Translations under genes and position numbers: made by a program
In this document: piece by piece, positions 1 through 64,000 of the stretch
Layout of the letters: every line of letters begins with the position of its first letter
Numbering within the stretch: the first letter of the stretch is position 1
The notes under the pieces: generated by a model
Told to the model about the DNA's origin: nothing
The model's database searches: none
Seen by the model: only the letters and a program-made list of their open reading frames with translations
Sequence record: QB031382.1
Length of the DNA: 64,000 nucleotides
Strand: one strand, 5' to 3'
Source of the DNA: a phage

Positions 1-521
1 CCAACGATGTTGACCCGACGCACAAGGTACCTTATTATGTTAACGGAACACGTGCCACAATTGTTAAATTTAAGAACAAGGCGGTGGTGGTAGAGCTTGA
101 AGATGGAACACAGGTTGACATAGAGCAGAGGTTGTGGGAGAATAACGAGTATAAGCCATCTCAGAGATACAACATTGCAGAAAGGAAGATGGAGAAGTTT
201 ATAGAGAGGGTAGTGATTGGGTCATACAAGCAACTTCCTCTGAAATCTGGGTACGCCGTAACATCTCATAAAAGTCAAGGGCTTACGCTAGATTGTTACA
301 ACCTAGACCTTGGAAAGAACGGAGCTTTCTCTCCTGGGATGACGTATGTCGCTTTGAGTAGAGTTAAGACAATACAAGGAATAAACTTGTTGCGTCCACT
401 AAGAGAAGTTGACATTATTGTTGACCCGCGAGTCGTAGAGTTTTACAATACAACATTCCCTGACTTAGACAAAATTGTCAGGAAAGATTTTGAAACCAGA
501 GTAGAAGAGGGGGACGTATGA
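1..521 (+). CDS. Dda/RecD-like DNA helicase, C-terminal fragment (gene starts upstream of window)
   Basis: Frame open from window start to stop at 519-521; C-terminal helicase motifs SHKSQGLTLD and MTYVALSRVKT. Confidence 0.6.
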   Translation, partial: NDVDPTHKVPYYVNGTRATIVKFKNKAVVVELEDGTQVDIEQRLWENNEYKPSQRYNIAERKMEKFIERVVIGSYKQLPLKSGYAVTSHKSQGLTLDCYNLDLGKNGAFSPGMTYVALSRVKTIQGINLLRPLREVDIIVDPRVVEFYNTTFPDLDKIVRKDFETRVEEGDV

Positions 522-859
522 GTTTGTGGAGAAATATCGTTAACTACGTGTGTGGCAATCCGACTCCTGAAGAGAAGGTTGTTGTGATTCACGATTTTAC
601 TAAAAGATCTCGTGAAAAAGATCTACTGCTAACAAAGGTGACTGATAAAGATCCTGCAGTAGGGGACTGGGCAGGTTTTGCGTTTACATCGGACAAATAC
701 ACCTTTAACAAAGGTGACTACCTTGTTGTAGATTTTAACGAAGACATTGAGGGTGCTGAACCTTACTATCAAACCCTTATTGTTGCAGGGTGTGTTAATC
801 TCTCTGCAGGCATGCACAGTTTGATTCTTTTTGAGCTTGACTCTGAAGACCTTGAGTAG
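518..859 (+). CDS. hypothetical protein
   Basis: ATG overlaps helicase stop (ATGA); 113 aa ORF. Confidence 0.5.
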   Translation: MSLWRNIVNYVCGNPTPEEKVVVIHDFTKRSREKDLLLTKVTDKDPAVGDWAGFAFTSDKYTFNKGDYLVVDFNEDIEGAEPYYQTLIVAGCVNLSAGMHSLILFELDSEDLE

Positions 860-920
860 TAAGATGTGAGTATAAAGGGGAGGCACTCCTCCCCACAAAA
901 ACTAAGGAGAGCACCAAACG

Positions 921-2249
921 ATGAGTAAAACCAAATTAGAACTTACCTGGGTAGGTAAAAACGAGCGCAAAAAGTTAGAGCCGCACATTTTGTTAGAAGA
1001 TTCTAGCAAATCTTACCACAGCCAGAAAGTGACCGAAAACGATATTTTTGATAATAAACTGATTTTTGGAGATAACTTATTAGCATTGAAGGCGCTAGAG
1101 CAAGAGTATGCAGGCAAAGTGAAGTGTGTTTACATAGACCCACCATTCAATACCGGGAGGGCTTTTGAGCACTACGATGATAGCCTGGAGCATTCCATTT
1201 GGCTGGGCTTAATGAGGGATAGGTTAGAAATAATTCGTAATCTTCTGAGTGATGATGGGGTAATATTCGTTCACTTAGATGGTTGCGAAATGGCGTATTT
1301 AAAAGTTTTGATGGACGAGATTTTTGGTCGTGCAAATCAGTTAAATACCATCTCGATGACCACAAATTCCCCTTCAGGATTTAAGGCAACAGGAGCCACA
1401 GTTTTCTCCACAGCAAACTTTTTGCTTGTATATGCAAAAGATCGCAACCAGAAACCGCTTAACAAAATCTATATACCTAAAGGGTATGATACAGGATATA
1501 ACAAATACCTATTAAACCCGGATGACCATTATAAAAATTGGACGTGGTGTGGTATTGCCGATGCGTTTGCAAAGGCCCATGGCTATAAAGATGCAAAAGA
1601 AGCCAAGAAAAAACTGCCTGACACATTCGATGATGAATTAGCACAATTCGCAATTGATAATGCAGAACGTGTATTTCAATCTGTTGCAATTGGTGGTGGT
1701 GCTAAAATAAAGAGAAAAGAAACTATCGAGAAGTCAAAGAAAGATAGGGATAAGGTTTATGTACATCCAAATGAGGATGTTGAAGGATTTTATATCGCAA
1801 ATGGTAGGCAAATGGTCTTTTACTCCAACAGGCTTTTGGAAATTGACGGTGAGATGCAGCCTGCGGAACTAATAACTGATGTTTGGACAGATATTAGTTG
1901 GAATGGAATAGCAAATGAAGGTGGCGTTAGTTTCAAAAATGGTAAAAAACCAGAAGCGCTTTTGAAGCGGATTTTCGAAATGTGTACGCGAGAAGGCGAT
2001 TTGGTATTGGATTCATTCGGTGGTTCGGGAACTACTGCTGCTGTAGCTCACAAAATGAAAAGACGTTGGATCTTGATCGAACTGGGTGATCATTGTCATA
2101 CCCATATTATTCCGCGCTTGGAAAAAGTGATCGATGGCGAAGATCAAGGTGGTATTTCTAAGTCTGTAAACTGGCAAGGTGGTGGTGGTGGCTTCCGTTA
2201 TTACAAACTTACCCCGGCCTTAATTGCGAAAGATATGTCTGATCAATAA
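921..2249 (+). CDS. DNA methyltransferase, amino-MTase type (N6-adenine or N4-cytosine)
   Basis: Motif IV VYIDPPFNTG followed by motif I LDSFGGSGTT; SD AAGGAGA upstream. Confidence 0.75.
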   Translation: MSKTKLELTWVGKNERKKLEPHILLEDSSKSYHSQKVTENDIFDNKLIFGDNLLALKALEQEYAGKVKCVYIDPPFNTGRAFEHYDDSLEHSIWLGLMRDRLEIIRNLLSDDGVIFVHLDGCEMAYLKVLMDEIFGRANQLNTISMTTNSPSGFKATGATVFSTANFLLVYAKDRNQKPLNKIYIPKGYDTGYNKYLLNPDDHYKNWTWCGIADAFAKAHGYKDAKEAKKKLPDTFDDELAQFAIDNAERVFQSVAIGGGAKIKRKETIEKSKKDRDKVYVHPNEDVEGFYIANGRQMVFYSNRLLEIDGEMQPAELITDVWTDISWNGIANEGGVSFKNGKKPEALLKRIFEMCTREGDLVLDSFGGSGTTAAVAHKMKRRWILIELGDHCHTHIIPRLEKVIDGEDQGGISKSVNWQGGGGGFRYYKLTPALIAKDMSDQ

Positions 2250-2262
2250 AGAGTACAATCAA

Positions 2263-2568
2263 ATGATGAAACGTTATAAACCATACACTTTTGAAATCGA
2301 TTTCGAACTTGACGATATGTTTACTGTAGAAGCTCAGGCAGTTGTCCAGTTGCCAGACCCGGAGTGCCGTGATTCTGATGTTGACTATTACGGATTTAGA
2401 CAAATTACCGATGTGCATGTTTACCACAACGGTGAAGAGGTGGACCTCCACCAACTGCCAAACGATTTGCGACACTCAATTTACAAACGTGCAGCCCGTG
2501 AACTAGAGTCCTATCTGGATGCAGCGACGACAGCAGCTGCATTTGCTGAAGAAGTGGGAGGTTTCTGA
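2263..2568 (+). CDS. hypothetical protein
   Basis: Tool ORF 2224-2568; start moved to first in-frame ATG (MMKRYKPY). Confidence 0.4.
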   Translation: MMKRYKPYTFEIDFELDDMFTVEAQAVVQLPDPECRDSDVDYYGFRQITDVHVYHNGEEVDLHQLPNDLRHSIYKRAARELESYLDAATTAAAFAEEVGGF

Positions 2569-2966
2569 TGATTACAGGTGTGAAGATTATCCAATACCAC
2601 TTAACTAAATTGGAAGATGCTGAAAAAGAGCTTGCAGAAGTTCTGAATAGCGGATATACTTTGCTATCATGCGCCTGCTCAGATACCTACGCTGTGTGGA
2701 CACTTATCCGGAAGGAAGAGCCTGCGGGGATCTTGGTGCCAAACCCTAAGATCATTAGTGAGGTGGATGACTATGCTCAGGACGGCCTGCCAGAAGGCTG
2801 GGAAGTATGGGAAGGTGGTGAAAACCCTGCACCAGGTAAGTGGGTAAAATACAAACTACGTAGCGGTGCACAGTACGCTGACTACTCTGATGACCTGGAT
2901 TGGAGTCATTCTTCACCAGGATCATCTGCAAGTTCATATGATATCATAGCTTTTCAGGAAGAATAA
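2568..2966 (+). CDS. hypothetical protein
   Basis: ATGA overlap with upstream ORF; 132 aa. Confidence 0.5.
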   Translation: MITGVKIIQYHLTKLEDAEKELAEVLNSGYTLLSCACSDTYAVWTLIRKEEPAGILVPNPKIISEVDDYAQDGLPEGWEVWEGGENPAPGKWVKYKLRSGAQYADYSDDLDWSHSSPGSSASSYDIIAFQEE

Positions 2967-2978
2967 GGAGATAGTGTT

Positions 2979-3461
2979 ATGTCAGATTTTATGTGGAAAG
3001 TAGGTTACGCAGCTCCTGAAATGTGTGAGGCTTGCTTTGTGAAAATAGGCCGCGAGGATATCGACAAAGTGATCCTTAAGTTTCGTGATGTGGCTGTGAT
3101 CGGCAACCGAGTGCTTAAGCACTTAAAGAATTTGAAGCTCACTAAAAAGAAGTTCTTCGGACTTTTCGAAGAGAAAGTTGATGCTTGGACCCATTGCATC
3201 CAGGAAGCTAAATCTCACTACAGTGCTATCGTTACTCCAGAACGGGTAGCCAAGATGGAAGGATTCATCAACAGCACAGAATTTGAGTGTCTGAAAGCTG
3301 CACTCGATAGTTATCCGAAATGCCTCAAGCACTTGGACAAGTATGTAGAAAAGGATGGGGAAATGTATCTCACCCTGGACGCATACTATGAGATGCAAGA
3401 AATTTTAAATTTAGATTTGACATTGGTATCCACCGAGTATACAATAGGTATCCGGGTTTAA
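2979..3461 (+). CDS. hypothetical protein
   Basis: SD AAGGAGA upstream; 160 aa. Confidence 0.55.
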   Translation: MSDFMWKVGYAAPEMCEACFVKIGREDIDKVILKFRDVAVIGNRVLKHLKNLKLTKKKFFGLFEEKVDAWTHCIQEAKSHYSAIVTPERVAKMEGFINSTEFECLKAALDSYPKCLKHLDKYVEKDGEMYLTLDAYYEMQEILNLDLTLVSTEYTIGIRV

Positions 3462-3466
3462 CACTA

Positions 3467-3495
3467 GGCCCTGCCCGAAAGGGTGGGGCTTTTTG
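3467..3495 (+). terminator. intrinsic terminator
   Basis: Hairpin GGCCCTGCCC-GAAA-GGGTGGGGC followed by TTTTT; same hairpin recurs at 13952. Confidence 0.6.
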
Positions 3496-3512
3496 CATTA
3501 GGAGACAGCAAA

Positions 3513-4277
3513 TTGAAATTCATCTACAAAGAACACTACCACAAAGGTGTTGTGTGGAGTCTATTTGACGGGTCTGGTGGTGCAGTTATTGACTGGGCAA
3601 AAGCTGGGTACCTGTGCCTGTGCTTTAATGCAGAAGGTGCTGACCACGGCAGTTATGCAGAGGTGATAACCGATCATCCAAATATTCACTATGTGGATTA
3701 TTGGATTGACCCATGGTTCCCTCAAGAAACTTTTTGCATGTATCCAGCTCCAGACTTTATTCTTGCATTTCCTCCGTGCACGCATTTAGCGGTATCAGGA
3801 GCTGCACACTTTAAGAAAAAGCTGGCTAAGGACCCACTGATCCAGATTAACGCTGTAAAGGATGCTCGGGTTGCAGAAGAGTTGGGAGAGATTTACGATT
3901 GCCCGTGGCATGTAGAGAATCCTGTGGGTGTTATGTCCACGCTGTGGCGCAAACCTGATTACCGTTTTCACCCTTCTGATTATGGCGGGTATTTACCGGA
4001 GGATGATGTAAACCCCTGGTTTCCTGAATTTATAGCTCCACGTGATGCCTATCCAAAAATAACTTGCGGCTGGATAGGTAATGGATTTATAATCCCGGTC
4101 ACAAAACCTGTCCCGCAAATAGTTGACGCGGTTAGCGGGTATTCCATGCAACACGCCAAGCTGGGGGGAAAGAGTGCAAGAACAAAGATGATTCGAAGCC
4201 TCACACCCCGTGGCTGGGCAAAAGCTGTATTCTTAGCAAACGAGCCTGCAGTAAGGAGCAGAATTAATGGGAAGTAA
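3513..4277 (+). CDS. C5-cytosine DNA methyltransferase-like protein (small)
   Basis: Motif I WSLFDGSGG, PC motif AFPPCTHLAVSGA, ENV-like HVENPVGV, motif X-like GNGFIIPV; TTG start after SD AGGAGA, since the tool start lies inside the terminator. Confidence 0.55.
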   Translation: MKFIYKEHYHKGVVWSLFDGSGGAVIDWAKAGYLCLCFNAEGADHGSYAEVITDHPNIHYVDYWIDPWFPQETFCMYPAPDFILAFPPCTHLAVSGAAHFKKKLAKDPLIQINAVKDARVAEELGEIYDCPWHVENPVGVMSTLWRKPDYRFHPSDYGGYLPEDDVNPWFPEFIAPRDAYPKITCGWIGNGFIIPVTKPVPQIVDAVSGYSMQHAKLGGKSARTKMIRSLTPRGWAKAVFLANEPAVRSRINGK

Positions 4278-6345
4278 ATTTATGGCATCTGCATACAACC
4301 GTTTCGGTGAGCCAAACCCGAAAGCAACTAAGTATAAAAGTGGGGGAAGTGTGAAACGAGACTATCGTGATGAAAAAGAAGTTGAAACTGTAGAGACTGT
4401 TTTAGAAAATACCAAAATTGTCCCCGTCCCACAACAAAATATCGGTCTGATGGCTGCACAATATTTTGGTGTGCGATCAGCATTATCCCAAGAAGATGGT
4501 GTGACAGTCACTGCAACATATTTCCCATATTACGACCGCTACGGAAATCTGTCCGGTTTCAAAAAGCGTGACTGGACGATTCCTAAAGAGCAAAGAGGCC
4601 ATTTCTCCGTTGTTGGCATAGTAAAGGCTAACTCTCAGATGTTTGGTCAAAAGCTGTGTGCATCTTCCAACAACCGTAAGCAGATTAACGTTTGTGAGGG
4701 AGAAGGTGATGTTATTGCAGCATGGCAGGCTGCATATCAGATACAAGTAAAAGGGATTCTCACCAACGCTAAAGCCCCGGCAAAGGTGAAACAGTGGGCT
4801 AAAGAGGTCCAGGACGGGATCGATGCAGTTATCAACGGTGGCGATCTGGCAGGAAAACCATGCCTGCCTTTTGTTGGAATTAACTGTGGATGTGCAAACG
4901 CAGTAGATACTTTTGCAAACAATGAGAAGTTTATCCGTAGCTATGGAACAGTTGTGCTGGCAATGGATAACGATGCAGCTAACGAGGTAGAGAAGCAAAA
5001 ACACGTCATTAAAGGTGTTGAGGCCACGCACAATATCGCAGCATTTTTGATGGCTGATAACGTTTACCACGTGGAATATCCTGGCGAGGTAAACGACCCT
5101 GATGGTGTAAAAGATATCCGTGACATGCTGAAGGCTAAAAAGCTGGAAGATATTGTAAACATGTTCCGGCATCCTGTTAAGTATGTGCCGGATGCTGTGT
5201 CGGATTTAGAAGACTTCTCTATCGAATCTTTGCGGAAAAAGACTTCCAACGGGGTAGATATCAGCGCAGAGTTCCCAAAACTGCAAAAAATGCTGAAAGG
5301 CTTGCACAAAGGGACACTCGTAATGCTTACAGGGCCATCAGGGGGCGGTAAAACAACTGTAGCTAAAAAACTGGAACATTGTATTGCAAGATACTTGATG
5401 GACCCGACATGCCCGAAGGCCGATGACTATGAAGAGGATGATCGTCTATGCATGATCCATCTTGAGGAGGACCCAGAGGAAGCAATTAACTCCTTGTATG
5501 CAAACCAGTTAGGGTTTGATGTTAAAGAGTTTGTTGAAGATCCTAGCCAGTTTTTAACTGATCAAGAACACGCAGAGATTCACCAATCATGGGCAAAAGC
5601 TGGAAAAATCAAAGTGTTCAAACATTTCGGATCTATTCCGGTGGACGAGTTGATTACCAAGCTTAAGCAAATGGTTTGCCTGTACCATTGCCGTTATATT
5701 GTGCTGGATCACCTGTCCATGGTAATTTCAGGGCTTAATGTTAAGGATGAGCGAAAAGAGCTGGACATGGCTATGACCCAACTGGCTGCGTTTTGTAAGC
5801 AGTTTAACGTGTTTATCCTAGTGATCGCTCACCTCAAACGTACAGAGATTGTGCCTCCTAAGGACAAGGATGGTAACCCGTTACCTTTCTGGTATCCTGT
5901 GCGAAAAGAGAATTTGCGAGGATCGGCTGGGCTTGAACAGTTGAGTTGGGTAGTCATAGGTGTTGAGGCTGAAGAAATGGTAGATCGTTCTCGTGGTCGT
6001 GTCCGTTTAGTAGGTCTTAAAAACCGTCCAGCAAAAACATTGGGTATTGCGGATACTTTGGTTATGGACCCACATACAGGTAAGTTCCATGATGCCAGTA
6101 ATTGGTACTGGGACAAAGAAATGCAGATGTTTACAGACGGAGAAGGTGGGGAGGTTGTTTGGAGACCTCAGGCCATGTTTGAGGACCAAGAGCATGCAGT
6201 TGTAGAAACACCTATGGGCAAGGTTGTAGCTGATAAGGTTGTAACTCCTACTATTAAGCCTGTTGACACGCAGGAAGACCTCCAGTACGATGATCCATCT
6301 TCTGATCCGGTCCCCGGTTTTGAAGATGATGAAACACCTTTTTAA
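4267..6345 (+). CDS. bifunctional DNA primase-helicase (TOPRIM + DnaB-like helicase)
   Basis: TOPRIM motifs CEGEGD and LAMDNDAANE; Walker A LTGPSGGGKTT; SD AAGGAG upstream. Confidence 0.8.
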   Translation: MGSKFMASAYNRFGEPNPKATKYKSGGSVKRDYRDEKEVETVETVLENTKIVPVPQQNIGLMAAQYFGVRSALSQEDGVTVTATYFPYYDRYGNLSGFKKRDWTIPKEQRGHFSVVGIVKANSQMFGQKLCASSNNRKQINVCEGEGDVIAAWQAAYQIQVKGILTNAKAPAKVKQWAKEVQDGIDAVINGGDLAGKPCLPFVGINCGCANAVDTFANNEKFIRSYGTVVLAMDNDAANEVEKQKHVIKGVEATHNIAAFLMADNVYHVEYPGEVNDPDGVKDIRDMLKAKKLEDIVNMFRHPVKYVPDAVSDLEDFSIESLRKKTSNGVDISAEFPKLQKMLKGLHKGTLVMLTGPSGGGKTTVAKKLEHCIARYLMDPTCPKADDYEEDDRLCMIHLEEDPEEAINSLYANQLGFDVKEFVEDPSQFLTDQEHAEIHQSWAKAGKIKVFKHFGSIPVDELITKLKQMVCLYHCRYIVLDHLSMVISGLNVKDERKELDMAMTQLAAFCKQFNVFILVIAHLKRTEIVPPKDKDGNPLPFWYPVRKENLRGSAGLEQLSWVVIGVEAEEMVDRSRGRVRLVGLKNRPAKTLGIADTLVMDPHTGKFHDASNWYWDKEMQMFTDGEGGEVVWRPQAMFEDQEHAVVETPMGKVVADKVVTPTIKPVDTQEDLQYDDPSSDPVPGFEDDETPF

Positions 6346-6403
6346 TGTTTAACAAAGAGTGGGAGGGGTAGTACAACCGCCTCCCCTTTAAGGAGAACTG
6401 TAT

Positions 6404-8827
6404 ATGAGCATGTGGTCGTTCGATTTTGAGTCATCCGGTTTGCTGGAAGACCCAGATCTTTATTATCACTGCGGTCTGTTTAAAGAGTTGAATAAGAACC
6501 GTTTTATGCTGTTCCTTCCTCTAAATGACCGCACACACTACTCCGAGGAGGATATAGAAAAGGCTAAGAACTTCATTCTGGCAAAGAAAACTCTTTATAA
6601 AGATTTTGAAGTTCGCATAGCAGATTTTTCGGAGTTGGAAGGTTGGCTTACAGGAAATTCTGACTGGTCACCAACAGCTTTGAACTGCCATAACTGCTAC
6701 AGTTATGACTTTATGCTGATGGAAAGATTATCCGGTATTCATTTTGATATGTTCCGTGATCCTAAATGCATGGGGACTATCAACGACCACCAGGTTAACC
6801 TGTTTGATACGTTGGCGATGAGCCGAATCTTATGGCCTGATCGCCCTTTACCAAAAGGTTGTCCTGACTCCGTATTCAACCCGGTTACTAAGAAAATGCA
6901 GCCTGTTGGTCCTCACGGCCTTATGGCATGGGGCTACGCCCTTGGTAACCAGAAAGTTCAAATTGATGACTGGCGCGATCTTCCGTTGTGGAAGTATGTG
7001 GATCGTGTATTCGAGGACGTTATCATCCAGGAGCTGCTCTGGAAAGAGCTGGTAGCGGAATCAAAAGGTGTATTCTACGGCAAATCTGACATGCAGAACT
7101 TTATGTACGATCCTGCCAAAGAGAAGCCGAAAGGGTTCAAGAAGATCACCTGGAAGAACGCATTGCGCCGGGGTATGCTGCAACACTTCCTGATGGAGCT
7201 GCAGGCCCGTCAGGGTGTGTATTTTGACATAGATGGGGCTATTGCTTTACGTGACCGTTGCGATGCGTGGATGAAAGAAATCGCTGATCGTGTTGAACCA
7301 CAACTACCTTTAAAAGAGCTGTCAATGTCTCAGCGGCCCAAGTTCCCTGAAAAGCCGTTTAACCAAGATGGGACAATCTCCAATAATGGTTGGAAATGGT
7401 TAAAAGATAAGCTTGGCTATCCTGTGGACATGAGCGCTTTAGAGTTCAAAGCCCCACCTAAGCGAGCATTTACCTCCACAGGGGATGTCAGTAAGATGGG
7501 GATAAAATGGTGTGAAGAGATGGGCTGTAAAGACCCTGATAAGATGGCTGATTTCTTGAGGGGCTATATTAAGGGCACTTCCACACCACAACCTTTACCT
7601 AAAGAGCTAATGGATCAGGCAATAAGTGATCTACAGCAGAAGCGAATGCCTGACTGCAAGATACCTATGAAAATCAGCAATCAGGACGACATTAAGCGAT
7701 ACCTGATTAGTGCTGGTTGGCTTCCGACAATGTGGAGAACTAAGGATGTAACTAAAGACAGCAAGAAGAAAGCTCTACCTGATGCAGATGTTGATGCACG
7801 AGTATATGCATATATGGACGAGCTTTTAGAGTCAGAGTATTGTGACCTGATTATCAACTTCTGGAACAAAACTGATGCTAAGTTCCAGACAACCGTGCAC
7901 AAGTTCCGAAGCTTTCCTAACTCCGAAAGGATTAAAAAGGAAGTATTCGGGAAAATACGTAGAAAAGCTAGGGCACTTATTACTTCTCCGCAACTGAAAG
8001 ATACGTTTGGACACCTATGCCCTAATCTTGAAAAATTGAACGGAGAGATGGCTAAAGATATCGTCTTGTGGTTATCATTGCGAAACCGCAGATCGGTACT
8101 TGATCCAATTAAGGAGGATAAGGTTGATACTGGTCTTCTTAATCACCCACGTTTGAAGATTGACCATAAGCTTCCTGCTAAAAGTTCTGGGTTAACAAAC
8201 ACTTCCCGACAGAAACACAGTATTTGTGCGAACATGCCTAAACCATCTCCTAAAGTGGTTATGGGTAAAGAGATGCGTAGTCTGTGGGGTGTTCCTCCGG
8301 GATACTTTGAGATCGGTATTGACGGGTCCAACTTAGAGCAGCTTATCGGGGCTTGGGGTGCCTTTGAGTTCGACAACGGCTTGTATTATGATGTTGTAAG
8401 TAACGGGGACGCACACCAAAACAATGCTGAGGCATATACAAAAGTAGCAGGCAGAGAGGTGTCTCGTAACGACGGTAAACCTATCACGTATGGGGTTATG
8501 TACGGGGCACAAAAAGATAAAGTTGCAGACATGCTGGATATCTCTCCAGAGTTGGGGCAAAGGGTAATCGATGCGCTTTGGGATGCCAACCCCGGTCTTA
8601 AGGGGCGTAAAGAGGATCTAGAGAAATTCTGGGAAGCAACAGGTAAGAAATTTATCTACTCTTTTGACGGTCATGCCATTTGGACCCGCTCTAAACACTC
8701 TTTGCTTAATGCATATCAGCAAAATGGCGGTGCCTCGTTGTGCGACTTGGTCGGAATCCTCATGCACCACCAAATGGTGAAGCGTGGATGGTATGATGAG
8801 GGTGTTCGTCGTATTATTTATTACCAT
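6404..8827 (+). CDS. DNA polymerase, family A, exon 1
   Basis: Exo I SFDFESSGL, motif A GIDGSNLEQL, motif B KPITYGVMYG; exon ends at the CAT (His) codon 8825-8827 before the intron. Confidence 0.85.
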
Positions 8828-9155
8828 AAATAACATTGTGGCTTCGTGCAGTGATGCACGTCGAAAACCTCTTTAATTGACGGGAAGGCTAAGTTGACTT
8901 TTACACCTAAACATGGTAAAAGCTCAATATGCTAATCCGCAGCGAAGCATCCGAGAGGATGAACGTTCAGAGACTATCGAAAGCATAGCTCCAACATAGT
9001 TTGGTGTGAAGAAGCGAGTAGAGTAGGCCAGCAAGTGCGGTCGAAATGAGAGGTGCCTTGGTAACAAGGCAGTGAGATAGTCCGATCCATACGGGAAACT
9101 GTATGGCTATGCACGTAATGGTGCGGGGTAGCTTAACGACCTACCTGAACTATTG
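8828..9155 (+). ncRNA. group I self-splicing intron (no ORF) in the DNA polymerase gene
   Basis: Core elements P AATTGACGGGAA (8875-8886), Q AATCCGCAGC (8934-8943), R GTTCAGAGACTA (8965-8976), S GAGATAGTCC (9074-9083); U before 5' splice site pairs with guide GUGG 8838-8841; G9155 precedes 3' splice site. Confidence 0.75.
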
Positions 9156-9509
9156 GATGAGTACCAACTTCAAGTACCTGACACACCGAAGTATAAGACT
9201 GTGTACACCTTCGACACAATCGAAGAACTGGAAGCATTTAAGGCAGAGCAGGAGGCCAAACTTCATGTGTTCGACGGTCATAAGTACAAAAAGGCACGCA
9301 AGGATGAGGACGGAAACGAAGTGGTTGACAAGGACGGAAATACGGTATACGATCCTATCTTGAACGATGACGGAAAGCTTGAACTTATCTGGAGCCCTGT
9401 GGGCGAAATGGTGGTGCATTGCTTCTGGCAAGCTTCTAAAATGATGGGCGTTCCGTTCCAGATCACAGGTGAATACTTGTGTGGTCGTAATTGGGGTGAT
9501 TGTCACTAA
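9156..9509 (+). CDS. DNA polymerase, family A, exon 2
   Basis: Begins GAT GAG, completing motif C HDE after splicing; ends with PolA C-terminal motif GRNWGDCH. Confidence 0.8.
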   Translation, partial: DEYQLQVPDTPKYKTVYTFDTIEELEAFKAEQEAKLHVFDGHKYKKARKDEDGNEVVDKDGNTVYDPILNDDGKLELIWSPVGEMVVHCFWQASKMMGVPFQITGEYLCGRNWGDCH

Positions 9510-9558
9510 TGTAAACTATCAACACATGGAAGTGTTGTTGAGCAAAGAGGAGACTTTT

Positions 9559-9843
9559 ATGGTAGTAGAACCAACAAAAACATTTACATCCATGACTATC
9601 CCTGTTATTATGCAGGTGGAGTGTGTTCAGGTATCTCAAGTGTGGCCAGGCACTAAAATCCCAACAGGGCCTGATTTCTTTCAGGTTGGCAAAGTGTACA
9701 ATGTCTGGAAGGCACCAGATTGTTACCCTTTCATCAAAGATGACCGTGGAATGCTGTGGTATCTTGGAAATGATTTGACACTGCACCTTGGGAATGCTAT
9801 TATTGCAGTATTCAGACTTAACAAGAAGGAGACTGATCAATGA
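9559..9843 (+). CDS. hypothetical protein (KDDxG paralogue family)
   Basis: SD AAAGAGGAGA before ATG; motif FIKDDRGMLWY shared with neighbours. Confidence 0.5.
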   Translation: MVVEPTKTFTSMTIPVIMQVECVQVSQVWPGTKIPTGPDFFQVGKVYNVWKAPDCYPFIKDDRGMLWYLGNDLTLHLGNAIIAVFRLNKKETDQ

Positions 9844-10067
9844 CGACTTTGGTTAAAGCTACCTTTGTAGAAGAAAAGATGACAGACCTGTCATTCTTTA
9901 AAGAAGGAAAGACCTACGAGGTTTATTACGATAAAGCTCGTGCAAACAAGATGATTAAAGACGAGGAAGGGATTGCTTGGTTTATCTCCCATCTGGCAAA
10001 CGGTGAGTATCATATCTACGGAACCACCCTGCTTGCCAAGTTTGTAGCTGTTGAAGAGGACCTATGA
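9840..10067 (+). CDS. hypothetical protein (KDDxG paralogue family)
   Basis: ATGA overlap; motif MIKDEEGIAWF. Confidence 0.5.
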   Translation: MTTLVKATFVEEKMTDLSFFKEGKTYEVYYDKARANKMIKDEEGIAWFISHLANGEYHIYGTTLLAKFVAVEEDL

Positions 10068-10258
10068 AAGTAAAGTATCTGGCTGAGGGTATGAGTAGGT
10101 ATTTCACCCTTGGTGAAGAATATTGGCCCTTTACGGAAAATGGAGATGTATACGTGAAGGATGACCAAGGTGTGCCGTGGTTTCTGCACCATAATGGGTT
10201 GGGGTATTCCATCTACTGCGGTGCAGTGAACAACACAACCCTTGCAGAGTTTGTCTAG
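10064..10258 (+). CDS. hypothetical protein (KDDxG paralogue family)
   Basis: ATGA overlap; motif YVKDDQGVPWF. Confidence 0.5.
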   Translation: MKVKYLAEGMSRYFTLGEEYWPFTENGDVYVKDDQGVPWFLHHNGLGYSIYCGAVNNTTLAEFV

Positions 10259-10268
10259 AGGAGGCAGA

Positions 10269-10640
10269 ATGTTAGTAAAAGGTACCCACACAGTAAAGCA
10301 ACGTATTGAAGTTGAGATCGATGATTGTGAGCTGAAGCATATTTTGCGGTCATGCTCCAACGTTTTGCTCCTTAGTATTCTCCAGGAGCGAGCGGAGAAC
10401 GAGTTCTTAAATGCACTGGCAGGCCGTCCTGGGGACTTCTGTGTGCGTAAGCGTGAAGATCATAAGTCATGGTTGTGGGAAATCGATGCCGACTGGGATT
10501 ACCACAAAAATGAGGGCATAGATGAGCCTATTCGTGAATTGACAGATAAAGAGATTCAGATGTACAATGAAGTTTGTCATTGGGCAAAACGCCAACAAAT
10601 TTACCTCGACCCTGTGTGGATGATTGAAAATAGCCATTGA
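10269..10640 (+). CDS. hypothetical protein
   Basis: SD GAGGAGG before ATG (MLVKGTH). Confidence 0.5.
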   Translation: MLVKGTHTVKQRIEVEIDDCELKHILRSCSNVLLLSILQERAENEFLNALAGRPGDFCVRKREDHKSWLWEIDADWDYHKNEGIDEPIRELTDKEIQMYNEVCHWAKRQQIYLDPVWMIENSH

Positions 10641-10665
10641 CAAGAAGTAAGATTGGATATAAGAT
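10637..10665 (+). promoter_or_regulatory. sigma70-like promoter
   Basis: TTGACA, 17-bp spacer, TATAAG. Confidence 0.45.
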
Positions 10666-10716
10666 GCTTCACACAAACAGAGAGTTGATTTTTAAATAAT
10701 TGAGGAGACTGCCAAG

Positions 10717-10971
10717 ATGAAAATTACTTTGAAGCCAGAATGCGTTGCAAATGACCGAGCTTTTAAAGATTGCACAGTCGGTGCAATTTATGAAGCAGAG
10801 TTTTGTGAGAACCCTCTGGTAAAAGCCCTTCTGGAAGAAGGGGCCCCTTTATCACAAGAAGAGATTGATGAGCTGGAAAACTCAGCACAGTGCCTTACCT
10901 TTAAAGATGACGAAGGAGACTCTGTCTGGTGCACTGTTAATGAAGTAGTTTTTGTAAAACCTGAACATTAA
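10717..10971 (+). CDS. hypothetical protein (KDDxG paralogue family)
   Basis: SD GAGGAG upstream; motif TFKDDEGDSVW. Confidence 0.55.
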   Translation: MKITLKPECVANDRAFKDCTVGAIYEAEFCENPLVKALLEEGAPLSQEEIDELENSAQCLTFKDDEGDSVWCTVNEVVFVKPEH

Positions 10972-10974
10972 TAC

Positions 10975-11003
10975 TTGACAACAGTGATGTGGCCTAATAT
11001 AAT
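10975..11003 (+). promoter_or_regulatory. sigma70-like promoter
   Basis: TTGACA, 17-bp spacer, TATAAT. Confidence 0.5.
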
Positions 11004-11034
11004 GGCCCTATCGAAACGGAAGGGGATCACAGCA

Positions 11035-11307
11035 ATGACCAAACAATATCAACGAATTAAAGCCAAGGTTAAGCCAGACTACTTGGAGAAGGACTCTGCT
11101 TTTCGGGACTGCACCGCAGACAAAGTTTACACAGGGGCCGTCCTGTTGAACGACGAATTTGAAGTGGATGTGCTGGGTAAAGAGGCTACTATCAAGGACG
11201 ACCAGGGAGATTATGTTTGCTGCACCACACGCGAGCTAGAAATCTTAGAATACTTCGGTGAAATCTTCACCTCTCTTGATGATTACTTAGATGATGAGGC
11301 AGAGTGA
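11035..11307 (+). CDS. hypothetical protein (KDDxG paralogue family)
   Basis: Start moved to ATG after SD GGAAGGGG; paralogue of 10717-10971. Confidence 0.5.
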   Translation: MTKQYQRIKAKVKPDYLEKDSAFRDCTADKVYTGAVLLNDEFEVDVLGKEATIKDDQGDYVCCTTRELEILEYFGEIFTSLDDYLDDEAE

Positions 11308-11708
11308 TGAAAAACATTTGGGATATCAATATCTTTGAAGCCTCTGAGCTTGACGGTGCCGATGGGGTTATTATAGTTTCTGATGGAAAGGCAACACTGA
11401 CCTCTGGACTGACCTATGAGGACACTACCTACGCATTGGGCGATCTTGCCTTGTTGAAATCAACAGGCGACTCTCTGGAAGAACGTCTGCAAGGATTTGC
11501 CTTTAAAGAAGGCACAAACACCACACTGATGTGCACTACACGCACTGTTCAGTTGGGCAACGGGGTATATATGGTCATTGCAGTGTGCCCCAAATTCAGC
11601 AACATTAATAAAGATGATGCTGACGCTGTCAACGACGTGGTTGTCCTATTCGTGGGTGACGCTATGGCAGATCTGATGAATGCAGGAGAAGCAGCAAATG
11701 AAGACTGA
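11304..11708 (+). CDS. hypothetical protein
   Basis: ATGA overlap with upstream ORF. Confidence 0.5.
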   Translation: MMKNIWDINIFEASELDGADGVIIVSDGKATLTSGLTYEDTTYALGDLALLKSTGDSLEERLQGFAFKEGTNTTLMCTTRTVQLGNGVYMVIAVCPKFSNINKDDADAVNDVVVLFVGDAMADLMNAGEAANED

Positions 11709-12000
11709 AAACATTACACCAGAAGGATTCCTGAAAGTATACCGTGAACTATTGTATACCACAGAGGATAGTGTTCTAGAGTACCCAGAATATCTTTTGC
11801 TGTATAAGTATCTGCAGGAAGCTGGTGAAAATCTTCCAATTAGCGCAGAAGGTGGTCCAAACTGGGTCTACAGTGCATGGAGAAAGGTTGACATTCTCCC
11901 AGATCCCGGTAAAGATATGGTAGTTTGGCAGCTTATCAACAACATCGGGATTCCAATCTTTGATGAAGCTGTTAAAATCTATTTTGAACTTGACGATTAA
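11698..12000 (+). CDS. hypothetical protein
   Basis: ATG after SD GCAGGAGAAG. Confidence 0.45.
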   Translation: MKTENITPEGFLKVYRELLYTTEDSVLEYPEYLLLYKYLQEAGENLPISAEGGPNWVYSAWRKVDILPDPGKDMVVWQLINNIGIPIFDEAVKIYFELDD

Positions 12001-12017
12001 TATCAGGAGACCTTAAG

Positions 12018-12263
12018 ATGGCTGAAGTAGTTGCTCGTGCAGGACAGAAAGTGCGTTGTGTTGAAGTGGGTTTTGGTGGCAAAGGGTGTCAAAACTTGAC
12101 TCAAGGTAAGGAATACACTGTTGTTTCTGGCGGTGGTGACGAAAGTATTGTGTTCGATGACCATATTCTGGATGTTGAAAACTTTGAAATAATTGATGAT
12201 GATGGTGATCCGATCACCTGCCTGCTGAACGGGAGTTGGGGTACTTTCGAAGTAATTGGCTAA
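12018..12263 (+). CDS. hypothetical protein
   Basis: SD CAGGAGA upstream. Confidence 0.5.
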   Translation: MAEVVARAGQKVRCVEVGFGGKGCQNLTQGKEYTVVSGGGDESIVFDDHILDVENFEIIDDDGDPITCLLNGSWGTFEVIG

Positions 12264-12300
12264 CAAATATCTGTTGTAATTTACAGAAGGAGATGCTAAA

Positions 12301-12711
12301 ATGGTGTCTCCTTTATGTTGTTCAAATAAAATCGGAGATTCCATAATGGAACAAATGAACGATCAAGCGTCGGTTGCGATGAACGAGCAAGAACAACCTC
12401 AAGAATTTTTCTTAGGGTTAAGCAAAGATCAGGTGTCTCTCCTGCTAGTGCTCTCTTCTTTCATGGGGAGACTTCAGGAGCTCACACAACAACCAGAGGC
12501 TGAACAATTATTTCAGGCTCTGCGCGAAGAAGAAAAATATCGTCGTTTGGATTATGCCTTAGGTTGGGTAGCTCAGCAACGAGATATGCTAATGGCCCTT
12601 TCTGGGACGACAAGTTTTGCAATGGGCCTGTTGGCTCAAGTGCAGGACAAATTAATTCAAGCAGGGTTTGCACACACAGCAAACACCAACGAAGAACAAG
12701 GAGACAAATAA
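12301..12711 (+). CDS. hypothetical protein
   Basis: SD GAAGGAGA upstream. Confidence 0.5.
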   Translation: MVSPLCCSNKIGDSIMEQMNDQASVAMNEQEQPQEFFLGLSKDQVSLLLVLSSFMGRLQELTQQPEAEQLFQALREEEKYRRLDYALGWVAQQRDMLMALSGTTSFAMGLLAQVQDKLIQAGFAHTANTNEEQGDK

Positions 12712-13937
12712 TGAGCGTTATTCAACAATTTGCCAACCCGATGAATCCGCGTGAAACTGTTTTACTGGCTCACGGCATGATTAAACGTGTCAGCATCAAA
12801 CCTATCAAAGGTGCTGATCCTACAACAGGTATTAAAACCACTGTGTGGCAAGGTAAGAAAATCGAGTCCAGTCACACCATCTCTTTACTGATTTCTGAAC
12901 TGGATTCTTCTGATAACCTACTTCAAGGTGGTGAAGAAGTTTGGATCAGTATGGGTGATAAATTGCTCAAACCTGGTCATCAAGATTCCGTCTCTGTTAA
13001 AATTGATGACAAGTGGGAAACAGTAACGCCAGGATGGATCGTAAATATCCCTTTAAAGGCAAATGAGCATAACGGTAAGACCTACTACAAAGGCTCATTG
13101 GCTAAAATGGTTAAGCTGGGGGCAGGAGAGGCTCCAGCAGCTCCACAGCAACAAAAACAGCAACAAGGCACACAATCACAAGGCCAGAAGCAGAAACCTC
13201 AGCAGAATGCCAATCAGGACGTTTTACGCATCTATGGTGATGTGACTCAGATTGTTGGTAACGTGGTTACTGTCAATGACCACAAGATTGGCGAAGGTGC
13301 TATGGTTGTCTCCGATGAGCAGCTTAAAGACCTGGTGGTTGGCGGTCGTGTTGCAGCTATTGTTGACAAAGACACCGGGAATATTATCAGCGGCTTCAAG
13401 GCCTACCCGCCTAAAGCAGAGAACGGTACACAAGGTTCTGGTGGTAAGCGTAAATCCTCTTACGACCCCATTGGTGTAGAGACAGGGCACAGTATCAATG
13501 CGTTGCAGATCATTCTGGATCGCGGGTTTAAGATTGACAGCCCTTTAGATGTGGCTAAAACATTGCACGTGGTCACCATCGAGCTTAAGAAAGAGTACGC
13601 TCAAGCCACCAACCGGACTGAAGATGAAGTAGGTGCCAGTGTTGGTAACGCGGTATTGAATGCTTGTCGCCGTATTGACAAGAAAACGAAAGTTGATGAT
13701 TTTGCAGCAGCAATTACTGCAGAGGCAAAAGATGTCTTGACTAATCTTGCTGAACCGTTGTACGATTGGATCAAGAATGGTGCGGGGACTACTGAGCATC
13801 AAGAACCTCAAGCTGCCAAACAGGAAGCCACTCCACAGCAAAACACTGTAGATGCCCCTCCTGTAGATGATGACGGAGATGACCCGATGGATCAGAATCC
13901 GGCACAATACGCCTTTGATGATGACATTCCTTTTTAA
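12711..13937 (+). CDS. ssb: single-stranded DNA-binding protein
   Basis: Q/G-rich linker and acidic C-terminal tail AFDDDIPF as in bacterial SSB; start overlaps upstream stop. Confidence 0.7.
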   Translation: MSVIQQFANPMNPRETVLLAHGMIKRVSIKPIKGADPTTGIKTTVWQGKKIESSHTISLLISELDSSDNLLQGGEEVWISMGDKLLKPGHQDSVSVKIDDKWETVTPGWIVNIPLKANEHNGKTYYKGSLAKMVKLGAGEAPAAPQQQKQQQGTQSQGQKQKPQQNANQDVLRIYGDVTQIVGNVVTVNDHKIGEGAMVVSDEQLKDLVVGGRVAAIVDKDTGNIISGFKAYPPKAENGTQGSGGKRKSSYDPIGVETGHSINALQIILDRGFKIDSPLDVAKTLHVVTIELKKEYAQATNRTEDEVGASVGNAVLNACRRIDKKTKVDDFAAAITAEAKDVLTNLAEPLYDWIKNGAGTTEHQEPQAAKQEATPQQNTVDAPPVDDDGDDPMDQNPAQYAFDDDIPF

Positions 13938-13951
13938 CATCTAGTTAACAT

Positions 13952-13980
13952 AGCCCTGCCCGAAAGGGTGGGGCATTTTT
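13952..13980 (+). terminator. intrinsic terminator
   Basis: Hairpin GCCCTGCCC-GAAA-GGGTGGGGC followed by ATTTTT. Confidence 0.65.
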
Positions 13981-13999
13981 GTATAAGGAGATCTGAAAA

Positions 14000-14416
14000 A
14001 TGACATTAGAAGATATCATTGTTAAACCTGAGAACTATGACCAATACAATCTATCAACTCAATCTGTGGACCTTGGATGCGCCACTGCCAGTGCGTGGCT
14101 GGTTAACGGAAAAGAGCTGGATAAATGCTTAGAAGCTCACATGTCTATTAACAAGTTTCTGGATGAAAATACTCACTGGCTTGAGGGTGCAGGCGTATAT
14201 GCTTCATGGTTGGAGAGTATGGGATTCGACTACCAATCTGAAGAGGGGTGGTGGAGCTATTTAGCTATCTGTCCAGAGACGCTACAATGCTTCATGAAAT
14301 ATTCTGAAGATTTGGAGTACCGGGCGATGGTTGATAGTGCTATTGCCCGTTATAGCCGTAAACCTTTTTCCCACGACATTAAAACTGTGGAAGAATTTGT
14401 TGAAGTTTTCTGTTGA
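14000..14416 (+). CDS. hypothetical protein
   Basis: SD AAGGAGA upstream. Confidence 0.5.
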   Translation: MTLEDIIVKPENYDQYNLSTQSVDLGCATASAWLVNGKELDKCLEAHMSINKFLDENTHWLEGAGVYASWLESMGFDYQSEEGWWSYLAICPETLQCFMKYSEDLEYRAMVDSAIARYSRKPFSHDIKTVEEFVEVFC

Positions 14417-14512
14417 CACAGATTGAAAGGTGTGCAATTATAACTTCATAGAACGGGAGGACGTGATGAACGAAGAAAACTGGGATGTATAACTAACAGG
14501 AGGCCACTGCCC

Positions 14513-14710
14513 ATGATTTATCGAATCCGTGTAAGAGAAGATGCACCAGGCTGTTACTTTGACTGGCGTGGGTGGTGGTTTCTCCACCCGATGGATGGAC
14601 TCACAGATAGAATGCTGGATGCTGCCCTTTATACAGATACCGACATAGAATATAATCTCTATCTGAAGGACGGTATAGATAACGGTCTATTTGAAGCAAT
14701 TCCTGTGTAA
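14513..14710 (+). CDS. hypothetical protein
   Basis: SD CAGGAGG upstream. Confidence 0.45.
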   Translation: MIYRIRVREDAPGCYFDWRGWWFLHPMDGLTDRMLDAALYTDTDIEYNLYLKDGIDNGLFEAIPV

Positions 14711-14778
14711 GAGGATGTGATAGCCATGTTTTATGATCTTCCTATAGCGCCACCACCTGTTGAACCCGGAGAACTAAG

Positions 14779-15204
14779 ATGACCTATGAAATGCCAAAAC
14801 TGATTCGTGACGATGCCCAAAACGCTCACACCATTATTATGGGCAAACGCATGGATATTATTTGTCATAAAGATTTCTGGGAAGGAAGTTACTTCACAGA
14901 GTATTTTGGTAAACTGGACAATGGTCTGCTGATCCAGTTCTACACCGATGCGGAAAACAACATTCACTGGGAGTTCGAAACTGAAGATATCCATAAACTT
15001 TTCACCTTCCTCGGTATTAAGGTTGAGGCCAAGTTTGAAGAAGGTGAGTGCGACGATTGTGGATTCTACGAGGTAACAGATTTCTATCTTCCGAGTGGTG
15101 AGAACCTTTACTATGAAAGCCACTTCGGTAACTCCAATATGCCACAGTGCTGGACTGAGTTTTTTGAAATTGTGGAAGAGGAGTTGGCATATCGTGATTA
15201 TTGA
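14779..15204 (+). CDS. hypothetical protein
   Basis: 141 aa ORF with GGAGAA upstream. Confidence 0.5.
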   Translation: MTYEMPKLIRDDAQNAHTIIMGKRMDIICHKDFWEGSYFTEYFGKLDNGLLIQFYTDAENNIHWEFETEDIHKLFTFLGIKVEAKFEEGECDDCGFYEVTDFYLPSGENLYYESHFGNSNMPQCWTEFFEIVEEELAYRDY

Positions 15205-15652
15205 TACTGTAGAGGGAGATTTAATCTCCCTTTTTAAGAGTGGTGCTGGTCACCTGATCCACGGTTGTAACTGCTTCCACACAATGGGCAAGGGTGTAGC
15301 AAAACAGATTGCCCGTGAGTTCCCTCAAGCATTGGCAGCTGACAAAACGACTACCTACGGTTGCCTAAGTAAGCTAGGTGCGTTCTCTCGGTGGGAGCAC
15401 TTATCTCCGAAAGGTATTGTCTACGGAATCAATCTATACACTCAGTTCTACCCAGGGCCTAATGCTGAATATTTCTCAATTCTGAAAGGCTTTGAACGAG
15501 TCAATGAGATATTCAAGGGATCTACTTTACCATTCTACATCCCTAAGATTGGGTGCGGCATAGGCGGCTTGAAATGGGGACACGTAGAGGACGTTATTAA
15601 CCTTGCCACTTTTGATATAGATATTATCGTGGTGGAGTACAAAGAGTGTTGA
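15194..15652 (+). CDS. macro-domain (ADP-ribose binding/processing) protein, divergent
   Basis: VEGDLISL, GHLIHGCNC, MGKGVAKQIA and IPKIGCGIGG align with macro-domain motifs GDIT, VNAAN, GGGVDGAI and ISTGIYG; GTG start assumed. Confidence 0.5.
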   Translation: MIIDTVEGDLISLFKSGAGHLIHGCNCFHTMGKGVAKQIAREFPQALAADKTTTYGCLSKLGAFSRWEHLSPKGIVYGINLYTQFYPGPNAEYFSILKGFERVNEIFKGSTLPFYIPKIGCGIGGLKWGHVEDVINLATFDIDIIVVEYKEC

Positions 15653-15677
15653 CAGCCGGATTTTAAGGTGGTATAGT
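15649..15677 (+). promoter_or_regulatory. sigma70-like promoter
   Basis: TTGACA, 17-bp spacer, TATAGT. Confidence 0.5.
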
Positions 15678-15705
15678 CACCACAACGATTAAGACAGGGG
15701 GCACT

Positions 15706-15906
15706 ATGGAGACTAAAATCTTAATTCTAGCTGTGATAGATACAACAGAAGGGGCTATATTTGAATCTGCAGGAGGGTATTTCTACCTGCCCTATGGAAA
15801 AAGAACTTCCGAGCCGAGTAAAGATTCAATCCTCAAAGTGTTCCCGTGTTCTTTCTGGCTGGAGATTCTGGTAGAGGATTGCAAAGGATTGGAGAGACAA
15901 TTATGA
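15706..15906 (+). CDS. hypothetical protein
   Basis: SD upstream; 66 aa. Confidence 0.45.
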   Translation: METKILILAVIDTTEGAIFESAGGYFYLPYGKRTSEPSKDSILKVFPCSFWLEILVEDCKGLERQL

Positions 15907-16097
15907 GAAACAAGAAAGAGCTTTACTCTGGTGAGTGGATCAACGATCAACAGATCGGAGAGGTAACCTGCTTCCGATGTTTTACCAGGTACAATATTAA
16001 AACTGCACCAAAAAGTGTTCCAAAGACTGACGGTTATTACATAAAAGAACCTCATTGCCCAAAATGTAAATGCCGATTGTACTGGAGCAATCTGTAA
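15903..16097 (+). CDS. small zinc-ribbon protein
   Basis: ATGA overlap; two Cys pairs CFRC and CPKC; SD GGAGAG. Confidence 0.45.
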   Translation: MRNKKELYSGEWINDQQIGEVTCFRCFTRYNIKTAPKSVPKTDGYYIKEPHCPKCKCRLYWSNL

Positions 16098-16101
16098 GAG
16101 G

Positions 16102-16129
16102 TTGACATCTGAAAACTGCAGTGTATAAT
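16102..16129 (+). promoter_or_regulatory. sigma70-like promoter
   Basis: TTGACA, 16-bp spacer, TATAAT. Confidence 0.55.
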
Positions 16130-16160
16130 ATACTCATAAACTAACAGAGAGCGATGTATT

Positions 16161-16352
16161 ATGGTAATTTTTAACCGGGATGGTATCATAGTTAGACAGC
16201 ACCCGTTCCTTGAATACTATCAAATTGAGCAATGGTGCTACGGGGATTGCAGTCACTCCTATGGGCAAAGTTGGGGATATCGCACAGTTTTTGAATCAAC
16301 AGACCTTGACAAAGTAAGACAGAAAGTTTTAGAACTTATTAACAACAAGTGA
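16161..16352 (+). CDS. hypothetical protein
   Basis: Tool ORF downstream of promoter. Confidence 0.45.
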   Translation: MVIFNRDGIIVRQHPFLEYYQIEQWCYGDCSHSYGQSWGYRTVFESTDLDKVRQKVLELINNK

Positions 16353-16359
16353 GTATGAT

Positions 16360-16692
16360 ATGGTAACATTAGAAAGACGTAAAGCTATTGCCGCTACACT
16401 GGCAGACATCTTTTGGGATTGTAATTTAAAAGATACCCGATATTGCGGCGCATCTGTAGATGTATTATTCCCACGGCCCACCATTGTTGCAATGGGCAGT
16501 CTACTGGGCGTAGTTGCAGGTGCATGGGATAAGGAAGGCGGTTTTTATATCTGGCAACCTGACTACGGTACCTGGAAAGAAGTAAGGGGTGCTGATGACT
16601 TTGGGCCTGCAGTTGCTAAGATGGATGGCTGGGAAATTTATGTTGGAAACGACATGAAGCTGAAAGGCGAGATTGTTTACTGGTTACCTTAA
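16360..16692 (+). CDS. hypothetical protein
   Basis: Tool ORF in same-strand array. Confidence 0.45.
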   Translation: MVTLERRKAIAATLADIFWDCNLKDTRYCGASVDVLFPRPTIVAMGSLLGVVAGAWDKEGGFYIWQPDYGTWKEVRGADDFGPAVAKMDGWEIYVGNDMKLKGEIVYWLP

Positions 16693-16712
16693 GAAAGTGC
16701 AGGAGATAAAGT

Positions 16713-16958
16713 ATGAACAAAGGGTGGACATTCGTAGACGGCGTTGAAAACATGCCTCTCGGAAAGTATATCGTAGCCATGGCTGACAAGAATGGCAATG
16801 TAGATTTCGGAGCTTGCGAGGTTGTTCTTGCAGGATCTGGTGGCTATGTGCACAAAACTGGGGTAATTAATGGTCAGTTCTACTTTGATCACAACCCTGT
16901 TGTAGCGTATATGGCTATGCCAGAGTTCAAGCTACCAAAGGAAGGTGCTGATGTTTAA
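16713..16958 (+). CDS. hypothetical protein
   Basis: SD CAGGAGA upstream. Confidence 0.5.
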   Translation: MNKGWTFVDGVENMPLGKYIVAMADKNGNVDFGACEVVLAGSGGYVHKTGVINGQFYFDHNPVVAYMAMPEFKLPKEGADV

Positions 16959-17184
16959 GCTTAAATCTGCATGGAACATTGCTGTAGGCGATGAGATCCG
17001 CATTCCGGGTGGGAAGACCGTTATGAAGATATCCCGTATTGAATACGAAGGTGACCGTGTATTCCATATTTTTGCAGAAGATGGTCGAGAAATTTATATA
17101 CAGGCGGGCTCACACATCTATATTCGTAAAGGGGATGACAAACGACAGAGATCATCATTTCAACTGCAGGGTATGTATTCCTGA
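16951..17184 (+). CDS. hypothetical protein
   Basis: ATG after AAGGAAGG; overlaps upstream stop. Confidence 0.45.
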   Translation: MFKLKSAWNIAVGDEIRIPGGKTVMKISRIEYEGDRVFHIFAEDGREIYIQAGSHIYIRKGDDKRQRSSFQLQGMYS

Positions 17185-17479
17185 CAATCATTGCGCTGAT
17201 CATCTTGGTGGTGGTGTATGGATTTGTTATCCTGCCTATTCTTGAGACATTTAGTTTGTGTCGGTGTTGGAGAAAGGCTTACGGACCACAGCCGTGGAAA
17301 GACTGGCCTCATCTGTTACGCATAGCGTTCTCCTATGCCTATGATCACTCCAGCAGTGCATGCATAACTGGGTATCACGCCCACAACTGGAACTGGGAAG
17401 GGTTGGGGAGATGGAATGTTATAAAAACTATACCTCTACGCATGTACAAGCCTAAAAACAAAGATAGTTGATACTTGAA

Positions 17480-18060
17480 AATCCCTGGCACATCAAACAT
17501 AAGGAGGATTTCTAAAATGGATTTCCTCCTTTTGATATTTTACCTGGCCGGATATTTTAAAATTCTTAGAAAATCAGAAAATGGATCGAAAACTAAAATG
17601 GATTTTTTCAAGACAGGCACGATAAGCTGTGCTAATCATCCTATCGTTCGCACCGTACTTCAAATCACCGTTCCAGATTTTCCGCACACACTCTCACCCT
17701 TCTACCAGAACTTTCCCAACTTACCTTCGGCCTTTTATGACAATAAGTTAATTATTATCAGTAAGTTTTGATACATCTCTCTCAGTACTCGATCTGTTTT
17801 TCATTTCAAAGATTGGATTTTCTGAAAATTTTTCTCGATAAATTTTTCGGTACTCGATCTGTTTTTCGTTTTCTGAATCGGATTTTCTTGAAATTGGTCC
17901 AGCACCAGATCTAAAATTTTTGGGAACGAAAGCGATTTTTCGTTTTCAGAAATGGATTTTTAAAATTTCTATATGGGAATATTTTATGAGGTATTATTTT
18001 ATATAGAATTGTCACGGTAGGTAATTAGCATGCTAACTAAATTTATGAAATGCGAAAAGT
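17480..18060. repeat. AT-rich non-coding region with iteron-like direct repeats
   Basis: TGGATTTT at least six times; GTACTCGATCTGTTTTTC twice, 65 bp apart. Confidence 0.5.
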
Positions 18061-18102
18061 TCTCATTTAGAATTTTGAATGATAATCATTCTCGTTTGCA
18101 GA

Positions 18103-18131
18103 ATAACGGGCACCCCCGGTGATTGTCTCCC
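18103..18131. repeat. GC-rich 29-nt element, left copy of inverted pair
   Basis: ATAACGGGCACCCCCGGTGATTGTCTCCC; exact reverse complement at 26211-26239; degenerate direct copy near 18240-18275. Confidence 0.6.
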
Positions 18132-18640
18132 GGCCCCTACTGCCCCGGCTTGCTATTATAGTATCACACAGGACAAAGAAAGCAAGGAGTTTTTGCATAA
18201 ATTTTTAGACGATAATGATAATCGTTCTCATTTCATGCAGCGCCCATCCCCGGTGGTTGTCTCCCCCGTCACCGGTGCCTGCCGTCCTTTCGATATGTAT
18301 ATTGTGCCACCTGGCGGGGCCGCTGTCAACACTTTTCAAAAATTTTTTTCTAACCTGATGCACTAACCGCTGCAACCTGGCGGGGCCAGCCTGGCAGGAC
18401 CTAACTGACCAGGTGGGCCTATGCTATAGGATAGGTAACAATTGAAGAGGAGGTACAAAAAATGGAAGGTAATATGATCCCCTGGAAAATGTAGCTATTA
18501 ATGACGCTGAGGCTATCGCCCTGGTTGAAAAGGCTATGGCGGGAGCGTTGGAACATAAAGAAGAGTACGAAAAAATTATGGTTAACCTGGCAGGGTCGGC
18601 GGCTGAGGAATTTTGCCCAAAAAATAATTTTAACTAGTGG

Positions 18641-18669
18641 TTGACAGCTCGGACAGTTTTTGCTATTCT
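18641..18669 (+). promoter_or_regulatory. sigma70-like promoter
   Basis: TTGACA, 17-bp spacer, TATTCT. Confidence 0.45.
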
Positions 18670-18721
18670 TATCCTCGCAAGGTGAACAACACCACACTAA
18701 TTAACAGAGAGGATAAAAATC

Positions 18722-18919
18722 ATGAACGCCTACGGAATCAAAGTACGTCGCAACACTCGCCAGGTGGTCACCAATCAAGTGATTTGCCGGGCGGATGTAA
18801 CCATCAACAACGGGCAAGGCCTTTATAAATTTCGTCGCGGTCATAGTTATACCCTGCAACAGCTTAATCGTTGCGCCCTGACAAAAGGCCAGATCAACCA
18901 CTGGTTTAATAAAAAATAA
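18722..18919 (+). CDS. hypothetical protein
   Basis: SD GAGAGGA upstream; promoter upstream. Confidence 0.5.
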   Translation: MNAYGIKVRRNTRQVVTNQVICRADVTINNGQGLYKFRRGHSYTLQQLNRCALTKGQINHWFNKK

Positions 18920-18922
18920 GTA

Positions 18923-18951
18923 TTGACATATAGCCTGACACAAAATACACT
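18923..18951 (+). promoter_or_regulatory. sigma70-like promoter
   Basis: TTGACA, 17-bp spacer, TACACT. Confidence 0.45.
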
Positions 18952-18983
18952 AAAAGCACAAAAGACACTAAGAGGATAAAATC

Positions 18984-19382
18984 ATGAAAACCACTACCTT
19001 TAATTTTGACAATGCGGACTTTTCTTTTTCTGATGTCAAGAACTGCCGCCGTGATCGTGGATTTTATAAGGCTTATAATCTGGTGGGCCTGGACGATGAC
19101 AATAATTTGCACGAAGTAGCTGAGATCCGGTATTATGCCGCCGCCAGTGGGAACACTCACTACTGCGTTTTTTGGATACACGACAACAAGAACAATAAGT
19201 ACGGCTATACTGGCGGCAAGGCGAGCGGTCACGGTTATGATAAAGCTAACGCAGCACTTGAGAGCGCATTAAATGCTATGGGGATCACTGCCGACGGCTG
19301 GATCTACGAAGAAGAGTTTTTGTCGGCACTTGCTGACCGCCTGGGATATAAAAAGCACATTGTAACATGTGCCCACGAATAA
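18984..19382 (+). CDS. hypothetical protein
   Basis: SD AAGAGGA upstream. Confidence 0.5.
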   Translation: MKTTTFNFDNADFSFSDVKNCRRDRGFYKAYNLVGLDDDNNLHEVAEIRYYAAASGNTHYCVFWIHDNKNNKYGYTGGKASGHGYDKANAALESALNAMGITADGWIYEEEFLSALADRLGYKKHIVTCAHE

Positions 19383-19393
19383 AAAAAAAATTA

Positions 19394-19421
19394 TTGACAC
19401 GCTGCAAAATTCAAGTAAACT
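19394..19421 (+). promoter_or_regulatory. sigma70-like promoter
   Basis: TTGACA, 16-bp spacer, TAAACT; A10 tract upstream. Confidence 0.45.
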
Positions 19422-19431
19422 AGACACAAAA

Positions 19432-19450
19432 GGCGGGAATGTTTCCCGCC
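19432..19450 (+). promoter_or_regulatory. 5' UTR stem-loop
   Basis: GGCGGGAA-TGT-TTCCCGCC between promoter and SD; related hairpins before ORFs 20154, 21997 and 22714. Confidence 0.5.
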
Positions 19451-19469
19451 AACACAAAGGAAAAAGATC

Positions 19470-19874
19470 ATGAATAAGAACGTACGCCGCATCATGAACG
19501 AGTTGGCAAACGATGAAAAAATTATTGACATGCATTTGATCAACATTTGCCGCCGTTGTGTAACATATAACAACCGCGCCGCAAAAGCGCGTGAGATGAA
19601 CGCAAAAGGCACCTTAAAGCCATTCCAGGTGGTGGTAAAGGCCATTAAAAATGTAACTAATACGGCAAACCAGGTACAGGGGAACACCAACGAGAGTACC
19701 AATATTGATCCGGCTTACATCATGAAACGGATCCGGACCTGTAAGAACAAAGAGCAAGTGTATAATGTTATAGACTGGTTGGATTCTATGGGCGACGTGG
19801 TGTACAATAGATTCTCGGCAGCTATTGAGATCCAGCTTGACAGGTTGGACGGTAAAGTACTGAAAACTTATTAA
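19470..19874 (+). CDS. hypothetical protein
   Basis: Promoter, 5' hairpin and SD upstream. Confidence 0.55.
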   Translation: MNKNVRRIMNELANDEKIIDMHLINICRRCVTYNNRAAKAREMNAKGTLKPFQVVVKAIKNVTNTANQVQGNTNESTNIDPAYIMKRIRTCKNKEQVYNVIDWLDSMGDVVYNRFSAAIEIQLDRLDGKVLKTY

Positions 19875-19885
19875 GTTTATTTTTA

Positions 19886-19909
19886 GATGGCCTTGACTCC
19901 AGGGCCATC
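19886..19909 (+). repeat. conserved 3' RNA hairpin element, copy 1
   Basis: GATGGCCTTG-ACTC-CAGGGCCATC between TTTATTTTTA and AATAAAGTAAAC. Confidence 0.55.
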
Positions 19910-20074
19910 AATAAAGTAAACTAGTCTCAACTAAGCGAAAAAGGGGGCTTTAAGATGAGCACTACACGCCAATACACAAAGGTAACTATTATCGTTTGCG
20001 TTGTCGGTTACATCCTGGCGCAAATGTTAATGAGTAGCGCCAACAGTTTTGCAAAATTTTTCTTAAATTTTTAA

Positions 20075-20102
20075 TTGACAAGCTAACCCAAATCAGTATA
20101 CT
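20075..20102 (+). promoter_or_regulatory. sigma70-like promoter
   Basis: TTGACA, 16-bp spacer, TATACT. Confidence 0.5.
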
Positions 20103-20153
20103 TAAACACGTAAACGGGAAAACTTCCCAGAACACACAAAAGGAGAAAACACC

Positions 20154-20495
20154 ATGACTACTATGACCGCCGCAGAAAAAGCTATGCAGATCGCCGCGCT
20201 GAAAAAACAGATCGCAGACCTTGAGAACAAGATCGATAACTTTGAAATCGACGAGGACAAGTACGACGAAAACTATAATGAATGGCTAGACGAGATCCAC
20301 GGCGAAATTATGATCGGTAACATTTCTTTTCTTCCGTCGCGTATCCTCAAGGAGTTAGATCCTATCGCTTACCGCTGCGGATTTAGCGACTACATCGACA
20401 GCCTGGGCATTGAGGACGACGAAGACTATCAAGAATTGCAGACAGAGTTGGAAGAAATGAAAGAGGAGCTTTCAAAGCTGGAAGAAAACGAGTAA
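20154..20495 (+). CDS. hypothetical coiled-coil acidic protein
   Basis: Promoter, 5' hairpin and SD AAAGGAGAA upstream. Confidence 0.55.
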   Translation: MTTMTAAEKAMQIAALKKQIADLENKIDNFEIDEDKYDENYNEWLDEIHGEIMIGNISFLPSRILKELDPIAYRCGFSDYIDSLGIEDDEDYQELQTELEEMKEELSKLEENE

Positions 20496-20507
20496 AATTT
20501 ATTTTTA

Positions 20508-20531
20508 GATGGCCTTGACCCCAGGGCCATC
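20508..20531 (+). repeat. conserved 3' RNA hairpin element, copy 2
   Basis: Near-identical to copy at 19886. Confidence 0.55.
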
Positions 20532-20581
20532 AATAAAGTAAACTTTACACTGTTACACTGAACTAATGAGGAGTTAAAACT

Positions 20582-20827
20582 ATGGCAGCACTAATCACAA
20601 AATATTATGCGCCCACCAACACCAAAAGCGCCCGTATCATGGTAAAAGGTTTCGGACGTAAAAAGGTCTACACCTGGGACTATTCCCTAGATATGGAAGA
20701 CAATTATACCAACGTAATGACTGATTTTATTAATGATCTGAATAAACAGATCCTAACCGACTACAAAGTGACCGATATTGTTTACATAGGTGAAGGCGGG
20801 ATCTGTTTTGTAGGCATTGTGAAATAG
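20582..20827 (+). CDS. hypothetical protein
   Basis: SD GAGGAG upstream. Confidence 0.5.
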   Translation: MAALITKYYAPTNTKSARIMVKGFGRKKVYTWDYSLDMEDNYTNVMTDFINDLNKQILTDYKVTDIVYIGEGGICFVGIVK

Positions 20828-20837
20828 TTATTTTTTC

Positions 20838-20862
20838 GGTGGTCCTGGTTGCAGGGGCCATC
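20838..20862 (+). repeat. conserved 3' RNA hairpin element, divergent copy
   Basis: GGTGGTCCT-GGTTGC-AGGGGCCATC; substitutions keep pairing only as G-U in plus-strand RNA. Confidence 0.45.
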
Positions 20863-20903
20863 TATAAAGATAATTTATTAACACCATGAAAGGAGAAAGT
20901 AAC

Positions 20904-21257
20904 ATGATCAGCGGGGCCAGTTTTATTATCGGCGCTATTGCTACGGCTTTAATTGTAAACAAGATCCAGGATAAAAAGGAAAGAGGAAGTACCGCCCTTG
21001 CAGAATATCCATTTTGGACATTCAACGATAACGAAGATTATATTATAAAGTATAAAAATAAAGAAGGCGACCAAGTAACACCGCGACCGATCCCGGCTTA
21101 CAAAATGCAGGAAACACTATACCGCCTTGAGGCGGGCGGCGCAAAAATTGTTGACTTTTGGGGATACGACCACACAGATCAGGAAGTTATAAAGCGCCGT
21201 ATCCGGGCTATTCAGGCCAATATTGAGGTTAGCAAGAGGGGAATATATGAAAATTAA
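20904..21257 (+). CDS. hypothetical membrane protein
   Basis: SD AAAGGAGAAAG before ATG; N-terminal hydrophobic helix. Confidence 0.5.
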   Translation: MISGASFIIGAIATALIVNKIQDKKERGSTALAEYPFWTFNDNEDYIIKYKNKEGDQVTPRPIPAYKMQETLYRLEAGGAKIVDFWGYDHTDQEVIKRRIRAIQANIEVSKRGIYEN

Positions 21258-21444
21258 TTTCGAGAAAATTGTAAAGCGCCCTCATGATTCCGAAGAGTTG
21301 CCAGAACGCCGCCAGCGCAACAATAAGCTGAATAAGCCAAAAAGGTTTGGGAAGATCTGGCGTAATCATTATGATCGTAAATTGCCCGGCCTACTTTTGG
21401 AACGTGAACGACAGGCAGAACGCTACCGCCATAAAGACAAATAA
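21247..21444 (+). CDS. hypothetical basic protein
   Basis: ATG overlapping upstream gene end; Lys/Arg-rich. Confidence 0.4.
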   Translation: MKINFEKIVKRPHDSEELPERRQRNNKLNKPKRFGKIWRNHYDRKLPGLLLERERQAERYRHKDK

Positions 21445-21452
21445 CAACCAAC

Positions 21453-21480
21453 GCCCCGCCATTGTGCGGGGCTTTTTATT
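21453..21480 (+). terminator. intrinsic terminator
   Basis: Hairpin GCCCCGC-CATTGT-GCGGGGC followed by TTTTTATTT. Confidence 0.65.
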
Positions 21481-21601
21481 TCTATCCTACGAATAGCGCC
21501 CCTGGTTGGCCCTGTAAGCGCCAAAAAGGCCCCCACCTATGCAATCGCCCCTTTAACCTGAAAACATCGCCCAGGGCCGTCCTATGGCGTTAAAAATATC
21601 A

Positions 21602-21629
21602 TTGACATCGTCAACAGGTTAGCTATACT
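21602..21629 (+). promoter_or_regulatory. sigma70-like promoter
   Basis: TTGACA, 16-bp spacer, TATACT. Confidence 0.5.
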
Positions 21630-21661
21630 AACCACATCAAAGAGAGAAAGGAGTAAACGCC

Positions 21662-21922
21662 ATGCGTAAATTAAAAAATTTTGATAAAGTTGATGTTATC
21701 CTGAATAATTTTTACTACTGCAACAATAAAGCTATCTGGTGGCGGGATAGTTCCACCGATAAAGTCAAAGCGCGCTTTCTTCAAGGGCACTGGCAAGGCC
21801 GCCCAGTGATTAAAATCATGGGGCAATTGGTAGCGTTTAAAAATTGCCGCCGCGTTGATGACGTTGAGGAGATTTTAAACATTTTGCGCCACAATAATTT
21901 AAAAAATAGTGTTGACAAGTAG
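21662..21922 (+). CDS. hypothetical protein
   Basis: SD AAAGGAG upstream. Confidence 0.5.
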   Translation: MRKLKNFDKVDVILNNFYYCNNKAIWWRDSSTDKVKARFLQGHWQGRPVIKIMGQLVAFKNCRRVDDVEEILNILRHNNLKNSVDK

Positions 21923-21939
21923 ATCTCAATAAGTATAAT
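21912..21939 (+). promoter_or_regulatory. sigma70-like promoter
   Basis: TTGACA, 16-bp spacer, TATAAT. Confidence 0.55.
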
Positions 21940-21949
21940 TAAACACACA

Positions 21950-21968
21950 GGCGGGAAAACTTCCCGCC
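21950..21968 (+). promoter_or_regulatory. 5' UTR stem-loop
   Basis: GGCGGGAA-AAC-TTCCCGCC. Confidence 0.5.
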
Positions 21969-21996
21969 ACTAACAAAGAAAACAGGAGAAAATATC

Positions 21997-22620
21997 ATGA
22001 CCACCGTTAACATTACCACAGGTTACAATTTATCTTTCGACGTGCTGACCGACGAACAAAAAGAAAAAGCCATTGAAATGGTCCGCGAAAGAGAAGAACG
22101 TAGCGGGGACGATTTTTTCGCAGAAAATGTAATTGAATACTATAAAGAACAAGTTTTTCCAGAGTACGGCCTTGAGGATACCGAAGTACATTGGTCCGGC
22201 TTTTGGTGTCAAGGCGATGGCGCATCGATCAGTGCTGAAAATGTAGACTTAGAAAAATTCTTGCGTAAAGTCAAGGCCCTGACCAAGTTCAGATCAATTC
22301 GTCACTTGTTCGGCACAATGCACGATGGCGAACTATCCGCCAGTGTTGAACGCGACAAGTACAGCCATTACAGCCATGAAAACACTATAAGCGGGTACAT
22401 TGATACCACTTGGATAGATCTGACCGCCAAACAAGAAAACAAAGTGGAAGACCTGGAAGAATTGATCACCGAGACGGTACGGGAGCTATCCCGCAAGGTT
22501 TACGTAGACCTTGAGGAGGCCTATCTAGAACAGTTCACCGCAGAAAACCTGATCGGCCTTATTCAGGCCAATGATTGGCGGTTTGATGTCGATGAATATG
22601 GTGAGATGACTTTTTCATAA
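21997..22620 (+). CDS. hypothetical protein
   Basis: Promoter, hairpin and SD upstream; 207 aa. Confidence 0.55.
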   Translation: MTTVNITTGYNLSFDVLTDEQKEKAIEMVREREERSGDDFFAENVIEYYKEQVFPEYGLEDTEVHWSGFWCQGDGASISAENVDLEKFLRKVKALTKFRSIRHLFGTMHDGELSASVERDKYSHYSHENTISGYIDTTWIDLTAKQENKVEDLEELITETVRELSRKVYVDLEEAYLEQFTAENLIGLIQANDWRFDVDEYGEMTFS

Positions 22621-22628
22621 ATAAAGTG

Positions 22629-22656
22629 TTGCAATAACCTAAAAACCTGCTATATT
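22629..22656 (+). promoter_or_regulatory. sigma70-like promoter
   Basis: TTGCAA, 16-bp spacer, TATATT. Confidence 0.45.
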
Positions 22657-22713
22657 AAAACTCAAGGGGGGCAAGACATTTGCCCGCCAACACAAAACAA
22701 AGAGGATAACATC

Positions 22714-23094
22714 ATGAAAAATACTACTAAGGCTATTGACACCGTTATGTTTAACCTGGTTACACTCCGTGAAGATATGAAAGATCTTCCGCGTGAAACA
22801 GTGTGCGACCATATCGAAAACTATCGCAAACTAATCAAAGAGTTGCCATTAAAACGAGATCAGTACGCGGCTAACGCTATGCTAAACGCCATGATCAAAA
22901 AGATGATCCAGTGTGATCTAACCCTGGCCTATGATTATGCAGGCGGTCGTTTTGCAGTATACAATCAGCCCGTGCCTGGTATGAGCACCACCGAAGAATT
23001 GCACGCGCTCAATCTAAAACAGGACGTGTGGGATAGTATGCCTCGCGTGGTGGTATGGGTAGAAAGCGGGAAGATTTACGGCGATAATTTTTAA
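22714..23094 (+). CDS. hypothetical protein
   Basis: SD AAGAGGA upstream. Confidence 0.5.
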   Translation: MKNTTKAIDTVMFNLVTLREDMKDLPRETVCDHIENYRKLIKELPLKRDQYAANAMLNAMIKKMIQCDLTLAYDYAGGRFAVYNQPVPGMSTTEELHALNLKQDVWDSMPRVVVWVESGKIYGDNF

Positions 23095-23158
23095 TCAGGT
23101 AGCAGGCGGCATAATTGCCGCCTTATTGTTGATCAGAACTGCAAAAGGGGTACATAGA

Positions 23159-23530
23159 ATGGAATTTATTATTTTGGCCGTATTGGTTGCCTTATTTAAC
23201 GCCTGGATCGCTGGCAAGATGGGAAGATCCGCCTTTTTATGGTTTATTATATCTATTTTCCTGGGGGTGGTTGCAACTATTGTACTGGTTATCCTTGCAA
23301 TTGTTGACAAGGGGAATAATAGAAAGGGTAAAGTATTTTCAGACCTGTACGACGCTCAAACGTTTGTCAACGCCTATTACAGCGATCTTCCAGTCTCCCT
23401 ACGTTGCAGCCTTGCACAACAGGTTTTTGATGAGGCTAAAACCAGAGATCACGCCCATGAGATTTGTTTAACTGAGGCGGATCGCTTATTTGAGAGGAAT
23501 AGAAAATATGTGGGCCAGCCGTTTAAATAA
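23159..23530 (+). CDS. hypothetical membrane protein
   Basis: Two predicted TM helices; ATG after AAGGGG. Confidence 0.5.
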   Translation: MEFIILAVLVALFNAWIAGKMGRSAFLWFIISIFLGVVATIVLVILAIVDKGNNRKGKVFSDLYDAQTFVNAYYSDLPVSLRCSLAQQVFDEAKTRDHAHEICLTEADRLFERNRKYVGQPFK

Positions 23531-23873
23531 TACCACGTTAATTAATCCATTTAGTGAAGATTTGAGGCCAGCCGCCTGGCGGAATGGATTCAATAACGAA
23601 AAATTTACTTTTAGGCCTGATCTTGAGGAATTTTATAACAATGGATCGAACAACGACAGAAATAATTTTTCTCGTAATGTGCGTGGCGATAATACTCCTG
23701 GGGGCCATTGTAAACCACGTCACTGCTAACAGGAGGAAAGGGGGAGACGATGACAACCAAGGATAAGCCCAGCACCGACAAGGCGCGCCGCGTTATGGTA
23801 TGGCTTGAGATTATCGCCCTTGAAATATTGTTAGGCGTAGGGATGTATTTTATCGCCGTACGTACCTGATAAC

Positions 23874-23906
23874 GGCCCCCGATCCCTGGGGGCCTGACTT
23901 TTTTCA
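23874..23906 (+). terminator. intrinsic terminator
   Basis: Hairpin GGCCCCC-GATCCCT-GGGGGCC followed by T-rich tract. Confidence 0.55.
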
Positions 23907-23933
23907 AAAAAAAAAATTTTTTCTTCCGGGGTG

Positions 23934-23961
23934 TTGCAATCCGGTCCGGAATATGGATAAT
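23934..23961 (+). promoter_or_regulatory. sigma70-like promoter
   Basis: TTGCAA, 16-bp spacer, GATAAT; shares ATATGGATAATA box with promoter at 24752. Confidence 0.45.
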
Positions 23962-24020
23962 AACAATCAACGGGGAGACACTCCCCACCACACAGACAAA
24001 GTTCCAAAAGGAGAAACAAA

Positions 24021-24221
24021 ATGAGCAACAATATCCGCGTTATTAACTTCAAAAAAGAAGAAAAAATAGCTGTGCTGGTTGATGGTCAAGAAATATTCAA
24101 GGGGTATTACGAAGATCATCAGGCGGCGATCAGTATTACCCGCGTAATTGGTTACCATAATTTTTACCCTCAAGGCGCTGAGGCAGCAGTAAAACGAATT
24201 AAGGAGATTGTAGGCCTGTAA
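24021..24221 (+). CDS. hypothetical protein
   Basis: SD AAAGGAGAA upstream. Confidence 0.5.
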   Translation: MSNNIRVINFKKEEKIAVLVDGQEIFKGYYEDHQAAISITRVIGYHNFYPQGAEAAVKRIKEIVGL

Positions 24222-24233
24222 AATTTATTTTTA

Positions 24234-24257
24234 GATGGCCTTGACCCCAGGGCCATC
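24234..24257 (+). repeat. conserved 3' RNA hairpin element, copy 3
   Basis: Near-identical to copies at 19886 and 20508. Confidence 0.55.
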
Positions 24258-24313
24258 AAATAAAGTAAATTTAAAACCTGTTAAAATAATCAGTGCAAAA
24301 AGGAGAAATGATC

Positions 24314-24613
24314 ATGTTTATACCCGCCAATGATCTTTATTTCTTTGATGGTCAGATCGTAGACGGCGTGGAAGTTGAGATCGCTGGATGTAAAGGCGGC
24401 CAGGTAATGATCTTCCGCAATAGTGCCTTTAACGATCATTTTATTACAATGACTGTGGAAGTTAAAAAGCTGGATGATAAGAAAACACTCATTGACTATT
24501 CCGTGAAAGATCATCCAGACTACCACATGATCTATGGTGATTTGTGCATTGTTGACCGTGACAAGGTGGGCGGCATTGTGATCGCTATTGTGAACGATGT
24601 TTTCTCTGAATAA
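24314..24613 (+). CDS. hypothetical protein
   Basis: SD AAGGAGAA 8 nt before ATG. Confidence 0.5.
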   Translation: MFIPANDLYFFDGQIVDGVEVEIAGCKGGQVMIFRNSAFNDHFITMTVEVKKLDDKKTLIDYSVKDHPDYHMIYGDLCIVDRDKVGGIVIAIVNDVFSE

Positions 24614-24673
24614 TTCCGGCAAATGATGCAAAATAAGGCCCATGGCAGGGCCTGCAGCGATATAATCACACAA

Positions 24674-24703
24674 AGGCTATGCAGTTGCATGGCCTTTTTA
24701 TTT
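24674..24703 (+). terminator. intrinsic terminator
   Basis: Hairpin AGGCTATGCA-GT-TGCATGGCCT followed by TTTTATTTT. Confidence 0.5.
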
Positions 24704-24751
24704 TAGCGCTACAGCGGCCCCCAAGGCGTTTAAAAAATTTTTAAAAAGTAC

Positions 24752-24779
24752 TTGCATCAAGTCCGACAATATGGATAAT
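24752..24779 (+). promoter_or_regulatory. sigma70-like promoter
   Basis: TTGCAT, 16-bp spacer, GATAAT. Confidence 0.45.
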
Positions 24780-24838
24780 AGGACTTATCAGGGGGGGGCG
24801 GCCCCCAATCATTAACCGGATAGATGGGAGTTAAAATC

Positions 24839-25123
24839 ATGGCTATTGTTACCGTGGGCGATGTAGTAGAAATGGAAGCAAAATACTTAAAAGCGGGTAT
24901 GCATATCCTACGCAACGATCTTGAACTAGTCCTGACAATGGTCGACTATAATCCCGGTCAGGATTATCCAAGCATCGACTACTTTTTCCAGTATGTTGAC
25001 GAAGAATTAAAAGAAGATGACGCTTATCGTGGTGAATTTTGCAATTTCTTTTGCCCTGATGAGGTTGTAAAAGTTATCTATCAACCTGGCGTACCTTTCC
25101 CGTTGCACGCCATCAATAAATAA
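24839..25123 (+). CDS. hypothetical protein
   Basis: ATG after GGGAG. Confidence 0.5.
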   Translation: MAIVTVGDVVEMEAKYLKAGMHILRNDLELVLTMVDYNPGQDYPSIDYFFQYVDEELKEDDAYRGEFCNFFCPDEVVKVIYQPGVPFPLHAINK

Positions 25124-25584
25124 GCCTGGCGGGGCCGAAAAAGGCCCCTCCTGAAACTATGAAAAAATAAAGATAGGTGAATCATCATGATGGAACAAAT
25201 TAAACGCGCTGAGGCTATTAATGGCAATGATGCCGCCAACATGACAGAATGAAAAACATCATTTACAGATTGACAAAACGCAACATCATGATCGCCACCG
25301 TGATCGCTTGCCTTTTCGCTTTCGTGAGTAACGCAACGTTTAACGCCGTGGGCCGGGTGGTGTTTAATGCTGGCAGTGTTTCAACAGCTAACACAATAAT
25401 CGATTGTTTGCAACTTTTCTTTTATGTTGCCTTTCGTTTAAAAATAGCTTGCAAGGTAGACCGTTTTGATTTACCTTTTATTTGTGGCGGCGTGATCGCT
25501 ATCGTATGCTAACAGAGGATCAGAAGAAAAGTGTACGACATAGGGCGGGGCAATAAGGCAACGCCCATTAATGAGGGTGGAATC

Positions 25585-25689
25585 ATGTTAGAAAAAATTT
25601 TCACGGTTGTAGTAGTTGGCATGGCATTATCGGTTGGAGTGGTTGCAACTATGGCTAACATGATCCTATCTTCCCACGGTATCGGGTAA
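25585..25689 (+). CDS. small hydrophobic peptide (34 aa)
   Basis: Hand-translated MLEKIFTVVVVGMALSVGVVATMANMILSSHGIG; SD GAGGGTGG upstream. Confidence 0.4.
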   Translation: MLEKIFTVVVVGMALSVGVVATMANMILSSHGIG

Positions 25690-25699
25690 GGTGAAACAA

Positions 25700-25858
25700 A
25701 TGATCACGAACAAAACAGGAAAAACGGAATTTTTACGCGGCTTGCAAATAGGTAAGCCTGAGATCTGGTATTGCACTAAAACACCACGTGACGAAATGAA
25801 AGATTTTACCGCCACGCTGAAGCGGGTAAAGATATCTATCACGCAGAAAAAGCCTTGA
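25700..25858 (+). CDS. small protein (52 aa)
   Basis: Hand-translated MITNKTGKTEFLRGLQIGKPEIWYCTK...; SD AAGGTG upstream. Confidence 0.4.
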   Translation: MITNKTGKTEFLRGLQIGKPEIWYCTKTPRDEMKDFTATLKRVKISITQKKP

Positions 25859-26004
25859 TAGTGGTGGAAGGTGAGATCCCTCAAGCCGTTGTTATAGTTG
25901 AGCGTACAGCATAGTTTAATCTATACCGTACGCCCCATTAACTAACAAAGCATAAGCAGGCGGCGGTGACCGCCTTGAACGCAACAGAAAGAGAATAGAA
26001 AAGC

Positions 26005-26139
26005 ATGAGAAAGGTAATTATCACCATAGGGATCGTGGCGGCAATGTTGGCGATCTTTCCCTTTATGGTTAGGTATGTGCTGATCAGTATTGTCCTGATA
26101 GTCAGTGGTCTATTGGAAACGGTTGGCAACTGGTTTTAA
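26005..26139 (+). CDS. small membrane protein (44 aa)
   Basis: Hand-translated MRKVIITIGIVAAMLAIFPFMVRYVLISIVLIVSGLLETVGNWF. Confidence 0.4.
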   Translation: MRKVIITIGIVAAMLAIFPFMVRYVLISIVLIVSGLLETVGNWF

Positions 26140-26210
26140 GATAATAAACAGGGCTTGCAATGGTCCTGTTTTTTGTTATACTTATCTCACGGGTGGCACC
26201 TGGCGACGGG

Positions 26211-26239
26211 GGGAGACAATCACCGGGGGTGCCCGTTAT
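26211..26239. repeat. GC-rich 29-nt element, right (inverted) copy
   Basis: Exact reverse complement of 18103-18131. Confidence 0.6.
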
Positions 26240-26258
26240 ATAAAAACTATAAAAACAG

Positions 26259-26287
26259 TTGACATCTGCCAGGTGGTTAGGTAACAT
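26259..26287 (+). promoter_or_regulatory. sigma70-like promoter
   Basis: TTGACA, 17-bp spacer, TAACAT. Confidence 0.45.
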
Positions 26288-26341
26288 TTATCTTGAAGGG
26301 GCAAAAGTGCCCACACAACAACCAGAAGAGAGGAAAACATT

Positions 26342-26614
26342 ATGTCAAGCTGGATTAATCAAAAAGTTGAATCACGTTTTAATGCTATCTGGGATCTCAT
26401 CGAAAAAGAGGACGGAACATCAAGCCCTTACCTCAATAATCTTGAATTCCATTTTGTGGAAGCGATGAACGCAGAACATGATCACAAAGGTGGCGCGGAT
26501 GAGTTCGCTCAAGGGTATGGCTTCAACAATGCCAACGAAATGATTGAAGCGGTTGTACTTCAGGCTGAGGAAGATTATCAATTAAAAACACTTGAATTTT
26601 GCCGCCGTAAGTAA
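26342..26614 (+). CDS. hypothetical protein
   Basis: SD AGAGAGGAA upstream. Confidence 0.5.
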   Translation: MSSWINQKVESRFNAIWDLIEKEDGTSSPYLNNLEFHFVEAMNAEHDHKGGADEFAQGYGFNNANEMIEAVVLQAEEDYQLKTLEFCRRK

Positions 26615-26675
26615 TAAGATAATGACACGGGCCAAAAGGCCCACCAAACCAGAACCCCATAAAGAGGAAAACATC

Positions 26676-26939
26676 ATGAAACGCCTTGATCAGCTCAAAC
26701 TAGTTCAGTACATGGCCTACAAAGTTATTGAAGTCCAAAAAGGTAGTAAAAAGGAGGTTTGCGAGAAAGCGTATAAGATCTTTACTCGTAAAAAAGATGA
26801 TTGGATGTTACGCCAGACCAAAAAGGCTGATATCCTGGGGTACCTGGAAGAAGAGATCCGGCTTGAAGAGCAAGAAGAGATCCGCCGCAGTGAGGCAGAT
26901 TATCAGGCAGCTTGGGAAAGCTGGATGAGAAACAAATAA
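26676..26939 (+). CDS. hypothetical protein
   Basis: ATG after SD AAAGAGGAAA. Confidence 0.5.
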   Translation: MKRLDQLKLVQYMAYKVIEVQKGSKKEVCEKAYKIFTRKKDDWMLRQTKKADILGYLEEEIRLEEQEEIRRSEADYQAAWESWMRNK

Positions 26940-26951
26940 TAAACATTATCA

Positions 26952-26978
26952 AGGGGCTTAGGCCCCTTTCTTTTTGTT
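26952..26978 (+). terminator. intrinsic terminator ending the plus-strand block
   Basis: Hairpin AGGGGC-TTA-GGCCCCT followed by TTCTTTTTG. Confidence 0.6.
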
Positions 26979-27731
26979 TGCTCTTTTCCTACCATAAACG
27001 GCCCTACCTGGCAAGTGGAATAATTGACGAGCCATTAATCCCGCACACTGTACAAATATACATATAAAATAACTATTGCATAATCTTTCATCTTGTGGTA
27101 GCAGGGTCATTTTTACACGTTTTTCCTTCCAAAAATGCACGTAATGCAGCTATTGCACAAAATTTAACCTGATGCACATTTTCAGCATACTGTCAACAAT
27201 TAAAAACCCTTATAAATCATACACTTACACAAACCAAAAAGCGTGTCCTACGTGAAAAATCGGGTGTAACTATAGCCGACAGATCTCAGAATCCACGTAC
27301 GATCACCATTCTATAGCCTGCTAAGTATTTATTCCAACCACAGAATAACGGAATAGTCAATACCTGTACAAAATAATTATTCGTATAAACTGCATAACAT
27401 AAATTTTCTCATGTGTAAACATTTTTCGTAAACAGTCCGAAATTGTCACGATAGGTTACTATAATCAGAGAAATCTTTAGTCGTCTAATGTTTACTGCAC
27501 ATAACTATACTGACTGGAATCATTAGATGACTAAGAGAAAGATAAGAAATAGTTAACAATGTAATTGTTTTACCTGTAACAATAAGGCAACTATGCAAAC
27601 GAATGTCATGGCGCGACGGAGTCGCGACATAATATAAAAGCAGTAACCATCACCCCCGTGATAGTTTATCTGCAAACTATTGATCAGATCATAGTTGCCT
27701 TAGATTTAGTTAATCATGACATAATAAGCAA

Positions 27732-27759
27732 GGCAACTATAGATCTGATAATAGTTGCC
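27732..27759. repeat. perfect palindrome
   Basis: GGCAACTAT-AGATCTGAT-AATAGTTGCC; half-sites recur nearby. Confidence 0.55.
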
Positions 27760-27789
27760 CTGCTTTTATATTATGTCATATATTATTAA

Positions 27790-27850
27790 CCTGTTAATTG
27801 TCAGCTTATTGGCTGTTAGCTTGTCAATTGTTAACTTGTTAATTGTTATC
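27790..27850. repeat. four tandem 15-bp iteron-like repeats
   Basis: CTGTTAATTGTCAGC / TTATTGGCTGTTAGC / TTGTCAATTGTTAAC / TTGTTAATTGTTATC. Confidence 0.55.
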
Positions 27851-29482
27851 ATGCAAACGAATGTCATGGCTTATCATCTTTGTGTAAACTGTCAGGGTGT
27901 AGACTATTCAAGGTGTAAATTATTCAGATGCAAACTATCCAGGCGTAAACAGTCTATGCGGGAACAATCTGCACGTGAACAATGAAACATGAAATAATAA
28001 CAGTCGTTATTGTATCGAAAGTGTATAAGGTGTCAGATTATGGCATATTGTGTGACATTGTGTCAGACAAGTTTTTCTCCTCTTTGTCAAGTGCTGCATG
28101 TAAAATTTACAAACTGGTATGGTAGCATTTTTGCGGCCCTGTTTACATTCAGGAGTGTATGTATAACCCTTGTTGTGTGGGCGTTTAGACGTCTGGACGG
28201 TCAGAAGTCTGCAGGTTAATATCTAATCTATTGGTCGCTAACTATATCCCCACAAATAATAAGAAATGCAATTGTTATATGCGTAAACAGTAACTCATGT
28301 TATCAATCCCTGTATGTATCGCCAGTGGTGCGCATAATGGGTATTATGTTAAATTGCCCGTAATGATAACGATTCTCACAATGATAGGTATTCTCATTCA
28401 CCCGCCCAGGATAGGTTGCAAATGTTGTGCCACTGTGTGAACGGCCTCGCCTATTAATTTGCCTCACTGCCCCGATATTTGAGAATTATTATAAGAATGA
28501 GAAGTATTCCCATTTCGTCCGCCTGGCAGCACTCCTGTAGGACAAGCACAAAATCGTGGCATAACTGTACCTGTTCAGATATTTCTGGCTGACTCTTCAG
28601 GTCTGTGTGGGAAAAGCCAACCTCTCCGGCGGCGGGGAGTGGGTCAATTAAAAAATTTACGTGGTGTATGAAGCGCTCTTCAGGTAAGGCAGGTATTATG
28701 GGATGAATCACTCTTCAGGTGATGATATTTGTAGGTGTGATATTTGCTGGAAAGCCAGATATGACGGGACTCCCGGCGGGGCAGGGGTAGTACAGACAGG
28801 GAAAATGTGGAGAATGTGGTGGGTAAATTGATCAAGCAGGTAGAGTATGGAATATGTTACAGGTATGTTAAATATGGAGGTAAGATATTTGTAAGATTTG
28901 TGTGTAAAATCAAAGACTTAAGTAGTGTTGTGGTATTTTCTATAAATAATTCAAGTTTAATAGGGAATATTTGCCTCTATCCACTTTGTATGGTAACTAT
29001 ATTCTAATTGAATTGGTTTACAAGTGTATATAAAGTATACAAATTAAAGATACAAGAAACCCCCCTCCCCCTTCGGCTACCATTCACCTTTTCCTCTGAC
29101 TGGTACTTAAACACTTATTCAGACTCTTCAGGTTATCACTCATATATCATATGGCAGTGACTGGTGTCCTCCGGCCCCTCTTTCGTCACCCGTCCGCTTC
29201 GCCATGCTAATGCCATAGCTAACTGTTCGGTTGTTCACCCTGTTCACTCAGGTGTATCTCCATACCCCTTCAAACCGAAGAGAACAGAAAACCCGAATTA
29301 CTCGGTAAAAGAAAAGAGAAGAACTTAATTTTATCAGGATAGGCAAGAATGTCAAGGCATGACTGCTCACTAAACAAGCAAACAGTCATGTGTGGGAGGT
29401 AAGTGATTGTGGTGGTAGGAAATTTAGTTGAAAGATGTGTTATAGGTGCTTCCAGCACTTTAGCCTGGCAGCTAATTGTGTG

Positions 29483-29698
29483 TCAGTCCAGCGGTTCATC
29501 CTCTACTTCACTGAAATCAATGTTCAGGGTCTCTTCCCAACCATCGATCTCAGCACAAGAGTGGAGTTCTTTAGGGTTTACTCCCAAAGCCTCAGCAACA
29601 GAGTCTATATTTAACACCTCTGGCAGGTATGATTCATCGAATTCAAGGTAAATCAGGCCACGAGTGTTGTCAGCTCCACCAAATATTTCTATCTTCAT
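29483..29698 (-). CDS. hypothetical acidic protein
   Basis: Tool ORF; last gene of minus-strand block. Confidence 0.4.
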   Translation of the reverse strand: MKIEIFGGADNTRGLIYLEFDESYLPEVLNIDSVAEALGVNPKELHSCAEIDGWEETLNIDFSEVEDEPLD

Positions 29699-29818
29699 AA
29701 AATCTCCTCTGGAAATGAGAGTGTGAACAGGGTTATACGTTCCAATGCGCAGGAATTTATATACGTTTGCCTCTTCAGGCCATGCTTTAGCATGATAAAC
29801 TTATGTGGGCTCGGTGCT

Positions 29819-30121
29819 TCATAGTCTGCCACCTCTGAACTCTTCGTGCTCGGGCAGGATAGAGAACCAGATGTCTAAGATGTCTTCCCACGTCAGGTCA
29901 TCAGCCTCAGGGTCTAAGTTTTCCTCTACGGTCACTTCTTCAGATGTCTCTTCAGATGCATGTGTGTTGGTCATGTTCCACCCGTTAGTATTCCGGCAAC
30001 AGCCGCTATGGACGTAATGATCATCAGGATCACCACTAAAACTTCGGACAATGTTTTCATTGCGTATTCCATATTCTTCAAACGATGTGAGGATACTATC
30101 ACAGGAGCGGTAATGTGTCAA
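29819..30121 (-). CDS. hypothetical protein
   Basis: Tool ORF; start not refined. Confidence 0.35.
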   Translation of the reverse strand: MTHYRSCDSILTSFEEYGIRNENIVRSFSGDPDDHYVHSGCCRNTNGWNMTNTHASEETSEEVTVEENLDPEADDLTWEDILDIWFSILPEHEEFRGGRL

Positions 30122-30333
30122 CAGAAACGCCGCGAGGGTTGGTTAAAATCCGAGCGTATGGTGATTTGGGTCAAAACGGACGTGCGTTCTCGCTACGCTC
30201 GAAATAGAGAGTTGTTTACAGGCCGCCCTTAAACGCTCTGTAATAAGATTATCCATCTAAGGTATGCAATCGTGCACCAGATAAAGAAAAGGACGCCACA
30301 GAGCGTCCTAGGTGCCTTAAATTTGATATTTTG

Positions 30334-30645
30334 CTATACCCATGAGGGCTTGTCCAGGTTGGAGTAACTGAAAGGGGTCAAAAGGTGACTGTCAAAATCT
30401 TTCAAACTGTCCAGATCTTTTTCCTCGTCCTGACACCATCTGTGTCTACATTTATTGTTGTAGTGCATGGAATGCATAGCGTTCTGCAACTTAATAGGCA
30501 CAAGTGATTCAGGAGTAGATAGAATTGTTGGGTATGCCAGAACTATCTCAAACAATGGAAACACATCGAAACTAAAGTCTACCTCTGCAGAGGTTGATGG
30601 CATATAGGAGTATTTAGCCGCCCTTGTAGACATAATCCACCTCAC
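30334..30645 (-). CDS. hypothetical protein
   Basis: Tool ORF abutting upstream ORF. Confidence 0.4.
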   Translation of the reverse strand: MRWIMSTRAAKYSYMPSTSAEVDFSFDVFPLFEIVLAYPTILSTPESLVPIKLQNAMHSMHYNNKCRHRWCQDEEKDLDSLKDFDSHLLTPFSYSNLDKPSWV

Positions 30646-30872
30646 ACAGGTTTGATAATACCTTTACCGAATAACTCTTCGTATCTAATCTTATCCGGAT
30701 CCCACTCCTGGATAATTTCGAAGACAATATCTAACCCAGGGATAATCACTTCTCCAGTATCAAGTTTGGCAAGAACAAAACCAGAAGGCTGAATGGTTTC
30801 CCAGTTGCGACGATTGGAATAGAAGACCTCAAAAATATCACCGACCTCGATCTGTTGATCAAGATGGTTCAA
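30642..30872 (-). CDS. hypothetical protein
   Basis: Tool ORF. Confidence 0.45.
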   Translation of the reverse strand: MNHLDQQIEVGDIFEVFYSNRRNWETIQPSGFVLAKLDTGEVIIPGLDIVFEIIQEWDPDKIRYEELFGKGIIKPV

Positions 30873-31024
30873 GATTCTCTTTCATACGGACGCAGCGGAT
30901 TTTTCGTGCAGGCCATAGACCACCTGCATCACGTTCATTCAACTCTTTTACAGTGATCGGTATACCCATCTCAAATCTCCTTCATAGATAGTAAAAAGAG
31001 GGGCCCAAGCCCCTCTCTTTGTCA

Positions 31025-31330
31025 TTATTCTACAGAGCGTTTGAACAGAATGTCTGCTTCAGACATGTGCTCAACCTCTTCTTCGATTTTAGCTCGACGT
31101 TTTTCAGCTTCGTAGCGGATATCGAACTCGGTAGCCACCAGAGATTTGATGAATTTAGGAGAATACAGATGATCCTGCTTCTCAACAAGAATGATATCTT
31201 TGATAGCATCTTTCAGATCTTTGATCTGAAGCTGGAGTTCCACCAGTTCTTCGATTGTTTTGCGAAGGCGATCACGTTCTGCAGTGTCAGAAGGAAGAGA
31301 GGTGAACAGTTCAACTTTAGATTTAGCCAT
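31025..31330 (-). CDS. hypothetical coiled-coil protein
   Basis: Tool ORF; terminator-like hairpin downstream near 30975-31000. Confidence 0.5.
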   Translation of the reverse strand: MAKSKVELFTSLPSDTAERDRLRKTIEELVELQLQIKDLKDAIKDIILVEKQDHLYSPKFIKSLVATEFDIRYEAEKRRAKIEEEVEHMSEADILFKRSVE

Positions 31331-31358
31331 AGTAAAAGTCTCCTTATGTTGTTTTAAA

Positions 31359-31610
31359 TTAACGTTCTACAAAAATACCGTTCAGTTCAATAACCAGGAA
31401 TTTCTGGTCTTCACTATCGTCTCGTGCCAGAACCTCACAGACGTATCGGTCATCCCCATCATCATCGCAGTCAAATACAAGACTGAGGACTTTATCATGG
31501 TAAACCTTCGCCACTACCGCCTCGTAAGTATTGCCGATTGTGAATCCAAGATAATCTCCGATGCATTTGACAACAACATGGTCGCCAGCATTTAAGTCAA
31601 TCTTCGTCAT
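31359..31610 (-). CDS. hypothetical protein
   Basis: Start moved to ATG (MTKIDLN) after SD AAGGAG. Confidence 0.45.
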   Translation of the reverse strand: MTKIDLNAGDHVVVKCIGDYLGFTIGNTYEAVVAKVYHDKVLSLVFDCDDDGDDRYVCEVLARDDSEDQKFLVIELNGIFVER

Positions 31611-31765
31611 TACTGTGCTCCTTGGGTGATAATATGGTATGTAAAACTTTAACCAGAGATGTGAATAACGCCCCAAAACACACAGATAGCGCTAAAACGG
31701 ATAAGGCCATCATTAAAGCTTCAGTAAAATCAGTCATTCCTCACCTCTTGTTAGTAACTATACTA

Positions 31766-31966
31766 TCATTTATCTTCGCCGTCAAGAACTTTTTTAAATC
31801 TCTCAGGAATATCTCCTGTTCTTAGATAGCTCATGACCTCCCAAGGTTTCCACTTGAACTTCTTGCACAGTAAGGCAGCCGAGATCGTCTCGTTGCGAAA
31901 AGAAAGGATATTAATATCCCACTCTGAGAACCCCAATTTCCGAAGAGTGGCTATAGAAATCCTCAC
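31766..31966 (-). CDS. hypothetical protein
   Basis: Tool ORF. Confidence 0.4.
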   Translation of the reverse strand: MRISIATLRKLGFSEWDINILSFRNETISAALLCKKFKWKPWEVMSYLRTGDIPERFKKVLDGEDK

Positions 31967-32118
31967 AGCAACCTAACAAGAGAGGCACGCAACAAACGCC
32001 ACTGCCACAACCCACATCAGGATGTTCATACAGCCCCCTTAATGAAATACAAGACATAGTGCCAAGGTCACTATCCAGCAAATAATTAACAGTGCCGTTG
32101 CAACCTTGGCAAGATTTA

Positions 32119-32406
32119 TCATAGCGTCTCTAAAATTTCATACCCTTCGGGTCGGAAAACAAGCCACTCAGGTGCTCCATTTGGTCGATACGCTTTATAC
32201 AGAACAACCTGATCTCGGCACATACACATTGCTACATAGTTTTCATCCACACCTGCAGCCTGCATTGCATCTTCTTCTCCGGCAACCGCTTTGCTTACAA
32301 CTTCCTTGGTAGGCAGGTGGGCGATCAGCTCGTCACCATCGTTAATTCCAAAATGGCTGAGTTCTCCATTGGTATCTTTAATCTTGATCTTAACCAAATC
32401 TTTCAT
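32119..32406 (-). CDS. hypothetical small acidic protein
   Basis: Translationally coupled array 33343 to 32119. Confidence 0.5.
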   Translation of the reverse strand: MKDLVKIKIKDTNGELSHFGINDGDELIAHLPTKEVVSKAVAGEEDAMQAAGVDENYVAMCMCRDQVVLYKAYRPNGAPEWLVFRPEGYEILETL

Positions 32407-32735
32407 TAGTCTTCCCCCAAGTTCAAAGGTCCTAAGATTTCATATGCCAGATTAGAAGTTACCAGGGGATCTTCTGCATCTTTAGTATTATACCACCCGT
32501 GAATAACCAGAGTCCCACTTTGCTTCATGTCTAACTGAAACTGTTCTGCCGTTTCCTCATCCATCTCCAAGATCTCCATGAGGTATTTGATGTTAGGAAG
32601 GTATGCAGCTGTTACAGTCCCCTCTACCAGGCCTTCAGGCCAACCTACATCCGGATGACAAGTAGGGACCAGAGAGGTCAGCTTGATAGTGTATGCTTTT
32701 TCTGCACGAGCCTTCAGTAACGGATCAATTTTCAT
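32406..32735 (-). CDS. hypothetical protein
   Basis: Overlapping start/stop with neighbours. Confidence 0.5.
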   Translation of the reverse strand: MKIDPLLKARAEKAYTIKLTSLVPTCHPDVGWPEGLVEGTVTAAYLPNIKYLMEILEMDEETAEQFQLDMKQSGTLVIHGWYNTKDAEDPLVTSNLAYEILGPLNLGED

Positions 32736-33085
32736 TATTCTTCCTCCTCTTCGGTGCCTGCTTCCAGTAGTAAGTTAAGAACATCTTCAGCAGAAGGTTC
32801 GTAGAACTCCTGGCCTTCGTTGTCGATGATACGATAGTCATCACCACGAATAATCAGAGGATCGTTATCAAAACCTTCAAGACCTTTAACAACGACAACA
32901 CGGTCGATTGCCATCATTGTAAGAACTTTATCAACATCTTCCTCTGCCACACCATACTGCAGTAGGATGTCTTTGGTAGGAGGAACAGCATCAACCACAA
33001 CACCGTTACCAAAACCTTCCGGAAGTTTAGCTAAAATATCTTCCGGAACCGCATTCATATCAAAACCTGTGATCTCTACTTTCAT
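32735..33085 (-). CDS. hypothetical acidic protein
   Basis: Overlapping start/stop with neighbours; poly-Glu C-terminus. Confidence 0.5.
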   Translation of the reverse strand: MKVEITGFDMNAVPEDILAKLPEGFGNGVVVDAVPPTKDILLQYGVAEEDVDKVLTMMAIDRVVVVKGLEGFDNDPLIIRGDDYRIIDNEGQEFYEPSAEDVLNLLLEAGTEEEEE

Positions 33086-33343
33086 TTACAGCACCTCTTC
33101 GTCAACTACTTCATAAAAATGGCTTGGGATTGCAATAGCGTTCTCACCTTCACCTACAAACACGGTCCCGTCAAGGATCAACATCATAAGAATGTCTGTA
33201 ATATCCTCTTCCGGAACGTTGCCAAAACCTTTAATCAACTTATAGGTCGGGATATTCGCCTCTAAGATGTCGCCATCTTTAGAGCGGAAATCAACACCGT
33301 CCTGAATCTCTGCCGTTTCAAGGTTTTTCAATTTAATCTTCAT
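33086..33343 (-). CDS. hypothetical small acidic protein
   Basis: Tool ORF; N-terminus MKIKL shared with 34511-34780. Confidence 0.5.
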   Translation of the reverse strand: MKIKLKNLETAEIQDGVDFRSKDGDILEANIPTYKLIKGFGNVPEEDITDILMMLILDGTVFVGEGENAIAIPSHFYEVVDEEVL

Positions 33344-33422
33344 TAATCAGTCTCCTGCCTTGTTAAGATGAAGGTATTATTGCACACAGGGTTGGTGTTG
33401 TCAACACCTGTGTGGCATAAAA

Positions 33423-33818
33423 TTACTGAAACAGTGCAGATAAATTACCTTCTGGTGGAAACTTATCTGCCAAGAACGGAGTCAGAACAGTGGCCTTCTG
33501 AAGATCTGGAGTCCACTCGTTGTTCAGAACATCCCAGTAGTACGCAATGTTGCTGTGTGGGTGCCGCATTACGAACTTTTTCCCTTCGTAGTCAGTTGAA
33601 ACCTCTACAGAAGAAATAACAACAGAATCTTCAAGAGTTTCTTCATAGAAAGATCCACCCTCGAATTTCCAACGAGATGCAAGAGCTCCTGCCTTAAACG
33701 CTGCAGATAACGGACTGTCGGCAAGAACATACATTTCTTGCACTCTGTCGCTGCGATCTTTGCTTCTTACGTTGTATACAGTATCTGAGCTATACTCAAC
33801 ACGGTATAGACTTACCAT
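33423..33818 (-). CDS. hypothetical protein, paralogue of 35628-36038
   Basis: Shared motif HPxS..YW....WTP. Confidence 0.5.
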   Translation of the reverse strand: MVSLYRVEYSSDTVYNVRSKDRSDRVQEMYVLADSPLSAAFKAGALASRWKFEGGSFYEETLEDSVVISSVEVSTDYEGKKFVMRHPHSNIAYYWDVLNNEWTPDLQKATVLTPFLADKFPPEGNLSALFQ

Positions 33819-34150
33819 TACCGCACCTCCTCAATAACTTCCACATCTGAACCTACCACAAATGCAAAAGGACAGGTTTCATGAAAGACATCCGGATCGC
33901 CGCCAAGCTTGCTAACTATTTCTCCACCACTGATAAACACAAGCTCACCAATATTCATCAGATTGCTGAAATAGTATCCATAATGGTTAAAGAATGCAGC
34001 AGGGTCAGGTAGACTGGTGGCCTCAAGCTCTACATCGGTTGAGATTACTTTCTTATCATACCCTCTGGCCTTTTGAGATGCAAGATCTGCAGAATCCTCA
34101 GGCGACCGAAGATGCACAGGAATTGTTTCACCAATAAAGCGTACTTTCAT
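33818..34150 (-). CDS. hypothetical protein (GxDLxAAGA family)
   Basis: Start moved to ATG (MKVRFIG); family motif present. Confidence 0.45.
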   Translation of the reverse strand: MKVRFIGETIPVHLRSPEDSADLASQKARGYDKKVISTDVELEATSLPDPAAFFNHYGYYFSNLMNIGELVFISGGEIVSKLGGDPDVFHETCPFAFVVGSDVEVIEEVR

Positions 34151-34154
34151 ATTA

Positions 34155-34418
34155 TCACCCAACAACCATAGCTTCAAAAGGGGTCATAAACGAATAAACA
34201 GCATCATCATCTGCTTCAGGAAATGCCCCCAAAGCCTTCATGTCTGAGCCTTTAACAAATACAAGGTTTTGATCAAAAGCTTCTTGTGGATCAATCCGGT
34301 ACATATTTCGTAGGGTATCACTTACCTCATCATCAAGAGGCGAGTATGCTGTGCACGTTTTTCCAATCAAGCTTTGAGAATCAGGGTATCCACCTGAAGT
34401 TTTAAAATAAACAATCAT
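34155..34418 (-). CDS. hypothetical protein (GxDLxAAGA family)
   Basis: Motif FVKGSDMKALGA. Confidence 0.5.
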   Translation of the reverse strand: MIVYFKTSGGYPDSQSLIGKTCTAYSPLDDEVSDTLRNMYRIDPQEAFDQNLVFVKGSDMKALGAFPEADDDAVYSFMTPFEAMVVG

Positions 34419-34510
34419 ATAGTCTCACCTCTGGTAAGAGATGGGGATTCCTTTCCCACAAATAGTTACAAACCTTTCTTGTCGAGGAAAGTATGCTAAC
34501 CCAAGCAGGA

Positions 34511-34780
34511 TTACTCTTCTACAACCTCATACACATCCGGAGTTACAATCAACTCTTCTCCGTTACCCGGTGCAACAAACACCACCAGACCTTCAGGTGT
34601 GTGCTTTTTAGCCATTTCGATGACATCTTCTCGCAGAGCTGGCTCCATCAGATCAAAACCTTCACCCAGGGCATCACGAACCACCTTCATGTAGTCCACT
34701 GGTTGTGCTTCAACGATCATGCCTTCAACCAGTCCACAGTTTTTGTCTGCCAGCTCAGTTTGGAATAATTTAATTTTCAT
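34511..34780 (-). CDS. hypothetical small acidic protein
   Basis: Tool ORF. Confidence 0.5.
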   Translation of the reverse strand: MKIKLFQTELADKNCGLVEGMIVEAQPVDYMKVVRDALGEGFDLMEPALREDVIEMAKKHTPEGLVVFVAPGNGEELIVTPDVYEVVEE

Positions 34781-34806
34781 TTAGAGGTCTCCTCAATTAT
34801 TTGATA

Positions 34807-34908
34807 TTAATAGCCGTAACCTAACACATTAACTACAACTGCGATTGCAAACATAATTTCAAAGCATGCAATCTCTACATTTGGGACTAATTTCTTAATC
34901 ATGCCCAT
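34807..34908 (-). CDS. small hydrophobic peptide (33 aa)
   Basis: Hand-translated MGMIKKLVPNVEIACFEIMFAIAVVVNVLGYGY; SD GAGGTG upstream. Confidence 0.35.
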   Translation of the reverse strand: MGMIKKLVPNVEIACFEIMFAIAVVVNVLGYGY

Positions 34909-34923
34909 TGTAGCACCTCAATC

Positions 34924-35235
34924 TCAAAAGTCAATCTTTACTTTACCTTTTCCCTTACCTTTCTTTCCACCACATTTAGCCAACTGGCGTGCTGCAACAT
35001 CTACCATACGGTCAGTTGCCTCGTAAGCATCACTACCTTTAGCTTTGGCAATGACTTCTTTTCCAGAATTGTCAAAAATGAAAGCCATAACTTCCTGGTG
35101 ATCATTTTCAACTTTTACACTCACACGTGCATAGTTGGCAGAGGGGTGCAAACGCTCCAGCTTAGACATTTTGTGGGAAATGAAAGACACCATACCTTCA
35201 GTGATTTCTACGTTGCCAGTGATTTCAATTTGCAT
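34924..35235 (-). CDS. hpf: ribosome hibernation promoting factor / RaiA family homologue
   Basis: MQIEITGNVEITEGM...KLERL...VSVKVEN...KAKGSDAYEATDRMVDVAARQLAK aligns along its length with remembered E. coli HPF/YfiA; SD GGAG upstream. Confidence 0.7.
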   Translation of the reverse strand: MQIEITGNVEITEGMVSFISHKMSKLERLHPSANYARVSVKVENDHQEVMAFIFDNSGKEVIAKAKGSDAYEATDRMVDVAARQLAKCGGKKGKGKGKVKIDF

Positions 35236-35319
35236 AACGTGCTCCTTTTAAGGAAGAGAGAATAACAACCATCTCTTGAAAACAATAATACTATAGCTGA
35301 AGCGTTGTGTCAACAGTTT

Positions 35320-35610
35320 TTACAGCTTATTATCGATAGTATCTAAAATATCTACAGCAAGATCTGCCATTTTTCGAACATACTCTGCAAACTCAACAGG
35401 ATCCTTGATCAAAGAATTCACAGGGTCGTACCCTAGAGCGTTCAAAATGGCTGCAGCATCTACAACCTTCTCATCATTTGCGAAGATCTCACCGTCAAAC
35501 TTGTAGGTCCATTTTGAGTCAATCTTGGCATGGCAGGATTGGTCCATGCTTATTACACCATCTTTTTTAAACGATTCGGTGTTATCAGTGTCCAAAACTA
35601 AATCCATCAT
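35320..35610 (-). CDS. hypothetical protein
   Basis: Tool ORF. Confidence 0.5.
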   Translation of the reverse strand: MMDLVLDTDNTESFKKDGVISMDQSCHAKIDSKWTYKFDGEIFANDEKVVDAAAILNALGYDPVNSLIKDPVEFAEYVRKMADLAVDILDTIDNKL

Positions 35611-35627
35611 GTAAGTACCCCACTATT

Positions 35628-36038
35628 TCAGCTTATCTTTTCTTCAACAACCCCATAGCTTGGGGCAGAGTCAAGAGCTTTCTGGTTTAAAAGTGGTGTA
35701 GCAGAATCTGCAAACGGTGTCCAGGTTTTTGTTCTGGCATTCCAGTAATGCTTCACTCTAGAATCAGGATGCACTATAATAAAAACTTTTTCACTTGTCA
35801 ACACGTTAATTTCTTCCACACCCTTGCTGACAATTTCTCCGTCATAGCCTCCAGTCTGGTATCCTTCGTACCAGGTTCTTGCATAGGCATATCCAGCCTG
35901 CCAGCATGCAGCCTCTTCAGAGGTGGAGACTACGTAGAAGTCTTTCTCAAACTCTGGGATACGCCCTTGCTTTACGCTCCAAGCTCCGCGAATTTTCATT
36001 GTAACTTTAAACAGTTTATTTTTCACAACAGTCCCCAA
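35628..36038 (-). CDS. hypothetical protein, paralogue of 33423-33818
   Basis: Shared motif HPDSRVKHYWNARTKTWTP. Confidence 0.5.
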   Translation of the reverse strand: MGTVVKNKLFKVTMKIRGAWSVKQGRIPEFEKDFYVVSTSEEAACWQAGYAYARTWYEGYQTGGYDGEIVSKGVEEINVLTSEKVFIIVHPDSRVKHYWNARTKTWTPFADSATPLLNQKALDSAPSYGVVEEKIS

Positions 36039-36293
36039 TCACGGCTCTAAAATATCTGCATCTGACCCTACCCCAAAGGCATAATACGAGTCCTCTCCGA
36101 AATAATATTCCGGAGCACCAGCCGCGATCAGGTCTGATCCCAAAATGAACACCACATTGTGGCCTACATAGCTGTGATTTTGCCGCACAGGATCATCCCA
36201 CGGCAACCCTTCGAAGTATACAGCAGGTACTACCTTTCCCTTCAGGAATGATTGTCCCAAGTAGACGTTAGAGTCAAGAATTTTAACCTTCAT
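36039..36293 (-). CDS. hypothetical protein (GxDLxAAGA family)
   Basis: MKVKILDSN...GSDLIAAGA; coupled to neighbours. Confidence 0.5.
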   Translation of the reverse strand: MKVKILDSNVYLGQSFLKGKVVPAVYFEGLPWDDPVRQNHSYVGHNVVFILGSDLIAAGAPEYYFGEDSYYAFGVGSDADILEP

Positions 36294-36507
36294 AATCGTC
36301 CTCCACTATCTCCACATCCTCCCCTAGGGCAAAGTTGTAGGCCCACTGACTGTCAAAGCATTCCTGAGACGCGCCAGCGGCAATAAGATCTGCCCCTTTT
36401 ATTTTTAAAAGGTCAGGATAATCTTCGTTAGGGATAGCGGTAAACACTTTTCCAACTAAAGGCTCTTGACCAATATAGAAGTTTGAATCTAAAACTTTCA
36501 CTTTCAT
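36283..36507 (-). CDS. hypothetical protein (GxDLxAAGA family)
   Basis: MKVKVLDSN...KGADLIAAGA; start overlaps upstream stop. Confidence 0.5.
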   Translation of the reverse strand: MKVKVLDSNFYIGQEPLVGKVFTAIPNEDYPDLLKIKGADLIAAGASQECFDSQWAYNFALGEDVEIVEDDYEG

Positions 36508-36791
36508 CAGCGGTCTCCATCGGGCGGTTGTGGAACGTAAACACTGTTACGAATCTCGTCAGCAGTGTAGTAACAAGTTTTCCCCTCTCTGTCTCTGGCA
36601 GCAATGTATTCAGCTATACCAATAAGTGCCATAGACTTGGTAGCGTATCTCTTAAGCTCGTTAGCTCCCCAGCAAAATCTCTGCCAAAACGGTATGAAAC
36701 CGAATAGGTACACTTTCTGTTTTACTATCCAATAAGTGCCTTTACAGATCACTTTAAACTCTGCAGCACTGTTGCTGACACCATTGCTCAT
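36507..36791 (-). CDS. hypothetical protein
   Basis: Tool ORF. Confidence 0.45.
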   Translation of the reverse strand: MSNGVSNSAAEFKVICKGTYWIVKQKVYLFGFIPFWQRFCWGANELKRYATKSMALIGIAEYIAARDREGKTCYYTADEIRNSVYVPQPPDGDR

Positions 36792-36803
36792 TATCTTCTC
36801 CTT

Positions 36804-37088
36804 TTATTTTTCTGGGTTTGGTAGATATTGCACATTGGCAGGAGGAACACCGGATAGCTCCCAAACAACCATAGTGCTGTACCCTGGCACACTTCTAACA
36901 TTTAAAAGAGTAGGAGCACCAACACATTTAAACTTCCTTTTCCCAAATCCGTTCTCCATCATAACCCAGTATCCTGTATCCTGATCACCTGGAATTTGTG
37001 TTCCATCATCGTCCACCCAGCGGACGGTCCATTTCGATACAGCAACGGCTCGGTATTTAAACTTTTTAAACCACTCAAACAGTTTCAT
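36804..37088 (-). CDS. hypothetical protein
   Basis: Tool ORF. Confidence 0.45.
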   Translation of the reverse strand: MKLFEWFKKFKYRAVAVSKWTVRWVDDDGTQIPGDQDTGYWVMMENGFGKRKFKCVGAPTLLNVRSVPGYSTMVVWELSGVPPANVQYLPNPEK

Positions 37089-37172
37089 AATTAGCCATAA
37101 TAACTATAAACAGACAAATAATGAATCCGAATGCCACGCCACCCATAAACGTTAATATTGATGCGACCATAA

Positions 37173-37358
37173 TCAATCATCCTCGTTTGGCAGCTCTTCC
37201 ATTTTGACATACCGGAAAGTGTTGCCGTAATAGTTGATCCATGACATCAGCTCGCTTTCTTGCTCTTCCTCTGGGATTGACTCTCGGATGCTGACAAGTT
37301 TTAAGAAAATCCAATCACAATCTGCACCCATCCTACCAGACAGGCAATAGTGCTTCAT
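37173..37358 (-). CDS. hypothetical protein
   Basis: Tool ORF. Confidence 0.4.
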   Translation of the reverse strand: MKHYCLSGRMGADCDWIFLKLVSIRESIPEEEQESELMSWINYYGNTFRYVKMEELPNEDD

Positions 37359-37376
37359 AGAACCCTCCCGACTGGT

Positions 37377-37571
37377 TTAGAATATTGCTTCTTCCATTGC
37401 ACCTGAGAGCAACAAAGAGGTAATATGGCTAACATTCATCTCAGACTCTACTTCCTCCCCTTTGAAAGGTTCGCGGCAGAATAGGACTGTTTCAGGACTT
37501 TTACTTCGAACAATATAATACAAATCATTCAAAGTGTTGTAGTAATAAGTGTTAAAACGTAAGTTTTTCAT
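37377..37571 (-). CDS. hypothetical protein
   Basis: Tool ORF overlapping upstream gene end. Confidence 0.4.
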   Translation of the reverse strand: MKNLRFNTYYYNTLNDLYYIVRSKSPETVLFCREPFKGEEVESEMNVSHITSLLLSGAMEEAIF

Positions 37572-37855
37572 TTTCTAGTCCCCTTCTTAGATTTTTGTGA
37601 AGAAACGCTTTCTGCAATACGAGACAGGCGTTCTTCTGAAGCTTTACCTACCCCAGGTTTCTTGAGCGGGTTATCTTTATGACCGCAATCCAATTGGATG
37701 CTAGATACCTCTCCAACCTTGTAAGTCAATTCTAGCAAAAGGTTGTCGTCCTTGTCAAATGTTTTTACGATAAATTTTTTATCGTCCTCCTGAACTTCAT
37801 ACCTAGTACCTGCAGTATACAGCATGGTGCCATCAGTGTAGGATATCCAAATCAT
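37568..37855 (-). CDS. hypothetical protein
   Basis: Tool ORF; overlapping start/stop. Confidence 0.45.
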   Translation of the reverse strand: MIWISYTDGTMLYTAGTRYEVQEDDKKFIVKTFDKDDNLLLELTYKVGEVSSIQLDCGHKDNPLKKPGVGKASEERLSRIAESVSSQKSKKGTRK

Positions 37856-38199
37856 TGCACCTCCTTCTGCTGCAACAGCATTAACTCTTTGTTGGAAATC
37901 TTTACTACTGTCTTTATTGTTCCATCTTCACGGAACCACGACCAGAATTCTACAGTGTCACCACTATCAAGCAAGGCATGACCATGGTAAAAATCCTTGT
38001 CCTTAGACAGTTTCTCATCTATATCTGCATCGACACATTCGTGATCCATAGCATTTTGCCTGAATGCATCGGTTATGCCAATGCATGCCTTGCTCTCAAG
38101 ACTGGCATATCCGATATCTTTTAATTCAGTTTCCCAAACCCAGAACCCTATAAAAGCCACAACAGCTACCCACATTAATATCGATTTAATCTTTGACAT
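37852..38199 (-). CDS. hypothetical protein with N-terminal signal/TM segment
   Basis: N-terminus MSKIKSILMWVAVVAFIGFWVW hydrophobic. Confidence 0.5.
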   Translation of the reverse strand: MSKIKSILMWVAVVAFIGFWVWETELKDIGYASLESKACIGITDAFRQNAMDHECVDADIDEKLSKDKDFYHGHALLDSGDTVEFWSWFREDGTIKTVVKISNKELMLLQQKEVQ

Positions 38200-38259
38200 T
38201 CTCTCTACCTCTTTCTTAATTTGTTTAATTATGGCACATCCTTTGTGCCTTGTTGCACA

Positions 38260-38730
38260 CTACTTAGACAACAGTTCAAAATAGTGCAAAATTAACAGAA
38301 GTTGAATTACGCCTAGCACAACGGTAAGTATGTTAATCTTAGAATCAAAAAACTTCTTAACTTTTACTCTAAAAGGTTCCTTAATGTCCTTTACGATCCT
38401 ATCTATAGATGACCTCATATCTCTGATTACCATCCTGAACATTAAAGACGGATGCTCCCCCATCTCTGTAACGGAATCGAAAACATACTCTCTTCGGTCA
38501 TAAGGGCCGCCAGCTCTGCGTATTAACCTCTCCACAGAGACCTCGAACGTCACACCTGTAACGTAATCATCTATAACAAGTCGTGACGGGTCTTTACCTT
38601 TACTATCAAGAGGTATCAAAGTTATCTTTCCAGATTTTGTTAAAATTTCTCCTTTTTCAAGCAAGGTGTACCAATGCTCTCTACCAAGATTGTTGAGGCA
38701 CGTTTTTACATATTTAACAAACATCGTCAC
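38260..38730 (-). CDS. hypothetical protein with C-terminal TM anchor
   Basis: C-terminus ILTVVLGVIQLLLILHYF hydrophobic. Confidence 0.5.
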   Translation of the reverse strand: MTMFVKYVKTCLNNLGREHWYTLLEKGEILTKSGKITLIPLDSKGKDPSRLVIDDYVTGVTFEVSVERLIRRAGGPYDRREYVFDSVTEMGEHPSLMFRMVIRDMRSSIDRIVKDIKEPFRVKVKKFFDSKINILTVVLGVIQLLLILHYFELLSK

Positions 38731-38930
38731 CCCTTATCGCACGTCTGATATAACCATTCTATGAAATCTTGATACCACTCTCCCTCTGAGCGCTCCGTAG
38801 GCCAATAATCTTCCCCCTCTCTTGCATTAAAATCTGAGTATTCGACTTTCCACTCCTTTACCAGCTCGTGGAGAAGGTTTTCAGCCTGTTCTAAGGATTT
38901 ATTTTTTGTCATTACTGTCCCCTTTTTCAA
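38727..38930 (-). CDS. hypothetical protein
   Basis: Tool ORF. Confidence 0.4.
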   Translation of the reverse strand: MKKGTVMTKNKSLEQAENLLHELVKEWKVEYSDFNAREGEDYWPTERSEGEWYQDFIEWLYQTCDKG

Positions 38931-39132
38931 GATAATTATACATCAGTGCCGCGCCACCCAAAATGGCTACTAGCAGTAATACTCCAGAGAGCATTTCAAT
39001 AAACATGGCTTGAAACATTAGAAGGCCCCCTCTAATTTCACGCACCATTTTAAATACATACTCTTTTCCCATGAAGATGCTAAACTAAGGTCTGTATAGA
39101 ATGCAATCTCCCTAAGAACAGCATAAACAGTT

Positions 39133-39369
39133 TCAGGCACTGTTACCATTCTTATCTGCCTCCTTCATTTTCCTGACGGTTTTACAGTGATCTACCAAGC
39201 ACATAACCACAATGAAGAGAACAATAGGCCAAAAAGGTGCGGCAGTGATTATAGTTATAAAGTCGTCAAACTTAATTTTTCTACAAGATATGATGCAAAG
39301 AGTTGCTAAAACAACCATTGTCAGAAAGGTCAATGCGCAATACCAAACCAGCACAGTGTCTATAGTCAT
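39133..39369 (-). CDS. hypothetical membrane protein
   Basis: Two hydrophobic helices. Confidence 0.45.
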   Translation of the reverse strand: MTIDTVLVWYCALTFLTMVVLATLCIISCRKIKFDDFITIITAAPFWPIVLFIVVMCLVDHCKTVRKMKEADKNGNSA

Positions 39370-39370
39370 A

Positions 39371-39898
39371 CTATATCTCCTGGTTCAAACTGTTAAGAAA
39401 GGATACCCTGTCTTCGCTATTTTTCTCTGTGATGTACCCTCCAAACATGGAAAGAATCACATGCTTCAAGTAATCTTTTTCTGGGTCGCTTAGATGATTG
39501 CGTGGCTTTATTTCCACATCATGGTAGTCATACAATCCACAATCATGATACCCCCAGTATCGACACACCTCAATACTGATCGGGAGTTTTTTGTCACACG
39601 AAACTTTCCAACGGGTTACGTTGTTACCAGGAGATAAATCCTCTCCCACCTTCACGAATGACAAATCATAATTCATAAACTTTTCGTACAGTTTAAGTAC
39701 AAAACCTTCTACCTGTGGAGAAACACCAGCCACTAGCTGGGCGTATCTATATTTACTTTCAATAATTTTTCGGCGCTTTGCTGTAAGGTTTATTGCAGCA
39801 ATTTGACTCTCCGAGTATCTCCAAGGCTTATATATAAATGCTTTCGGGTCTTTATCGCCATAAAAATCTTTCCAATCAACTAGCAGCATACCTGTCAC
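39371..39898 (-). CDS. hypothetical protein
   Basis: Tool ORF, 175 aa. Confidence 0.5.
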   Translation of the reverse strand: MTGMLLVDWKDFYGDKDPKAFIYKPWRYSESQIAAINLTAKRRKIIESKYRYAQLVAGVSPQVEGFVLKLYEKFMNYDLSFVKVGEDLSPGNNVTRWKVSCDKKLPISIEVCRYWGYHDCGLYDYHDVEIKPRNHLSDPEKDYLKHVILSMFGGYITEKNSEDRVSFLNSLNQEI

Positions 39899-40128
39899 TC
39901 CTCCACAACTTCAAGGCCTTTGCCGCCTCGTTCTGGTAGATTACTTAAAGACAGGTAATACGTATAGTCAGGAGAGATCCTACCAGACTCTGCACCTGCA
40001 GATAGTAAATCTTTTCCCTTAACCATGACAACATTATCGTTTGCAGATAGTCGTTTTGCTTCCACAGTTTTACCAACGCAGTCAACCAAGGAAGGGTACC
40101 CTAAATCTGTAAGAAATTTAACTTTCAT
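39895..40128 (-). CDS. hypothetical protein (GxDLxAAGA family)
   Basis: MKVKFLTD...KGKDLLSAGA. Confidence 0.5.
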   Translation of the reverse strand: MKVKFLTDLGYPSLVDCVGKTVEAKRLSANDNVVMVKGKDLLSAGAESGRISPDYTYYLSLSNLPERGGKGLEVVEE

Positions 40129-40167
40129 GCTACCTCCTACTTCTACCGTCCCTGGTAAGATAAATTA

Positions 40168-40566
40168 TTACTGAACAAAGCGCGGAGCTGGGAAGGATAA
40201 CTCTTCTAAAGAGAAGATTTCATTCCCCACAATCCATGTTGCCGGATCATCTGGGTTGACTGGATAGATAATCATCACCTCGTCCGGGTTACATACCCGC
40301 TTTTTACCTGTGGAGTTATCAGCAACCAGCATGCGCGGTTCTTCAGAAATGCACAGGTAGCCTCCTCGGCCCACTGTTCCTTCCACAGGGTCTTGTCCTT
40401 TGATCACGATGATTATCTTTTCACCTGAGGCGATATTACCTTGCACACTAACCGTTTGACCAACCTTAGATGTGCCAATCTTAGTGACTTCGAACATTGC
40501 ATCCCGAATCACTGTTGCATAATCGCCAGACACTTTCTTACCTTCTTTAGTGATCTCAATCTTCAT
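40168..40566 (-). CDS. hypothetical protein
   Basis: Tool ORF. Confidence 0.5.
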   Translation of the reverse strand: MKIEITKEGKKVSGDYATVIRDAMFEVTKIGTSKVGQTVSVQGNIASGEKIIIVIKGQDPVEGTVGRGGYLCISEEPRMLVADNSTGKKRVCNPDEVMIIYPVNPDDPATWIVGNEIFSLEELSFPAPRFVQ

Positions 40567-40802
40567 ACACTGGGCTCCTTAAATGAATCTATGTAATCAA
40601 TTAAATCCCAAGCATCCCTATGACCTGTCAAAGGGTATACTTCTCCAAGAGGGATCATAGCAATAAGTCTATCAAAAACCCAGTCTGGACGCAACATTTT
40701 ATGATGATATTCCCACTCACCTTCTACAGACTTTTTCTGAGTGATCAGAATCTCTGTGTAGTGTTTTGCCTGTCTTGAGTAGATTGAAAATGACTTGTAC
40801 AT
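40563..40802 (-). CDS. hypothetical protein
   Basis: Tool ORF. Confidence 0.45.
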   Translation of the reverse strand: MYKSFSIYSRQAKHYTEILITQKKSVEGEWEYHHKMLRPDWVFDRLIAMIPLGEVYPLTGHRDAWDLIDYIDSFKEPSV

Positions 40803-40839
40803 AGATGACCCCTCCTCTTGTTGAAAACAAAATACACTA

Positions 40840-41124
40840 CTACCAGGTCACTGTCAAGTAGGCAACCGTGTTATTTTTCTCCGGAGAGATGCCAACAACA
40901 TCCACCTGCAGACCTCCTGCCCTCAAATCCCCAACGATGTGTGGGAAGTAGTCTGAGAGGTGCGATGGGAGATTTATCGAAAATCCGCATCCCAGAAAGC
41001 CTGCTAACGCTTTATTTTGTATCTCCCCTACAATCGCATCATAAATGGAGTTAAGCTCGTCAGGAAGAGTTACAGGACGTTTTAGCGCTAACTGGTGCAA
41101 CTTGTCCTTAGCACTCATTTTCAT
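40840..41124 (-). CDS. hypothetical protein
   Basis: Start moved to ATG overlapping MTase stop. Confidence 0.45.
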   Translation of the reverse strand: MKMSAKDKLHQLALKRPVTLPDELNSIYDAIVGEIQNKALAGFLGCGFSINLPSHLSDYFPHIVGDLRAGGLQVDVVGISPEKNNTVAYLTVTW

Positions 41125-41654
41125 TTCAGGTCTACCTCTGGAGGTGCCAACCACATAAATGGCGGCAGGTCTAAACGGTTCTTCTTGTCCCACACAAAAT
41201 ATGCATATGCTTGCCCGTCAGTTCTGCCATTCGATTGGAATGATGGACGCTTAGATATTGTGATCACAGTGGTAGGTGCATTATCAAGCCACCATTCAAA
41301 TCTGGCTTTGCTTTCCAGAAAATTAAGACGCAAAAGCATAATAACTACGTCAGCATCTTTCAACGCCTTGTCTACAAACTCACGAGCCAGGCTGTACGGT
41401 GGGTTGGTGATAATACAGTCAACATGGTTGTATTCTGTATTCAGATAGTCAACACCTTCTTGGATTTCTCCCCATGCAGATCCTAATGGCATACGGGAGT
41501 AGAACACACCTGAGGCGCTGTTCCTGCAAGGCTCTAGGTAGGTCCAGTCTTCTGGGAACGGAATAAGGTCATACAGCCCTTCTGCACACCACTCCGGTGT
41601 CACATACTCGTCGTAAGCGTTACGTTGTTCATCAGGTTTTCTAGCACAAGTCAT
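41121..41654 (-). CDS. small N6-adenine DNA methyltransferase (phage Dam-like)
   Basis: Motif IV ITNPPYSLA; motif I-like YLEPCRNSASG; only 177 aa. Confidence 0.65.
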   Translation of the reverse strand: MTCARKPDEQRNAYDEYVTPEWCAEGLYDLIPFPEDWTYLEPCRNSASGVFYSRMPLGSAWGEIQEGVDYLNTEYNHVDCIITNPPYSLAREFVDKALKDADVVIMLLRLNFLESKARFEWWLDNAPTTVITISKRPSFQSNGRTDGQAYAYFVWDKKNRLDLPPFMWLAPPEVDLK

Positions 41655-41705
41655 GCAAATCTCCAGATCATAAAAGCCCTCCGAAGAGGGCTTTAGAATT
41701 AATGT

Positions 41706-42755
41706 TTAAGCTTCTTCGACAATTCCTGCACCCAGGATTTTTTCATTGAGCTCTTTTGCTGTTTTAATAATATTGTCCACCAGACGCTTGCGGGTCTTAT
41801 CTTTAACCTGAACTTCTTCACCTCCGTTCAGGGTGGTTTTCAATTGGGACAAAATGTCCTGAAGCTCTACCACAGAGAATCGCTGCAGATCTTCCGAGGT
41901 AATCTCACCCAGTGCAATCTTAACGGTCTCGCCACTCTCCATCTGCAGATTCAGGAACACAGTGTGAACATCACCTTTCACACCATTTGCTTTTGCAGAC
42001 TCAACAGCATGAACCAGCTCGTCCAGAGATGTGCATTGGTGAATCTCTGGCAGGCCTGCTTCACCTAGCACACCTTCTTCATCACTTTTTGCCAGAAGCT
42101 TTTTCGGTTTCTGTCCATTCTGAATGCGCTGAATGTTTTCATCGTCCAGAATAATAGCACCAGTTCGAGATGCCAGCTCTTCTCCATCTAACCACACTTC
42201 GCCGCCAGCTGTGATGGATGCGATCTCATCTTCTGTTAGCACTCCACCGTAGTATTTTTCGATCAGGCGTTCAAAACGTTTCTTCCAGTAGTTGACCTGG
42301 GTATTCATGTTCACACCGTTACCATAGGTGCCACCTTGATAATAGTGGAACATAAATTCTGTGTCCGGAGCCACAGTTCGTTCTTTGCAACCCAGCCATA
42401 AGATTGTTCCTGCTGAACAGCACATCCCTTCAGCGTGTACAACAACGCTTGCCTGAGACTCGCGGAATGCCTGCAAATACGCCATAGCAATGTGAACGCA
42501 ACCACCAGGGCTGTTAATGATTACACGGATACTTTCTTCTGGCTGAGCCATACGAATCGTCTGTAGACGAGACATATGATCTTGCAGGTCGTCCAAATCG
42601 TCAATATAAAGAACGTGGTCAACAACAGGTGTTGGGTAGCTGTATGTTTCCATAATACCACCAGGCATACCAAACATTTTGTTACTCATAGGTTCGAAAC
42701 CGTTCTGTTTTTCTTTCATGCCGTGTACCATGGTGCTGCGAGGTGTTAAATTCAT
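41706..42755 (-). CDS. ClpP-like serine protease with about 170-aa C-terminal extension
   Basis: VIINSPGG, GMCCSAGT (Ser) and MFHYYQGG (His) match ClpP catalytic regions. Confidence 0.7.
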   Translation of the reverse strand: MNLTPRSTMVHGMKEKQNGFEPMSNKMFGMPGGIMETYSYPTPVVDHVLYIDDLDDLQDHMSRLQTIRMAQPEESIRVIINSPGGCVHIAMAYLQAFRESQASVVVHAEGMCCSAGTILWLGCKERTVAPDTEFMFHYYQGGTYGNGVNMNTQVNYWKKRFERLIEKYYGGVLTEDEIASITAGGEVWLDGEELASRTGAIILDDENIQRIQNGQKPKKLLAKSDEEGVLGEAGLPEIHQCTSLDELVHAVESAKANGVKGDVHTVFLNLQMESGETVKIALGEITSEDLQRFSVVELQDILSQLKTTLNGGEEVQVKDKTRKRLVDNIIKTAKELNEKILGAGIVEEA

Positions 42756-42815
42756 GAGAAATCCTTAATATTGGAAGTTGAAAGCTATTTATTTAAACCT
42801 GATTCACATTTACCT

Positions 42816-43127
42816 TTATTTAGCAATCACTATAGAATACTTACGATTGTCAGAAGCATCACAGCTCAATGATTGCCAGTCTACCACATACCACGTATCA
42901 TTGTCAACAATTACTTTATCGCCTGTTCTGTAGCAGGTGCTGCTTTCAATAATCCGAGACTCGATAAAGAATCTGTGTCGGCGCTCACGTAGCAACGCTA
43001 AGTTGATTATATTACCACCACTGTCCTTGGTCCACACATTCTTGGATCCCTTATTTGCCAAAATTGTCTCGCCGTTATATACAAACAGGCAGTATATTTT
43101 ATTCAGTCTCTCTTGTATTGTAGCCAT
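42816..43127 (-). CDS. hypothetical protein
   Basis: Tool ORF; (AAT)7 tract just upstream. Confidence 0.45.
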   Translation of the reverse strand: MATIQERLNKIYCLFVYNGETILANKGSKNVWTKDSGGNIINLALLRERRHRFFIESRIIESSTCYRTGDKVIVDNDTWYVVDWQSLSCDASDNRKYSIVIAK

Positions 43128-43242
43128 ACTGTGCCCTTCTCCTTGTTTTGTTCAATAATAATAATAATAATAATATCTAAAGCTCACCTGTTTGTCAACA
43201 ACTGTTTTAGATATTTAAGGGTGGAATAACCACCCTTCTGTA

Positions 43243-44031
43243 TTACTCGGAAACAGGAGTCCAAATATGATTTGCACGATCCTCAATAAGATTGAGTGCA
43301 ATCTGACGGCCCAACCCGGAACGAACGACATCGTCTGGACTATCAAAGCTAATCATTCCAACCTCAGGATCTGGATGACGAGTAAAGAAATCCGTCACCC
43401 ATGCAAGGCCAGATTTACCAGGGATGTCACGTTGGCTATTATCACCCATAATTACAAGGGTGGCCTGATCAGAGATCCTTGTGATGATTGACAACATTTC
43501 TTCAGGATTGGTTTGCTGTGCTTCATCAATAAGGACAAAGCATCGTTCATCAAAACTACGACCACGAATGCTTTCAACCTCACAAATCTCGATACGGCTG
43601 TTCTGACCGTCCCCAAGCATTGCTGCAAAAGCACCTTTGCCAACACGACGACAAATAGTGTCCATCATGCTTCGAAGATAGGGCCACAGTTTCTGCATTG
43701 CATTTCCGGGTTTAAATCCTGAAGTCTTTCCTGTCTGAACGTAAGGACGTGCAACAATGATCTTATCAATCTCGTTCTTGCGCAGAAGATCACCTGCATA
43801 TGCAGATGCCATGAATGTCTTACCGGATCCAAACACACCGTTTACAATGATAATCTTACGCGACCCTAGATAATCAAGATACTTTTGCTGCTTTTTATTC
43901 ATTGGTCGGAGAGCTGGAGCGGTGTGCTCTCGTTCGTCAGCAAATTTTTCAGCAGCCTTACGCAGGCGATCAGATTTGCGAGCCTCTCTAGCTTCATCAC
44001 GCATGCGTTTTGTTTCTTTAGCTCGACCCAT
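43243..44031 (-). CDS. phoH: PhoH-like ATPase
   Basis: Walker A VNGVFGSGKTF with PhoH-like flanks. Confidence 0.85.
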   Translation of the reverse strand: MGRAKETKRMRDEAREARKSDRLRKAAEKFADEREHTAPALRPMNKKQQKYLDYLGSRKIIIVNGVFGSGKTFMASAYAGDLLRKNEIDKIIVARPYVQTGKTSGFKPGNAMQKLWPYLRSMMDTICRRVGKGAFAAMLGDGQNSRIEICEVESIRGRSFDERCFVLIDEAQQTNPEEMLSIITRISDQATLVIMGDNSQRDIPGKSGLAWVTDFFTRHPDPEVGMISFDSPDDVVRSGLGRQIALNLIEDRANHIWTPVSE

Positions 44032-44070
44032 GTTGGGACTCCTTTCAGATTGAGATGTGCCAAGTACTTT

Positions 44071-44421
44071 TTACTGCAATAGTTTTTCAATAGCCGCTTC
44101 CATGCTGCTTGCAACAGCCTGAACTCGGATATTCATCTCTTCTTGGTGGATCAGCTCCTTAAGCTCTTTAATGGTAAATTCTTTAGAGAAACCTTCCACC
44201 ATAATCTTGTGTAAGGCTTCTTGCGTGTCTACCTGCAAGAACTTTTCCAGTTTGTTGGCAGAGGCTTCTAAATCAGCCCGAATACGAGGGTCATCTGTGC
44301 GATTCAGCATCAGGCGTAAGCCATCAAGATTAGTAGAAATAGCGTCTGCATGTTGAGTAACTAATCGTGGCAAAATGAGATCTACAAACTTATTAGCCAA
44401 ATCGATACGTTCTTGTGTCAC
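44071..44421 (-). CDS. hypothetical helical protein
   Basis: GTG start overlapping upstream small ORF. Confidence 0.5.
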   Translation of the reverse strand: MTQERIDLANKFVDLILPRLVTQHADAISTNLDGLRLMLNRTDDPRIRADLEASANKLEKFLQVDTQEALHKIMVEGFSKEFTIKELKELIHQEEMNIRVQAVASSMEAAIEKLLQ

Positions 44422-44531
44422 TGTTGCACCCCCTCTTCATCCTCATGATGTTTCTTTTCATGCTTGTGTTTTTTCTTAAGCTCAAGCGCAATCTCTTTTT
44501 TGTACGCCTTCTTCAAGGCCTTTTTAGCCAT
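44418..44531 (-). CDS. small Lys/His-rich basic protein (37 aa)
   Basis: Hand-translated MAKKALKKAYKKEIALELKKKHKHEKKHHEDEEGVQQ; SD AGAGGAGGTG; promoter upstream. Confidence 0.4.
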   Translation of the reverse strand: MAKKALKKAYKKEIALELKKKHKHEKKHHEDEEGVQQ

Positions 44532-44550
44532 TTGGCACCTCCTCTGCTTT

Positions 44551-44580
44551 CATTACGCTAATTATAACCAACTTAACAAG
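44551..44580 (-). promoter_or_regulatory. sigma70-like promoter (minus strand)
   Basis: Minus-strand TTGACA, 18-bp spacer, TATAAT. Confidence 0.5.
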
Positions 44581-44593
44581 ACTTTGTCAACAA

Positions 44594-45067
44594 TTAGTCA
44601 ATCTGAACCCAACCGCCTGCTACCTTTTTAAACATTCTTTGGTTATCACTACCTCTGAAAGGTTTTTTGGTTGGTAAATCTTTTACATACTTTCCATCAA
44701 TGACGATATCAGCCAGTTTAAGAACATCACTAGAGATATGCTCAAATGTGAACCCAGTATACACAAGAATAGTTTTCTTGTCACCAAACTTTTCCTTAAT
44801 TCTCCTCATAAGGTCAATAATACCTGGCTCATTATAAGTAGCCAAAGGCTCTCCACCAAGTAAAGAAATACCGCATACAGATTCATTGTCTAAATCCAAC
44901 AAAATTTTCTGCAAATCTTCTTCGGTGAACTCTCTTCCTTTATCTTTTGACCAAAATGCTTGATTAAAGCAACCGGGACAAGCGTGTGGGCACCCAGATA
45001 CCCACAAAGCTGTCCTAATACCTGGCCCCTCGGTGTAAGATATCTCTGTATACCCGACAATATTCAT
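44594..45067 (-). CDS. nrdG: anaerobic ribonucleotide reductase activating protein (radical SAM)
   Basis: GPGIRTALWVSGCPHACPGCFN cluster; start set at second ATG (MNIVGY). Confidence 0.8.
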   Translation of the reverse strand: MNIVGYTEISYTEGPGIRTALWVSGCPHACPGCFNQAFWSKDKGREFTEEDLQKILLDLDNESVCGISLLGGEPLATYNEPGIIDLMRRIKEKFGDKKTILVYTGFTFEHISSDVLKLADIVIDGKYVKDLPTKKPFRGSDNQRMFKKVAGGWVQID

Positions 45068-45180
45068 ACATACTCCGCATCGCATTTAGGACAATGCCAA
45101 ATAAAATCGTCCAGTGCCTTACACCAACGAAGATTGCAATGACAACCACACTTGCAAATTTTATAAATACCTGTAGACAT
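45064..45180 (-). CDS. small zinc-ribbon protein (38 aa)
   Basis: Hand-translated MSTGIYKICKCGCHCNLRWCKALDDFIWHCPKCDAEYV; SD GGAGGT; stop overlaps nrdG start. Confidence 0.4.
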   Translation of the reverse strand: MSTGIYKICKCGCHCNLRWCKALDDFIWHCPKCDAEYV

Positions 45181-45243
45181 GCTGCACCTCCTAGTTTACT
45201 GTGTGACAACAATATGCCACATCCTTGTGACTTTTGTCAAGTA

Positions 45244-46206
45244 TCAGCAACCACAACTTCCGTAGTGCTTAACCCGTTCTATAACCTCCGCTTGCTTACC
45301 TTTATTGTAAGGACGGGAGTTTGGACTGGACAGATACCCGGATACACGTCTAATCACACTGATCGTTCCCTCTTCATGGTTTCCACACTCTGGGCATACA
45401 AAGCCTTTAGCTGTTGCACTGAACTCACCAGAGAATCCACACTTAAGACATTTATCCACAGGCTGGTTAATACCAAAATACATAATGTGTTTATATCCGA
45501 AATCAACAAGAGCTTCCAAAGCATCTAAGTTGTTTTTCAGATTTGGTGTCTCTATGTACCCAATGTTGCCACCAGAGGAGATCATAGCAAAACCTTCCTC
45601 ATACTTCCACTTATCAAAAGGCGAGCTATTGATCCATACTGGCTGATGGAAACTGTTGGTGAGGTATTCATGCTCGTGCTTCAACACTTCTGGGTATTCA
45701 CGATCCAGACAGGTTGCAGCTTTATAGCATAAACTCTCAGAAGGTGTGCCGTACAAGCTAAATGCTAGTCCACTTTCCTTCTTGTATCGCTCACAAGCAT
45801 CTTTCATGTGCTGAAGGATTCCAAGAGCTAAAGCCTTGTCACCCTCTCTGCCCAAAATCTGACAGGTTTCATACACACCAATATACCCAATACTGATGGA
45901 AGCGTACCCGTCATAGAAGAGTTTATCGATACTCTCTTCAGGATCCAGGCGAGCAAGAGCTCCTTCACACCACATGATAGGGTTATGCCCTGCCTTTGTT
46001 CCTTTTAGACGGTTAACTCTTACAAGGTGAGCCTCATATGCCAAATCCAAATATTCGTCAAGAACTGCAAAGAAATCAACACCTTCCGTTTTAGCTTTTG
46101 CCGCAATCATTGGTAGGTTAAGGCTAACAACACCCAAGTTGAATCTGCCAAGGTATTTCTCCTCGCCTGTTACAGGATCGCTATATTTCGATAAGAAACT
46201 TCTACA
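45244..46206 (-). CDS. nrdD: anaerobic ribonucleotide reductase NrdD, exon 2
   Basis: Begins CRSFLSKYSDP; C-terminal zinc ribbon and glycyl-radical motif RRVSGYLSS. Confidence 0.8.
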   Translation of the reverse strand, partial: CRSFLSKYSDPVTGEEKYLGRFNLGVVSLNLPMIAAKAKTEGVDFFAVLDEYLDLAYEAHLVRVNRLKGTKAGHNPIMWCEGALARLDPEESIDKLFYDGYASISIGYIGVYETCQILGREGDKALALGILQHMKDACERYKKESGLAFSLYGTPSESLCYKAATCLDREYPEVLKHEHEYLTNSFHQPVWINSSPFDKWKYEEGFAMISSGGNIGYIETPNLKNNLDALEALVDFGYKHIMYFGINQPVDKCLKCGFSGEFSATAKGFVCPECGNHEEGTISVIRRVSGYLSSPNSRPYNKGKQAEVIERVKHYGSCGC

Positions 46207-46968
46207 CATTATGTTCAAGGTGGTTCGCAAGGCCACCCCCGCACCATTACGTGCTGCTGCATGTCCCCATGCAGATCAGACTATATCTTCACACTTAGTG
46301 TGTCTACCATTTCGAGTGTCATCAGCTTACACCCTACACCGCTACATTCATCACGGTTAGTCGTTAGGCATTTCGTAACAGAACTCGTAATCATAGTTAT
46401 TAGGTGCACCACGTTTCAGGATAGCAGATATTCTTTTTCTATCTATTCCTAAAACATCAGCACAACATCTCAGACTCTTAAAGTGAATAACCACACCAGT
46501 TAATTTGTGGGTGGCTTTCACCCCGTGACATCTTGTGTAAAAAGCATAACAGTTGTTGTCGTATCCTTCTTGAGTATTGTCTGGGCAAGCTCCCCACTCA
46601 AGGTTGTATACGCTGTTATCTTTCCTGTTGTCACCTTTGTGCTTAACATATGGTAAATTGTCTGGATTTGGTAAAAACGCTTCAGCAACAAGTCTGTGAA
46701 CCCTTAGGCAAACAGTCTTTTTGTTCTTGCGTATCCTGACAAGACGGTAACCTGTGTTTATCTCTTCCCACGAATGAATAATTCTTTCATTTTCGTATCG
46801 GGTGCAATAAACATTGCCCATCTCGTCAATTTCATAACCTTCAAAATCACGAATTTGTTTTCTCATTTCAGGACTCCTCTTAGTCAGGAGTTCTGTTACG
46901 TTTAGCACGGGATTGTCCGTTCTGGAGTTTCCCCGTTTAGATAGATTTTACATGAGCAGTTATAGTTT
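46207..46968 (-). ncRNA. group I intron in nrdD carrying an HNH endonuclease ORF
   Basis: U before 5' splice site, G before 3' splice site; P-, Q-, R-like elements at 46880-46940; S element AAGATATAGTC at 46279-46289; 18-nt GCACGTAATGGTGCGGGG (46237-46254) identical to polymerase intron. Confidence 0.6.
46357..46866 (-). CDS. HNH homing endonuclease (intron-encoded)
   Basis: HRLVAEAFLPNP...KHKGDNRKDN...NLEW; start at ATG after SD AAGAGGAG. Confidence 0.75.
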   Translation of the reverse strand: MRKQIRDFEGYEIDEMGNVYCTRYENERIIHSWEEINTGYRLVRIRKNKKTVCLRVHRLVAEAFLPNPDNLPYVKHKGDNRKDNSVYNLEWGACPDNTQEGYDNNCYAFYTRCHGVKATHKLTGVVIHFKSLRCCADVLGIDRKRISAILKRGAPNNYDYEFCYEMPND

Positions 46969-48129
46969 ACCCATGCTTGTTACTTTGCCGTCTGTTGAAC
47001 CTGTCACTTTACGATTTAGCGGAACAGAAACAAAGTCAGGATAAATCCGCTCTGCAGAGCATTCTAAGGCCAATCGTTTCAAATCATAGTTAGGATCCCC
47101 AGGGTTCATGTTGACACCCTCCTCTAAGAAGAACAACACTTTAGGGAACACAGGTGTGATCCGTTCTTCACCAAGACCCATTTTGTGAACTTTCAAGTAG
47201 TTTTTGGTAATCATTCTACCAAAGACCGAAGTATCCAGCCCTAAACTTAATGTGATGAATGGGGTTTGCCCGTTGACAGAAGTTAACGTATTGATTTGGT
47301 AGAGCAAAGTTTGCATACTATCAAACACGTCTTTATCTGTCATTTGCATTGCAACAGTCTCAGCATCTGGCAACCAATGTTCCTGACAAAATTTAAGGTT
47401 CTTCTCATAAGTTGCTTCAGCATACTGTGCCAAATAATGATCAATATGACTCATGGTCTGACCGCCATATTGAGCACTAGCTACTGCACTAGAGATTTGG
47501 CTAAGGATTGTTGTTGCAACCCCTATTGACTTCGGCTTACTGACATGGGCGTTGCCAATGTTGAATCCGTTTTCCAGCATATCCGGATAATTTACCAAAC
47601 AACAGTTTGTTAACGGACTGATCAGGTAGTCAAGATCATGCACATGGATGAAGCCTTTGTTGTGCTCTTCAGAGACACGGTCTGGCAGGATCTGTGTTGA
47701 TGCAAGATGTTTGCTAAGGATGCCTGCAAGCAGGTCACGATGAGTATGCACATGATTAGTAGGCTTATTTGCGTTTTCTTTTGTAAATTCATCACAAGTA
47801 CGATCCAAGAATCCGCTAATATCTGCAAGCAGTTTTCCACCTGCCTCTCTGTTATTATCTCTTGTCTGTCTATACTGGATGTATCCTCTGGCTGCACATT
47901 TTAAACCCATATCCATAAGAGCATCTTCAACAAGGATATGGATATTTTTTACAGAGATCGTGCACTGGTCGGTTGGCAGATTGTTGGCAACAACTTCATT
48001 AACCGCGCAGGCAATCCGGTAAGCTTCTTCTTCAGTATGTCCAGACTCAAGTAAGGCGGACTCTGCCGCCTTGATCACCTTAATTCCGTTATAAAACTCT
48101 TCTCTACCGTCCCGTTTTACAACTTTCAC
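46969..48129 (-). CDS. nrdD: anaerobic ribonucleotide reductase NrdD, exon 1
   Basis: N-terminal ATP-cone-like region; ends ...KVTSMG before intron; in-frame stop two codons into intron. Confidence 0.8.
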
Positions 48130-48404
48130 TTTTTCTCTCCAAAACCATTCTTAACAAAAGAGATGAAATCGTCAGCACCACCTATGTGGATACTGTCAAG
48201 GTTGCTTTCCAAGAAGATCTGAGGCAACGTTCTGGGAACAAATGGGCTACACTTCTCGATAAGCTCTTCTTTTGTGTATCCTTCACCTAGCGTCTTGTAT
48301 ACGAAAGGTATGCCTTTGCTGACTGCAAATTCTTTTGCTCTTACACAATGTGGGCAGTTATCCTTACCGTAAATGATGATGAAAAAAGATTTTTCGCAGC
48401 TCAT
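48126..48404 (-). CDS. glutaredoxin-like protein
   Basis: IYGKDNCPHCVRAKE CxxC active site. Confidence 0.7.
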   Translation of the reverse strand: MSCEKSFFIIIYGKDNCPHCVRAKEFAVSKGIPFVYKTLGEGYTKEELIEKCSPFVPRTLPQIFLESNLDSIHIGGADDFISFVKNGFGEKK

Positions 48405-48407
48405 ATA

Positions 48408-49496
48408 TTAAAACTCCCAAATTTCTTCTTCAGCGTCGTTAACAGTTGTGTTGACGCGGTAGTCAGTGTTCGACATTTCTTGGTTCGCCGTCTGTTGCAA
48501 TGAAGGTTTCATCCACACCTGCATAAACGGTAGCGGGTCCTTTGTTGGCGGCACAAAGTCTTTGTCGATGTCGTAATAATCATAAATCGGTGAGCAGTTA
48601 TAGTCAACCCATTCTTTAAGCAACGGTGAATTAAGACCTATAATCGCTCTTCCTTCGCTGAAAATATAGTCACTCCAACCGTACTCCTTGGTCCGCACTT
48701 CGTCAAGAATTTCTTTTAACTCACCCTTAATCTCAAGAAAGCTTTGCTCCCATGCAGGATCATCAAGCAGAATATCGATGATAGCAAAATCACCTTTCGA
48801 ATGCAGCATTTCGTCAAGCATAATTTTTTGAACAAGTTGCGCCACTTGAACAAAAATACCTTGCTCAGCTACTGCGAACGTACATGCAAAACTTGCAATA
48901 AACTCAATACTTTCTAGAGCTAAAAGTGCAAAAAGTGCTCTAAGGATACATTTCCGTACAACATCTTCTTCAACACTGGAAGGATCCAGTCGGTATTTTG
49001 CACCAATAACCTCAAGCTCTTGCATATATTTGACAATAACTCCAGATCTGCTCAGCACGTTCTGGTTTTCCTGAATCTCTTCTATAATCTCACGAGCATT
49101 AGGAAGGCATTGTCTAACAATCTCTGAGTAAGTTAGTGCATGAAGAACCTCAATCTCAGACTGCTTCATCAACAAGGTGAAAAGCTCACTATTGGTGATA
49201 AATGGTGAAAACAGACAAATGATAGATCTTGCTGCAACACTGTCTGCCTCCCATTGCCACATCAGTGTCTGCACCATCACATCGTAAGTTGACTTTGAGC
49301 ATGTTACGAAATCCGAAATAGACTGTGACAAATCTACTTCGTCCTCTGCCCAATCTTGTTCTTTTTGTTTTTTGTATAGTTCAAACAGCTGTGGATACTT
49401 TTTGTTAATAGAGTCGTACATCCCCATCTGCTGTCCTAGAAACAGCGGATAATCACCAGTTTTATGAGCAGTGTTCTCAGTATTAAATACGGACAT
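48408..49496 (-). CDS. nrdB: ribonucleotide reductase class I beta subunit
   Basis: 362 aa; ferritin-like motifs; directly downstream of nrdA. Confidence 0.85.
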   Translation of the reverse strand: MSVFNTENTAHKTGDYPLFLGQQMGMYDSINKKYPQLFELYKKQKEQDWAEDEVDLSQSISDFVTCSKSTYDVMVQTLMWQWEADSVAARSIICLFSPFITNSELFTLLMKQSEIEVLHALTYSEIVRQCLPNAREIIEEIQENQNVLSRSGVIVKYMQELEVIGAKYRLDPSSVEEDVVRKCILRALFALLALESIEFIASFACTFAVAEQGIFVQVAQLVQKIMLDEMLHSKGDFAIIDILLDDPAWEQSFLEIKGELKEILDEVRTKEYGWSDYIFSEGRAIIGLNSPLLKEWVDYNCSPIYDYYDIDKDFVPPTKDPLPFMQVWMKPSLQQTANQEMSNTDYRVNTTVNDAEEEIWEF

Positions 49497-49504
49497 TATT
49501 CTAC

Positions 49505-49527
49505 CTCTAAAATGGGGCCGAAGCCCC
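49505..49527 (-). terminator. possible attenuator hairpin between nrdA and nrdB
   Basis: Minus-strand GGGGC-TTCG-GCCCC followed by ATTTTA. Confidence 0.35.
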
Positions 49528-49534
49528 TTTTAAA

Positions 49535-51850
49535 TTACAGTGCACAACTTTCGCAATACGGATCTTCAACTGAACTATCTGCAATCAAAGGATAGTTCTT
49601 TCTGGTTTCATCTTCAGCCTGTTTCTTCGCGTGAAGCTCCTCTGTCAAAGAGTCACCAGCACCAACCCGAGAGTTTAAGTAATACCATGTCTTCATCCCG
49701 AATTTAGTAGCACGGATAAGATACCCAAGCTGCTCCTTCATTGAAATTTTACCATCTTTCAACTTGGTGTAATCAATATATAGGTCAGCACTGATTGCCT
49801 GTCCTGTGAATTTTTGAATCACAGCATACATATCAATCATGTCGTTAGTATCAACGTCCCAAGCCGAGGTATAATACTCTTTCAGTTCATCATATTCAGG
49901 AACGATAAACAGCACCTGCCCTTGTGGCGACTTTTTAAAGATAATGTGCTCACGGACAGGATAAACCCCGTTAGTTGTGTTTGTTGCCAACGAAGAGCTT
50001 TCATTAGGCATATATGCTTCAAGAACGCTATTACGTAGTCCACCGTTTTCAATAATTTCTTTACGTAACCCTTCCCAATCCTGCTTAAGAGAAGGATCTT
50101 TCACCACACTATCGACCTCTTTGTTATAAGTGTCGATTGGTAACCAACCATCTGGGTATTTTGTTTTATGCATCCACTCGCAGACACCACGCTCTTTTGC
50201 CAATCGTAAACTTGCCTTATGCAAGCTGTAGCTGTGAAGCTCTGCAAGATCGTGAACAAGCTGTTTACTTTCAGGAGACCCGTAAGCAACCTTGTGGCTG
50301 GCAATAAAATGTGCAATATTGGTAAGGCCAACCCCGATGGATCTGCGTTTTTTAACAGTGCTCTCCATATTTTCATACGGATATGTCATGATTTCCATAA
50401 CATTGTCAATCATAAGCACAGTGTAGTATGCAACATCCTCATACTCCTCTGGGGTAACCCTTCCAGCTACAAGGGATGATAGGAAGCACAATGCAACCTC
50501 ACCATCATCAGCATCGTACTTGAAGATATTACGCATATCTGAATAGCCTTTTGTCGGAAGAGCTATCTCTGCACACAGATTACTTGAATAGATTACATCT
50601 TTAAAAGGTGTATGTCTATTCATCTCATCTGTCCAGTACACATACAGTCTGCCCACCTCGGTACGCTGCGTGATCAGTTCAACAGCAAGGTCTCTAGCAC
50701 GGATCCATGTTTTAGGAATGCTGTCATCTTTAGCGATACGATCAACCTCTGCATCAAACTCCTCCATAGACATGGTGAAGATACCCTCGTGCAGTTGAGG
50801 CGCGTGCTTATAGGAAACAAGCATCCAATCTAAATTCTTAGCCACACGGTTGATAAATGACCTATTAATACCTATAGAGTAGTCCATAGTGTTGATTCTT
50901 TTTGAAGCAACAGTCATAGGGTTTCTCAAACGGATCAGTTCATCAATCTGTGGGTCTAGCGCAAGGAATGATACCGTTGCCGAACCTCCGCGTGATTGTT
51001 GTCTATTCTCCTTAACCCCGGCATCAATGCCTCGATAATATGGAAGCTTACCCATATGTTTAATAGTGTTACCACGAACACCATCACCTGCAGATCTTGA
51101 TGATAGATAGTAGCCAATACCTGCTTGGTTAACCGTCATTGTGTACGCAACTTCACGTGCCACGCCAATAGATTTTGCTGTATCGTCCGCTTTTATTACG
51201 CAACAAGATGCATACCCTGTCTTACCTGTGCGTAGACCGTTTAAGTACGGTGTCGGGGCATTAATCTTCAAGTCCGACAGATAAGTGTATAATTTTACAA
51301 CATCGTCAATACGGCGTTCTTTAGGCATATTCTTCATGACAGCCATTGCTATCCCCATAAACATCATCTGGGGAGATTCAAACAGGGTGTCTTTAAGAGT
51401 ATCCTTGATCCCGTATTTGTCGCGAAACTGTTTAAGGACTGCATAGCCATAACCGAGATCTTTACTGTGATCAATAACAGCGTCTAAAGTGTTTAACTCG
51501 GTAAAGCTATAACCCATATCCTCCCAATACCCTTTATCAACCATGGTATTGTAAAATGAGGGTAAGGAAGGGATCTTTGTAAATCCTCCAAAAGCCTCTT
51601 TATAAATCTGACCAATAAGAACACGACCAGCCATGCGGGAATGTGCTTCGTCTTTACGGCTAACACAGGAGTCTATGATAGCTTGGTTAACTTCTTTTGT
51701 TGTACATCCATCATACAGCCGTTTGTATGCATCGAGTGCAATATGTGACCAATTTCCGTTACCGTCGTCACCGAAAATAGCTGCCTTATTTAAACGTTCT
51801 GGATCGAATGTCACTTCACATCCGTTGCTTTTAATTACCTTGGTGATCAA
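49535..51850 (-). CDS. nrdA: ribonucleotide reductase class I alpha subunit
   Basis: 771 aa; ATP-cone N-terminus; C-terminal CESCAL. Confidence 0.9.
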   Translation of the reverse strand: MITKVIKSNGCEVTFDPERLNKAAIFGDDGNGNWSHIALDAYKRLYDGCTTKEVNQAIIDSCVSRKDEAHSRMAGRVLIGQIYKEAFGGFTKIPSLPSFYNTMVDKGYWEDMGYSFTELNTLDAVIDHSKDLGYGYAVLKQFRDKYGIKDTLKDTLFESPQMMFMGIAMAVMKNMPKERRIDDVVKLYTYLSDLKINAPTPYLNGLRTGKTGYASCCVIKADDTAKSIGVAREVAYTMTVNQAGIGYYLSSRSAGDGVRGNTIKHMGKLPYYRGIDAGVKENRQQSRGGSATVSFLALDPQIDELIRLRNPMTVASKRINTMDYSIGINRSFINRVAKNLDWMLVSYKHAPQLHEGIFTMSMEEFDAEVDRIAKDDSIPKTWIRARDLAVELITQRTEVGRLYVYWTDEMNRHTPFKDVIYSSNLCAEIALPTKGYSDMRNIFKYDADDGEVALCFLSSLVAGRVTPEEYEDVAYYTVLMIDNVMEIMTYPYENMESTVKKRRSIGVGLTNIAHFIASHKVAYGSPESKQLVHDLAELHSYSLHKASLRLAKERGVCEWMHKTKYPDGWLPIDTYNKEVDSVVKDPSLKQDWEGLRKEIIENGGLRNSVLEAYMPNESSSLATNTTNGVYPVREHIIFKKSPQGQVLFIVPEYDELKEYYTSAWDVDTNDMIDMYAVIQKFTGQAISADLYIDYTKLKDGKISMKEQLGYLIRATKFGMKTWYYLNSRVGAGDSLTEELHAKKQAEDETRKNYPLIADSSVEDPYCESCAL

Positions 51851-52077
51851 TTTGCTTCCTCCACTTCATCAACGTATTTATCAAGGCAGGTATCAGTATC
51901 TTGTTGGATAAAGGTATCCTCTTCTACGGAGATATTTATAATTTTACCTGTATACTCGTCATAATAAACATCATCATACATTTTAATATCGTTTGTCAGA
52001 CCGTTGAACCAAAGCCAACCAACATATTCTGCCCGACTTGCAAAACCAAGATCCTTCCACTTGGAGTTATGACTCAT
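51847..52077 (-). CDS. hypothetical protein
   Basis: Start moved to ATG (MSHNSKW) after AAGGTGGTG. Confidence 0.4.
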   Translation of the reverse strand: MSHNSKWKDLGFASRAEYVGWLWFNGLTNDIKMYDDVYYDEYTGKIINISVEEDTFIQQDTDTCLDKYVDEVEEAN

Positions 52078-52087
52078 CTTCACCACC

Positions 52088-52588
52088 TTAGCTTTCAATA
52101 CCGAATAATTTTTCCAGGCGATGCAGATCTTCAAAATTGAAAGGTTCATCAACAATATGAATATCTTCAGCCTTTTCAGATTGTTTTGTATACTTTCTTA
52201 CATTAACACGATCTTCTACAGGGATATCATAGGGGAGATCTTGAACAAGCATTGCCTCATCGGGTGCTTTATCTACATCTAAAATATCTACACCGTTATA
52301 CATTTGCGGGTATCTAAAGTCTGCACGCATGACACCAGCAAATACATCTGCCTTTCTATAATGTGTCGGCTTATTTTTGCATCGAACGTTTTTTCCACGA
52401 AGAACATCAATATTTTTTAAATCAAACCCTACAGCAAAGAGTGCAGCTCGGAGACCGTTTCGTGTGCGAACGTTAAATCCGGGAACAGTAGATAGGAAAT
52501 CTAAAGTAACTGAAATAAATGTCTTTTTAGGAATCATAACATTACTCATATCTGTCTCCATTTCTGGCTCACCAACAAAGTGAGCCAT
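52088..52588 (-). CDS. hypothetical protein
   Basis: Tool ORF, 166 aa, no recognisable motif. Confidence 0.5.
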   Translation of the reverse strand: MAHFVGEPEMETDMSNVMIPKKTFISVTLDFLSTVPGFNVRTRNGLRAALFAVGFDLKNIDVLRGKNVRCKNKPTHYRKADVFAGVMRADFRYPQMYNGVDILDVDKAPDEAMLVQDLPYDIPVEDRVNVRKYTKQSEKAEDIHIVDEPFNFEDLHRLEKLFGIES

Positions 52589-52647
52589 TATTATAGATTA
52601 TCTAATACTATTAGTCAACACAAAAGTTACCTATCGCTGTAATAGGA

Positions 52648-53631
52648 TTAACCTTTCATGAAGTGGTTATTAAGCAGCTGTCTGTGCTGAACCCACCCAC
52701 AAAAGTTGGCAGACCAGAATTTACCATCACGGTCTTGATGGGTTACACCTTCCTGCCAAACACAGCTGTCCTGTGTGATTTCACATGAAGACAGGTAGTA
52801 GTTTAAACGTTCCATTGCGTTATCGTGATCCATAGGTGTTGCCTGGTGCTCGTAAGGGCTTGCATGAATACGATCCCCACCAATCAATTTTTTAGCCACA
52901 CTGTCTGCCTTTTCAAACGTGCTGTCAATATTTCGATAAGATACCTGTGCACAGCAACTAGCACTAATAGACAGAGCTTCTTTAGTATCGAGAATGCAGA
53001 GCTTTCCTTCTGTGTCACGTACAGCGTAGTTAAACTCTCCGTCCAAATAAACGTGCTCTACATATGGGGTGTGCCATTGACCCGGTTTAAGGATTTCAGG
53101 AGTGCTATTCCCAAGAGCCTCCCACATACAATTAGCCAACATCTGAATTGTAGGATCCGCATCGTGCCAGCAACGGAGGTGGAAAAAATTATTCCACTCG
53201 GTGCTTGTTACAACTGTTTTCATGCGTTGAAAAGGTTCCACTAAGCGGTTACATACTTGCTTATGGTAACCAGCAAGGGCGAACTTCTCTGCATGCCAAG
53301 CGGCGTTTTTTGCAGCTTCTTTCCAAAACTCTTCAGGGGTCATCTCCATGTCAGTGTATTCTACACGGATCTTTTGATCGTGTTCCCCTCCATCTTCCAT
53401 TCCTCGCTTATTTACACCGAAGCGAACTGGCATTGCCGGATTCTCCACAATCTGCTGCAGCATCTTGCTGACAGGCACTGCACGAGAAGACATAGCGTTT
53501 CGGCTGAACATTCGATGTGTCATAAGCTCTGAGTGAATAATTCGAGGATATTCTAGCTCAAAAGTAGTGATACGCTTACCTTTCTCGGAAATGCTGTCGG
53601 CAATAATCTTTGCAGTGCACAGTTTTAGCAT
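52648..53631 (-). CDS. thyX: flavin-dependent thymidylate synthase (ThyX)-like protein
   Basis: ELMTHRMFSRNAMSSRA matches ThyX signature RHR-x7-S-x-R with first Arg replaced. Confidence 0.6.
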   Translation of the reverse strand: MLKLCTAKIIADSISEKGKRITTFELEYPRIIHSELMTHRMFSRNAMSSRAVPVSKMLQQIVENPAMPVRFGVNKRGMEDGGEHDQKIRVEYTDMEMTPEEFWKEAAKNAAWHAEKFALAGYHKQVCNRLVEPFQRMKTVVTSTEWNNFFHLRCWHDADPTIQMLANCMWEALGNSTPEILKPGQWHTPYVEHVYLDGEFNYAVRDTEGKLCILDTKEALSISASCCAQVSYRNIDSTFEKADSVAKKLIGGDRIHASPYEHQATPMDHDNAMERLNYYLSSCEITQDSCVWQEGVTHQDRDGKFWSANFCGWVQHRQLLNNHFMKG

Positions 53632-53831
53632 TATTTAGCTCTCCTTGTTTTAATTTTGGAAATTTCGTCTGGGTTTATGTTGGCCTTAAATGCAAGGTAT
53701 CTGTTAAACATATCGGAGCACATATCTTGGGTGATCCTAGAGGCATACACCAGCTTACCGCCCAGATCATACACCTCTATCCAGTCACCGTATCTGACTA
53801 CAGGATCGCCACCTTTAGAACATCTACCCAT
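53631..53831 (-). CDS. hypothetical protein
   Basis: Tool ORF. Confidence 0.4.
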   Translation of the reverse strand: MGRCSKGGDPVVRYGDWIEVYDLGGKLVYASRITQDMCSDMFNRYLAFKANINPDEISKIKTRRAK

Positions 53832-53832
53832 T

Positions 53833-54426
53833 TCAAATACCTTCTAAAAACTTCCCTATTTTATACCAGCTGTTAGCGGTATAGTCAACACTAACCTTCA
53901 ACTCCTCGAATTGCTCGTAAGGAGTGTCTTTTAAGATTTTAATAACTTCAGGGCGTGAAGCGAATTGGTTCAGGTATTCATGCCTGTCGTCAATTATAAC
54001 GTCTACAGCCACATTACCTTTGAAATGTGTGGCGTAGAAGCCGTGACCCTGGGTGTGATCGTCCAGATCCATAAAATCGCTGGTCCAACGCTTTAAGAAC
54101 CTTGATTTAGATGCAAGGTGACCTTTCTTACATACAGAGATAAATGCAAGCTTGTGACCACGAGCCACCAAATCTTTCATAACCTCAATAGCCCCATCTT
54201 CAGGCTTAAGAAAGTCGTAGAGGAACGGGTCACTCCAGAAATCAAAAGGCCCTATGATGTTTTCTTTGGGGCGATCAGGCCAATATTTTGACAGATCGTA
54301 ATACATCAGTCCGTTAGAAGGTTTAGCGACTGTCTTGCTGGCTGGACCATATAAACGCTCTAGCCACTCCCACCATGCTGTTCCTGAGTCTACCAGTGTT
54401 AAATCTACATCAATTCCGATCAGCAT
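53833..54426 (-). CDS. HAD-family phosphatase (deoxyribonucleotidase-like)
   Basis: N-terminal HAD motif I GIDVDLTLV. Confidence 0.6.
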   Translation of the reverse strand: MLIGIDVDLTLVDSGTAWWEWLERLYGPASKTVAKPSNGLMYYDLSKYWPDRPKENIIGPFDFWSDPFLYDFLKPEDGAIEVMKDLVARGHKLAFISVCKKGHLASKSRFLKRWTSDFMDLDDHTQGHGFYATHFKGNVAVDVIIDDRHEYLNQFASRPEVIKILKDTPYEQFEELKVSVDYTANSWYKIGKFLEGI

Positions 54427-54431
54427 TGTTC

Positions 54432-55034
54432 TCAGCCCTCTTTAGCATCAATATACTTGCACACAATCTCAGACGCGCACTCCCAAGGAGCTCCCTCAGG
54501 GTTAACAACATCAAACTCAATACCTTTTATCCCGTTCTTCTCTAGGCTAAGGTAAGTTCTGGAATCATTTCCCCAATCATATCCTGCACGGTGGATACGG
54601 AACAGTAGAAGATCGCCACCTGTGCTGTATGCGTACTCGCCAAGGCATGCCAGCTCCTCTTTGAAGCCACCATCGGAGTAAACAACAACCCCTTTACCTT
54701 CAGGGAAATCTTTCTTCAAGGATGCGACTGCGGCCTTACCGAAAGCATCTTCACCAAAGATAGGTTTAATCAGATTTTCACTACAATGGATCATCCATTC
54801 TCGCGGAGAAACATGCTTGCCGTCTATCATTAAGAACGGGCACGGTTCTTCTTTGTAGCGGCGATCATAAAGTGCATTCCACAACTGTGGTGAAATACCA
54901 GCTGCCTTAATTGCCACACTGAATAGCATTTCCTTTACCTCGCGGTGATGCGAGTTTGGAATGGCTTCCAACAAAAGATCTGCGATATGGTCTTTTCCAG
55001 AACTTGGTGGAGCATTAAGAACAATAATATCCAT
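54432..55034 (-). CDS. P-loop deoxynucleoside monophosphate kinase-like protein
   Basis: N-terminal P-loop NAPPSSGKD resembling T4 gp1. Confidence 0.55.
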   Translation of the reverse strand: MDIIVLNAPPSSGKDHIADLLLEAIPNSHHREVKEMLFSVAIKAAGISPQLWNALYDRRYKEEPCPFLMIDGKHVSPREWMIHCSENLIKPIFGEDAFGKAAVASLKKDFPEGKGVVVYSDGGFKEELACLGEYAYSTGGDLLLFRIHRAGYDWGNDSRTYLSLEKNGIKGIEFDVVNPEGAPWECASEIVCKYIDAKEG

Positions 55035-55237
55035 TAAAAACCTCCGTGGTATTCTTCAACTGCATCAATAATACTTTTACACTTATCTACCAGCTCGTTA
55101 GCTACTACAGCATCGTCTTCCCAAACAGCCTCCTCAATCTGATCAAGCAGTGATCGCATCTTCTTCATCATTTCTGGGATAAAGCTTTCTGAAAAGCTGT
55201 CTGGAATTGTTAACTCTGGTGTCATTGCGGTCTCCAA
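55034..55237 (-). CDS. hypothetical acidic protein
   Basis: Tool ORF. Confidence 0.45.
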   Translation of the reverse strand: METAMTPELTIPDSFSESFIPEMMKKMRSLLDQIEEAVWEDDAVVANELVDKCKSIIDAVEEYHGGF

Positions 55238-55252
55238 TCATACTGCACGTTA

Positions 55253-55711
55253 TTAGAAGTTTGTTTTTACACGTCTCTTTTCATCTACTTCGTTGTTAGC
55301 TAAAAGCGTTACAAAGTCTGTAAAACGAACATGAAGAACTCTTTTCTTATCCAGGTATCCTAAAGCCACACCTGAGAAATTTAGCATTAAAGGGGCTAAA
55401 GAAGCTCTAGCACTGAGATGCTGCTGTTCAACTCTTCCAACACCCTTAGTATAAGAAGGGTTGAGATTGTAAGTTCTGAATCCAAGTTTTGTTGGAGCTT
55501 TAGAATTAAAAACAACTTTATAACGTTTCTTACTCAGCTTATGTTCCAGAATAAGCATTCCCTTTTCGCCACGGATAAGCTGAAAATCTGTAAAATGCTC
55601 TTTTAAGACAAAAGGTAGTGCCAGCCCCATAGCCTGTCCCCTTTGCACAGCTGTCTCACCAAAAGCCTTTGCATCAGTAAGCTCTTTAGTCAAGTCTATA
55701 CTTTTGATCAT
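55253..55711 (-). CDS. hypothetical protein
   Basis: Tool ORF. Confidence 0.45.
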   Translation of the reverse strand: MIKSIDLTKELTDAKAFGETAVQRGQAMGLALPFVLKEHFTDFQLIRGEKGMLILEHKLSKKRYKVVFNSKAPTKLGFRTYNLNPSYTKGVGRVEQQHLSARASLAPLMLNFSGVALGYLDKKRVLHVRFTDFVTLLANNEVDEKRRVKTNF

Positions 55712-56492
55712 ACCTGGTCTCCAAAATGTATTGTAGTTCTTTCTTGCCTATACTCTTCATTCCAGCAGTCTTACCTGCTTCTTCTTGAAAAGAAGAATAG
55801 CATTCAGCAAACACTCTGTCAACACCATCAACTAAAGATTTTATGAAATATGTTGATTCTTCAGATTTTGGGTCATCCTCCCCCAATACTTTTCCAGCAT
55901 TATACCCGACACGTCTTATGCAGAAGTCGTAGTCATCTGGTGTGCTAAAAGAAAATAACTTATTCTCCCCAATCTCTACAGGATTCCTATTGCACACCTT
56001 TTTCTCCCAAATTTGGAAAACACATGGCACGTCATAAGGTTTGCCGTTAAGTAAAAACGAGTTCTTGGGGCACCTTTCGCTGTAAATAAGGTGCATCGAC
56101 ATGTCAAGCCTGTTTGCAAAAAATATTTTTTCAAATGTCCGTGGCAAGATGAAGGCTATAGCCCCACCAGGCTCTAGCAATGATGCACAGTGGTTAAAGA
56201 ACTTGCAAGCTAAAGACGAATTTTTGCCGAATGGAGGATTGCCTATGAAGACATCAGCCTTAGGGTACACCTCTAAGAAGTTTGCCTTAATACACGGTGT
56301 TGGGCCTTCAAATTCAGGATCTGGTACCAAATCGTACGACAGTATCTCTGAAAATAGTTTTGAAAAAGAACCCTTTCCAGCAGAAGGCTCAACGTATGCA
56401 CAATTCCCATACCTAACTTTTACTTTACCAACAAGATATTCTGCATACTCAGGGTCTGTGTAATATTTGTCGTTGGACTCTTTCTTGCTCAA
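55686..56492 (-). CDS. N6-adenine DNA methyltransferase
   Basis: Motif I VEPSAGKGSF and motif IV FIGNPPFGKN. Confidence 0.7.
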   Translation of the reverse strand: MSKKESNDKYYTDPEYAEYLVGKVKVRYGNCAYVEPSAGKGSFSKLFSEILSYDLVPDPEFEGPTPCIKANFLEVYPKADVFIGNPPFGKNSSLACKFFNHCASLLEPGGAIAFILPRTFEKIFFANRLDMSMHLIYSERCPKNSFLLNGKPYDVPCVFQIWEKKVCNRNPVEIGENKLFSFSTPDDYDFCIRRVGYNAGKVLGEDDPKSEESTYFIKSLVDGVDRVFAECYSSFQEEAGKTAGMKSIGKKELQYILETRYDQKYRLD

Positions 56493-56538
56493 GGTGCCTC
56501 CAAAATGAAAAGGGGAGGCGCAAGCCTCCCTCTACTTG

Positions 56539-57522
56539 TCAGATTATCTGAATCAGGGTGTTTTTCATCTCTTCTCGGGTACGGATGTTGTTACGATCAC
56601 GAACAACAGATCCACAACCTTCGCAGCGGTAGGTTTTAAATGCACTCAGTTGAGTATACGCCAAAGCCTCTTCCTCGTGAAGGTGTTCTCCACCACAACG
56701 TGGGCAACGAACTTTTGACTCCTCATCTTGGTAGTACAACGACATGTTGGGGTGCTGCTTAGCAAACGGACGCGCCAGCAAATACAGACCTTCCAGAGAC
56801 AAGATGTCCCCAACATTATACTCCCGCATCTGTTTAAACGCCTCAAGATCACCATGAACACACTTGATCCACATTTCAAATGTGTGGGCAATTAGTTTCT
56901 GTCTGGCCAGTTGGAAGTATTTACATGCATACTCTAACGTGTTTGCATTCAAACGGAATGCCTTTTTAATCATCTTGAGGGTGTCAACCTCTTTGTATGG
57001 GCTTGTTGGCGGCAAACCGTGAAATGCAAATCGTTGGTTGGCCCACCCACAGTCAAAACCAGAGTTGTGCGCTACTGCGATATCGCATTTATCCAGATAA
57101 TACCACAAATCTTGAATCAGTTCAAGATCGTTGTGGATATCCTCGTCCCACATTTTGTAATCAGGAAGAGCACAGTCAACCACGCTAGGACTGTCTAACC
57201 ATTTACCTGCGAAAGTTAGCATATATGGCATAATTTCAATACCGCAGGTTTGAATGTTGGTCTTATAATGCCCAAAGAACCAGCCGTTTGTTGGAGATGT
57301 CTCTGTATCATACACCCAAACTTTGGCACCTTTGTGTTCTTCAAGGAAGCGCTCCGTTGCCTCTCCTACAATCTCTGACATATTCTCTTGTGCACGTTTA
57401 AGCTGTAGTCGGATCCAGCTCTCACGTGACTCACGACCTAAAAATTCACGAGCAATTTGTCTATTAGTGTATCCCTGTTGCTTCAGTGTTAAAATTTGCT
57501 CAAGAGTTAACTTTGTCATCAT
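56539..57522 (-). CDS. DEDD-family 3'-5' exonuclease with N-terminal HTH-like and C-terminal zinc-ribbon regions
   Basis: Exo I VWVYDTETS, Exo II AHNSGFDCG, Exo III YNVGDILSLEGLY; C-terminal CPRCGG...CEGCGS. Confidence 0.65.
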   Translation of the reverse strand: MMTKLTLEQILTLKQQGYTNRQIAREFLGRESRESWIRLQLKRAQENMSEIVGEATERFLEEHKGAKVWVYDTETSPTNGWFFGHYKTNIQTCGIEIMPYMLTFAGKWLDSPSVVDCALPDYKMWDEDIHNDLELIQDLWYYLDKCDIAVAHNSGFDCGWANQRFAFHGLPPTSPYKEVDTLKMIKKAFRLNANTLEYACKYFQLARQKLIAHTFEMWIKCVHGDLEAFKQMREYNVGDILSLEGLYLLARPFAKQHPNMSLYYQDEESKVRCPRCGGEHLHEEEALAYTQLSAFKTYRCEGCGSVVRDRNNIRTREEMKNTLIQII

Positions 57523-57534
57523 CGTTAAGATTCC

Positions 57535-57756
57535 TTAGTAAAACTGAAGAATGTCTTTTAAAGCGAAGTCACGATATTCGCCCTTGTCTACATCAAATGC
57601 ATGCATCAACCACTGCTCTTCTTTATGATACTCTGTAGAGCCAAACCATAAATTGGGCTCAGTAACGCAGCGATCTGCAACAACACCTTTCCAGTTACGG
57701 TATTTCATCCTGATCAGGACTGAATCGCAAGGATTGAATACCTTTTTCATCCCCAT
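57535..57756 (-). CDS. hypothetical protein
   Basis: Tool ORF. Confidence 0.4.
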   Translation of the reverse strand: MGMKKVFNPCDSVLIRMKYRNWKGVVADRCVTEPNLWFGSTEYHKEEQWLMHAFDVDKGEYRDFALKDILQFY

Positions 57757-58300
57757 AGAAATCTCTCTCCTCAGTTTTCTTTATAAACTCCTGCATGTAG
57801 GCCTCAATAGCCTCATGCTTGGTGTACTCTGAATTAATGACAAGATCAAGATCCGATTCTGCCCGTGCAATAATCGTAGCTTTAGAGCATCTCCTCAAGA
57901 ACTTTGTCATATCGTCCCTGTAGTTTTTGTGGAGCGGGAAGTCGCTGTAGTCTTTCTCCAGATAGTCAGCCATCCGGCGCAACGCCTCTGATAAACTGCA
58001 ATCTGTGTACTCGTTACAGTATTTCATCCAGTATTTAAGCACATACCCCTCGAAGGTATTAGTGCATTGGGACAAAACACCCCTGCAACGACCAGTCAGA
58101 TGATCATGATCTAAACAAGGCTTACGAAGTGGTTCACACAAGATCGGATCAAGACCATCCTGCTCTTCTGACAATTCTTTTCGAAAGTTGGCTATGTCCT
58201 TAGAATCTTTTAGCCACCCGCTATGAACGGGGGCTTTGACAGCTTTCTTTCTTATTTTACGCTTTGCGATAATCCCTCCAGATGCGCCCTGCCTATCCAA
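57695..58300 (-). CDS. endonuclease VII-like Holliday junction resolvase
   Basis: CLDHDHLTGRCRGVLSQCTN resembles T4 endo VII HLDHDH...RGLLCNLCN; start uncertain. Confidence 0.65.
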   Translation of the reverse strand: MDRQGASGGIIAKRKIRKKAVKAPVHSGWLKDSKDIANFRKELSEEQDGLDPILCEPLRKPCLDHDHLTGRCRGVLSQCTNTFEGYVLKYWMKYCNEYTDCSLSEALRRMADYLEKDYSDFPLHKNYRDDMTKFLRRCSKATIIARAESDLDLVINSEYTKHEAIEAYMQEFIKKTEERDFYGDEKGIQSLRFSPDQDEIP

Positions 58301-58881
58301 TAAGCATCTGCGAGATCGGCCTTACCTTGTACCAAATTGATCCCATCTAGGAACCCAGGTTCAGATACTTCGCAGGCCTTAACCATCAACTTTTTATCCA
58401 TTGTAACAGGTTTCTTCACAGTATGCTCTTTACCTGTCTTTTTGTCAAGCTTTTTCTTCTCCTCGAAAGCAAGTTCCTCAGGAAGATGACTACGAGCAAA
58501 CTTTTTGGCAGTTGTTGGTGTCACTGTGTGGACCTTAAACAGGCCGTCATTTTCACAATCAGCTAAGGCATCCCAAAGCATAACTTCAAGACCGTAAAAC
58601 AACCCAGCCAGTTCACGTGTGGCATCACCGCGTGATCCAAAGGAAAGCCCTTCCATAACTACGGTGTCAACGCCGTGCGTGTGGATATAATATCTGACCT
58701 GTTTGCAGATCCAGTCAATACGCTCAGCAGCTGTTGCAAAAGAAACCGTCCCTGGTTTCTTCTCTTTTGCAGATGAGCTTTGAGTTCGTAACACAACCTT
58801 ATGAACAGGCTTTCCATCGTCCCATACAACGCAAGCTGTGTGTGTCAACGACTGGTCTATGGATAATAGACGCTCTCTCAT
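58252..58881 (-). CDS. putative RuvC-like resolvase/nuclease
   Basis: LSIDQS, VVMEGLSF and C-terminal DLADAYWIG resemble RuvC catalytic positions; weak. Confidence 0.45.
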   Translation of the reverse strand: MRERLLSIDQSLTHTACVVWDDGKPVHKVVLRTQSSSAKEKKPGTVSFATAAERIDWICKQVRYYIHTHGVDTVVMEGLSFGSRGDATRELAGLFYGLEVMLWDALADCENDGLFKVHTVTPTTAKKFARSHLPEELAFEEKKKLDKKTGKEHTVKKPVTMDKKLMVKACEVSEPGFLDGINLVQGKADLADAYWIGRAHLEGLSQSVK

Positions 58882-59213
58882 GCTTCCTCATCCCCCTCTC
58901 CTTCATCAGGAGCATAAGCCTTATCTTTGAACAAGACGAGAGAGCAAAGCTTAACATCTGTTTCCACACTGGTGAACATGCATAACCGCTCGCCCTCAAT
59001 CAGCTCACAATCCTCTTTTAAAACAGCAGACCATACACGGTCATCTGCGTAATCATCCGTGTACAGGATGTATGAAATGGTGTCATCTTCATACAACCGC
59101 CACATACCTGTGGCAACAACGAATGTGTTTTTTGTTTTAAGTGTCCCTGTTGTATGATCATCCTCAAAAACAGCTTCCATAATTGCGTTATCTACAGCAT
59201 TTTTAGTCATCAA
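58878..59213 (-). CDS. hypothetical acidic protein
   Basis: Tool ORF. Confidence 0.45.
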   Translation of the reverse strand: MMTKNAVDNAIMEAVFEDDHTTGTLKTKNTFVVATGMWRLYEDDTISYILYTDDYADDRVWSAVLKEDCELIEGERLCMFTSVETDVKLCSLVLFKDKAYAPDEGEGDEEA

Positions 59214-60349
59214 ATTGCTCCAACATTTCTAAGAACGTTAACAAGTTTTGTTTGATCATTGAATGTTCGCTTCATATACAAACAGTCAAAAATTATACTC
59301 ATCCATTGACCTACGGAAATTCTGCGATCAATACCATTGAAGTCAGTATACTTAACAACACCTTTCGGGAACCACTTCTTGTACTGATCAATAATAGCCA
59401 CCCACATCTCCTTTGGAGTGCTGCACTGAGACAGTAGGTAGAATGCTGAGGCATCCCCGAACTTACCCTTACCGATAAGTCCTTGATACGGCTTGATATT
59501 GTCAGCAGAGTCACCACACAGCATTTGGTATCCGAAGAACAGCATCCCGTAACCACCAACCTCTCCATTAGGCTTCATGAAGATGTTCCCCATACCGTTG
59601 TCGATCAGCATAGGGGTTTCCCTTACAAAATCTCCCTTATCGTTTCGCATGGGATCGAACACAAGCCCCGGTAGTGTTCTTTGGTCCTTATCAATAGAGA
59701 TAATAAACTTGTTGAACTTACCTGTTTTTTGGTAGTGGTTCCAACCTTCAAATTGCTGGATAGCTAACCAGTCGTCAGCCTCGATACCGTTGATCACTTG
59801 AGCATTATACTGCTTTTGGAGATACTGTCTTGCATCTCCAAGCAGCAGTGGTCGAAGAGTATTGTTACGGTTGGCTTTATATCTTTCCGGCATGGGAAGA
59901 TCTAGTCTGAAATTACCTGTGCCTCCAAGTACCCCCACGCACCGATCTTCCGGAATACCGAGATAATTAAGGACTGCATTAGCTTTACACTTAATTGTGT
60001 GCAAGCAGTTCTCTACAGGATCAGGGGTTTGGATATCCAAGACATCGAAATCTTCTCGTGTCCACGGAATAAACTCCTTGCCAGCCTTTTTACATGCAGC
60101 TTCACGGTTGGTATTCTCAGCTTTTAACCAACCACCAACGGTGTTCTTCTGCCTCCCCCAGAACTCTGTTCGTGTTTTAAACATCTTCTTACGTCCGGAG
60201 GCTTTGTGTGTTACCTCAATTGTCCTTTTTTCACAACTTGCTGCAGCTTGATATGCAACCTGATCGAAGTCATAATAAACTATAGCGTCAGGTTCAAGAA
60301 GATCAGCCAGACAATCTATGGACTCAATAAGTGGATATTCTCTACTCAA
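59210..60349 (-). CDS. 5'-3' exonuclease / flap endonuclease (T4 RNase H-like)
   Basis: IVYYDFDQVA, GIEADDWLA, IISIDKDQ and LCGDSADNI match FEN metal-binding motifs. Confidence 0.75.
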   Translation of the reverse strand: MSREYPLIESIDCLADLLEPDAIVYYDFDQVAYQAAASCEKRTIEVTHKASGRKKMFKTRTEFWGRQKNTVGGWLKAENTNREAACKKAGKEFIPWTREDFDVLDIQTPDPVENCLHTIKCKANAVLNYLGIPEDRCVGVLGGTGNFRLDLPMPERYKANRNNTLRPLLLGDARQYLQKQYNAQVINGIEADDWLAIQQFEGWNHYQKTGKFNKFIISIDKDQRTLPGLVFDPMRNDKGDFVRETPMLIDNGMGNIFMKPNGEVGGYGMLFFGYQMLCGDSADNIKPYQGLIGKGKFGDASAFYLLSQCSTPKEMWVAIIDQYKKWFPKGVVKYTDFNGIDRRISVGQWMSIIFDCLYMKRTFNDQTKLVNVLRNVGAI

Positions 60350-60364
60350 AGACCCTCCTGTTAG

Positions 60365-60649
60365 TTATTCTGCAAGATGGTTGGATGCTGTAATGGAATG
60401 CATCATCACTCTCTGCAATAAGTGACTCAACATCCCAATACTTTTCAAAAAGGAACGGATTAGACCCCAGTGGTGGGTTATTTTCATCAAGGAGTCTGGT
60501 ATCAGATAGCCACAGATCTTAATTACATCGCCAGGTTGAATTGTATTTTCATGAAGGTTGCTTGCCTTCTTCAGGATCATACCTTTATGATTCTCGTTTG
60601 CATACAACTGGACAATATCTTTATCTTCAACAATAAAAATTTTAAGCAT
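60365..60649 (-). CDS. hypothetical protein
   Basis: Tool ORF; C-terminal half low-complexity. Confidence 0.35.
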   Translation of the reverse strand: MLKIFIVEDKDIVQLYANENHKGMILKKASNLHENTIQPGDVIKICGYLIPDSLMKITHHWGLIRSFLKSIGMLSHLLQRVMMHSITASNHLAE

Positions 60650-60708
60650 ACCTAGTTCTCCTGGTTTATAAATATCTGACTGATAATATCAGATTAATAA
60701 CACTTTTG

Positions 60709-61005
60709 TCAAGACTTTTTAGTCTTCCTTGGAGAGCTTTTTGTTGATCTTTTCCTTTTGTGGTAGATTCCAAGTGCAGCGTTTTCTTGGGCGCACGTTT
60801 TAACAGTTCTCAGACAAGAGCTTTCAGCTTTAGGCAGGTTTAGCTCCCACCAACCAAGCCAGTAAAGTTCTGATTCAGACAACTGCTCTGATTCAGCCTT
60901 TCTATACAATGATTGCATACCTCTAATAATGTCGTCCAGAGGTGTATCGAATACAAAAGCTGTCTTATCAAATTTCTCTTTTACAGGTTTCTTAGCCACA
61001 CTCAC
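60709..61005 (-). CDS. hypothetical basic protein
   Basis: Tool ORF. Confidence 0.4.
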   Translation of the reverse strand: MSVAKKPVKEKFDKTAFVFDTPLDDIIRGMQSLYRKAESEQLSESELYWLGWWELNLPKAESSCLRTVKTCAQENAALGIYHKRKRSTKSSPRKTKKS

Positions 61006-61894
61006 CTCTCACACAATCATCCACTGACTTAATGAACTCTTGCACCCAAAGTGCCCCTATTTGCGGAACTATAGCGTTACCGAAGCCTTTGTGGCGAGAC
61101 AATCCCATTGGGGTGGATAGCCCATCAACCAACAAGGGAATGCCGGGTTCAGGAAGTTTACGCCATTTTCCGTCTCGGCATAGACACTGTCCTGTATGCT
61201 CCCACACCCGTAATACATCCTCACCTGCTCCCACAGATTCCCAGGACTTAATGACTTCCTGCCAGTTGCTAAGCGTTGTTGCTTGCGCCTCTCCATCGCC
61301 TCCTGAGATCTGCACCCTACCTGAGTTACCGTAGGGGTTAACCATGTTGCTAACTGCCCCGAAGTAAAGTCGTTCGCGGCGGTGCGGGGCGTTGAGGATT
61401 GCAGCATTAAGTATGGAAGCCCCGAAGCTGTAACCAGCGTTTTCCATTTCATCCTGCATATCGTCGAGCCATCCAGATTCAGTCGCTTTTGCAACCTGCT
61501 CTCCAAACATGAACTCAGGTCTAAGCTGTTTAACGATCCGGAGGTATGTTGGTGCGAGATGTCTTGGGTCAAATTTTCCACGTTGCTTACCTGCCTGAGA
61601 GAAAGGTTGGCAGCACGGAGATCCTGTGCATACCGACCAAGTTTCTGGAATGCCAGCAAGTTTCAAGGCCAAAGGCCATCCACCTATGCCAGCGAAGAAG
61701 TGCCACTGTGTGAAACCTTTAAGATCTTCTACAGTAACCTCTGTGATAGAACGATCATCAACCTCGCCTTGAGGAAGTAGCCCTAAAGATATTAGGTTCT
61801 TCAACCAAGCAACGGCATCTTTATCATTATCGTTATAGTATACCACACTCAACTCTCCAAATACTGATGTATCCAAGAAAAGTCTGTTTCCCAT
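60992..61894 (-). CDS. DNA cytosine-5 methyltransferase (compact)
   Basis: Motif I HFFAGIGGW, IV SPCCQPFSQAG, VI FGEQV, VIII ILNAPHRRERLY, X GNAIVPQI. Confidence 0.8.
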   Translation of the reverse strand: MGNRLFLDTSVFGELSVVYYNDNDKDAVAWLKNLISLGLLPQGEVDDRSITEVTVEDLKGFTQWHFFAGIGGWPLALKLAGIPETWSVCTGSPCCQPFSQAGKQRGKFDPRHLAPTYLRIVKQLRPEFMFGEQVAKATESGWLDDMQDEMENAGYSFGASILNAAILNAPHRRERLYFGAVSNMVNPYGNSGRVQISGGDGEAQATTLSNWQEVIKSWESVGAGEDVLRVWEHTGQCLCRDGKWRKLPEPGIPLLVDGLSTPMGLSRHKGFGNAIVPQIGALWVQEFIKSVDDCVRGECG

Positions 61895-62313
61895 TCTGGA
61901 ACCTTGCTGAGCTCACGCCACTCTGCAAAGCAGTCTCGGTAATAAGCCTCTGCCATACCTTTAGTGATCTTATTCACCTTAGCCAACTGATTAACTGCCT
62001 GAGCATACTTTCCACGGATATTTGCTAACCCAGGATGCACCGATGTGTGACAATCTGGGCACAACGCTATCAGTCCGACAAGCCGGATCACCCCCTCTTC
62101 GAAGGTGTAAAGTTCATGACACTCCACAGGGTGTTTGCTACCTTTGCCGCCGCACACCTCGCAAGTGTAGTTGGCCTCTCTGTAGCACTTCTTACGGATC
62201 TTATCCCACTCACTCTTCTTCACAGCGTTTCGGAGGTTATTATACCAAGCTGTTTCTGGGATCAGTTGCACAATAAGCCTGCGTTCAGACTTCATTAAAC
62301 GTCCGTCTTCCAC
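61849..62313 (-). CDS. hypothetical zinc-binding protein (possible HNH-like)
   Basis: CEVCGG...HPVECHE...CPDCH. Confidence 0.4.
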   Translation of the reverse strand: MEDGRLMKSERRLIVQLIPETAWYNNLRNAVKKSEWDKIRKKCYREANYTCEVCGGKGSKHPVECHELYTFEEGVIRLVGLIALCPDCHTSVHPGLANIRGKYAQAVNQLAKVNKITKGMAEAYYRDCFAEWRELSKVPEWETDFSWIHQYLES

Positions 62314-62322
62314 GTATCCTCC

Positions 62323-62529
62323 TCATTCAAAGAAATGGGTGCGAGGGCAGGAACCTGCCTCACCTTGTTTCACAAGCTCATATAGCTCACCTTGGCTTGT
62401 CTCATAAAGGCAAATACGTTTACCATTGTCCCGATATACATCTACAAGGTACGCTGTCTCACCTGCAAACACGACACCACAGACAAGGCATGCTGCCATG
62501 AACAAAATTGCCAACAGAAAATCTTTCAT
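62323..62529 (-). CDS. small secreted protein or lipoprotein
   Basis: N-terminal signal-like LLAILFMAACLVCG with possible lipobox. Confidence 0.45.
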   Translation of the reverse strand: MKDFLLAILFMAACLVCGVVFAGETAYLVDVYRDNGKRICLYETSQGELYELVKQGEAGSCPRTHFFE

Positions 62530-62592
62530 GGTTAAACCCTCCTGAACATTCTATGAGGCAACAATACCACATCCGTGTGGTTATGTCAATGA

Positions 62593-63063
62593 TTAATCCA
62601 GGACAACGCCGCCTGACTTTTTAAACACCTCGATCAACTTTTCGATCTTCTGTTCGTGCTGACCGTACCCTGCACCTGGGAGGCTTGCCCATCGGGATCT
62701 GCAAAGATGGATGGCCTGGTGAATACGACCTTCATCAATATTATCGAGCGCCTTACACTCACGGATCAGTTGCAACGCAATCTTGTCCTGACTGGTAGGG
62801 CCAAAATCTGGTAATCCTAACTGTTTCATATAGTGTTTAGCAAACTTCTCCAGAATCTGGTAACGCCCAGCAGCAGAGGAGGTAAGTTTAGCATTTAGTT
62901 TAACGTAAACACCTGGATGCTTACTGTAATCGCTAAACAGCTTGCCCCCGACTATGACATCGTAGCCCCGATCCTTGGTAGGTTGTCTACCATTATCTGT
63001 ACCTTCTGAATATGCGATCATATCCAAGAAAGCTTTTCGTTGAACATTTTTATCAAGTTTCAT
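62593..63063 (-). CDS. endolysin, lambda R-type lytic transglycosylase
   Basis: QRKAFLDMIAYSEGTDNGRQ...GYDVIVGG...AAGRYQ...WASLPGAGYGQ near-collinear with remembered lambda R. Confidence 0.9.
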   Translation of the reverse strand: MKLDKNVQRKAFLDMIAYSEGTDNGRQPTKDRGYDVIVGGKLFSDYSKHPGVYVKLNAKLTSSAAGRYQILEKFAKHYMKQLGLPDFGPTSQDKIALQLIRECKALDNIDEGRIHQAIHLCRSRWASLPGAGYGQHEQKIEKLIEVFKKSGGVVLD

Positions 63064-63187
63064 TTTTCATACTCTCCAGTTTACTCATAACTAACCAGAT
63101 CAACAACACTGCATAATGTGGTTATGTAGGTGCCAATTGAAAAACCATCATTCAATTGGCTACCGTTATCTACTAAACATCTCTACA

Positions 63188-64000
63188 TTATTCCAGCACC
63201 TCCCAAGTGTCTGGATTAACATTTCGGACGCAGATACCGACAGGGAATTGGTAGTTGTTGTCTTCTGTCCTTGCTTGATATTTGAAGGTGACAAACTTGC
63301 CGATCATTTCCTGCATCCTGTCATAGCTACGCTCCTCGTGCGTACCTTTCATCTTCATTTTAACAACAATACCTTCCTTGTCAACACAGATAAGAACACC
63401 TTCATCATTCTTATCTTTCTCAACGTCAATAACTTTCACCTCTGCGTCGTTGAACTTTTTCCATTTCAATGCTTCAGATGTTCGCTGACCATACTCATAT
63501 TTACCACAGAAGTTACGCATGATAGTACCTTCATACCCTTCGGACATGAATACACCAACAGACTCTTCGCAATGATCAACTGTGTACGCAATCTCTGCGT
63601 CAACAACCTTGATATGGTCAAGCATCAGAGTGGTAATGGTATCTTCTGCATCCATAAGATCCTTGCAGCGTCCAGACTCTGTTTCTGGATCCCACCACAC
63701 CTTGTCACTAGGGATATCAAAAATGTGATACTCTAGATCATAGCTGCAGTACCCTCCGTAACGCAAATCATCACGAACAGGCTCAACATCGACAGGAATA
63801 TCTACCTTATTGAAGTTTTTGTATGTTGATAAGCCTGCCTTAATTGCGGCATGACGGCGTTTTTTATCTGCCTCGTAGTCTTTATCGATCTCGGCCTGAA
63901 TCTCTTCCTGTGTGCGCCACCGTTTAGCAAGAGACACTATTTTCTGCAGAGGCAGGCCATGAATATAGATCTCTCCGTCGAGCTGTTTAATCCCGGTGGT
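63188..64000 (-). CDS. ATP-dependent DNA ligase, C-terminal part (gene starts beyond window end)
   Basis: Frame open to window end; IKQLDGEIYIHG, EGYEGTIMRN, ALKWKKF and FPVGICVRNV match ligase motifs III-VI. Confidence 0.75.
   Translation of the reverse strand, partial: TTGIKQLDGEIYIHGLPLQKIVSLAKRWRTQEEIQAEIDKDYEADKKRRHAAIKAGLSTYKNFNKVDIPVDVEPVRDDLRYGGYCSYDLEYHIFDIPSDKVWWDPETESGRCKDLMDAEDTITTLMLDHIKVVDAEIAYTVDHCEESVGVFMSEGYEGTIMRNFCGKYEYGQRTSEALKWKKFNDAEVKVIDVEKDKNDEGVLICVDKEGIVVKMKMKGTHEERSYDRMQEMIGKFVTFKYQARTEDNNYQFPVGICVRNVNPDTWEVLE

Follow-up and report, generated by a model that had tools for sequence, protein, structure and literature searches.

The DNA analyzed here, a 64-kb window (the term denotes the whole stretch of 64,000 nucleotides), comes from an rV5-like Vequintavirus, a phage of Escherichia coli whose nearest relative is FV3 (96.7% identity). 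Positions 17492–18430 (~950 bases) can be shown, at the level of sequence, to form a single gene-free, non-coding module in which a rightward terminator, three repeats in easily melted DNA, Fur boxes, GC-rich hairpins, and leftward sigma-70 promoters follow one another from left to right. This order of elements is common to five genera of Vequintavirinae (Vequintavirus, Mydovirus, Seunavirus, Certrevirus, and Henunavirus) and is kept in Phapecoctavirus (Stephanstirmvirinae) too, but the repeats of the latter are not homologous to those of Vequintavirinae. Among Vequintavirus, the region is more conserved than its flanking genes (identity 0.91–1.00 vs. 0.78–0.88). The compositional boundary to which the original prediction had pointed, a GC-rich stretch beside AT-rich DNA, is clearly present, with GC content rising from 0.29 at 17800–18100 to 0.50–0.52 at 18100–18400. 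The module does not appear to be host-derived, as its DNA has no match in 5,426 E. coli genomes; it has no homology to plasmid origins either, the sole match being the genome of a Vequintavirus listed among plasmids, and a loose three-part pattern of the module retrieved only unrelated contigs from IMG/VR. No tRNA or tmRNA was found within the 64-kb window, and our search of the accessible literature turned up neither Fur boxes nor such a module in rV5-like or related phages.

The module begins with a rightward intrinsic terminator (17492–17545, plus strand; inverted repeat I19), which ends the upstream early operon and whose stem includes AAGGAGGA/TCCTCCTT, followed by TTTTGATATTTT. None of 200 shuffles is as stable as its RNA fold (−17.7 kcal/mol, z = −3.84), and identity in this segment is 0.87–0.99 among Vequintavirus. 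Between the terminator and the repeats lies a variable spacer (17620–17770), which shows the lowest conservation in the region (identity 0.62–0.79) and carries frame-breaking 1-nt and 2-nt indels across 12 Vequintavirus sequences. From the ORFs that have been annotated across the module (FV3_00183, rV5 ORF198/199, kps8_221, and PVP-SE1 gp202), one could suppose that the region is decayed coding sequence or, if its repeats arose by chance, that it has no function at all. Such a functionless reading, to which we attach a negligible probability, is already contradicted by the comparative data: the region is better conserved than the genes around it, its architecture is shared by two subfamilies, its 18-mer repeat lies far beyond chance (see below), and its reading frames are not conserved. 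Indeed, 1- and 2-nt indels disrupt the frame of FV3_00183/rV5 ORF199 in relatives, where ORF length from the annotated ATG at 17517 varies from 16 to 99 aa and no more than the first 30 codons are retained, and this ATG itself sits inside the loop of the strong terminator hairpin, so that coding sequence could be ruled out and the initial impression that the region holds no convincing ORF was confirmed. A 43-aa minus-strand ORF (18198–18067) is intact, but its changes are all non-synonymous, and it was likewise set aside.

Two repeated sequences had initially drawn attention to the region, an 18-mer said to occur twice, 65 bp apart, and a motif said to occur at least six times. The former is borne out, since GTACTCGATCTGTTTTTC has exactly two copies in the window, at 17785 and 17850, for a chance expectation of 0.04 even at 3 mismatches. 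The latter had been overcounted: TGGATTTT has three exact copies in the region (17599, 17814, and 17953), and its five copies in the whole window correspond to the chance level. When up to one mismatch is allowed, five plus-strand copies are found in 17518–17960 against ~0.3 expected (an estimate from the window-wide density), which indicates that the local clustering is real. Both 18-mers turn out to belong to a three-copy family of ~47 nt (17775, 17840, and 17914; spacings of 65 and 74 bp), that is, to three bipartite direct units on the plus strand with a core of ~40 bp. Unit 1 (17783–17823) consists of block A (GTACTCGATCTG), TTTTTC, and block C (TTGGATTTTCT); unit 2 (17848–17888) is the best conserved, with 0.93–0.96 identity among Vequintavirus; and unit 3 (17922–17962; identity 0.93–0.99) has a degenerate block A (GGGAACGAAAGCGA) and retains blocks B and C (TTTTTCGTTTTCAGAAATGGATTTTT). 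In all, 27 units from nine genomes align without gaps, with an offset from block A to block C fixed at 26 nt and a block C that depends on the lineage (TGGATTTT in some, CGTATTTT in others). Three units are present in eight of the nine genomes, POP18 having a fourth, and the distance from first to third core is 139–145 bp in all genomes with three units. Adjacent units, 65 and 74 bp apart in the window and 63–78 bp apart elsewhere, show no helical phasing, and their spacings are not multiples of three, so that the repeats cannot be coding.

The original prediction had interpreted these repeats as iterons next to AT-rich unwinding DNA. As in iteron origins (lambda ori, P1 oriR, F, R6K, and pSC101), the direct repeats of the module do adjoin an AT-rich zone and co-evolve within a lineage. 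However, iterons of 17–22 bp in helical phase have little in common with bipartite, unphased units of ~40 bp lying 63–78 bp apart, and the module is adjoined by neither an initiator gene nor DnaA boxes, so that the AT-rich neighbor stands but the classical iterons do not. Several direct repeats of protein-binding type at irregular spacing are also reminiscent of terminase-binding arrays, of which the R sites of lambda cosB are an example, and the module could on this ground be some other cis-acting DNA site, for example a pac site recognized by the small terminase, or one involved in phage-directed nucleoid organization. A pac site must exist somewhere in the genome, since Vequintavirus genomes are reported to be circularly permuted (PMC8407724), for which reason the start points of the relatives' records were dropped as a hint at genome ends. 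We nevertheless consider such a cis-acting site highly improbable here: the module is located among early genes, at a great distance from those of the terminase (as inferred from the rV5 gene map), shows nothing that would link it to packaging, and is not a place where the ends of the relatives' records cluster.

The DNA in which the repeats are embedded is among the most easily melted of the window. By nearest-neighbor calculation, the least stable 100 bp of the region (17951–18050; GC 0.23) rank second among all 100-bp segments of the 64 kb (duplex free energy z = 3.82), and 17743–18042 ranks second among those of 300 bp (z = 3.78); a 12-nt palindrome, TTAGCATGCTAA, lies inside the former (18025–18036). 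This arrangement recalls the unwinding element of E. coli oriC, with its three AT-rich 13-mers GATCTnTTnTTTT, in that the module has three T-rich repeats, two of which start with GATCTGTTTTT, and that five loose matches to the 13-mer occur in 17791–18000 against ~0.1 expected (estimate). The evidence is weak; there are 2 mismatches in every match, and the units of the module are 65–74 bp apart, whereas the 13-mers are adjacent. GATC, moreover, is not universal: its three sites in the module form no hotspot, and it is missing from the repeats of Hena1 and phiWec181, so that a GATC/Dam cluster was dropped for want of enrichment and of conservation in all genera. DnaA boxes (TTWTNCACA) are absent from 17–19 kb, for a total of 6 in the window against 8.9 expected.

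Next to this AT-rich zone, we identified putative operators of the host iron regulator Fur. Fur box 0 (18049–18067; AATGCGAAAAGTTCTCATT) is degenerate, with 3 mismatches to the palindromic Fur 19-mer, and lies 29 bp upstream of box 1 (18078–18096; AATGATAATCATTCTCGTT), which, like box 2 (18214–18232; AATGATAATCGTTCTCATT), has a single mismatch. Chance is a poor explanation for these sites, given that AATGAKAATCATTCTCATT is found with 1 mismatch at 18078 and 18214 (7 strand hits vs. 0.09 expected) and that 18211–18229 has 2 mismatches to the E. coli Fur consensus GATAATGATAATCATTATC, for which 0.01 matches are expected. The segment of box 1 is conserved at 1.00 among Vequintavirus and is the sole part of the module that blastn detects in distant genera. 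The exact 19-mer is present in more than 120 bacterial genomes, in which it precedes iron-uptake genes (the idealized form lies upstream of feoA, a TonB-dependent receptor, and bfd); its adjoining genes include a FeoA cluster (n = 6, two Pfam-confirmed), along with clusters that we take to be TonB-dependent receptor-like (9; judged from a representative), FTR1-like, Fur-family, and Bfd-like. The box is thus a general bacterial Fur box, and the idea of a phage-encoded binder was rejected, no protein being common to the window and to the unrelated viral contigs that bear the box.

The module shares its 19-bp palindromic box with enterobacterial Fur-repressed promoters such as those of iucA (aerobactin) and ryhB and, as at iucA, the boxes are in tandem, one of them lying between −35-like and −10-like hexamers. 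More precisely, box 1 fills the 18-nt spacer of a candidate rightward promoter formed by TTGAAT (18075–18080) and CAGAAT (18099–18104), which scores 8/12 and whose hexamers are found at an equal offset in six of 10 genomes. Unlike iucA and ryhB, the boxes here are carried by a virulent phage, number up to seven at a 29-bp period, lie downstream of strong counter-directed promoters, and have no iron-related gene downstream. Their number, from one to seven per genome with this regular period, exceeds what one promoter needs and raises the question of a decoy, whereby box arrays would titrate host Fur as phage DNA multiplies and so derepress host iron uptake, the iron would serve iron-dependent phage enzymes, and the repeats would be independent of the boxes, consisting of DNA that is curved or bound by nucleoid proteins. 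An established assay, FURTA, relies on the titration of Fur by multicopy boxes, a further cluster of boxes occurs at 28362–28514, and the boxes, at 0–1 mismatch from the idealized palindrome, are closer to it than most natural operators. A decoy seems improbable to us all the same, because PVP-SE1 and Hena1 have one box each within the stretch examined and because the position of the boxes is fixed relative to the hairpin and promoters, which suggests local regulation.

The hairpins and promoters in question occupy the GC-rich half of the module. Hairpin hp1 (18107–18148, minus strand) begins at the predicted start site of promoter PL1 and exposes a loop, GAGACAAUCACC, that is nearly invariant in both subfamilies; hp2 (18237–18283, minus strand) is its duplicate (CCGGTGGTTGTCTCC; direct repeat D5), and a third copy, at 26.2 kb, is preceded by a promoter that would transcribe it in the same sense, with no repeats there. 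The proposed pairing register is respected in 73.9% of cells, against 34–48% when the register is slid, and folding energy gives a mixed answer as to the strand. As read from its hexamers, PL1 (18158–18185, minus strand; TTGCTT, 16 nt, TACTAT, with a TG upstream of the −10) is weak in Vequintavirus (7/12) and has a counterpart scoring 9–10 of 12 at +50 to +53 from the hairpin in six genomes of other genera. PL2 (18301–18329, minus strand; TTGACA, a GC-rich spacer of 17 nt, CACAAT, and a TG) scores 10/12, and no other minus-strand promoter in 1–27 kb has an exact TTGACA, against 27 promoters on the plus strand; every one of the 10 genomes compared has a counterpart (9–11 of 12), located +194 to +220 from the hairpin. 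Both promoters hold their positions in 10 genomes despite changes in the intervening sequence, and both oppose the surrounding gene block, pointing through the hairpin and the Fur boxes into the repeats. Taken as predictions, both these promoters and the Fur boxes have good support. At the right edge, a GC-rich remnant of a rightward promoter region (18371–18430, plus strand; direct repeat D10) contains a second TGCAACCTGGCGGGGCC copy, and an alignment of 12 relatives shows that the segment providing TTGCAA, 17 nt, and TATAGG upstream of the next gene in other relatives is incomplete both in the window and in FV3.

The GC-rich structured elements that had been advanced as a sign of an origin are therefore real, but they consist of Fur boxes, hairpins, and GC-rich promoter spacers, and as such they point at least as much to transcriptional control. 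Fur boxes are typical of regulated promoters, and we know of no replication origin that carries them. On this basis, the module might be an iron-responsive non-coding RNA or antisense locus that plays no part in replication and tunes neighboring early genes by iron: PL2 and PL1 would give rise to leftward RNAs whose 5′ end is structured, their antisense partner would come from the rightward promoter under Fur control, and the AT-rich repeats would be signals for termination or processing, or sites for a phage transcription factor. The exact fit of box 1, a classical promoter operator, within the TTGAAT–CAGAAT spacer agrees with this proposal, as do the candidate promoters that converge ~45 bp apart around the hairpin, the recurrence of this hairpin behind the 26.2-kb promoter, and, in other genera, an additional conserved GC-rich element of ~130 nt directly behind PL2, followed by a small leftward gene (DUF7170). 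Nonetheless, Rfam 15 yielded no covariance-model match at E up to 1 in 15–21 kb of the window and just two chance-level matches at four loci in other genera; covariation in the hairpin is not significant, though its pairing is register-specific; shuffled versions of hp1 are as stable as hp1 itself (z = −0.18, compared with −2.72 for hp2); and no −10-like hexamer follows box 2. An RNA locus also leaves unexplained why three 40-bp repeats with a fixed internal geometry are found in eight of nine Vequintavirinae-type genomes and why they are placed in very easily melted DNA, and we regard it as the main rival of an origin, somewhat less probable than the latter.

Our preferred interpretation is that of a candidate replication origin, which we find plausible, and the replication genes of the phage suggest which kind of origin to expect. 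A DnaB_C/AAA_25 protein (4267–6345), probably a primase-helicase, and a DNA_pol_A protein (6404–8833; E = 1.5e-6, yet under the Pfam cut-off) indicate that the predicted replisome is of T7 type, with a DnaB-like helicase and a family A polymerase. T7 itself initiates at promoters followed by AT-rich DNA, its primary origin being made of promoters phi1.1A and phi1.1B and then an AT-rich stretch, and T4 oriF(uvsY) and oriG(34) combine a promoter with an unwinding element downstream, where an R-loop forms. Here too, at the level of sequence, two tandem promoters face nearby DNA that is among the most easily melted, PL2 and PL1 aiming leftward into 17743–18106, and an initiator protein is no more evident than in T7. 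Unlike in T7 and T4, the promoters are those of host sigma-70, the AT-rich DNA is separated from them by a structured leader and Fur boxes, and it contains three conserved 40-bp repeats. From these likenesses, we infer, with a probability of roughly 40%, that the module may be a transcription-activated origin of the T7/T4 oriF type gated by Fur.

If so, transcription by host RNA polymerase from PL2 and PL1 would melt the AT-rich repeat zone or prime synthesis there, and the repeats themselves would serve to bind a phage protein or to position the helicase. Fur-Fe2+ sitting between the promoters and the repeats would act as a gate on initiation, thereby coupling phage replication to iron supply. 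Gating could operate in two ways, Fur acting either as a roadblock or as a repressor of the rightward promoter that encloses a box. As in ColE1, the RNA made from this promoter would be antisense to the hairpin at the 5′ end of the leftward RNA. The parallel with ColE1 RNA II/RNA I, and with IS10 RNA-IN/RNA-OUT, lies in candidate convergent promoters ~45 bp apart whose predicted RNAs would have complementary hairpin-forming 5′ ends, the longer one heading toward the AT-rich zone. Unlike for ColE1, the transcripts of the module are predictions, its rightward promoter scores 8/12, and control by Fur has no ColE1 counterpart. Should these features be generalized, Vequintavirinae and Stephanstirmvirinae, a large set of virulent phages of enterobacteria, might sense host iron through Fur-box arrays placed between opposing promoters and a melting zone with repeats, with Fur-Fe2+ licensing the start of replication by a ColE1-like RNA pair or by a roadblock, which we deem unlikely in this extended form.

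The original proposal of a candidate origin thus gains from the conserved non-coding repeats, the low duplex stability, the inward promoters, and the T7-type replisome, and loses from the absence of DnaA boxes and of an adjacent initiator gene, as well as from a competitor elsewhere in the window. The genes that flank the module include none resembling an initiator or a DNA-binding protein in any genus examined; an initiator could still be encoded at a distance. Among the flanking proteins of four genera, an HNH endonuclease and a NADAR protein are the only ones with a Pfam or PHROG function. The competitor, a second non-coding region at 27.1–29.4 kb, has 15-nt tandem repeats and three further Fur boxes, contains the DNA of lowest stability in the window, and is itself an origin candidate. 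GC skew reflects the direction of transcription only, the cumulative maximum at ~29–30 kb corresponding to the strand switch and the plateau at 17–23 kb to a property of the gene block. The rV5 genome paper, in which an origin was sought by means of skew, similarly reported that each change of skew coincided with a change in transcription direction.

Phages related to rV5 and phAPEC8 are common in therapy and biocontrol collections, and a module of host Fur boxes would, if the proposed gating is true, make for a strictly lytic phage that senses iron. Since gut, urine, blood, and laboratory broth offer markedly different iron conditions, efficacy and burst size could be affected. The module also delimits a fragment that can be used in engineering and in tests of origin function. 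Finally, several of the “hypothetical proteins” annotated over it are spurious, and the annotations of typing phage 5 and V18 leave ~1015 bp without genes at this place.

The window comes from a Vequintavirus, an rV5-like myovirus: over the interval 17300-18700 it shares 96.7% identity with phage FV3 and 87.6% with rV5, and 122 phage records matched in a near-mode search. This interval sits within a block of about 27 kb of small rightward genes, locally rV5 ORFs 200 to 196 (reverse strand in the rV5 record), that is driven by many predicted sigma-70 promoters (27 plus-strand candidates scoring at least 10/12 in 1-27 kb). A DNA methylase gene is found at 921-2249, and 4267-8833, upstream of the region considered here, encodes a DnaB-like helicase that is probably of the primase-helicase type together with a family A DNA polymerase, a pair that constitutes a T7-type replisome. 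The absence of a convincing ORF, as the original prediction had it, is confirmed: two sets of annotators left about 1015 bp empty here, and an alignment of 12 Vequintavirus sequences shows the FV3_00183 / rV5 ORF199 frame to be disrupted: 7 relatives are one nucleotide short in the T run at 17603, and rV5 has a 2-nt deletion. Translations from ATG 17517 vary from 16 to 99 aa and have only their first 30 residues in common. This ATG and its "Shine-Dalgarno" AAGGAGG fall within a strong hairpin (fold z = -3.84; none of 200 shuffles equally stable) followed by a T run, and we take this structure (17492-17545) to be the terminator of the upstream operon.

Downstream of this putative terminator, the 18-mer GTACTCGATCTGTTTTTC, reported as occurring twice 65 bp apart, is indeed present exactly only at 17785 and 17850 (0.04 expected by chance), and its copies are two members of a longer three-copy unit at 17775, 17840 and 17914 (spacings of 65 and 74 bp). 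As for TGGATTTT, the local cluster stands but the announced count of at least six does not: there are three exact copies in the region and five across the window, which is chance level, while tolerating one mismatch yields five plus-strand copies within 17518-17960 against an estimated 0.3 or so expected. In a gap-free alignment of 28 units of about 40 bp from nine genomes (17783-17823, 17848-17888 and 17922-17962 in the window), the consensus reads GGKWCTCGATCK, two bases, TTTTC, about ten bases and A(A/T)CG(T/G)ATTTT, with a constant 26-nt offset from first to last block. Eight of the nine genomes carry three units, with 139-145 bp from core 1 to core 3, and POP18 carries four; neighbouring units lie 63-78 bp apart. 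A repeat within a protein is ruled out by the broken frames and by distances between units that are not divisible by three. The last block depends on the lineage: Vequintavirus and Henunavirus have TGGATTTT, the other lineages CGTATT. Such a directional bipartite motif, with its fixed geometry and lineage-specific changes, is what one would expect where a DNA-binding protein recognises a specific sequence, a role that we infer for the repeats; no candidate for the protein binding them was found. That the region is a packaging or other cis site is very improbable. Between units 1 and 2, TCGATAAATT at 17835-17844, whose place is taken by GAAAAAATTTTT in other genera, is a candidate copy of the published high-affinity H-NS nucleation motif.

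The predicted juxtaposition of AT-rich and GC-rich DNA also holds (GC of 0.29 at 17800-18100 and 0.50-0.52 at 18100-18400). By nearest-neighbour duplex energy, 17951-18050 and 17743-18042 are the second least stable 100-bp and 300-bp windows of the 64 kb (z = 3.82 and 3.78), the first rank at both sizes going to 28.85-29.15 kb. The GC-rich structured elements exist as well, and turn out to be Fur boxes, hairpins and the GC-rich promoter spacers typical of this phage group. The 19-bp site 18211-18229 has two mismatches to the E. coli Fur consensus, and 18078-18096 and 18214-18232 each have one to AATGAKAATCATTCTCATT, with a weaker copy at 18049. The exact 19-mer AATGAGAATCATTCTCATT is found in more than 120 bacterial genomes from many phyla, where its clustered neighbours include FeoA (two examples Pfam-confirmed) and, by our own reading, proteins resembling TonB-dependent receptors, FTR1-type permeases, Fur-family regulators and Bfd. 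That this 19-bp palindrome is a host Fur box is well supported. Moreover, the identical box is present in unrelated viral contigs that have no protein in common with this phage, so its binder would be a host factor. The phage boxes are arrayed at a very regular 29-bp period; that the array acts as a Fur decoy is unlikely. The unrelated contigs with a perfect box include L008, L009, L013 and L018 of IMG/VR: L008 has three tandem boxes (30-bp period) upstream of a consensus promoter, L013 one adjoining two TGTGGATAA DnaA boxes, and L018 one adjoining iteron-like repeats. It may be that Fur boxes are more widespread where phages regulate transcription or start replication.

Two predicted promoters point leftward. 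PL2 (18329 to 18301; TTGACA, 17 nt, CACAAT, with TG; 10/12) is the sole promoter with an exact TTGACA running against the genes in 1-27 kb, and a leftward equivalent scoring 9-11/12 lies 194-220 nt right of the hairpin in all 10 genomes compared. PL1 (18158-18185) lies at +50 to +53 from the hairpin in six genomes (score 9-10), and is weaker in Vequintavirus and Phapecoctavirus (TTGCTT, 16 nt, TACTAT or TATTCT). Hexamers and distances persist while spacers differ between genera, which argues for real promoters, a conclusion that we regard as well supported by this comparison. The predicted PL1 start site coincides with the beginning of the GC-rich hairpin (18107-18148), whose loop, GAGACAAUCACC, is nearly invariant and whose pairing is register-specific (73.9% of cells pair in the proposed register vs 34-48% when slid), with no significant covariation. 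A second copy (18237-18283) lies behind PL2 in Vequintavirus, and a third at 26.2 kb (26146-26290; CCGGTGATTGTCTCC, minus strand, 26212-26226), with neither Fur box nor repeats nearby, is located between a terminator, a TTGCAA promoter and a second promoter (TTGACA, 17 nt, TAACAT) before the gene at 26342. This third copy is preceded, in the same RNA sense, by the plus-strand promoter TTGCAA, 16 nt, TATACT, which favours a leftward sense for the hairpin of the main module. The Fur box at 18078 fills the 18-nt spacer of a candidate rightward promoter (TTGAAT 18075, CAGAAT 18099; 8/12; equal offset in 6 of 10 genomes), whose transcript would run antisense to the hairpin. An iron-responsive non-coding RNA or antisense locus would account for the Fur boxes and convergent promoters, but it leaves the repeats and the melting profile unexplained, and we consider it possible, if somewhat improbable.

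In sensitive blastn searches, 18046-18133 is the only part detectable in distant phages, with matches in 202 records, including Klebsiella, Salmonella, Pectobacterium, Cronobacter and Erwinia phages. The distant loci keep the order of three AT-rich repeats, one to seven copies of the 19-bp palindrome, GC-rich hairpin and leftward promoters, as seen in Mydovirus (KpS8), Seunavirus (PVP-SE1, KE23), Certrevirus (F4M1E, and POP18, grouped there by sequence), Henunavirus (Hena1), an unclassified 146-kb contig and, with unrelated repeats, Phapecoctavirus (subfamily Stephanstirmvirinae). Within Vequintavirus, identity is higher in the repeats (0.91-0.99) and in 18040-18340 (0.92-1.00) than in the flanking genes (0.78-0.88), and it is lowest in 17620-17770 (0.62-0.79); that the module is decayed sequence is barely conceivable. 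Between PL1 and PL2, the non-Vequintavirus genera share a highly conserved GC-rich element of about 130 nt (CTTTACAAnTCTTTACAAA .. GAACTACCGGCGATCCACCTTCC .. GTTAGCCCCGCCTTTTCGCCGTGGGGTGGCG; relatives' loci L003 2600-2810, L004 2590-2800, and L117, L118, L119, L120 and L121 about 1620-1800), absent from the window and without a match in Rfam, that is likely a structured RNA. Some relatives have free-standing extra genes inserted directly beside the module (L004 1393-1980; locus L115 461-1105; match H60): PVP-SE1 gp204 is an HNH endonuclease (PHROG), K23PH08C2 has an annotated HNH endonuclease under the match, and 241Ecol014PP has an additional 214-aa gene. For the endonucleases, an explanation would be homing into a target that is so strongly conserved.

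Transcription from PL2 and PL1 would enter a stretch shielded from rightward transcription by the terminator at 17492-17545, and would pass the Fur boxes before meeting the poorly stable DNA that carries the three repeats. The T7 primary origin consists of two promoters followed by AT-rich DNA, and T4 oriF and oriG of a promoter followed by an unwinding element, a layout matched by the module's promoters leading into unstable DNA. Given this layout, the T7-type replisome and the lack of a visible initiator, we rank first a transcription-activated origin gated by Fur, with a probability of roughly 40%; both the origin role and the gating are tentative. Of the original proposal of an origin built on AT-rich repeats, the repeats and the unstable DNA are real, whereas the repeat spacing has no helical phasing, no DnaA boxes occur in 17-19 kb and no initiator gene adjoins the module among the flanking proteins checked. 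These absences, together with the lack of GATC enrichment, a GC skew uninformative on the origin and a second region at 27.1-29.4 kb, weaken the origin reading. A literature search returned no account of Fur boxes, such a module or a mapped origin in these phages; all the parts are of known kinds, and what seems to be new is finding them combined in virulent phages.

The second non-coding region (27140-29400), larger than the first, borders a convergent strand switch and the peak of the cumulative GC skew. It contains nested inverted repeats (27600-27790), TGTTAAnTTGTCA repeats, about five 15-16-nt tandem repeats GTGTAAACTNTYCAGG (27882-27950), three further Fur boxes (28362, 28380 and 28496, spanning 28362-28514), four counter-directed (minus-strand) promoters and the least stable DNA of the window (28852-29151). 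Its counterpart in rV5 is 104096-106249, which carries no annotation and is probably what the rV5 paper shows as an unannotated "non-coding" box. Conservation of this region at the DNA level is confined to Vequintavirus.

Right of the module, the window reads CCCC at 18478-18479, vs CCCCC in FV3 and most other relatives, which shifts the frame of the FV3_00181 homologue (ATG 18463) after 11 codons and reflects either a genuine mutation or an error in sequencing the homopolymer; several further single-base homopolymer differences from FV3 occur in 18.4-21.5 kb. The segment that supplies a rightward promoter (TTGCAA, 17 nt, TATAGG) for the next gene in other Vequintavirus sequences is incomplete in the window and in FV3: aligned with its relatives, the window is short of some 29-37 nt after 18411, and FV3 additionally lacks 19 nt equivalent to 18393-18411. 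Among the database records, CP057073.1 (PLSDB), a 137.5-kb "non-mobilizable plasmid" from a cattle E. coli culture with 88.8% identity to the region, is evidently the genome of a Vequintavirus that was deposited under a plasmid label. Finally, 16-19 "Campylobacter phage" records (MG0656xx) show 86-90% identity to this E. coli phage over both non-coding regions, and their host label, Campylobacter jejuni, looks doubtful.

Follow-up and report, generated by a model that had tools for sequence, protein, structure and literature searches.

Promoter-early stem-loops (PeSLs), reportedly described by Arbiol et al. in 2010, are said to be mobile regulatory cassettes of the hyperplastic regions of T4-type phages. 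In phage lambda, nutL and nutR form a pair of promoter-proximal leader sites, one on each of the divergent early transcripts. The STAB-SD of cryIIIA and the SP82 phage leader are 5' mRNA stabilizers that work from a Shine-Dalgarno-like purine tract, and RyhB is a Fur-regulated small RNA. Here, we compare these systems with a short repeated sequence in a 64,000-nt stretch of DNA (the window) belonging to an rV5/FV3-like Vequintavirus.

As originally predicted, the window contains an exact 29-nt inverted repeat, ATAACGGGCACCCCCGGTGATTGTCTCCC, at 18103-18131 (plus strand; copy A) and 26211-26239 (minus strand; copy C). It is the top-ranked inverted repeat of the whole window in a repeat scan, and these are the only two matches to the 29-mer when up to three mismatches are allowed, a number that no shuffle reached, against a chance expectation of zero. 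The identity between copies A and C spans exactly 29 nt, with different neighboring bases at either end. The degenerate direct copy proposed near copy A is also present: the repeat scan and a profile both find this tandem paralogue (copy B, CCGGTGGTTGTCTCCCCCGTCACCGGTGCC; 78% over 37 nt), which the profile places at 18237-18272 on the plus strand. A profile search of all 64 kb identifies these three copies (18102-18135 for A and 26205-26240 for C), and the next-best match has an E value of 2.4. GGGAGACAATCACCGGGGGTGCCCGTTAT is read from the minus strand at copy A and from the plus strand, which is the gene strand, at copy C. The repeat is the core shared by three copies of a conserved, GC-rich noncoding element of approximately 35 to 45 nt.

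The original prediction raised the possibility that the repeats mark an invertible or mobile cassette. They would then be the ends of an invertible segment or the terminal inverted repeats of a mobile or composite element, with the 8.1-kb block as its cargo. The bracketed small early genes (18464-26139, plus strand) lie outside the element, and both the exact repeat around them and the variable gene content of the block between genera are consistent with such a cassette. However, an artificial inverted junction was found at 80% coverage or more in 0 of 274 related phage records, whereas 115 and 80 genomes, respectively, carry the two native junctions as contiguous sequence. The 10 largest ORFs in and beside the block have no recombinase or transposase match and no Pfam match above the curated cutoff, each of the nine largest ORFs tested from the block belongs to a PHROG family of unknown function, and no recombinase is annotated in relatives. 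The outer flanks (TGCAGA on the left and ATAAAA on the right) show no target-site duplication. The locus thus has the flanking inverted repeats of Gin/Hin/Cin systems but neither a recombinase nor both orientations among genomes, and it lacks the transposase with target-site duplication and the presence/absence polymorphism with empty sites that characterize transposons. Further, the sites persist even where the A/C identity has dwindled to 19 nt (rV5) or to scattered matches (Certrevirus), and the third copy is in direct orientation. Recombination at the repeats, including their use as recombination sites, is largely refuted by these observations, and we consider it highly improbable. The exact A/C identity is specific to the FV3 lineage and is most simply explained by gene conversion.

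The synteny comparison that had been proposed as a check shows that wherever both copies were located, in four genera (Vequintavirus, Phapecoctavirus, Seunavirus, and Certrevirus), their order and relative orientation are unchanged and they lie 8 to 11 kb apart. Mydovirus and Henunavirus also have copy A, which gives six sampled genera of the Vequintavirinae and Stephanstirmvirinae in all. The copy number is fixed: records of Vequintavirus typically have three places and those of other genera one or two, a count that reflects blastn sensitivity. The genes flanking copies A and C have no homology between the Vequintavirus, Phapecoctavirus, and Certrevirus/Seunavirus groups; in this very plastic early region, the short noncoding element holds its place longer than any neighboring gene. 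Its best-conserved part is AAWCACCGG, while GGAG varies (GCGAGA, GGAAGA), and the A and C cores differ within genomes (in PBES02, CACCC/A at A and CAGGT/T at C). Tandem partial duplications occur as A/B in this phage and at copy C in Certrevirus.

The element also occurs in the Ounavirinae phage Arno18, in uncultured freshwater phages, and in a phage-like region of a Pseudobdellovibrionaceae metagenome-assembled genome (MAG). A core identical at 18 of 18 nt, with similarity in its flanks, is found in phage contigs that have no detectable protein in common with this phage across the regions compared. Freshwater phage contigs hold three to four copies within approximately 10 kb, each upstream of a gene. 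We found no record of the element, or of the Fur-box arrays adjoining it (see below), in the literature searched. The suggestion that the repeats are binding sites survives in spirit, in that they belong to a conserved functional element, here seen as a regulatory noncoding one. Because it outlasts its neighboring genes and recurs in unrelated phages, the element probably serves a basic step of early transcription or replication control, and this step has probably not been described so far. A testable lead takes the place of the invertible or mobile cassette.

Among approximately 40 bona fide copies examined, each has a sigma-70-like promoter on the same strand, with the end of the -10 hexamer 22 to 39 nt upstream of GGAGAC; at every copy, this is the strand reading GGGAGACAATCACCGG. 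These promoters are candidates defined by consensus matches, with scores of at least 7.5 throughout and mostly at least 8, while scores of 8 and 9 are attained at 17% and 5% of random positions, respectively. At site C, the terminator hairpin of the upstream gene is combined with the promoter P2(C) (26146-26182, plus strand): a -35-like TTGCAA (26155-26160) sits in the hairpin loop, and the -10 is TGtTATACT (26177-26182), so that transcription from P2(C) would cross copy C on its way to the gene at 26342. This layout of terminator, promoter, and element recurs in other genera. A second sigma-70-like promoter, TTGACA-17-TAACAT (26259-26287, plus strand), lies downstream of copy C, at a position equivalent to that of promoter P168 in the rV5 annotation. 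Sites A and B have a promoter without a terminator. The leftward candidate P2(B), TTGACA-17-(TG)CACAAT (18301-18329, minus strand), reads into copy B, and the promoter-like P2(A) (18155-18185, minus strand) reads leftward into copy A with a perfect TATAAT (18160 to 18155), a TTGCTT (18185 to 18180), and a long, poor spacer of 19 nt.

The stem-loop followed or overlapped by an early sigma-70 promoter, set in a plastic early region, makes copy C and its homologues resemble PeSLs. Like PeSLs, these are short repeated noncoding units that occur in early regions dense in small genes and pair an early sigma-70 promoter with a stem-loop or terminator. The layout of site C is the same, down to the -35 within the terminator loop, and the flanking genes are shuffled between relatives. 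Unlike in PeSLs, the conserved part here is the GC-rich sequence of approximately 35 to 45 nt downstream of the promoter rather than the stem-loop or promoter, and each genome has only two to three copies. These keep fixed positions and occur in either orientation, and the element extends to unrelated phage families. Recombination products, sought as the inverted junction in the 274 records, are absent.

In our reading of the ORF lists, the promoter-bearing strand of the element is codirectional with the downstream gene at all C sites, as it is in 7 of 7 copies of the uncultured freshwater phages, and also in Arno18. Given the promoter upstream of every copy, copy C most likely serves as the leader of the next early operon. 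Both copies in the MAG locus L158, like copies A and B, are oriented against the local genes, indicating that an operon leader is not the whole story. With moderate confidence, we favor a cis-regulatory, most likely transcribed, leader element downstream of sigma-70-type early promoters. Since each copy lies just downstream of a promoter, the element would fall within the initial transcribed region, at approximately +15 to +45 on the strand reading ...GGGGGAGACAAWCACCGG..., and the inverted repeat exists only because the copies face opposite ways. Copy C points rightward with the genes, within what would be a terminator-promoter-leader unit for the operon that begins at 26342, and copies A and B point leftward out of a control region, toward Fur boxes, an AT-rich stretch, and origin- or control-like repeats of 65 bp. 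We infer that the promoters fire and that the G-rich strand is the functional transcript.

This arrangement recalls lambda nutL and nutR, in which near-identical short sequences on opposite strands, a few kilobases apart and each just past an early promoter, form an inverted repeat as a by-product of opposite transcription, with no recombination site. In contrast to nut sites, a boxA consensus (sought by eye) and a conserved boxB-type hairpin are absent here, and copies A and B, which point leftward, have no genes in that direction to express. We know of no N-like protein in these phages. The G-rich strand also shares features with STAB-SD: GGGGGAG (GGGGGAGGUAAUC in Phapecoctavirus) lies near the predicted 5' end, and no start codon stands at initiation distance from the G-rich tract. 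However, GGAG is not invariant, and pairing with 16S rRNA does not explain AAWCACCGG, the best-conserved part.

Searches for a folded RNA yielded no conserved structure that would support an RNA role. Rfam returned nothing at the sites at the gathering threshold and, with E values of up to 10, weak chance-level matches far below gathering scores that leave the element core uncovered. Fold z-scores for the element are not significant, a flank-pairing test gave a mean z of -0.34, and rRNA complementarity of the element is unremarkable. RNAalifold finds no pairs in C-type copies and a weak 6-pair helix in A-type copies. A hand-drawn inner hairpin pairs better on the C-rich strand (86% paired) because of many G-U pairs there and mismatches on the other strand. 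We picture the leader element as a linear sequence motif, not a folded RNA, to which a host or phage factor would bind.

Copies A and B lie in a noncoding control region of 700 bp, next to candidate binding sites for Fur, the iron sensor of the host. Two Fur-box-like 19-bp palindromes, 29 bp apart, occupy 18049-18096 (18049-18067 with three mismatches and 18078-18096 with one mismatch to AATGAKAATNATTMTCATT). A Fur box adjoining copy B (18211-18232) matches the E. coli consensus GATAATGATAATCATTATC at 17 of 19 positions and has one mismatch to the 9-1-9 consensus. Fur-box-like 19-bp 9-1-9 palindromes with up to three mismatches number 6 sites, against 0.25 expected. The palindromes near A and B match published Fur consensus sequences with one to three mismatches, and the phage Fur-box consensus AATGAGAATCATTCTCATT equals that of Xanthomonas (PMC1790865). 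Judged by sequence, the palindromes beside copies A and B are thus putative Fur boxes, and the 29-mer itself lies outside them. Classical repression by Fur involves a box that overlaps the spacer of a promoter, as one does at A. Arrays of discrete boxes every 29 bp are not what Fur regulons usually show. Ahead of the leftward promoters of A and B, an AT-rich stretch contains three iteron-like direct repeats of approximately 65 bp (17775-17960, plus strand), and Certrevirus, Seunavirus, and Mydovirus have three repeats of 63 to 78 bp in the equivalent place. Copy A always lies within a noncoding region of 0.7 to 1.4 kb having three direct repeats of 63 to 78 bp, together with short 12-bp periodic repeats and two to six palindromic boxes at 29-bp spacing. 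Fur boxes do not accompany the element at Vequintavirus C, in the freshwater phages, or in Arno18.

The Fur box at copy A falls in the spacer of a rightward candidate promoter, P1(A) (TTGAAT-18-CAGAAT; 18075-18104, plus strand), and the 29-mer starts within its -10. This is one basis for a different reading, in which the functional product is the C-rich strand: a small RNA family (5'-GGGCACCCCCGGUGAUUGUCUCCC...) with a conserved C/U-rich, anti-Shine-Dalgarno-like 5' seed. Such an RNA would be made at site A from a classical Fur-repressed promoter and so be induced by iron starvation, and at site C it would be an RNA of approximately 95 nt, antisense to the next operon's leader and with its end at the shared bidirectional terminator. 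P1(A) has 8 of 12 consensus matches, below the threshold of the scan tool; the same hexamers were also scored at A in Seunavirus, POP18, and Henunavirus, and related ones were seen by eye in Certrevirus and Phapecoctavirus. At C, the sequence has an Hfq-type look (seed, A/U-rich linker, and hairpin with U tail) in Vequintavirus, Phapecoctavirus, and Seunavirus, and the inner hairpin favors this strand. In Phapecoctavirus, we read the loop, UUACCUCC, as similar to the 3' end of 16S rRNA. However, the C-rich strand has a good promoter at A only, with a poor or absent one at B, Vequintavirus C, the freshwater phages, Arno18, and L158, and the U tail at C is confined to some lineages, being missing from the Certrevirus and phage C12 hairpins in this direction. 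RNAalifold gives no consensus structure, neither conserved folding nor covariation is seen beyond a weak asymmetry in G-U pairs, the A and C cores are not identical within genomes (PBES02), and we found no target in the phage. The element has no similarity by eye to RyhB. A small RNA from the C-rich strand is doubtful.

The conservation of primary sequence without RNA structure is also compatible with an orientation-independent double-stranded DNA element, either an operator or roadblock for a DNA-binding protein or a component of a replication origin, which might act, for example, by transcriptional activation or R-loop priming beside the Fur-box and iteron arrays. The orientation relative to genes varies (A, B, and L158 versus C and the freshwater copies), parts of the element are duplicated in tandem, and the region of copy A combines direct repeats, 12-bp periodic repeats, and spaced palindromes. 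A transcript from the universal promoter would, in addition, be G-rich on entering AT-rich DNA. Against this, the unrelated phages that carry the element share no detected protein, so that a common phage-encoded binder is not evident; three to four freshwater copies per approximately 10 kb, each before a gene, do not resemble origins; and GC skew in the window only follows transcription direction, as the rV5 authors likewise reported for that phage (PMC3606486). We regard a double-stranded DNA element as possible, if on the unlikely side.

Returning to the favored leader element, its distribution invites a broader and more tentative proposal, which we think unlikely to hold in full: a portable, promoter-proximal element of approximately 45 nt (core CCGGTGWTTGTCTCC / GGAGACAAWCACCGG) that has spread among unrelated phage lineages, is tied to a host machine, and is wired to Fur boxes in enterobacterial phages. 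The lineages would be the Vequintavirinae, the Stephanstirmvirinae, an Ounavirinae phage, uncultured freshwater phages, and the Pseudobdellovibrionaceae MAG region. Such an element would persist because it engages universally conserved host machinery, such as RNA polymerase, the ribosome, or a factor of RNA decay; it might, for example, signal a factor-independent pause, antitermination, or stabilization of the transcript. Through the Fur-box arrays wired to it, the iron status of the host would feed into the early or origin control region of a strictly lytic phage. Canonical Fur-box arrays conserved in phages of Escherichia, Salmonella, Cronobacter, Klebsiella, Pectobacterium, Erwinia, and Proteus suggest host iron sensing, which, if true, matters for the behavior of widely used therapeutic and biocontrol phages in the gut and at infection sites.

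The repeat also lies within two ORFs, 18079-18366 (plus strand) and 26102-26287 (minus strand), which appear in the ORF listing as described. ITGTPGDCLP is seen in the translation of 18079-18366, and the 29-mer is in the same frame in both ORFs, 24 and 48 nt from their starts. ORF 18079-18366 is not conserved, with a stop after 6 to 26 codons in L016, L003, and L004, and the frame of copy B differs from the frame in which this ORF passes through the 29-mer. The CCTGGCGGGGCC motifs reported at 18313, 18374, and 25127 are present but lie 2 to 3 nt away, at 18310, 18376, and 25125. We read the one at 25125 as the stem of a terminator-like hairpin, GGGGCCGAAAAAGGCCCC, directly after the ORF ending at 25123. 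A separate terminator-promoter family of the same design as site C is found in the window at 19862, 20484, and 24210.

The exact 29-nt inverted repeat put forward in the original prediction is present in the window: the 29-mer ATAACGGGCACCCCCGGTGATTGTCTCCC lies at 18103-18131 on the plus strand (copy A), and its exact reverse complement lies at 26211-26239 (copy C). This pair is the longest inverted repeat in the window, and no further match to the 29-mer occurs there with up to three mismatches allowed. Two matches were reached by no dinucleotide-preserving shuffle, ruling out a chance origin. The degenerate direct copy expected near 18240-18275 was located at 18237-18272 (copy B), and the CCTGGCGGGGCC motifs placed by the prediction at 18313, 18374, and 25127 were found at 18310, 18376, and 25125; by our reading, the last of these forms the stem of a terminator-like hairpin directly past an ORF that ends at 25123. 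A search of the 64 kb with a profile made from about 38 homologous copies returned only three sites (E = 2e-10, 5e-10, and 1.5e-6), the next having an E value of 2.4.

The window belongs to a Vequintavirus of the rV5/FV3 type. Across 17.0 to 27.5 kb, it is 96% identical to phages VB-EcoM-WM and FV3, and between about 15 and 27 kb only small plus-strand genes without a known function are annotated. A non-coding region of roughly 700 bp (17772-18463) contains copies A and B, and copy C lies in a 200-bp gap with a terminator (26146-26171) on one side and a gene at 26342 on the other. Both ORFs named as overlapping the repeat (18079-18366 and 26102-26287) exist, and the same frame reads the repeat in each. 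In three relatives, the ORF starting at 18079 ends after 6 to 26 codons, and the frame of copy B differs from the one in which this ORF reads the repeat, indicating that the region is non-coding and ruling out a coding cause through the shared peptide ITGTPGDCLP.

The repeat had been proposed to mark an invertible or mobile cassette or recombination sites around the small early genes at 18464-26139. An artificial inversion junction, consisting of the left flank and repeat joined to the reversed inner-right sequence, was found at at least 80% coverage in 0 of 274 matching phage genomes, with alignments breaking at the repeat. The native left junction is contiguous in 115 records and the native right junction in 80. 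Within the block and beside it, the ten largest ORFs that were tested include no recombinase or transposase; none matches Pfam above the curated cut-off, and they belong to PHROG families of unknown function. Further, the bases directly outside the two repeats differ, and thus there is no target-site duplication. On these grounds the cassette proposal does not hold, and, as far as assembled genomes show, recombination is essentially excluded. Sites A and C are 8 to 11 kb apart, in unchanged relative orientation, in Phapecoctavirus (phiWec190), Seunavirus (GEC_vB_MG), and Certrevirus (PBES02, KaOmega, POP18), and the genes flanking the sites have no homology between the Vequintavirus, Phapecoctavirus, and Certrevirus/Seunavirus groups.

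The best-supported reading of the A/C repeat is that a conserved promoter-proximal regulatory element has paralogues facing opposite ways, which form the two arms. Only one lineage has the repeat in its exact form: A and C are identical over 29 nt in the window and VB-EcoM-WM, over 19 nt in rV5, and only at scattered positions in PBES02 (alleles CACCC/A at A and CAGGT/T at C). Because single genomes of Certrevirus and Phapecoctavirus carry different alleles at A and C, pairing of the two as trans-antisense leaders is ruled out as a conserved feature.

In cross-phage alignment, the conserved unit spans about 35 to 45 nt and consists of a core, CCGGTG-W-TT-R-Y-CT-Y-S, and its flanks. Records typically contain three element places in Vequintavirus and one or two in other genera, at the sensitivity of blastn. 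Metagenome and genome scans yielded mostly chance matches, with true homologues only in the contigs L091, L102, L104, L057, and L158. AT-rich freshwater contigs from metagenomes and IMG/VR match the core at 18/18 nt and resemble the element in its flanks as well; L091 and IMGVR_UViG_3300027123_000194 each have three copies, and others are in L102 and L104. A Pseudobdellovibrionaceae MAG (L158) has two copies, located among small genes that form a phage-like series, and Pectobacterium phage Arno18 (Ounavirinae) has one. Core positions outside the Vequintavirinae group are 55-72, 3629-3646, and 9684-9701 in L091; 1782 and 3332 in L147; 462 in L146; 1396-1413 in L104; 441-458 in L102; 4012 and 5335 in L158; and 219 in L185. 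No protein shared between these outside contigs and Vequintavirinae loci is detectable in the sequence regions compared. The genes downstream of the element are unrelated, which rules out an association with one downstream gene family. Sequence and topic searches of searchable papers found no description of the element, and the rV5 paper does not mention it (PMC3606486). In L158, a terminator just upstream of the element (3955-3990) has a stem, GGGGAGACA...TGTCTCCCC, identical to the core sequence, which may allow alternative pairing or hint at the origin of the element.

Every bona fide copy has a sigma-70-like promoter on the strand reading GGGGGAGACAAWCACCGG, with the -10 ending 22 to 39 nt upstream of the core. 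In the window, these promoters are TTGCAA-16-TGtTATACT at C, TTGACA-17-CACAAT at B, and a perfect TATAAT with a 19-nt spacer at A; elsewhere they are TTGCAA-17-TATATT (Certrevirus A), TTGATC-16-TATTAT (Seunavirus A), TGATATAAT with an extended -10 (freshwater copies), TTGACC-17-GATAAT (L158), and TTGCAA-18-TATTCT (Arno18). None scores below 7.5, and most reach 8 or more, scores of 8 and 9 being reached by 17% and 5% of random positions, respectively. The freshwater, MAG, and Arno18 promoters are strong, often have an extended -10, and lie about 22 to 39 nt upstream on the G-rich strand. At C sites, the -35 is inside the loop of the upstream gene's terminator. A 61-nt repeat present in three copies between early genes (19862-19922, 20484-20544, and 24210-24270) has the same terminator-promoter design: the loop of a GC hairpin (GGCCTTGACYCCAGGGCC) holds a TTGAC -35, and a TAAACT-like -10 comes next. 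In appearance, these repeats resemble PeSL-type terminator-promoter cassettes. Comparison by eye with the consensus sequences of sigma-E, sigma-54, and sigma-32 promoters, the ops element, CRISPR repeats (as mimicry), the Chi site, and KOPS showed misfits in spacing or conserved bases, and none of these is conserved across element copies.

Based on our reading of ORF lists, the G-rich strand is co-directional with the downstream gene at all C sites, 7/7 freshwater copies, and Arno18, and it opposes the local genes at A, B, and in L158. We favor an element that works as a linear sequence motif, most likely within the G-rich-strand transcript. Copy C would then serve as leader to the early operon that follows it, and transcripts from copies A and B would run leftward into a region rich in repeats and under Fur control, possibly an origin. 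A less likely rival reading is an orientation-independent DNA site, such as an operator or origin component. No DNA-binding protein shared among the unrelated phages with the element was found in the sequence regions compared.

Nothing supports a conserved RNA fold of the element on either strand. Fold energies are no better than those of shuffles, RNAalifold predicts zero pairs among 20 copies of the C type and, among 11 of the A type, no more than a weak closing helix of 6 pairs, and a flank-to-flank pairing test gave a mean z of -0.34, with the strands alike; a stable fold is likewise unsupported by these tests. Many G-U pairs bring a hand-drawn hairpin to 86% pairing on the C-rich strand, but the whole structure, derived from one of the sequences, is only 74% paired versus 71% in shuffles. 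No Rfam families or tRNA-like genes occur at copy sites, and comparison with E. coli 16S, 23S, and 5S rRNA and three tRNAs, for mimicry as well as for complementarity, gave an unremarkable best ungapped match of 13/18. Within the phage, the only targets of the element are the copies themselves. A weak element-like stretch at 61093-61123 on the minus strand (GGGCTATCCACCCCAATGGGATTGTCTCGC; profile E = 2.4), where genes appear to be minus-strand, forms the strongest non-self duplex with the G-rich strand (-32 kcal/mol) and is probably due to chance.

Immediately left of copies A and B are 19-bp palindromes of the form AATGAKAATNATTMTCATT. Allowing up to three mismatches, the window contains six, versus 0.25 expected, in clusters at 18049-18232 and 28362-28514. 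One matches 17/19 positions of the E. coli Fur consensus, and the phage palindrome consensus, AATGAGAATCATTCTCATT, is letter-for-letter that of the Xanthomonas Fur box, to which the Shewanella and Bacillus consensus sequences are close (PMC1790865). Other genera have 2 to 6 predicted Fur boxes at 29-bp spacing, with three direct repeats of 63 to 78 bp ahead (including Mydovirus); among the related loci, arrays lie at 14820-15018 in L003, 14908-15026 in L005, 14922-15041 in L025, and 14990-15037 in L023. The conservation of these canonical arrays in large non-coding regions across Vequintavirinae genera and Phapecoctavirus, strictly lytic phages, suggests host-iron (Fur) control of the early or origin region. 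We found no description of these arrays in the searchable literature. At Certrevirus site C (L005 25440-25480; also L024, L025, L018, and L022), the Fur box and the full copy are separated by an inserted partial tandem duplicate of the element, 31 nt long (…CAGGTCCGGTCTGCCTCCCT).

At site A, a Fur-like box fills the spacer of a rightward candidate promoter, TTGAAT-18-CAGAAT, and the -10 of this promoter runs into the first bases of the 29-mer. Copy A is thus placed between face-to-face promoters, one of which looks Fur-repressed from its sequence. Exactly this hexamer pair was also scored in Seunavirus, POP18, and Henunavirus; Certrevirus and Phapecoctavirus have hexamers related to it. A Fur-regulated small RNA made from the C-rich strand, which might use such a promoter, is the second rival reading, and we consider it unlikely.

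Several genera have, directly to the left of the Fur boxes, three direct repeats of 63 to 78 bp with a conserved GGTCTCGATCG...GATCGTATT core, along with short 12-bp periodic repeats (window 17775-17960; L005 14701-14881; L004 14744-14952; L023 14724-14928). This iteron-like layout may represent a replication origin; skew analysis in the rV5 paper did not locate one (PMC3606486). Cumulative GC skew in the window is maximal at about 30 kb. Plus- and minus-strand genes converge on a non-coding region of about 2.2 kb (27050-29300) that holds Fur-like boxes and GC-rich islands. Several related-phage database records begin at the equivalent of about 28.4 kb, so this region may contain a physical genome end or terminal repeat. 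About 20 GenBank "Campylobacter phage" records (MG0656xx; host Campylobacter jejuni; several UNVERIFIED) are 84 to 98% identical to this E. coli Vequintavirus region, and their host labels look doubtful. Finally, a full-length match to the group I catalytic intron (Rfam RF00028; 75.6 bits; E = 2e-17) at 8818-9105 on the plus strand presumably interrupts a gene in the 1- to 15-kb region.

Follow-up and report, generated by a model that had tools for sequence, protein, structure and literature searches.

Promoter-early stem-loops (PeSLs) have been described in the T4-like phages RB49/phi1, T4/PST and KVP40/nt-1 (Arbiol et al. 2010, PMC2839356; Comeau et al. 2014, PMC4122927), and the position of their stem-loop varies, with 1 of the 5 published subclasses carrying it downstream of the −10 (PMC2839356). 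For RB49/phi1, both terminator activity and the formation of mini-circles have been shown. The window analyzed here is the whole 64,000-nucleotide stretch of phage record QB031382.1. Its identity to relatives (96.9% to phage VB-EcoM-WM, 96.2% to FV3 and 90% to rV5) places it in Vequintavirus, among the rV5-like phages of E. coli. The closest known kind to its early-gene array is the PeSL cassette, of which the array is a variant. In both, intergenic cassettes recur across a variable region rich in small ORFans. Both run from an A/T-rich stretch through a near-consensus σ70 promoter to an A/C-rich leader with a strong SD ahead of the ATG, both place the G-run of the stem-loop first and the C-run second, and in both, gene gain and loss between close relatives has its break points within cassettes. 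When we scanned the variable region of RB49 ourselves, we saw the same general design, with the ORF207 hairpin 10 nt after the −10. The phages themselves differ, since neither the Vequintavirus of the window nor the phi92 group (Stephanstirmvirinae) is T4-like. In RB49 the hairpin mostly occupies the −35/−10 spacer or covers the −10 (six cassettes share an offset of −23), its copies are nearly identical, and it falls outside the cassette's own transcript, whereas the dominant class in the window is predicted to be transcribed, lies 10–13 nt after the −10 and has diverse sequences. Because the RB49 hairpins lie inside the promoter, they cannot be 5′ stabilizers.

The ompA and papA 5′ UTRs resemble the window in another respect, as their mRNAs carry a stem-loop at the 5′ end or a few bases from it, and behind it an unstructured leader and then a strong SD. 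A comparable 5′-terminal stabilizer stem-loop is found in the T7 gene 10 leader. These three are single, experimentally tested leaders, whereas the window contains a predicted module that recurs, behind host-type promoters, on numerous early genes across entire phage groups. Stabilization of E. coli mRNAs by 5′ stem-loops is documented (Emory 1992, Bouvet and Belasco 1992, Arnold 1998, Bricker and Belasco 1999, as listed in PMC3997798), and the protection is independent of hairpin sequence, which fits the diversity of the hairpins in the window.

Promoters and genes of the array

The + strand between 18.6 and 26.4 kb carries 14 σ70-like promoters, where a sequence-only reading of the window had counted at least 12 near-consensus ones, and each sits 5′ of a small ORFan:

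18641, 18923, 19394, 20075, 21602, 21912, 26259, + strand: TTGACA-type promoters
22629, 23934, 24752, 26155, + strand: TTGCAA/TTGCAT-type promoters
19893, 20515, 24241, + strand: TTGACY-type promoters with an 18-bp spacer, within a 61-nt repeat (D1)
18641..18669, + strand: P18641, TTGACA-17-TATTCT with TG 5′ of the −10, the annotated rV5 promoter P195B; without class-A hairpin (see below), drives ORF 18722–18919
18923..18951, + strand: P18923, TTGACA-17-TACACT, rV5 P195/P195A; A/C-rich leader without structure, drives ORF 18984–19382
21602..21629, + strand: P21602, TTGACA-16-TATACT, without hairpin; rV5 P186

Sites matching at least 10 of the 12 consensus bases numbered 9 on the + strand of 18601–26400, against 1.5 ± 1.2 (maximum 6) in 300 dinucleotide shuffles of this interval, and 0 on its − strand; on the + strand of the same interval TTGACA occurred 13 times against 2.6 expected. 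The promoter enrichment is real and strand-specific. The 20-mers 5′ of the promoters are A/T-rich (12–19 of 20 bases). A prediction of TTGACA-type promoters for rV5 predates this analysis and covers eight of the promoters; the sequence-only reading had missed it, as well as the match to PeSLs and the coincidence of cassettes with gain and loss break points.

All genes of the array are ORFans, classified as 'unknown function' in PHROGs and matching no Pfam family above its cutoff, and an Rfam search of the region returned no known family. Annotation in relatives indicates that the ORFs listed at 20886 and 24824 more likely start at ATG 20904 and ATG 24839, respectively.

Hairpins downstream of the −10 box

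Each cassette opens with an A/T-rich stretch and a host σ70 promoter. A GC-rich stem-loop comes next, then an A/C-rich leader that lacks structure and carries a strong SD, and a small unknown-function gene closes the cassette. In seven cassettes (class A) the first paired base of the GC-rich hairpin lies 10–14 nt after the −10 box:

19394..19469, + strand: class-A cassette, TTGACA-16-TAAACT (19394–19421); rV5 P194
19432–19450, + strand: hairpin GGCGGGAAtgtTTCCCGCC, offset 11; leader AACACAAAGGAAAAAGATC, then ATG 19470
20075..20153, + strand: class-A cassette with weak hairpin, TTGACA-16-TATACT (20075–20102); rV5 P192
20116–20128, + strand: hairpin GGGAAaacTTCCC, offset 14, −4 to −5.5 kcal/mol; leader AGAACACACAAAAGGAGAAAACACC, ATG 20154
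21912..21996, + strand: class-A cassette, TTGACA-16-TATAAT, 12/12 (21912–21939); rV5 P185
21950–21968, + strand: hairpin GGCGGGAAaacTTCCCGCC, offset 11; leader ACTAACAAAGAAAACAGGAGAAAATATC, then ATG 21997
22629..22713, + strand: class-A cassette, TTGCAA-16-TATATT, TGn extended −10 (22629–22656)
22666–22688, + strand: hairpin with GGGCAAgacatTTGCCC core, offset 10–12; leader AACACAAAACAAAGAGGATAACATC, then ATG 22714
23924..24020, + strand: two-hairpin cassette; hairpin 23924–23951 over −35 TTGCAA (23934), −10 GATAAT within the AATATGGATAATA box, ending at 23961
23972–23986, + strand: class-A hairpin of P23934, GGGGAGacaCTCCCC, offset 11; A/C-rich leader, SD AAGGAG, ATG 24021
24752..24838, + strand: class-A cassette, TTGCAT-16-GATAAT (24752–24779), AATATGGATAATA box
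24791–24806, + strand: hairpin GGGGG..CCCCC of P24752, offset 12; then ATG 24839
25543..25566, + strand: orphan class-A-type hairpin GGGCGGGGCAATAAGGCAACGCCC, its promoter missing in the window
26259..26341, + strand: class-A cassette, TTGACA-17-TAACAT (26259–26287); rV5 P168
26299–26312, + strand: hairpin GGGCAaaagTGCCC, offset 12; leader ACACAACAACCAGAAGAGAGGAAAACATT, then ATG 26342

Offsets in the window are thus 10–12 nt, with one at 14 nt, and a hairpin starts 10–14 nt after the −10 at 6 of the 14 promoters, or 7 of 14 counting the weak 20116 hairpin (background rate 7.1%, binomial P = 2.4e-4). The GGCGGGAA..TTCCCGCC hairpins at 19432–19450 and 21950–21968 have −13.1 kcal/mol each (z = −4.1 against shuffles for the former), and related hairpins lie at 20116–20128 (weak), 22666–22688, 23972–23986, 24791–24806 and 26299–26312. 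The sequence-only reading had listed the two strong hairpins, their relatives before ORFs 20154, 22714, 24021, 24824 and 26342, and the AATATGGATAATA box shared by P23934 and P24752, and all the elements it quoted were recovered at the positions it gave or no more than a few bases away. Its proposed order of promoter, hairpin, leader, SD and small ORF was borne out as well, and so was its placement of the hairpin within the predicted transcript, as class-A hairpins lie 3′ of the −10. They are followed by an A/C-rich leader and then a strong SD, with a leader composition of A 57%, C 27%, G 8.5% and T 7% against 32/20/23/25% in the region.

Class-A loops (TGT, AAC, GACAT, ACA, GGGCGG, AAAG) are 3–6 nt long and unrelated between cassettes, and stems vary widely within one genome (GGCGGGAA, GGGGCAAG, GGGGAG, GGGGG, GGGCA). 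The G-rich arm always comes first: in 31 distinct hairpins the G:C ratio was 151:38 in the 5′ arm and 37:143 in the 3′ arm, with 7 G-U pairs against 2 A-C mismatches. The sequence-only reading had suggested coordinated control, which was not supported. Because loop and stem sequences vary from cassette to cassette, a single regulator would have nothing in common to recognize, and no evidence for a shared regulator was found. Half of the array promoters (P18641, P18923, P21602 and the D1 class) are without a 5′ hairpin, which is therefore not required for early expression. A constitutive module that works independently of its sequence is the better reading of the class-A hairpin.

Pooling the window with 14 related loci and phi92 gave 156 distinct promoter sequences. 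A hairpin of −6 kcal/mol or stronger was present in 73 of them and started 10–13 nt after the −10 in 64 of the 73 (at 11–12 in 56), whereas hairpin starts at 600 random control positions were evenly spread. In phi92 gp225–gp248 a promoter was present at 15 of 24 genes, at least 9 of the 15 with a hairpin at offset 10–12. In EdH4 and Alma the orphan 25543 hairpin does have a promoter (at least 10/12 matches), located 11 nt ahead of it, and a close variant in phi92, GGCGGGGCAATAAGGCAACGCC, lies 12 nt after a promoter of the same quality. In MiataMamis GGCGGTTGAtacTCAGCCGCC replaces GGCGGGAAtgtTTCCCGCC with the offset unchanged, the stems of P22629 and P24752 form a G-C / G-U / A-U series across relatives, and 5 of 7 homologues of ORF 22714, picked by protein similarity (64–75% identity), have an unrelated hairpin at offset 12–14. 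Structure and spacing are thus kept despite sequence change. Within orthologues there is one compensated pair (P24752), a score reached by 28 of 500 shuffles. This covariation is modest because the relatives are close, and several variants have a single disruptive mismatch (e.g., SophiaRose and MiataMamis at P21912, S127 at P26259). That spacing is kept though the hairpin sequence changes suggests that the hairpin matters as a structure, on the strand that is transcribed, and mRNA stability is the most plausible function from these comparisons.

Hairpins over the −35 box, terminators and break points

Besides the seven class-A cassettes, a hairpin lies over the −35 box at four other promoters, and this −35-overlapping class (class B), missed by the sequence-only reading, comprises the D1 repeats and three others. 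It is listed here with the terminators of the region:

19880..19922, + strand: class-B cassette, D1 61-nt repeat; drives ORF 19955–20074
19886–19909, + strand: hairpin GATGGCCTTGACTCCAGGGCCATC enclosing −35 TTGACT (19893); −10 TAAACT ends at 19922; z = −4.4
20502..20544, + strand: class-B cassette, D1 repeat; drives ORF 20582–20827
20508–20531, + strand: hairpin over −35 TTGACC (20515); −10 TAAACT ends at 20544
20838..20876, + strand: diverged D1-like hairpin GGTGGTCCTGGTTGCAGGGGCCATC (20838–20862), then a weak promoter-like stretch; 5′ of ORF 20904–21257
21453..21480, + strand: intrinsic terminator GCCCCGC..GCGGGGC, then TTTTTATT
23104..23131, + strand: intrinsic terminator AGGCGGCAtaatTGCCGCCT, then TATTGTTG
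23874..23904, + strand: intrinsic terminator GGCCCCCG..TGGGGGCC, then TGACTTTTTT
24228..24270, + strand: class-B cassette, D1 repeat; drives ORF 24314–24613
24234–24257, + strand: hairpin over −35 TTGACC (24241)
24627..24705, + strand: two terminator hairpins (24627–24659; 24672–24697, then TTATTTTA)
26146..26182, + strand: terminator hairpin (26146–26171, then TTTGTTAT) enclosing −35 TTGCAA of P26155

P26155 has an extended −10 (TGtTATACT), and a conserved GC-rich 50-nt element that is not a gene lies 3′ of it.

Since the class-B hairpin overlaps the −35 box, it could act only on upstream transcripts or DNA, which is in line with the hairpins in general being terminators or attenuators of upstream transcription that limit read-through along the array, their place after the promoter being incidental. 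The PeSL authors proposed this role for their stem-loops, one of which, from RB49, cut downstream lacZ about as much as rrnB T1 (PMC2839356), and the cassette design is otherwise that of RB49; all PeSL-type hairpins may therefore share one function other than 5′ stabilization. Annotation pipelines have also labeled the 19432 and 21950 hairpins 'terminator' in the GenBank entries for EdH4 and Alma (the latter hairpin as 'Terminator_18' in Alma). Class-A hairpins resemble intrinsic terminators in being short, GC-rich and intergenic, but they are located after promoters, not after genes, and have no U-tract, with 0–3 T among the 8 nt that follow the stem, compared with 5–7 at the six real terminators of the region; a terminator scan of the + strand did not call them. 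Separate real terminators lie 5′ of promoters (21453, 23874, 24672, 26146), and termination gives no account of unrelated hairpins that all start 10–13 nt after the −10 in two phage subfamilies. We therefore consider this explanation unlikely.

Gene gains and losses between relatives have their junctions inside cassette motifs. The −35 box of P21602, TTGACA(T), is the crossover of 283-nt and 588-nt gene insertions (S127 BCL3, MiataMamis), and position 24627 is the junction of a 344-nt gene insertion found in many relatives. Further break points lie at the leader/SD repeat 26652–26670, at ATGAAAAAGAT (position 26000), and at 25541, a promoter/hairpin boundary where homology to EdH4 and Alma starts. 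Intergenic break points are also expected from purifying selection alone. Such junctions, one of them exactly at the 25541 boundary, might mean that the inverted repeats act as DNA, either as hairpin or cruciform sites directing an integron-like recombination of gene cassettes, for which the PeSL authors speculated on a stem-loop-binding recombination protein (PMC2839356), or as operators, centered at about +15, for a phage protein shutting early promoters off. The palindromes do lie where repressors commonly bind, and a CGGGAA..TTCCCG core is found in many copies in the rV5 and phi92 groups. Both forms are nonetheless improbable: there is no common half-site because stems vary so widely within one genome, the G-first polarity and G-U pairs point to one transcribed strand, and hairpin stems are spared by the observed crossovers, which fall in the −35 box, at the leader/SD and at the start codon. 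Less probable still is recognition of the hairpin by a common trans-acting RNA-binding factor coordinating early-mRNA stability or translation, or its variant, antitermination of the nut/put type, since, although the structure recurs at one place in many early transcripts and lambdoid phages have hairpins downstream of early promoters, neither loops nor stems are conserved between cassettes, no boxA-like motif accompanies the hairpins, the region contains no known Rfam family, and half of the array promoters are without the hairpin.

Proposed role in early mRNAs

The most likely role of the class-A stem-loop here is that, 5′-proximal in early mRNAs, it would stabilize and insulate them. E. coli RNA polymerase would fire each promoter right after infection. 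No mapped transcription start site for any Vequintavirus was found in the literature searched; assuming a normal start site 6–9 nt after the −10, the hairpin would start at about +2 to +6. It is thus probably the first structured element of the predicted mRNA, and the predicted 2–5 or so unpaired bases ahead of it are at the edge of what published work permits for protection. In this position it would slow 5′-end-dependent decay (RppH conversion; RNase E entry and scanning), like the ompA, papA and T7 gene 10 leaders. In read-through transcripts the hairpin would fold autonomously and, together with the G/U-poor leader, keep the SD free; with the SD free whatever lies upstream, cassette expression would be context-independent. 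The short motifs common to all cassettes (−35, hairpin, leader/SD) would serve as recombination points, so that whole genes could be gained, lost and swapped without breaking expression. On balance we lean towards this explanation as a whole, in which 18.6–26.4 kb would be an rV5-like phage's variable array of early genes, assembled from modular PeSL-type expression cassettes.

The gene array and its promoters

The 7.65-kb stretch that contains the cassettes matched 245 phage records in a phage database search, and the best matches were Escherichia phages VB-EcoM-WM (96.9%), FV3 (96.2%), and rV5 (approximately 90%), all of the genus Vequintavirus. Twenty-two records bear the name 'Campylobacter phage', with Campylobacter jejuni as the host (e.g., MG065677 and MG065635); their identity is 92-93% across more than 90% of the query. 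They are unannotated and are probably mislabelled or contaminant coliphage genomes. The rV5 counterpart of the stretch consists of ORFs 196 to 168, small hypothetical genes on a single strand, which the rV5 genome paper assigned to a proposed transcription unit, '10-1-238-164'. The gene content of the array differs among close relatives. For 10 of its proteins the only PHROGs matches were families of 'unknown function', and no protein of the 10 tested against Pfam reached the family cutoff. An Rfam scan of the whole window detected no known RNA family in the cassette region and only a group I catalytic intron elsewhere (8818-9105, + strand; RF00028, 75.6 bits, E = 2e-17, full-length to the model), and a search of the whole window for tRNAs found none.

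The sequence-only reading had placed at least 12 near-consensus promoters before the small ORFs. All the elements it quoted were found in the sequence, and we counted 14 promoter-like sites, which are named hereafter by their start coordinate (P19394 and so on):

Promoter-like sites of the array
18641, 18923, 19394, 20075, 21602, 21912, 26259 (+ strand): TTGACA promoters (n = 7)
22629, 23934, 24752, 26155 (+ strand): TTGCAA or TTGCAT promoters (n = 4)
19893, 20515, 24241 (+ strand): TTGACY promoters with an 18-bp spacer (n = 3)

On the + strand of 18601-26400, 9 sites matched the consensus at 10 or more of 12 positions, versus 1.5 +/- 1.2 expected from 300 dinucleotide shuffles (maximum 6), and no such site was present on the - strand of the same interval. 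TTGACA occurs 13 times versus 2.6 expected, and the 20 nt preceding each -35 box contain 12-19 A+T. The observed recurrence of the cassettes is confirmed and far beyond chance, and the AATATGGATAATA box common to P23934 and P24752 is real. Of the TTGACA-type promoters, 8 had been predicted in silico for rV5 before (P195B, P195, P194, P192, P186, P185, P168, and P164, the last just outside the region), and this part is not new.

Two positions of the hairpin and their conservation

Compact GC-rich hairpins were found downstream of the -10 box at 7 promoters (class A cassettes):

Hairpins downstream of the -10 box, with folding energies
19432-19450 (+ strand): -13.1 kcal/mol, z = -4.1 versus shuffles
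21950-21968 (+ strand): -13.1 kcal/mol
22666-22688 (+ strand): -13.3 kcal/mol
23972-23986 (+ strand): -9.0 kcal/mol
24791-24806 (+ strand): -10.0 kcal/mol
26299-26312 (+ strand): -6.8 kcal/mol
20116-20128 (+ strand): weak hairpin, -4 to -5.5 kcal/mol

The offset, counted from the last base of the -10 hexamer to the first paired base, is 10-12 nt in the window and 14 nt for the weak hairpin at 20116. A hairpin of -5 kcal/mol or lower at an offset of 10-14 nt follows 6 of the 14 promoters, where the background is 7.1% (binomial P = 2.4e-4). Each hairpin is followed by a leader rich in A (57%) and C (27%) and poor in G (8.5%) and T (7%), then by a strong Shine-Dalgarno sequence (SD) and ATG. No shared motif flanks the hairpins beyond this A/C richness.

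A second class of cassette, missed by the sequence-only reading, carries the hairpin over the -35 box (class B; 6 hairpins in the region). It includes a 61-nt repeat, D1:

Copies of the D1 repeat
19862-19922, 20484-20544, 24210-24270 (+ strand): repeat copies
approximately 20838 (+ strand): diverged copy

The 10-bp hairpin of D1, GATGGCCTTGACYCCAGGGCCATC, encloses the -35 box (-16.3 kcal/mol, z = -4.4), and a hairpin covers the -35 box of P23934 and P26155 too. Class B hairpins cannot belong to the transcript of their own cassette. A search for D1 in IMG/VR gave matches on rV5-like contigs only.

The orthologues of the 7 class A cassettes, in 9 Vequintavirus loci and further metagenomic contigs, all keep the hairpin in place, and changes fall mostly in loops or preserve pairing. 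Thus MiataMamis has GGCGGTTGAtacTCAGCCGCC instead of GGCGGGAAtgtTTCCCGCC, the stem of P22629 is GGGGCAAG/TTTGCCCC or GGGGCGAG/CTTGCCCC among variants, and the third pair of P24752 is G-C in 9 variants, A-U in 2, and G-U in 1; a few variants carry one disruptive mismatch each. Covariation across relatives, proposed earlier as a check, was only modest at P24752 because the relatives are 87-97% identical: 93% of the cells were paired and one pair was compensated, but 28 of 500 shuffles scored as high. Since the relatives are too close for a strong covariation test, we took the evidence from replaced hairpins and from distant homologues.

In total, 31 distinct hairpin sequences occupy the same position, replaced and compensated stems among them. 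The G-rich arm always comes first (G:C = 151:38 in the 5' arm and 37:143 in the 3' arm), and G-U pairs outnumber A-C mismatches (7 versus 2), a polarity and pairing that fit a role on the transcribed strand. This comparison of predicted folds shows a hairpin structure conserved over changed sequence.

Distant homologues of ORF 22714 were picked by protein similarity alone (64-75% identity) from phi92-type and related contigs; scans with ORF 22714 yielded only 5 loci in IMG/VR and 9 in metagenomes. In five of the 7 homologues examined, the promoter differs and the hairpin, at an offset of 12-14 nt, is unrelated (GGCGGGAAAtggTTTCCCGCC and variants); the two Av-05-like ones have no hairpin. The same cassette design is found in phi92 itself, a Justusliebigvirus. 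The early arrays of phi92-type phages are very regular, with TTGACA, 16-17 bp, TAxxxT, approximately 10 nt (often GTATCACATAG), the hairpin, an A-rich leader, and the SD. Within phi92 gp225-gp248, a promoter precedes 15 of the 24 genes, and at least 9 of those have a hairpin at an offset of 10-12 nt. When all promoter sequences were pooled, 73 of 156 distinct ones had a hairpin of -6 kcal/mol or lower, at an offset of 10-13 nt in 64 of the 73 and of 11-12 nt in 56, whereas hairpin starts at 600 random positions were evenly spread; because the pooled sequences are not independent, we give no P value for this set.

Possible roles of the hairpins

E. coli RNA polymerase normally starts transcription 6-9 nt after the -10 box, and the stem would thus begin at about +2 to +6. 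No -10-like hexamer lies 3' of the hairpins, and alternative promoters that would place them in a -35/-10 spacer, as in RB49, were rejected. We are confident that the description of the cassette is correct, and we consider it likely that the hairpin is transcribed. A stem-loop so close to the 5' end would hinder RppH and the 5'-end-dependent attack or scanning by RNase E. The 5' stem-loop of the T7 gene 10 leader likewise hinders 5'-end-dependent decay. Stabilizing stem-loops of this type, including those of the ompA and papA leaders, begin approximately 0-4 nt from the 5' end, and in most of our cassettes approximately 2-5 unpaired bases are predicted. In such stabilizers the structure counts and not the sequence, and here the structure is conserved across the 31 hairpin sequences. 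For the ompA and papA leaders, the hindrance of RppH and RNase E is established by work cited in PMC3997798 (compare PMC9943677). In addition, a leader poor in G and U would not pair with the SD, so that good translation would be expected in any context, read-through transcripts included. We lean slightly towards a stabilizing 5' stem-loop cassette as the overall explanation; that mRNA stabilization is the main role of the hairpin is a tentative proposal, at a little under even chances. The sequence-only reading had suggested coordinated control of stability or translation. A structure at the transcript level, probably stabilizing, is plausible, but coordinated regulation is unsupported, as loops and stems differ within one genome and offer no common recognition site.

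The main alternative is that the hairpins attenuate upstream transcription, as proposed for the promoter-early stem-loop (PeSL) cassettes of T4-like phages. The 8 nt following the class A hairpins contain 0, 1, 0, 0, 3, and 0 T, versus 5-7 T in the 8 nt after the stem of the 6 real intrinsic terminators of the region:

Intrinsic terminators of the region
21453, 23104, 23874, 24672, 26146, 26951: stems followed by a T-run

With the U-tract absent, we rejected the class A hairpins as intrinsic terminators, and attenuation as their role is unlikely. The EdH4 and Alma GenBank records label orthologues of the 19432-19450 and 21950-21968 hairpins 'terminator' (EdH4 2262-2280; Alma 4259-4283 and 6774-6795), at positions that follow promoters and have no T-run. 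A terminator scan flagged the - strand of three hairpins (19450-19432, 21968-21950, and 23990-23968) as terminator-like; this reading was rejected too, as the region has no - strand genes or promoters and the T-richness of these flanks is missing from the other cassettes of the window and from phi92-type cassettes.

A more speculative idea, to which we give a low probability, is that the 5' hairpins might be a mark of self-protection, with host mRNA decay sped up and the phage's own early transcripts spared. In T4, Srd boosts the action of RNase E on host mRNA (Qi et al. 2015, cited in PMC4980113). The rV5-type phages encode an Srd-like protein: rV5 gp11, whose gene lies outside the window, is annotated as such. 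Among PHROGs families, gp11 matches 'decoy of host sigma70' at E = 6e-12 and 'Srd anti-sigma factor' at E = 6e-9, although its best match carries the label HNH endonuclease. Under self-protection, the initial stem-loop would block 5'-end-dependent entry of RNase E and so distinguish phage message from host message.

Roles of the hairpin sequences at the DNA level rank below attenuation and are improbable. A shared RNA-binding regulator, also ranked below attenuation, is very improbable given that loops and stems vary within one genome, which likewise led us to reject a common protein-binding site. Antitermination RNAs of the nut/boxB or put type were rejected, as the loops vary in sequence and length and the region has no Rfam match.

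Likeness to PeSLs, shuffling, and neighbouring elements

The closest known kind of cassette is the PeSL, in which an A/T-rich region and a sigma70 consensus promoter are combined with a G-run/C-run stem-loop, an SD, and an ORFan; its stem-loop has five possible positions, one of them downstream of the -10 box, and PeSLs are concentrated in hyperplastic regions, where they mediate modular shuffling (PMC2839356, PMC4122927). The window cassettes share the promoter, the A/T-rich upstream stretch, the G-first stem-loop, the strong SD, and the small ORFan in a variable region, and among the 9 relatives compared, indel crossovers lie inside cassettes. However, PeSLs were defined in T4-like myoviruses, whereas the window belongs to a Vequintavirus and phi92 to Justusliebigvirus. 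PeSLs are also characterized by stem-loops that terminate or attenuate transcription and by cassettes that form mini-circles; for class A hairpins, the missing U-tract argues against termination. In the variable region of RB49, the same scan placed hairpins mainly over the -10 box or in the -35/-10 spacer, where six cassettes of nearly the same sequence share an offset of -23, with a hairpin 10 nt after the -10 box at ORF207 only, whereas the dominant position in the window is downstream of the -10 box, within the predicted transcript. We therefore class the cassettes as PeSL-type elements of a lineage other than T4, whose dominant form has its hairpin shifted into the predicted transcript. 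An rV5 note states that ORF167 resembles an RB49 protein; in a tblastn search for ORFan exchange, the matches listed were to Vequintavirus and to a small number of phages of siphovirus size, with RB49 not among them. Our literature search found no report of PeSLs or such hairpins, and no transcript maps, for rV5-, phi92-, phAPEC8-, or PVP-SE1-type phages; a position-locked 5' hairpin in two phage subfamilies and PeSL-like shuffling outside T4-like phages both appear to be undescribed so far.

BLAST comparison with 9 relatives showed recurrent whole-gene indels with junctions in cassette motifs. Both flanks of the 283-nt (S127 BCL3) and 588-nt (MiataMamis) insertions carry TTGACA(T); P21602 of the window is therefore a fusion of two promoters, with the join in its -35 box. 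The 278-nt insertion of rV5 at 26652-26670 is flanked by two copies of an approximately 30-nt leader/SD sequence, and a 288-nt insertion in the start codon region at 26000 is flanked by ATGAAAAAGAT. EdH4 and Alma become homologous again at 25541, exactly where a lost promoter borders a hairpin that survives (25543-25566). The microhomologies at these junctions are suggestive of crossover in cassette motifs, short of proof; an intergenic position is also what selection against disrupting genes would favour. Segment 25525-26242, with two or three tiny ORFs and a GC-rich element, is approximately 85% identical to phAPEC8-type phages (Phapecoctavirus), which have no match to the query outside it, and this pattern of similarity indicates mosaic exchange between subfamilies.

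Several further elements lie within or around the array:

Neighbouring elements
26190-26240 (+ strand), 18103-18131 (- strand), 18231-18267 (- strand): GC-rich core GGGAGACAA(T/C)CACCGGGG(G/A)TG(C/G)CCG
17775-17960: 47-nt direct repeat in three imperfect copies, at spacings of 65-74 nt
3417-3495 (+ strand): strong promoter-like TTGACA-17-TACAAT and, approximately 20 nt on, a -20 kcal/mol hairpin with a T-run (GGCCCTGCCCGAAAGGGTGGGGCTTTTT)
27600-27800: cluster of strong hairpins with an 18-nt perfect inverted repeat (27626-27643/27760-27777) and 34-nt direct repeats

Two of the GC-rich cores, separated by 8 kb, make up a perfect inverted repeat of 29 nt. A promoter-like site precedes each core by approximately 25-30 nt, namely P26155 for the + strand copy and, on the - strand, TTGACA-17-CACAAT at 18329. 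The folds predicted for the cores gain little over shuffles (z = -2.0, +0.3, and -2.2), and no Rfam family matches; the element may be a small RNA or a site of protein binding. The 47-nt repeats sit in an apparently non-coding stretch (approximately 17775-18400) just upstream of the gene array, and the rV5 paper mentions a 'non-coding' box without ORFs. A transcript from 3417-3495 would be very short and might act as a small RNA or an attenuator. The + strand array ends in 27600-27800, which may be a convergent terminator zone because promoter-like sites past approximately 27.8 kb are mostly on the - strand.

If transcription starts where predicted, many early mRNAs of two large coliphage groups, the rV5-like and phi92-like phages, both used in phage therapy and biocontrol, would open with a stem-loop that is independent of sequence and set at a constant spacing from the promoter. 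The PeSL concept would then reach beyond T4-like phages, with one modular cassette able to hold its hairpin either in the promoter itself or at the 5' end of the mRNA, and the database 'terminator' labels on these hairpins would be corrected. The compact modules of promoter, 5' hairpin, and ribosome-binding site would be a natural set for synthetic biology, and the cassettes are landmarks for tracing gene shuffling in rV5-like and phi92-like genomes. Their design offers a simple model for strong, context-independent expression of early ORFan genes.
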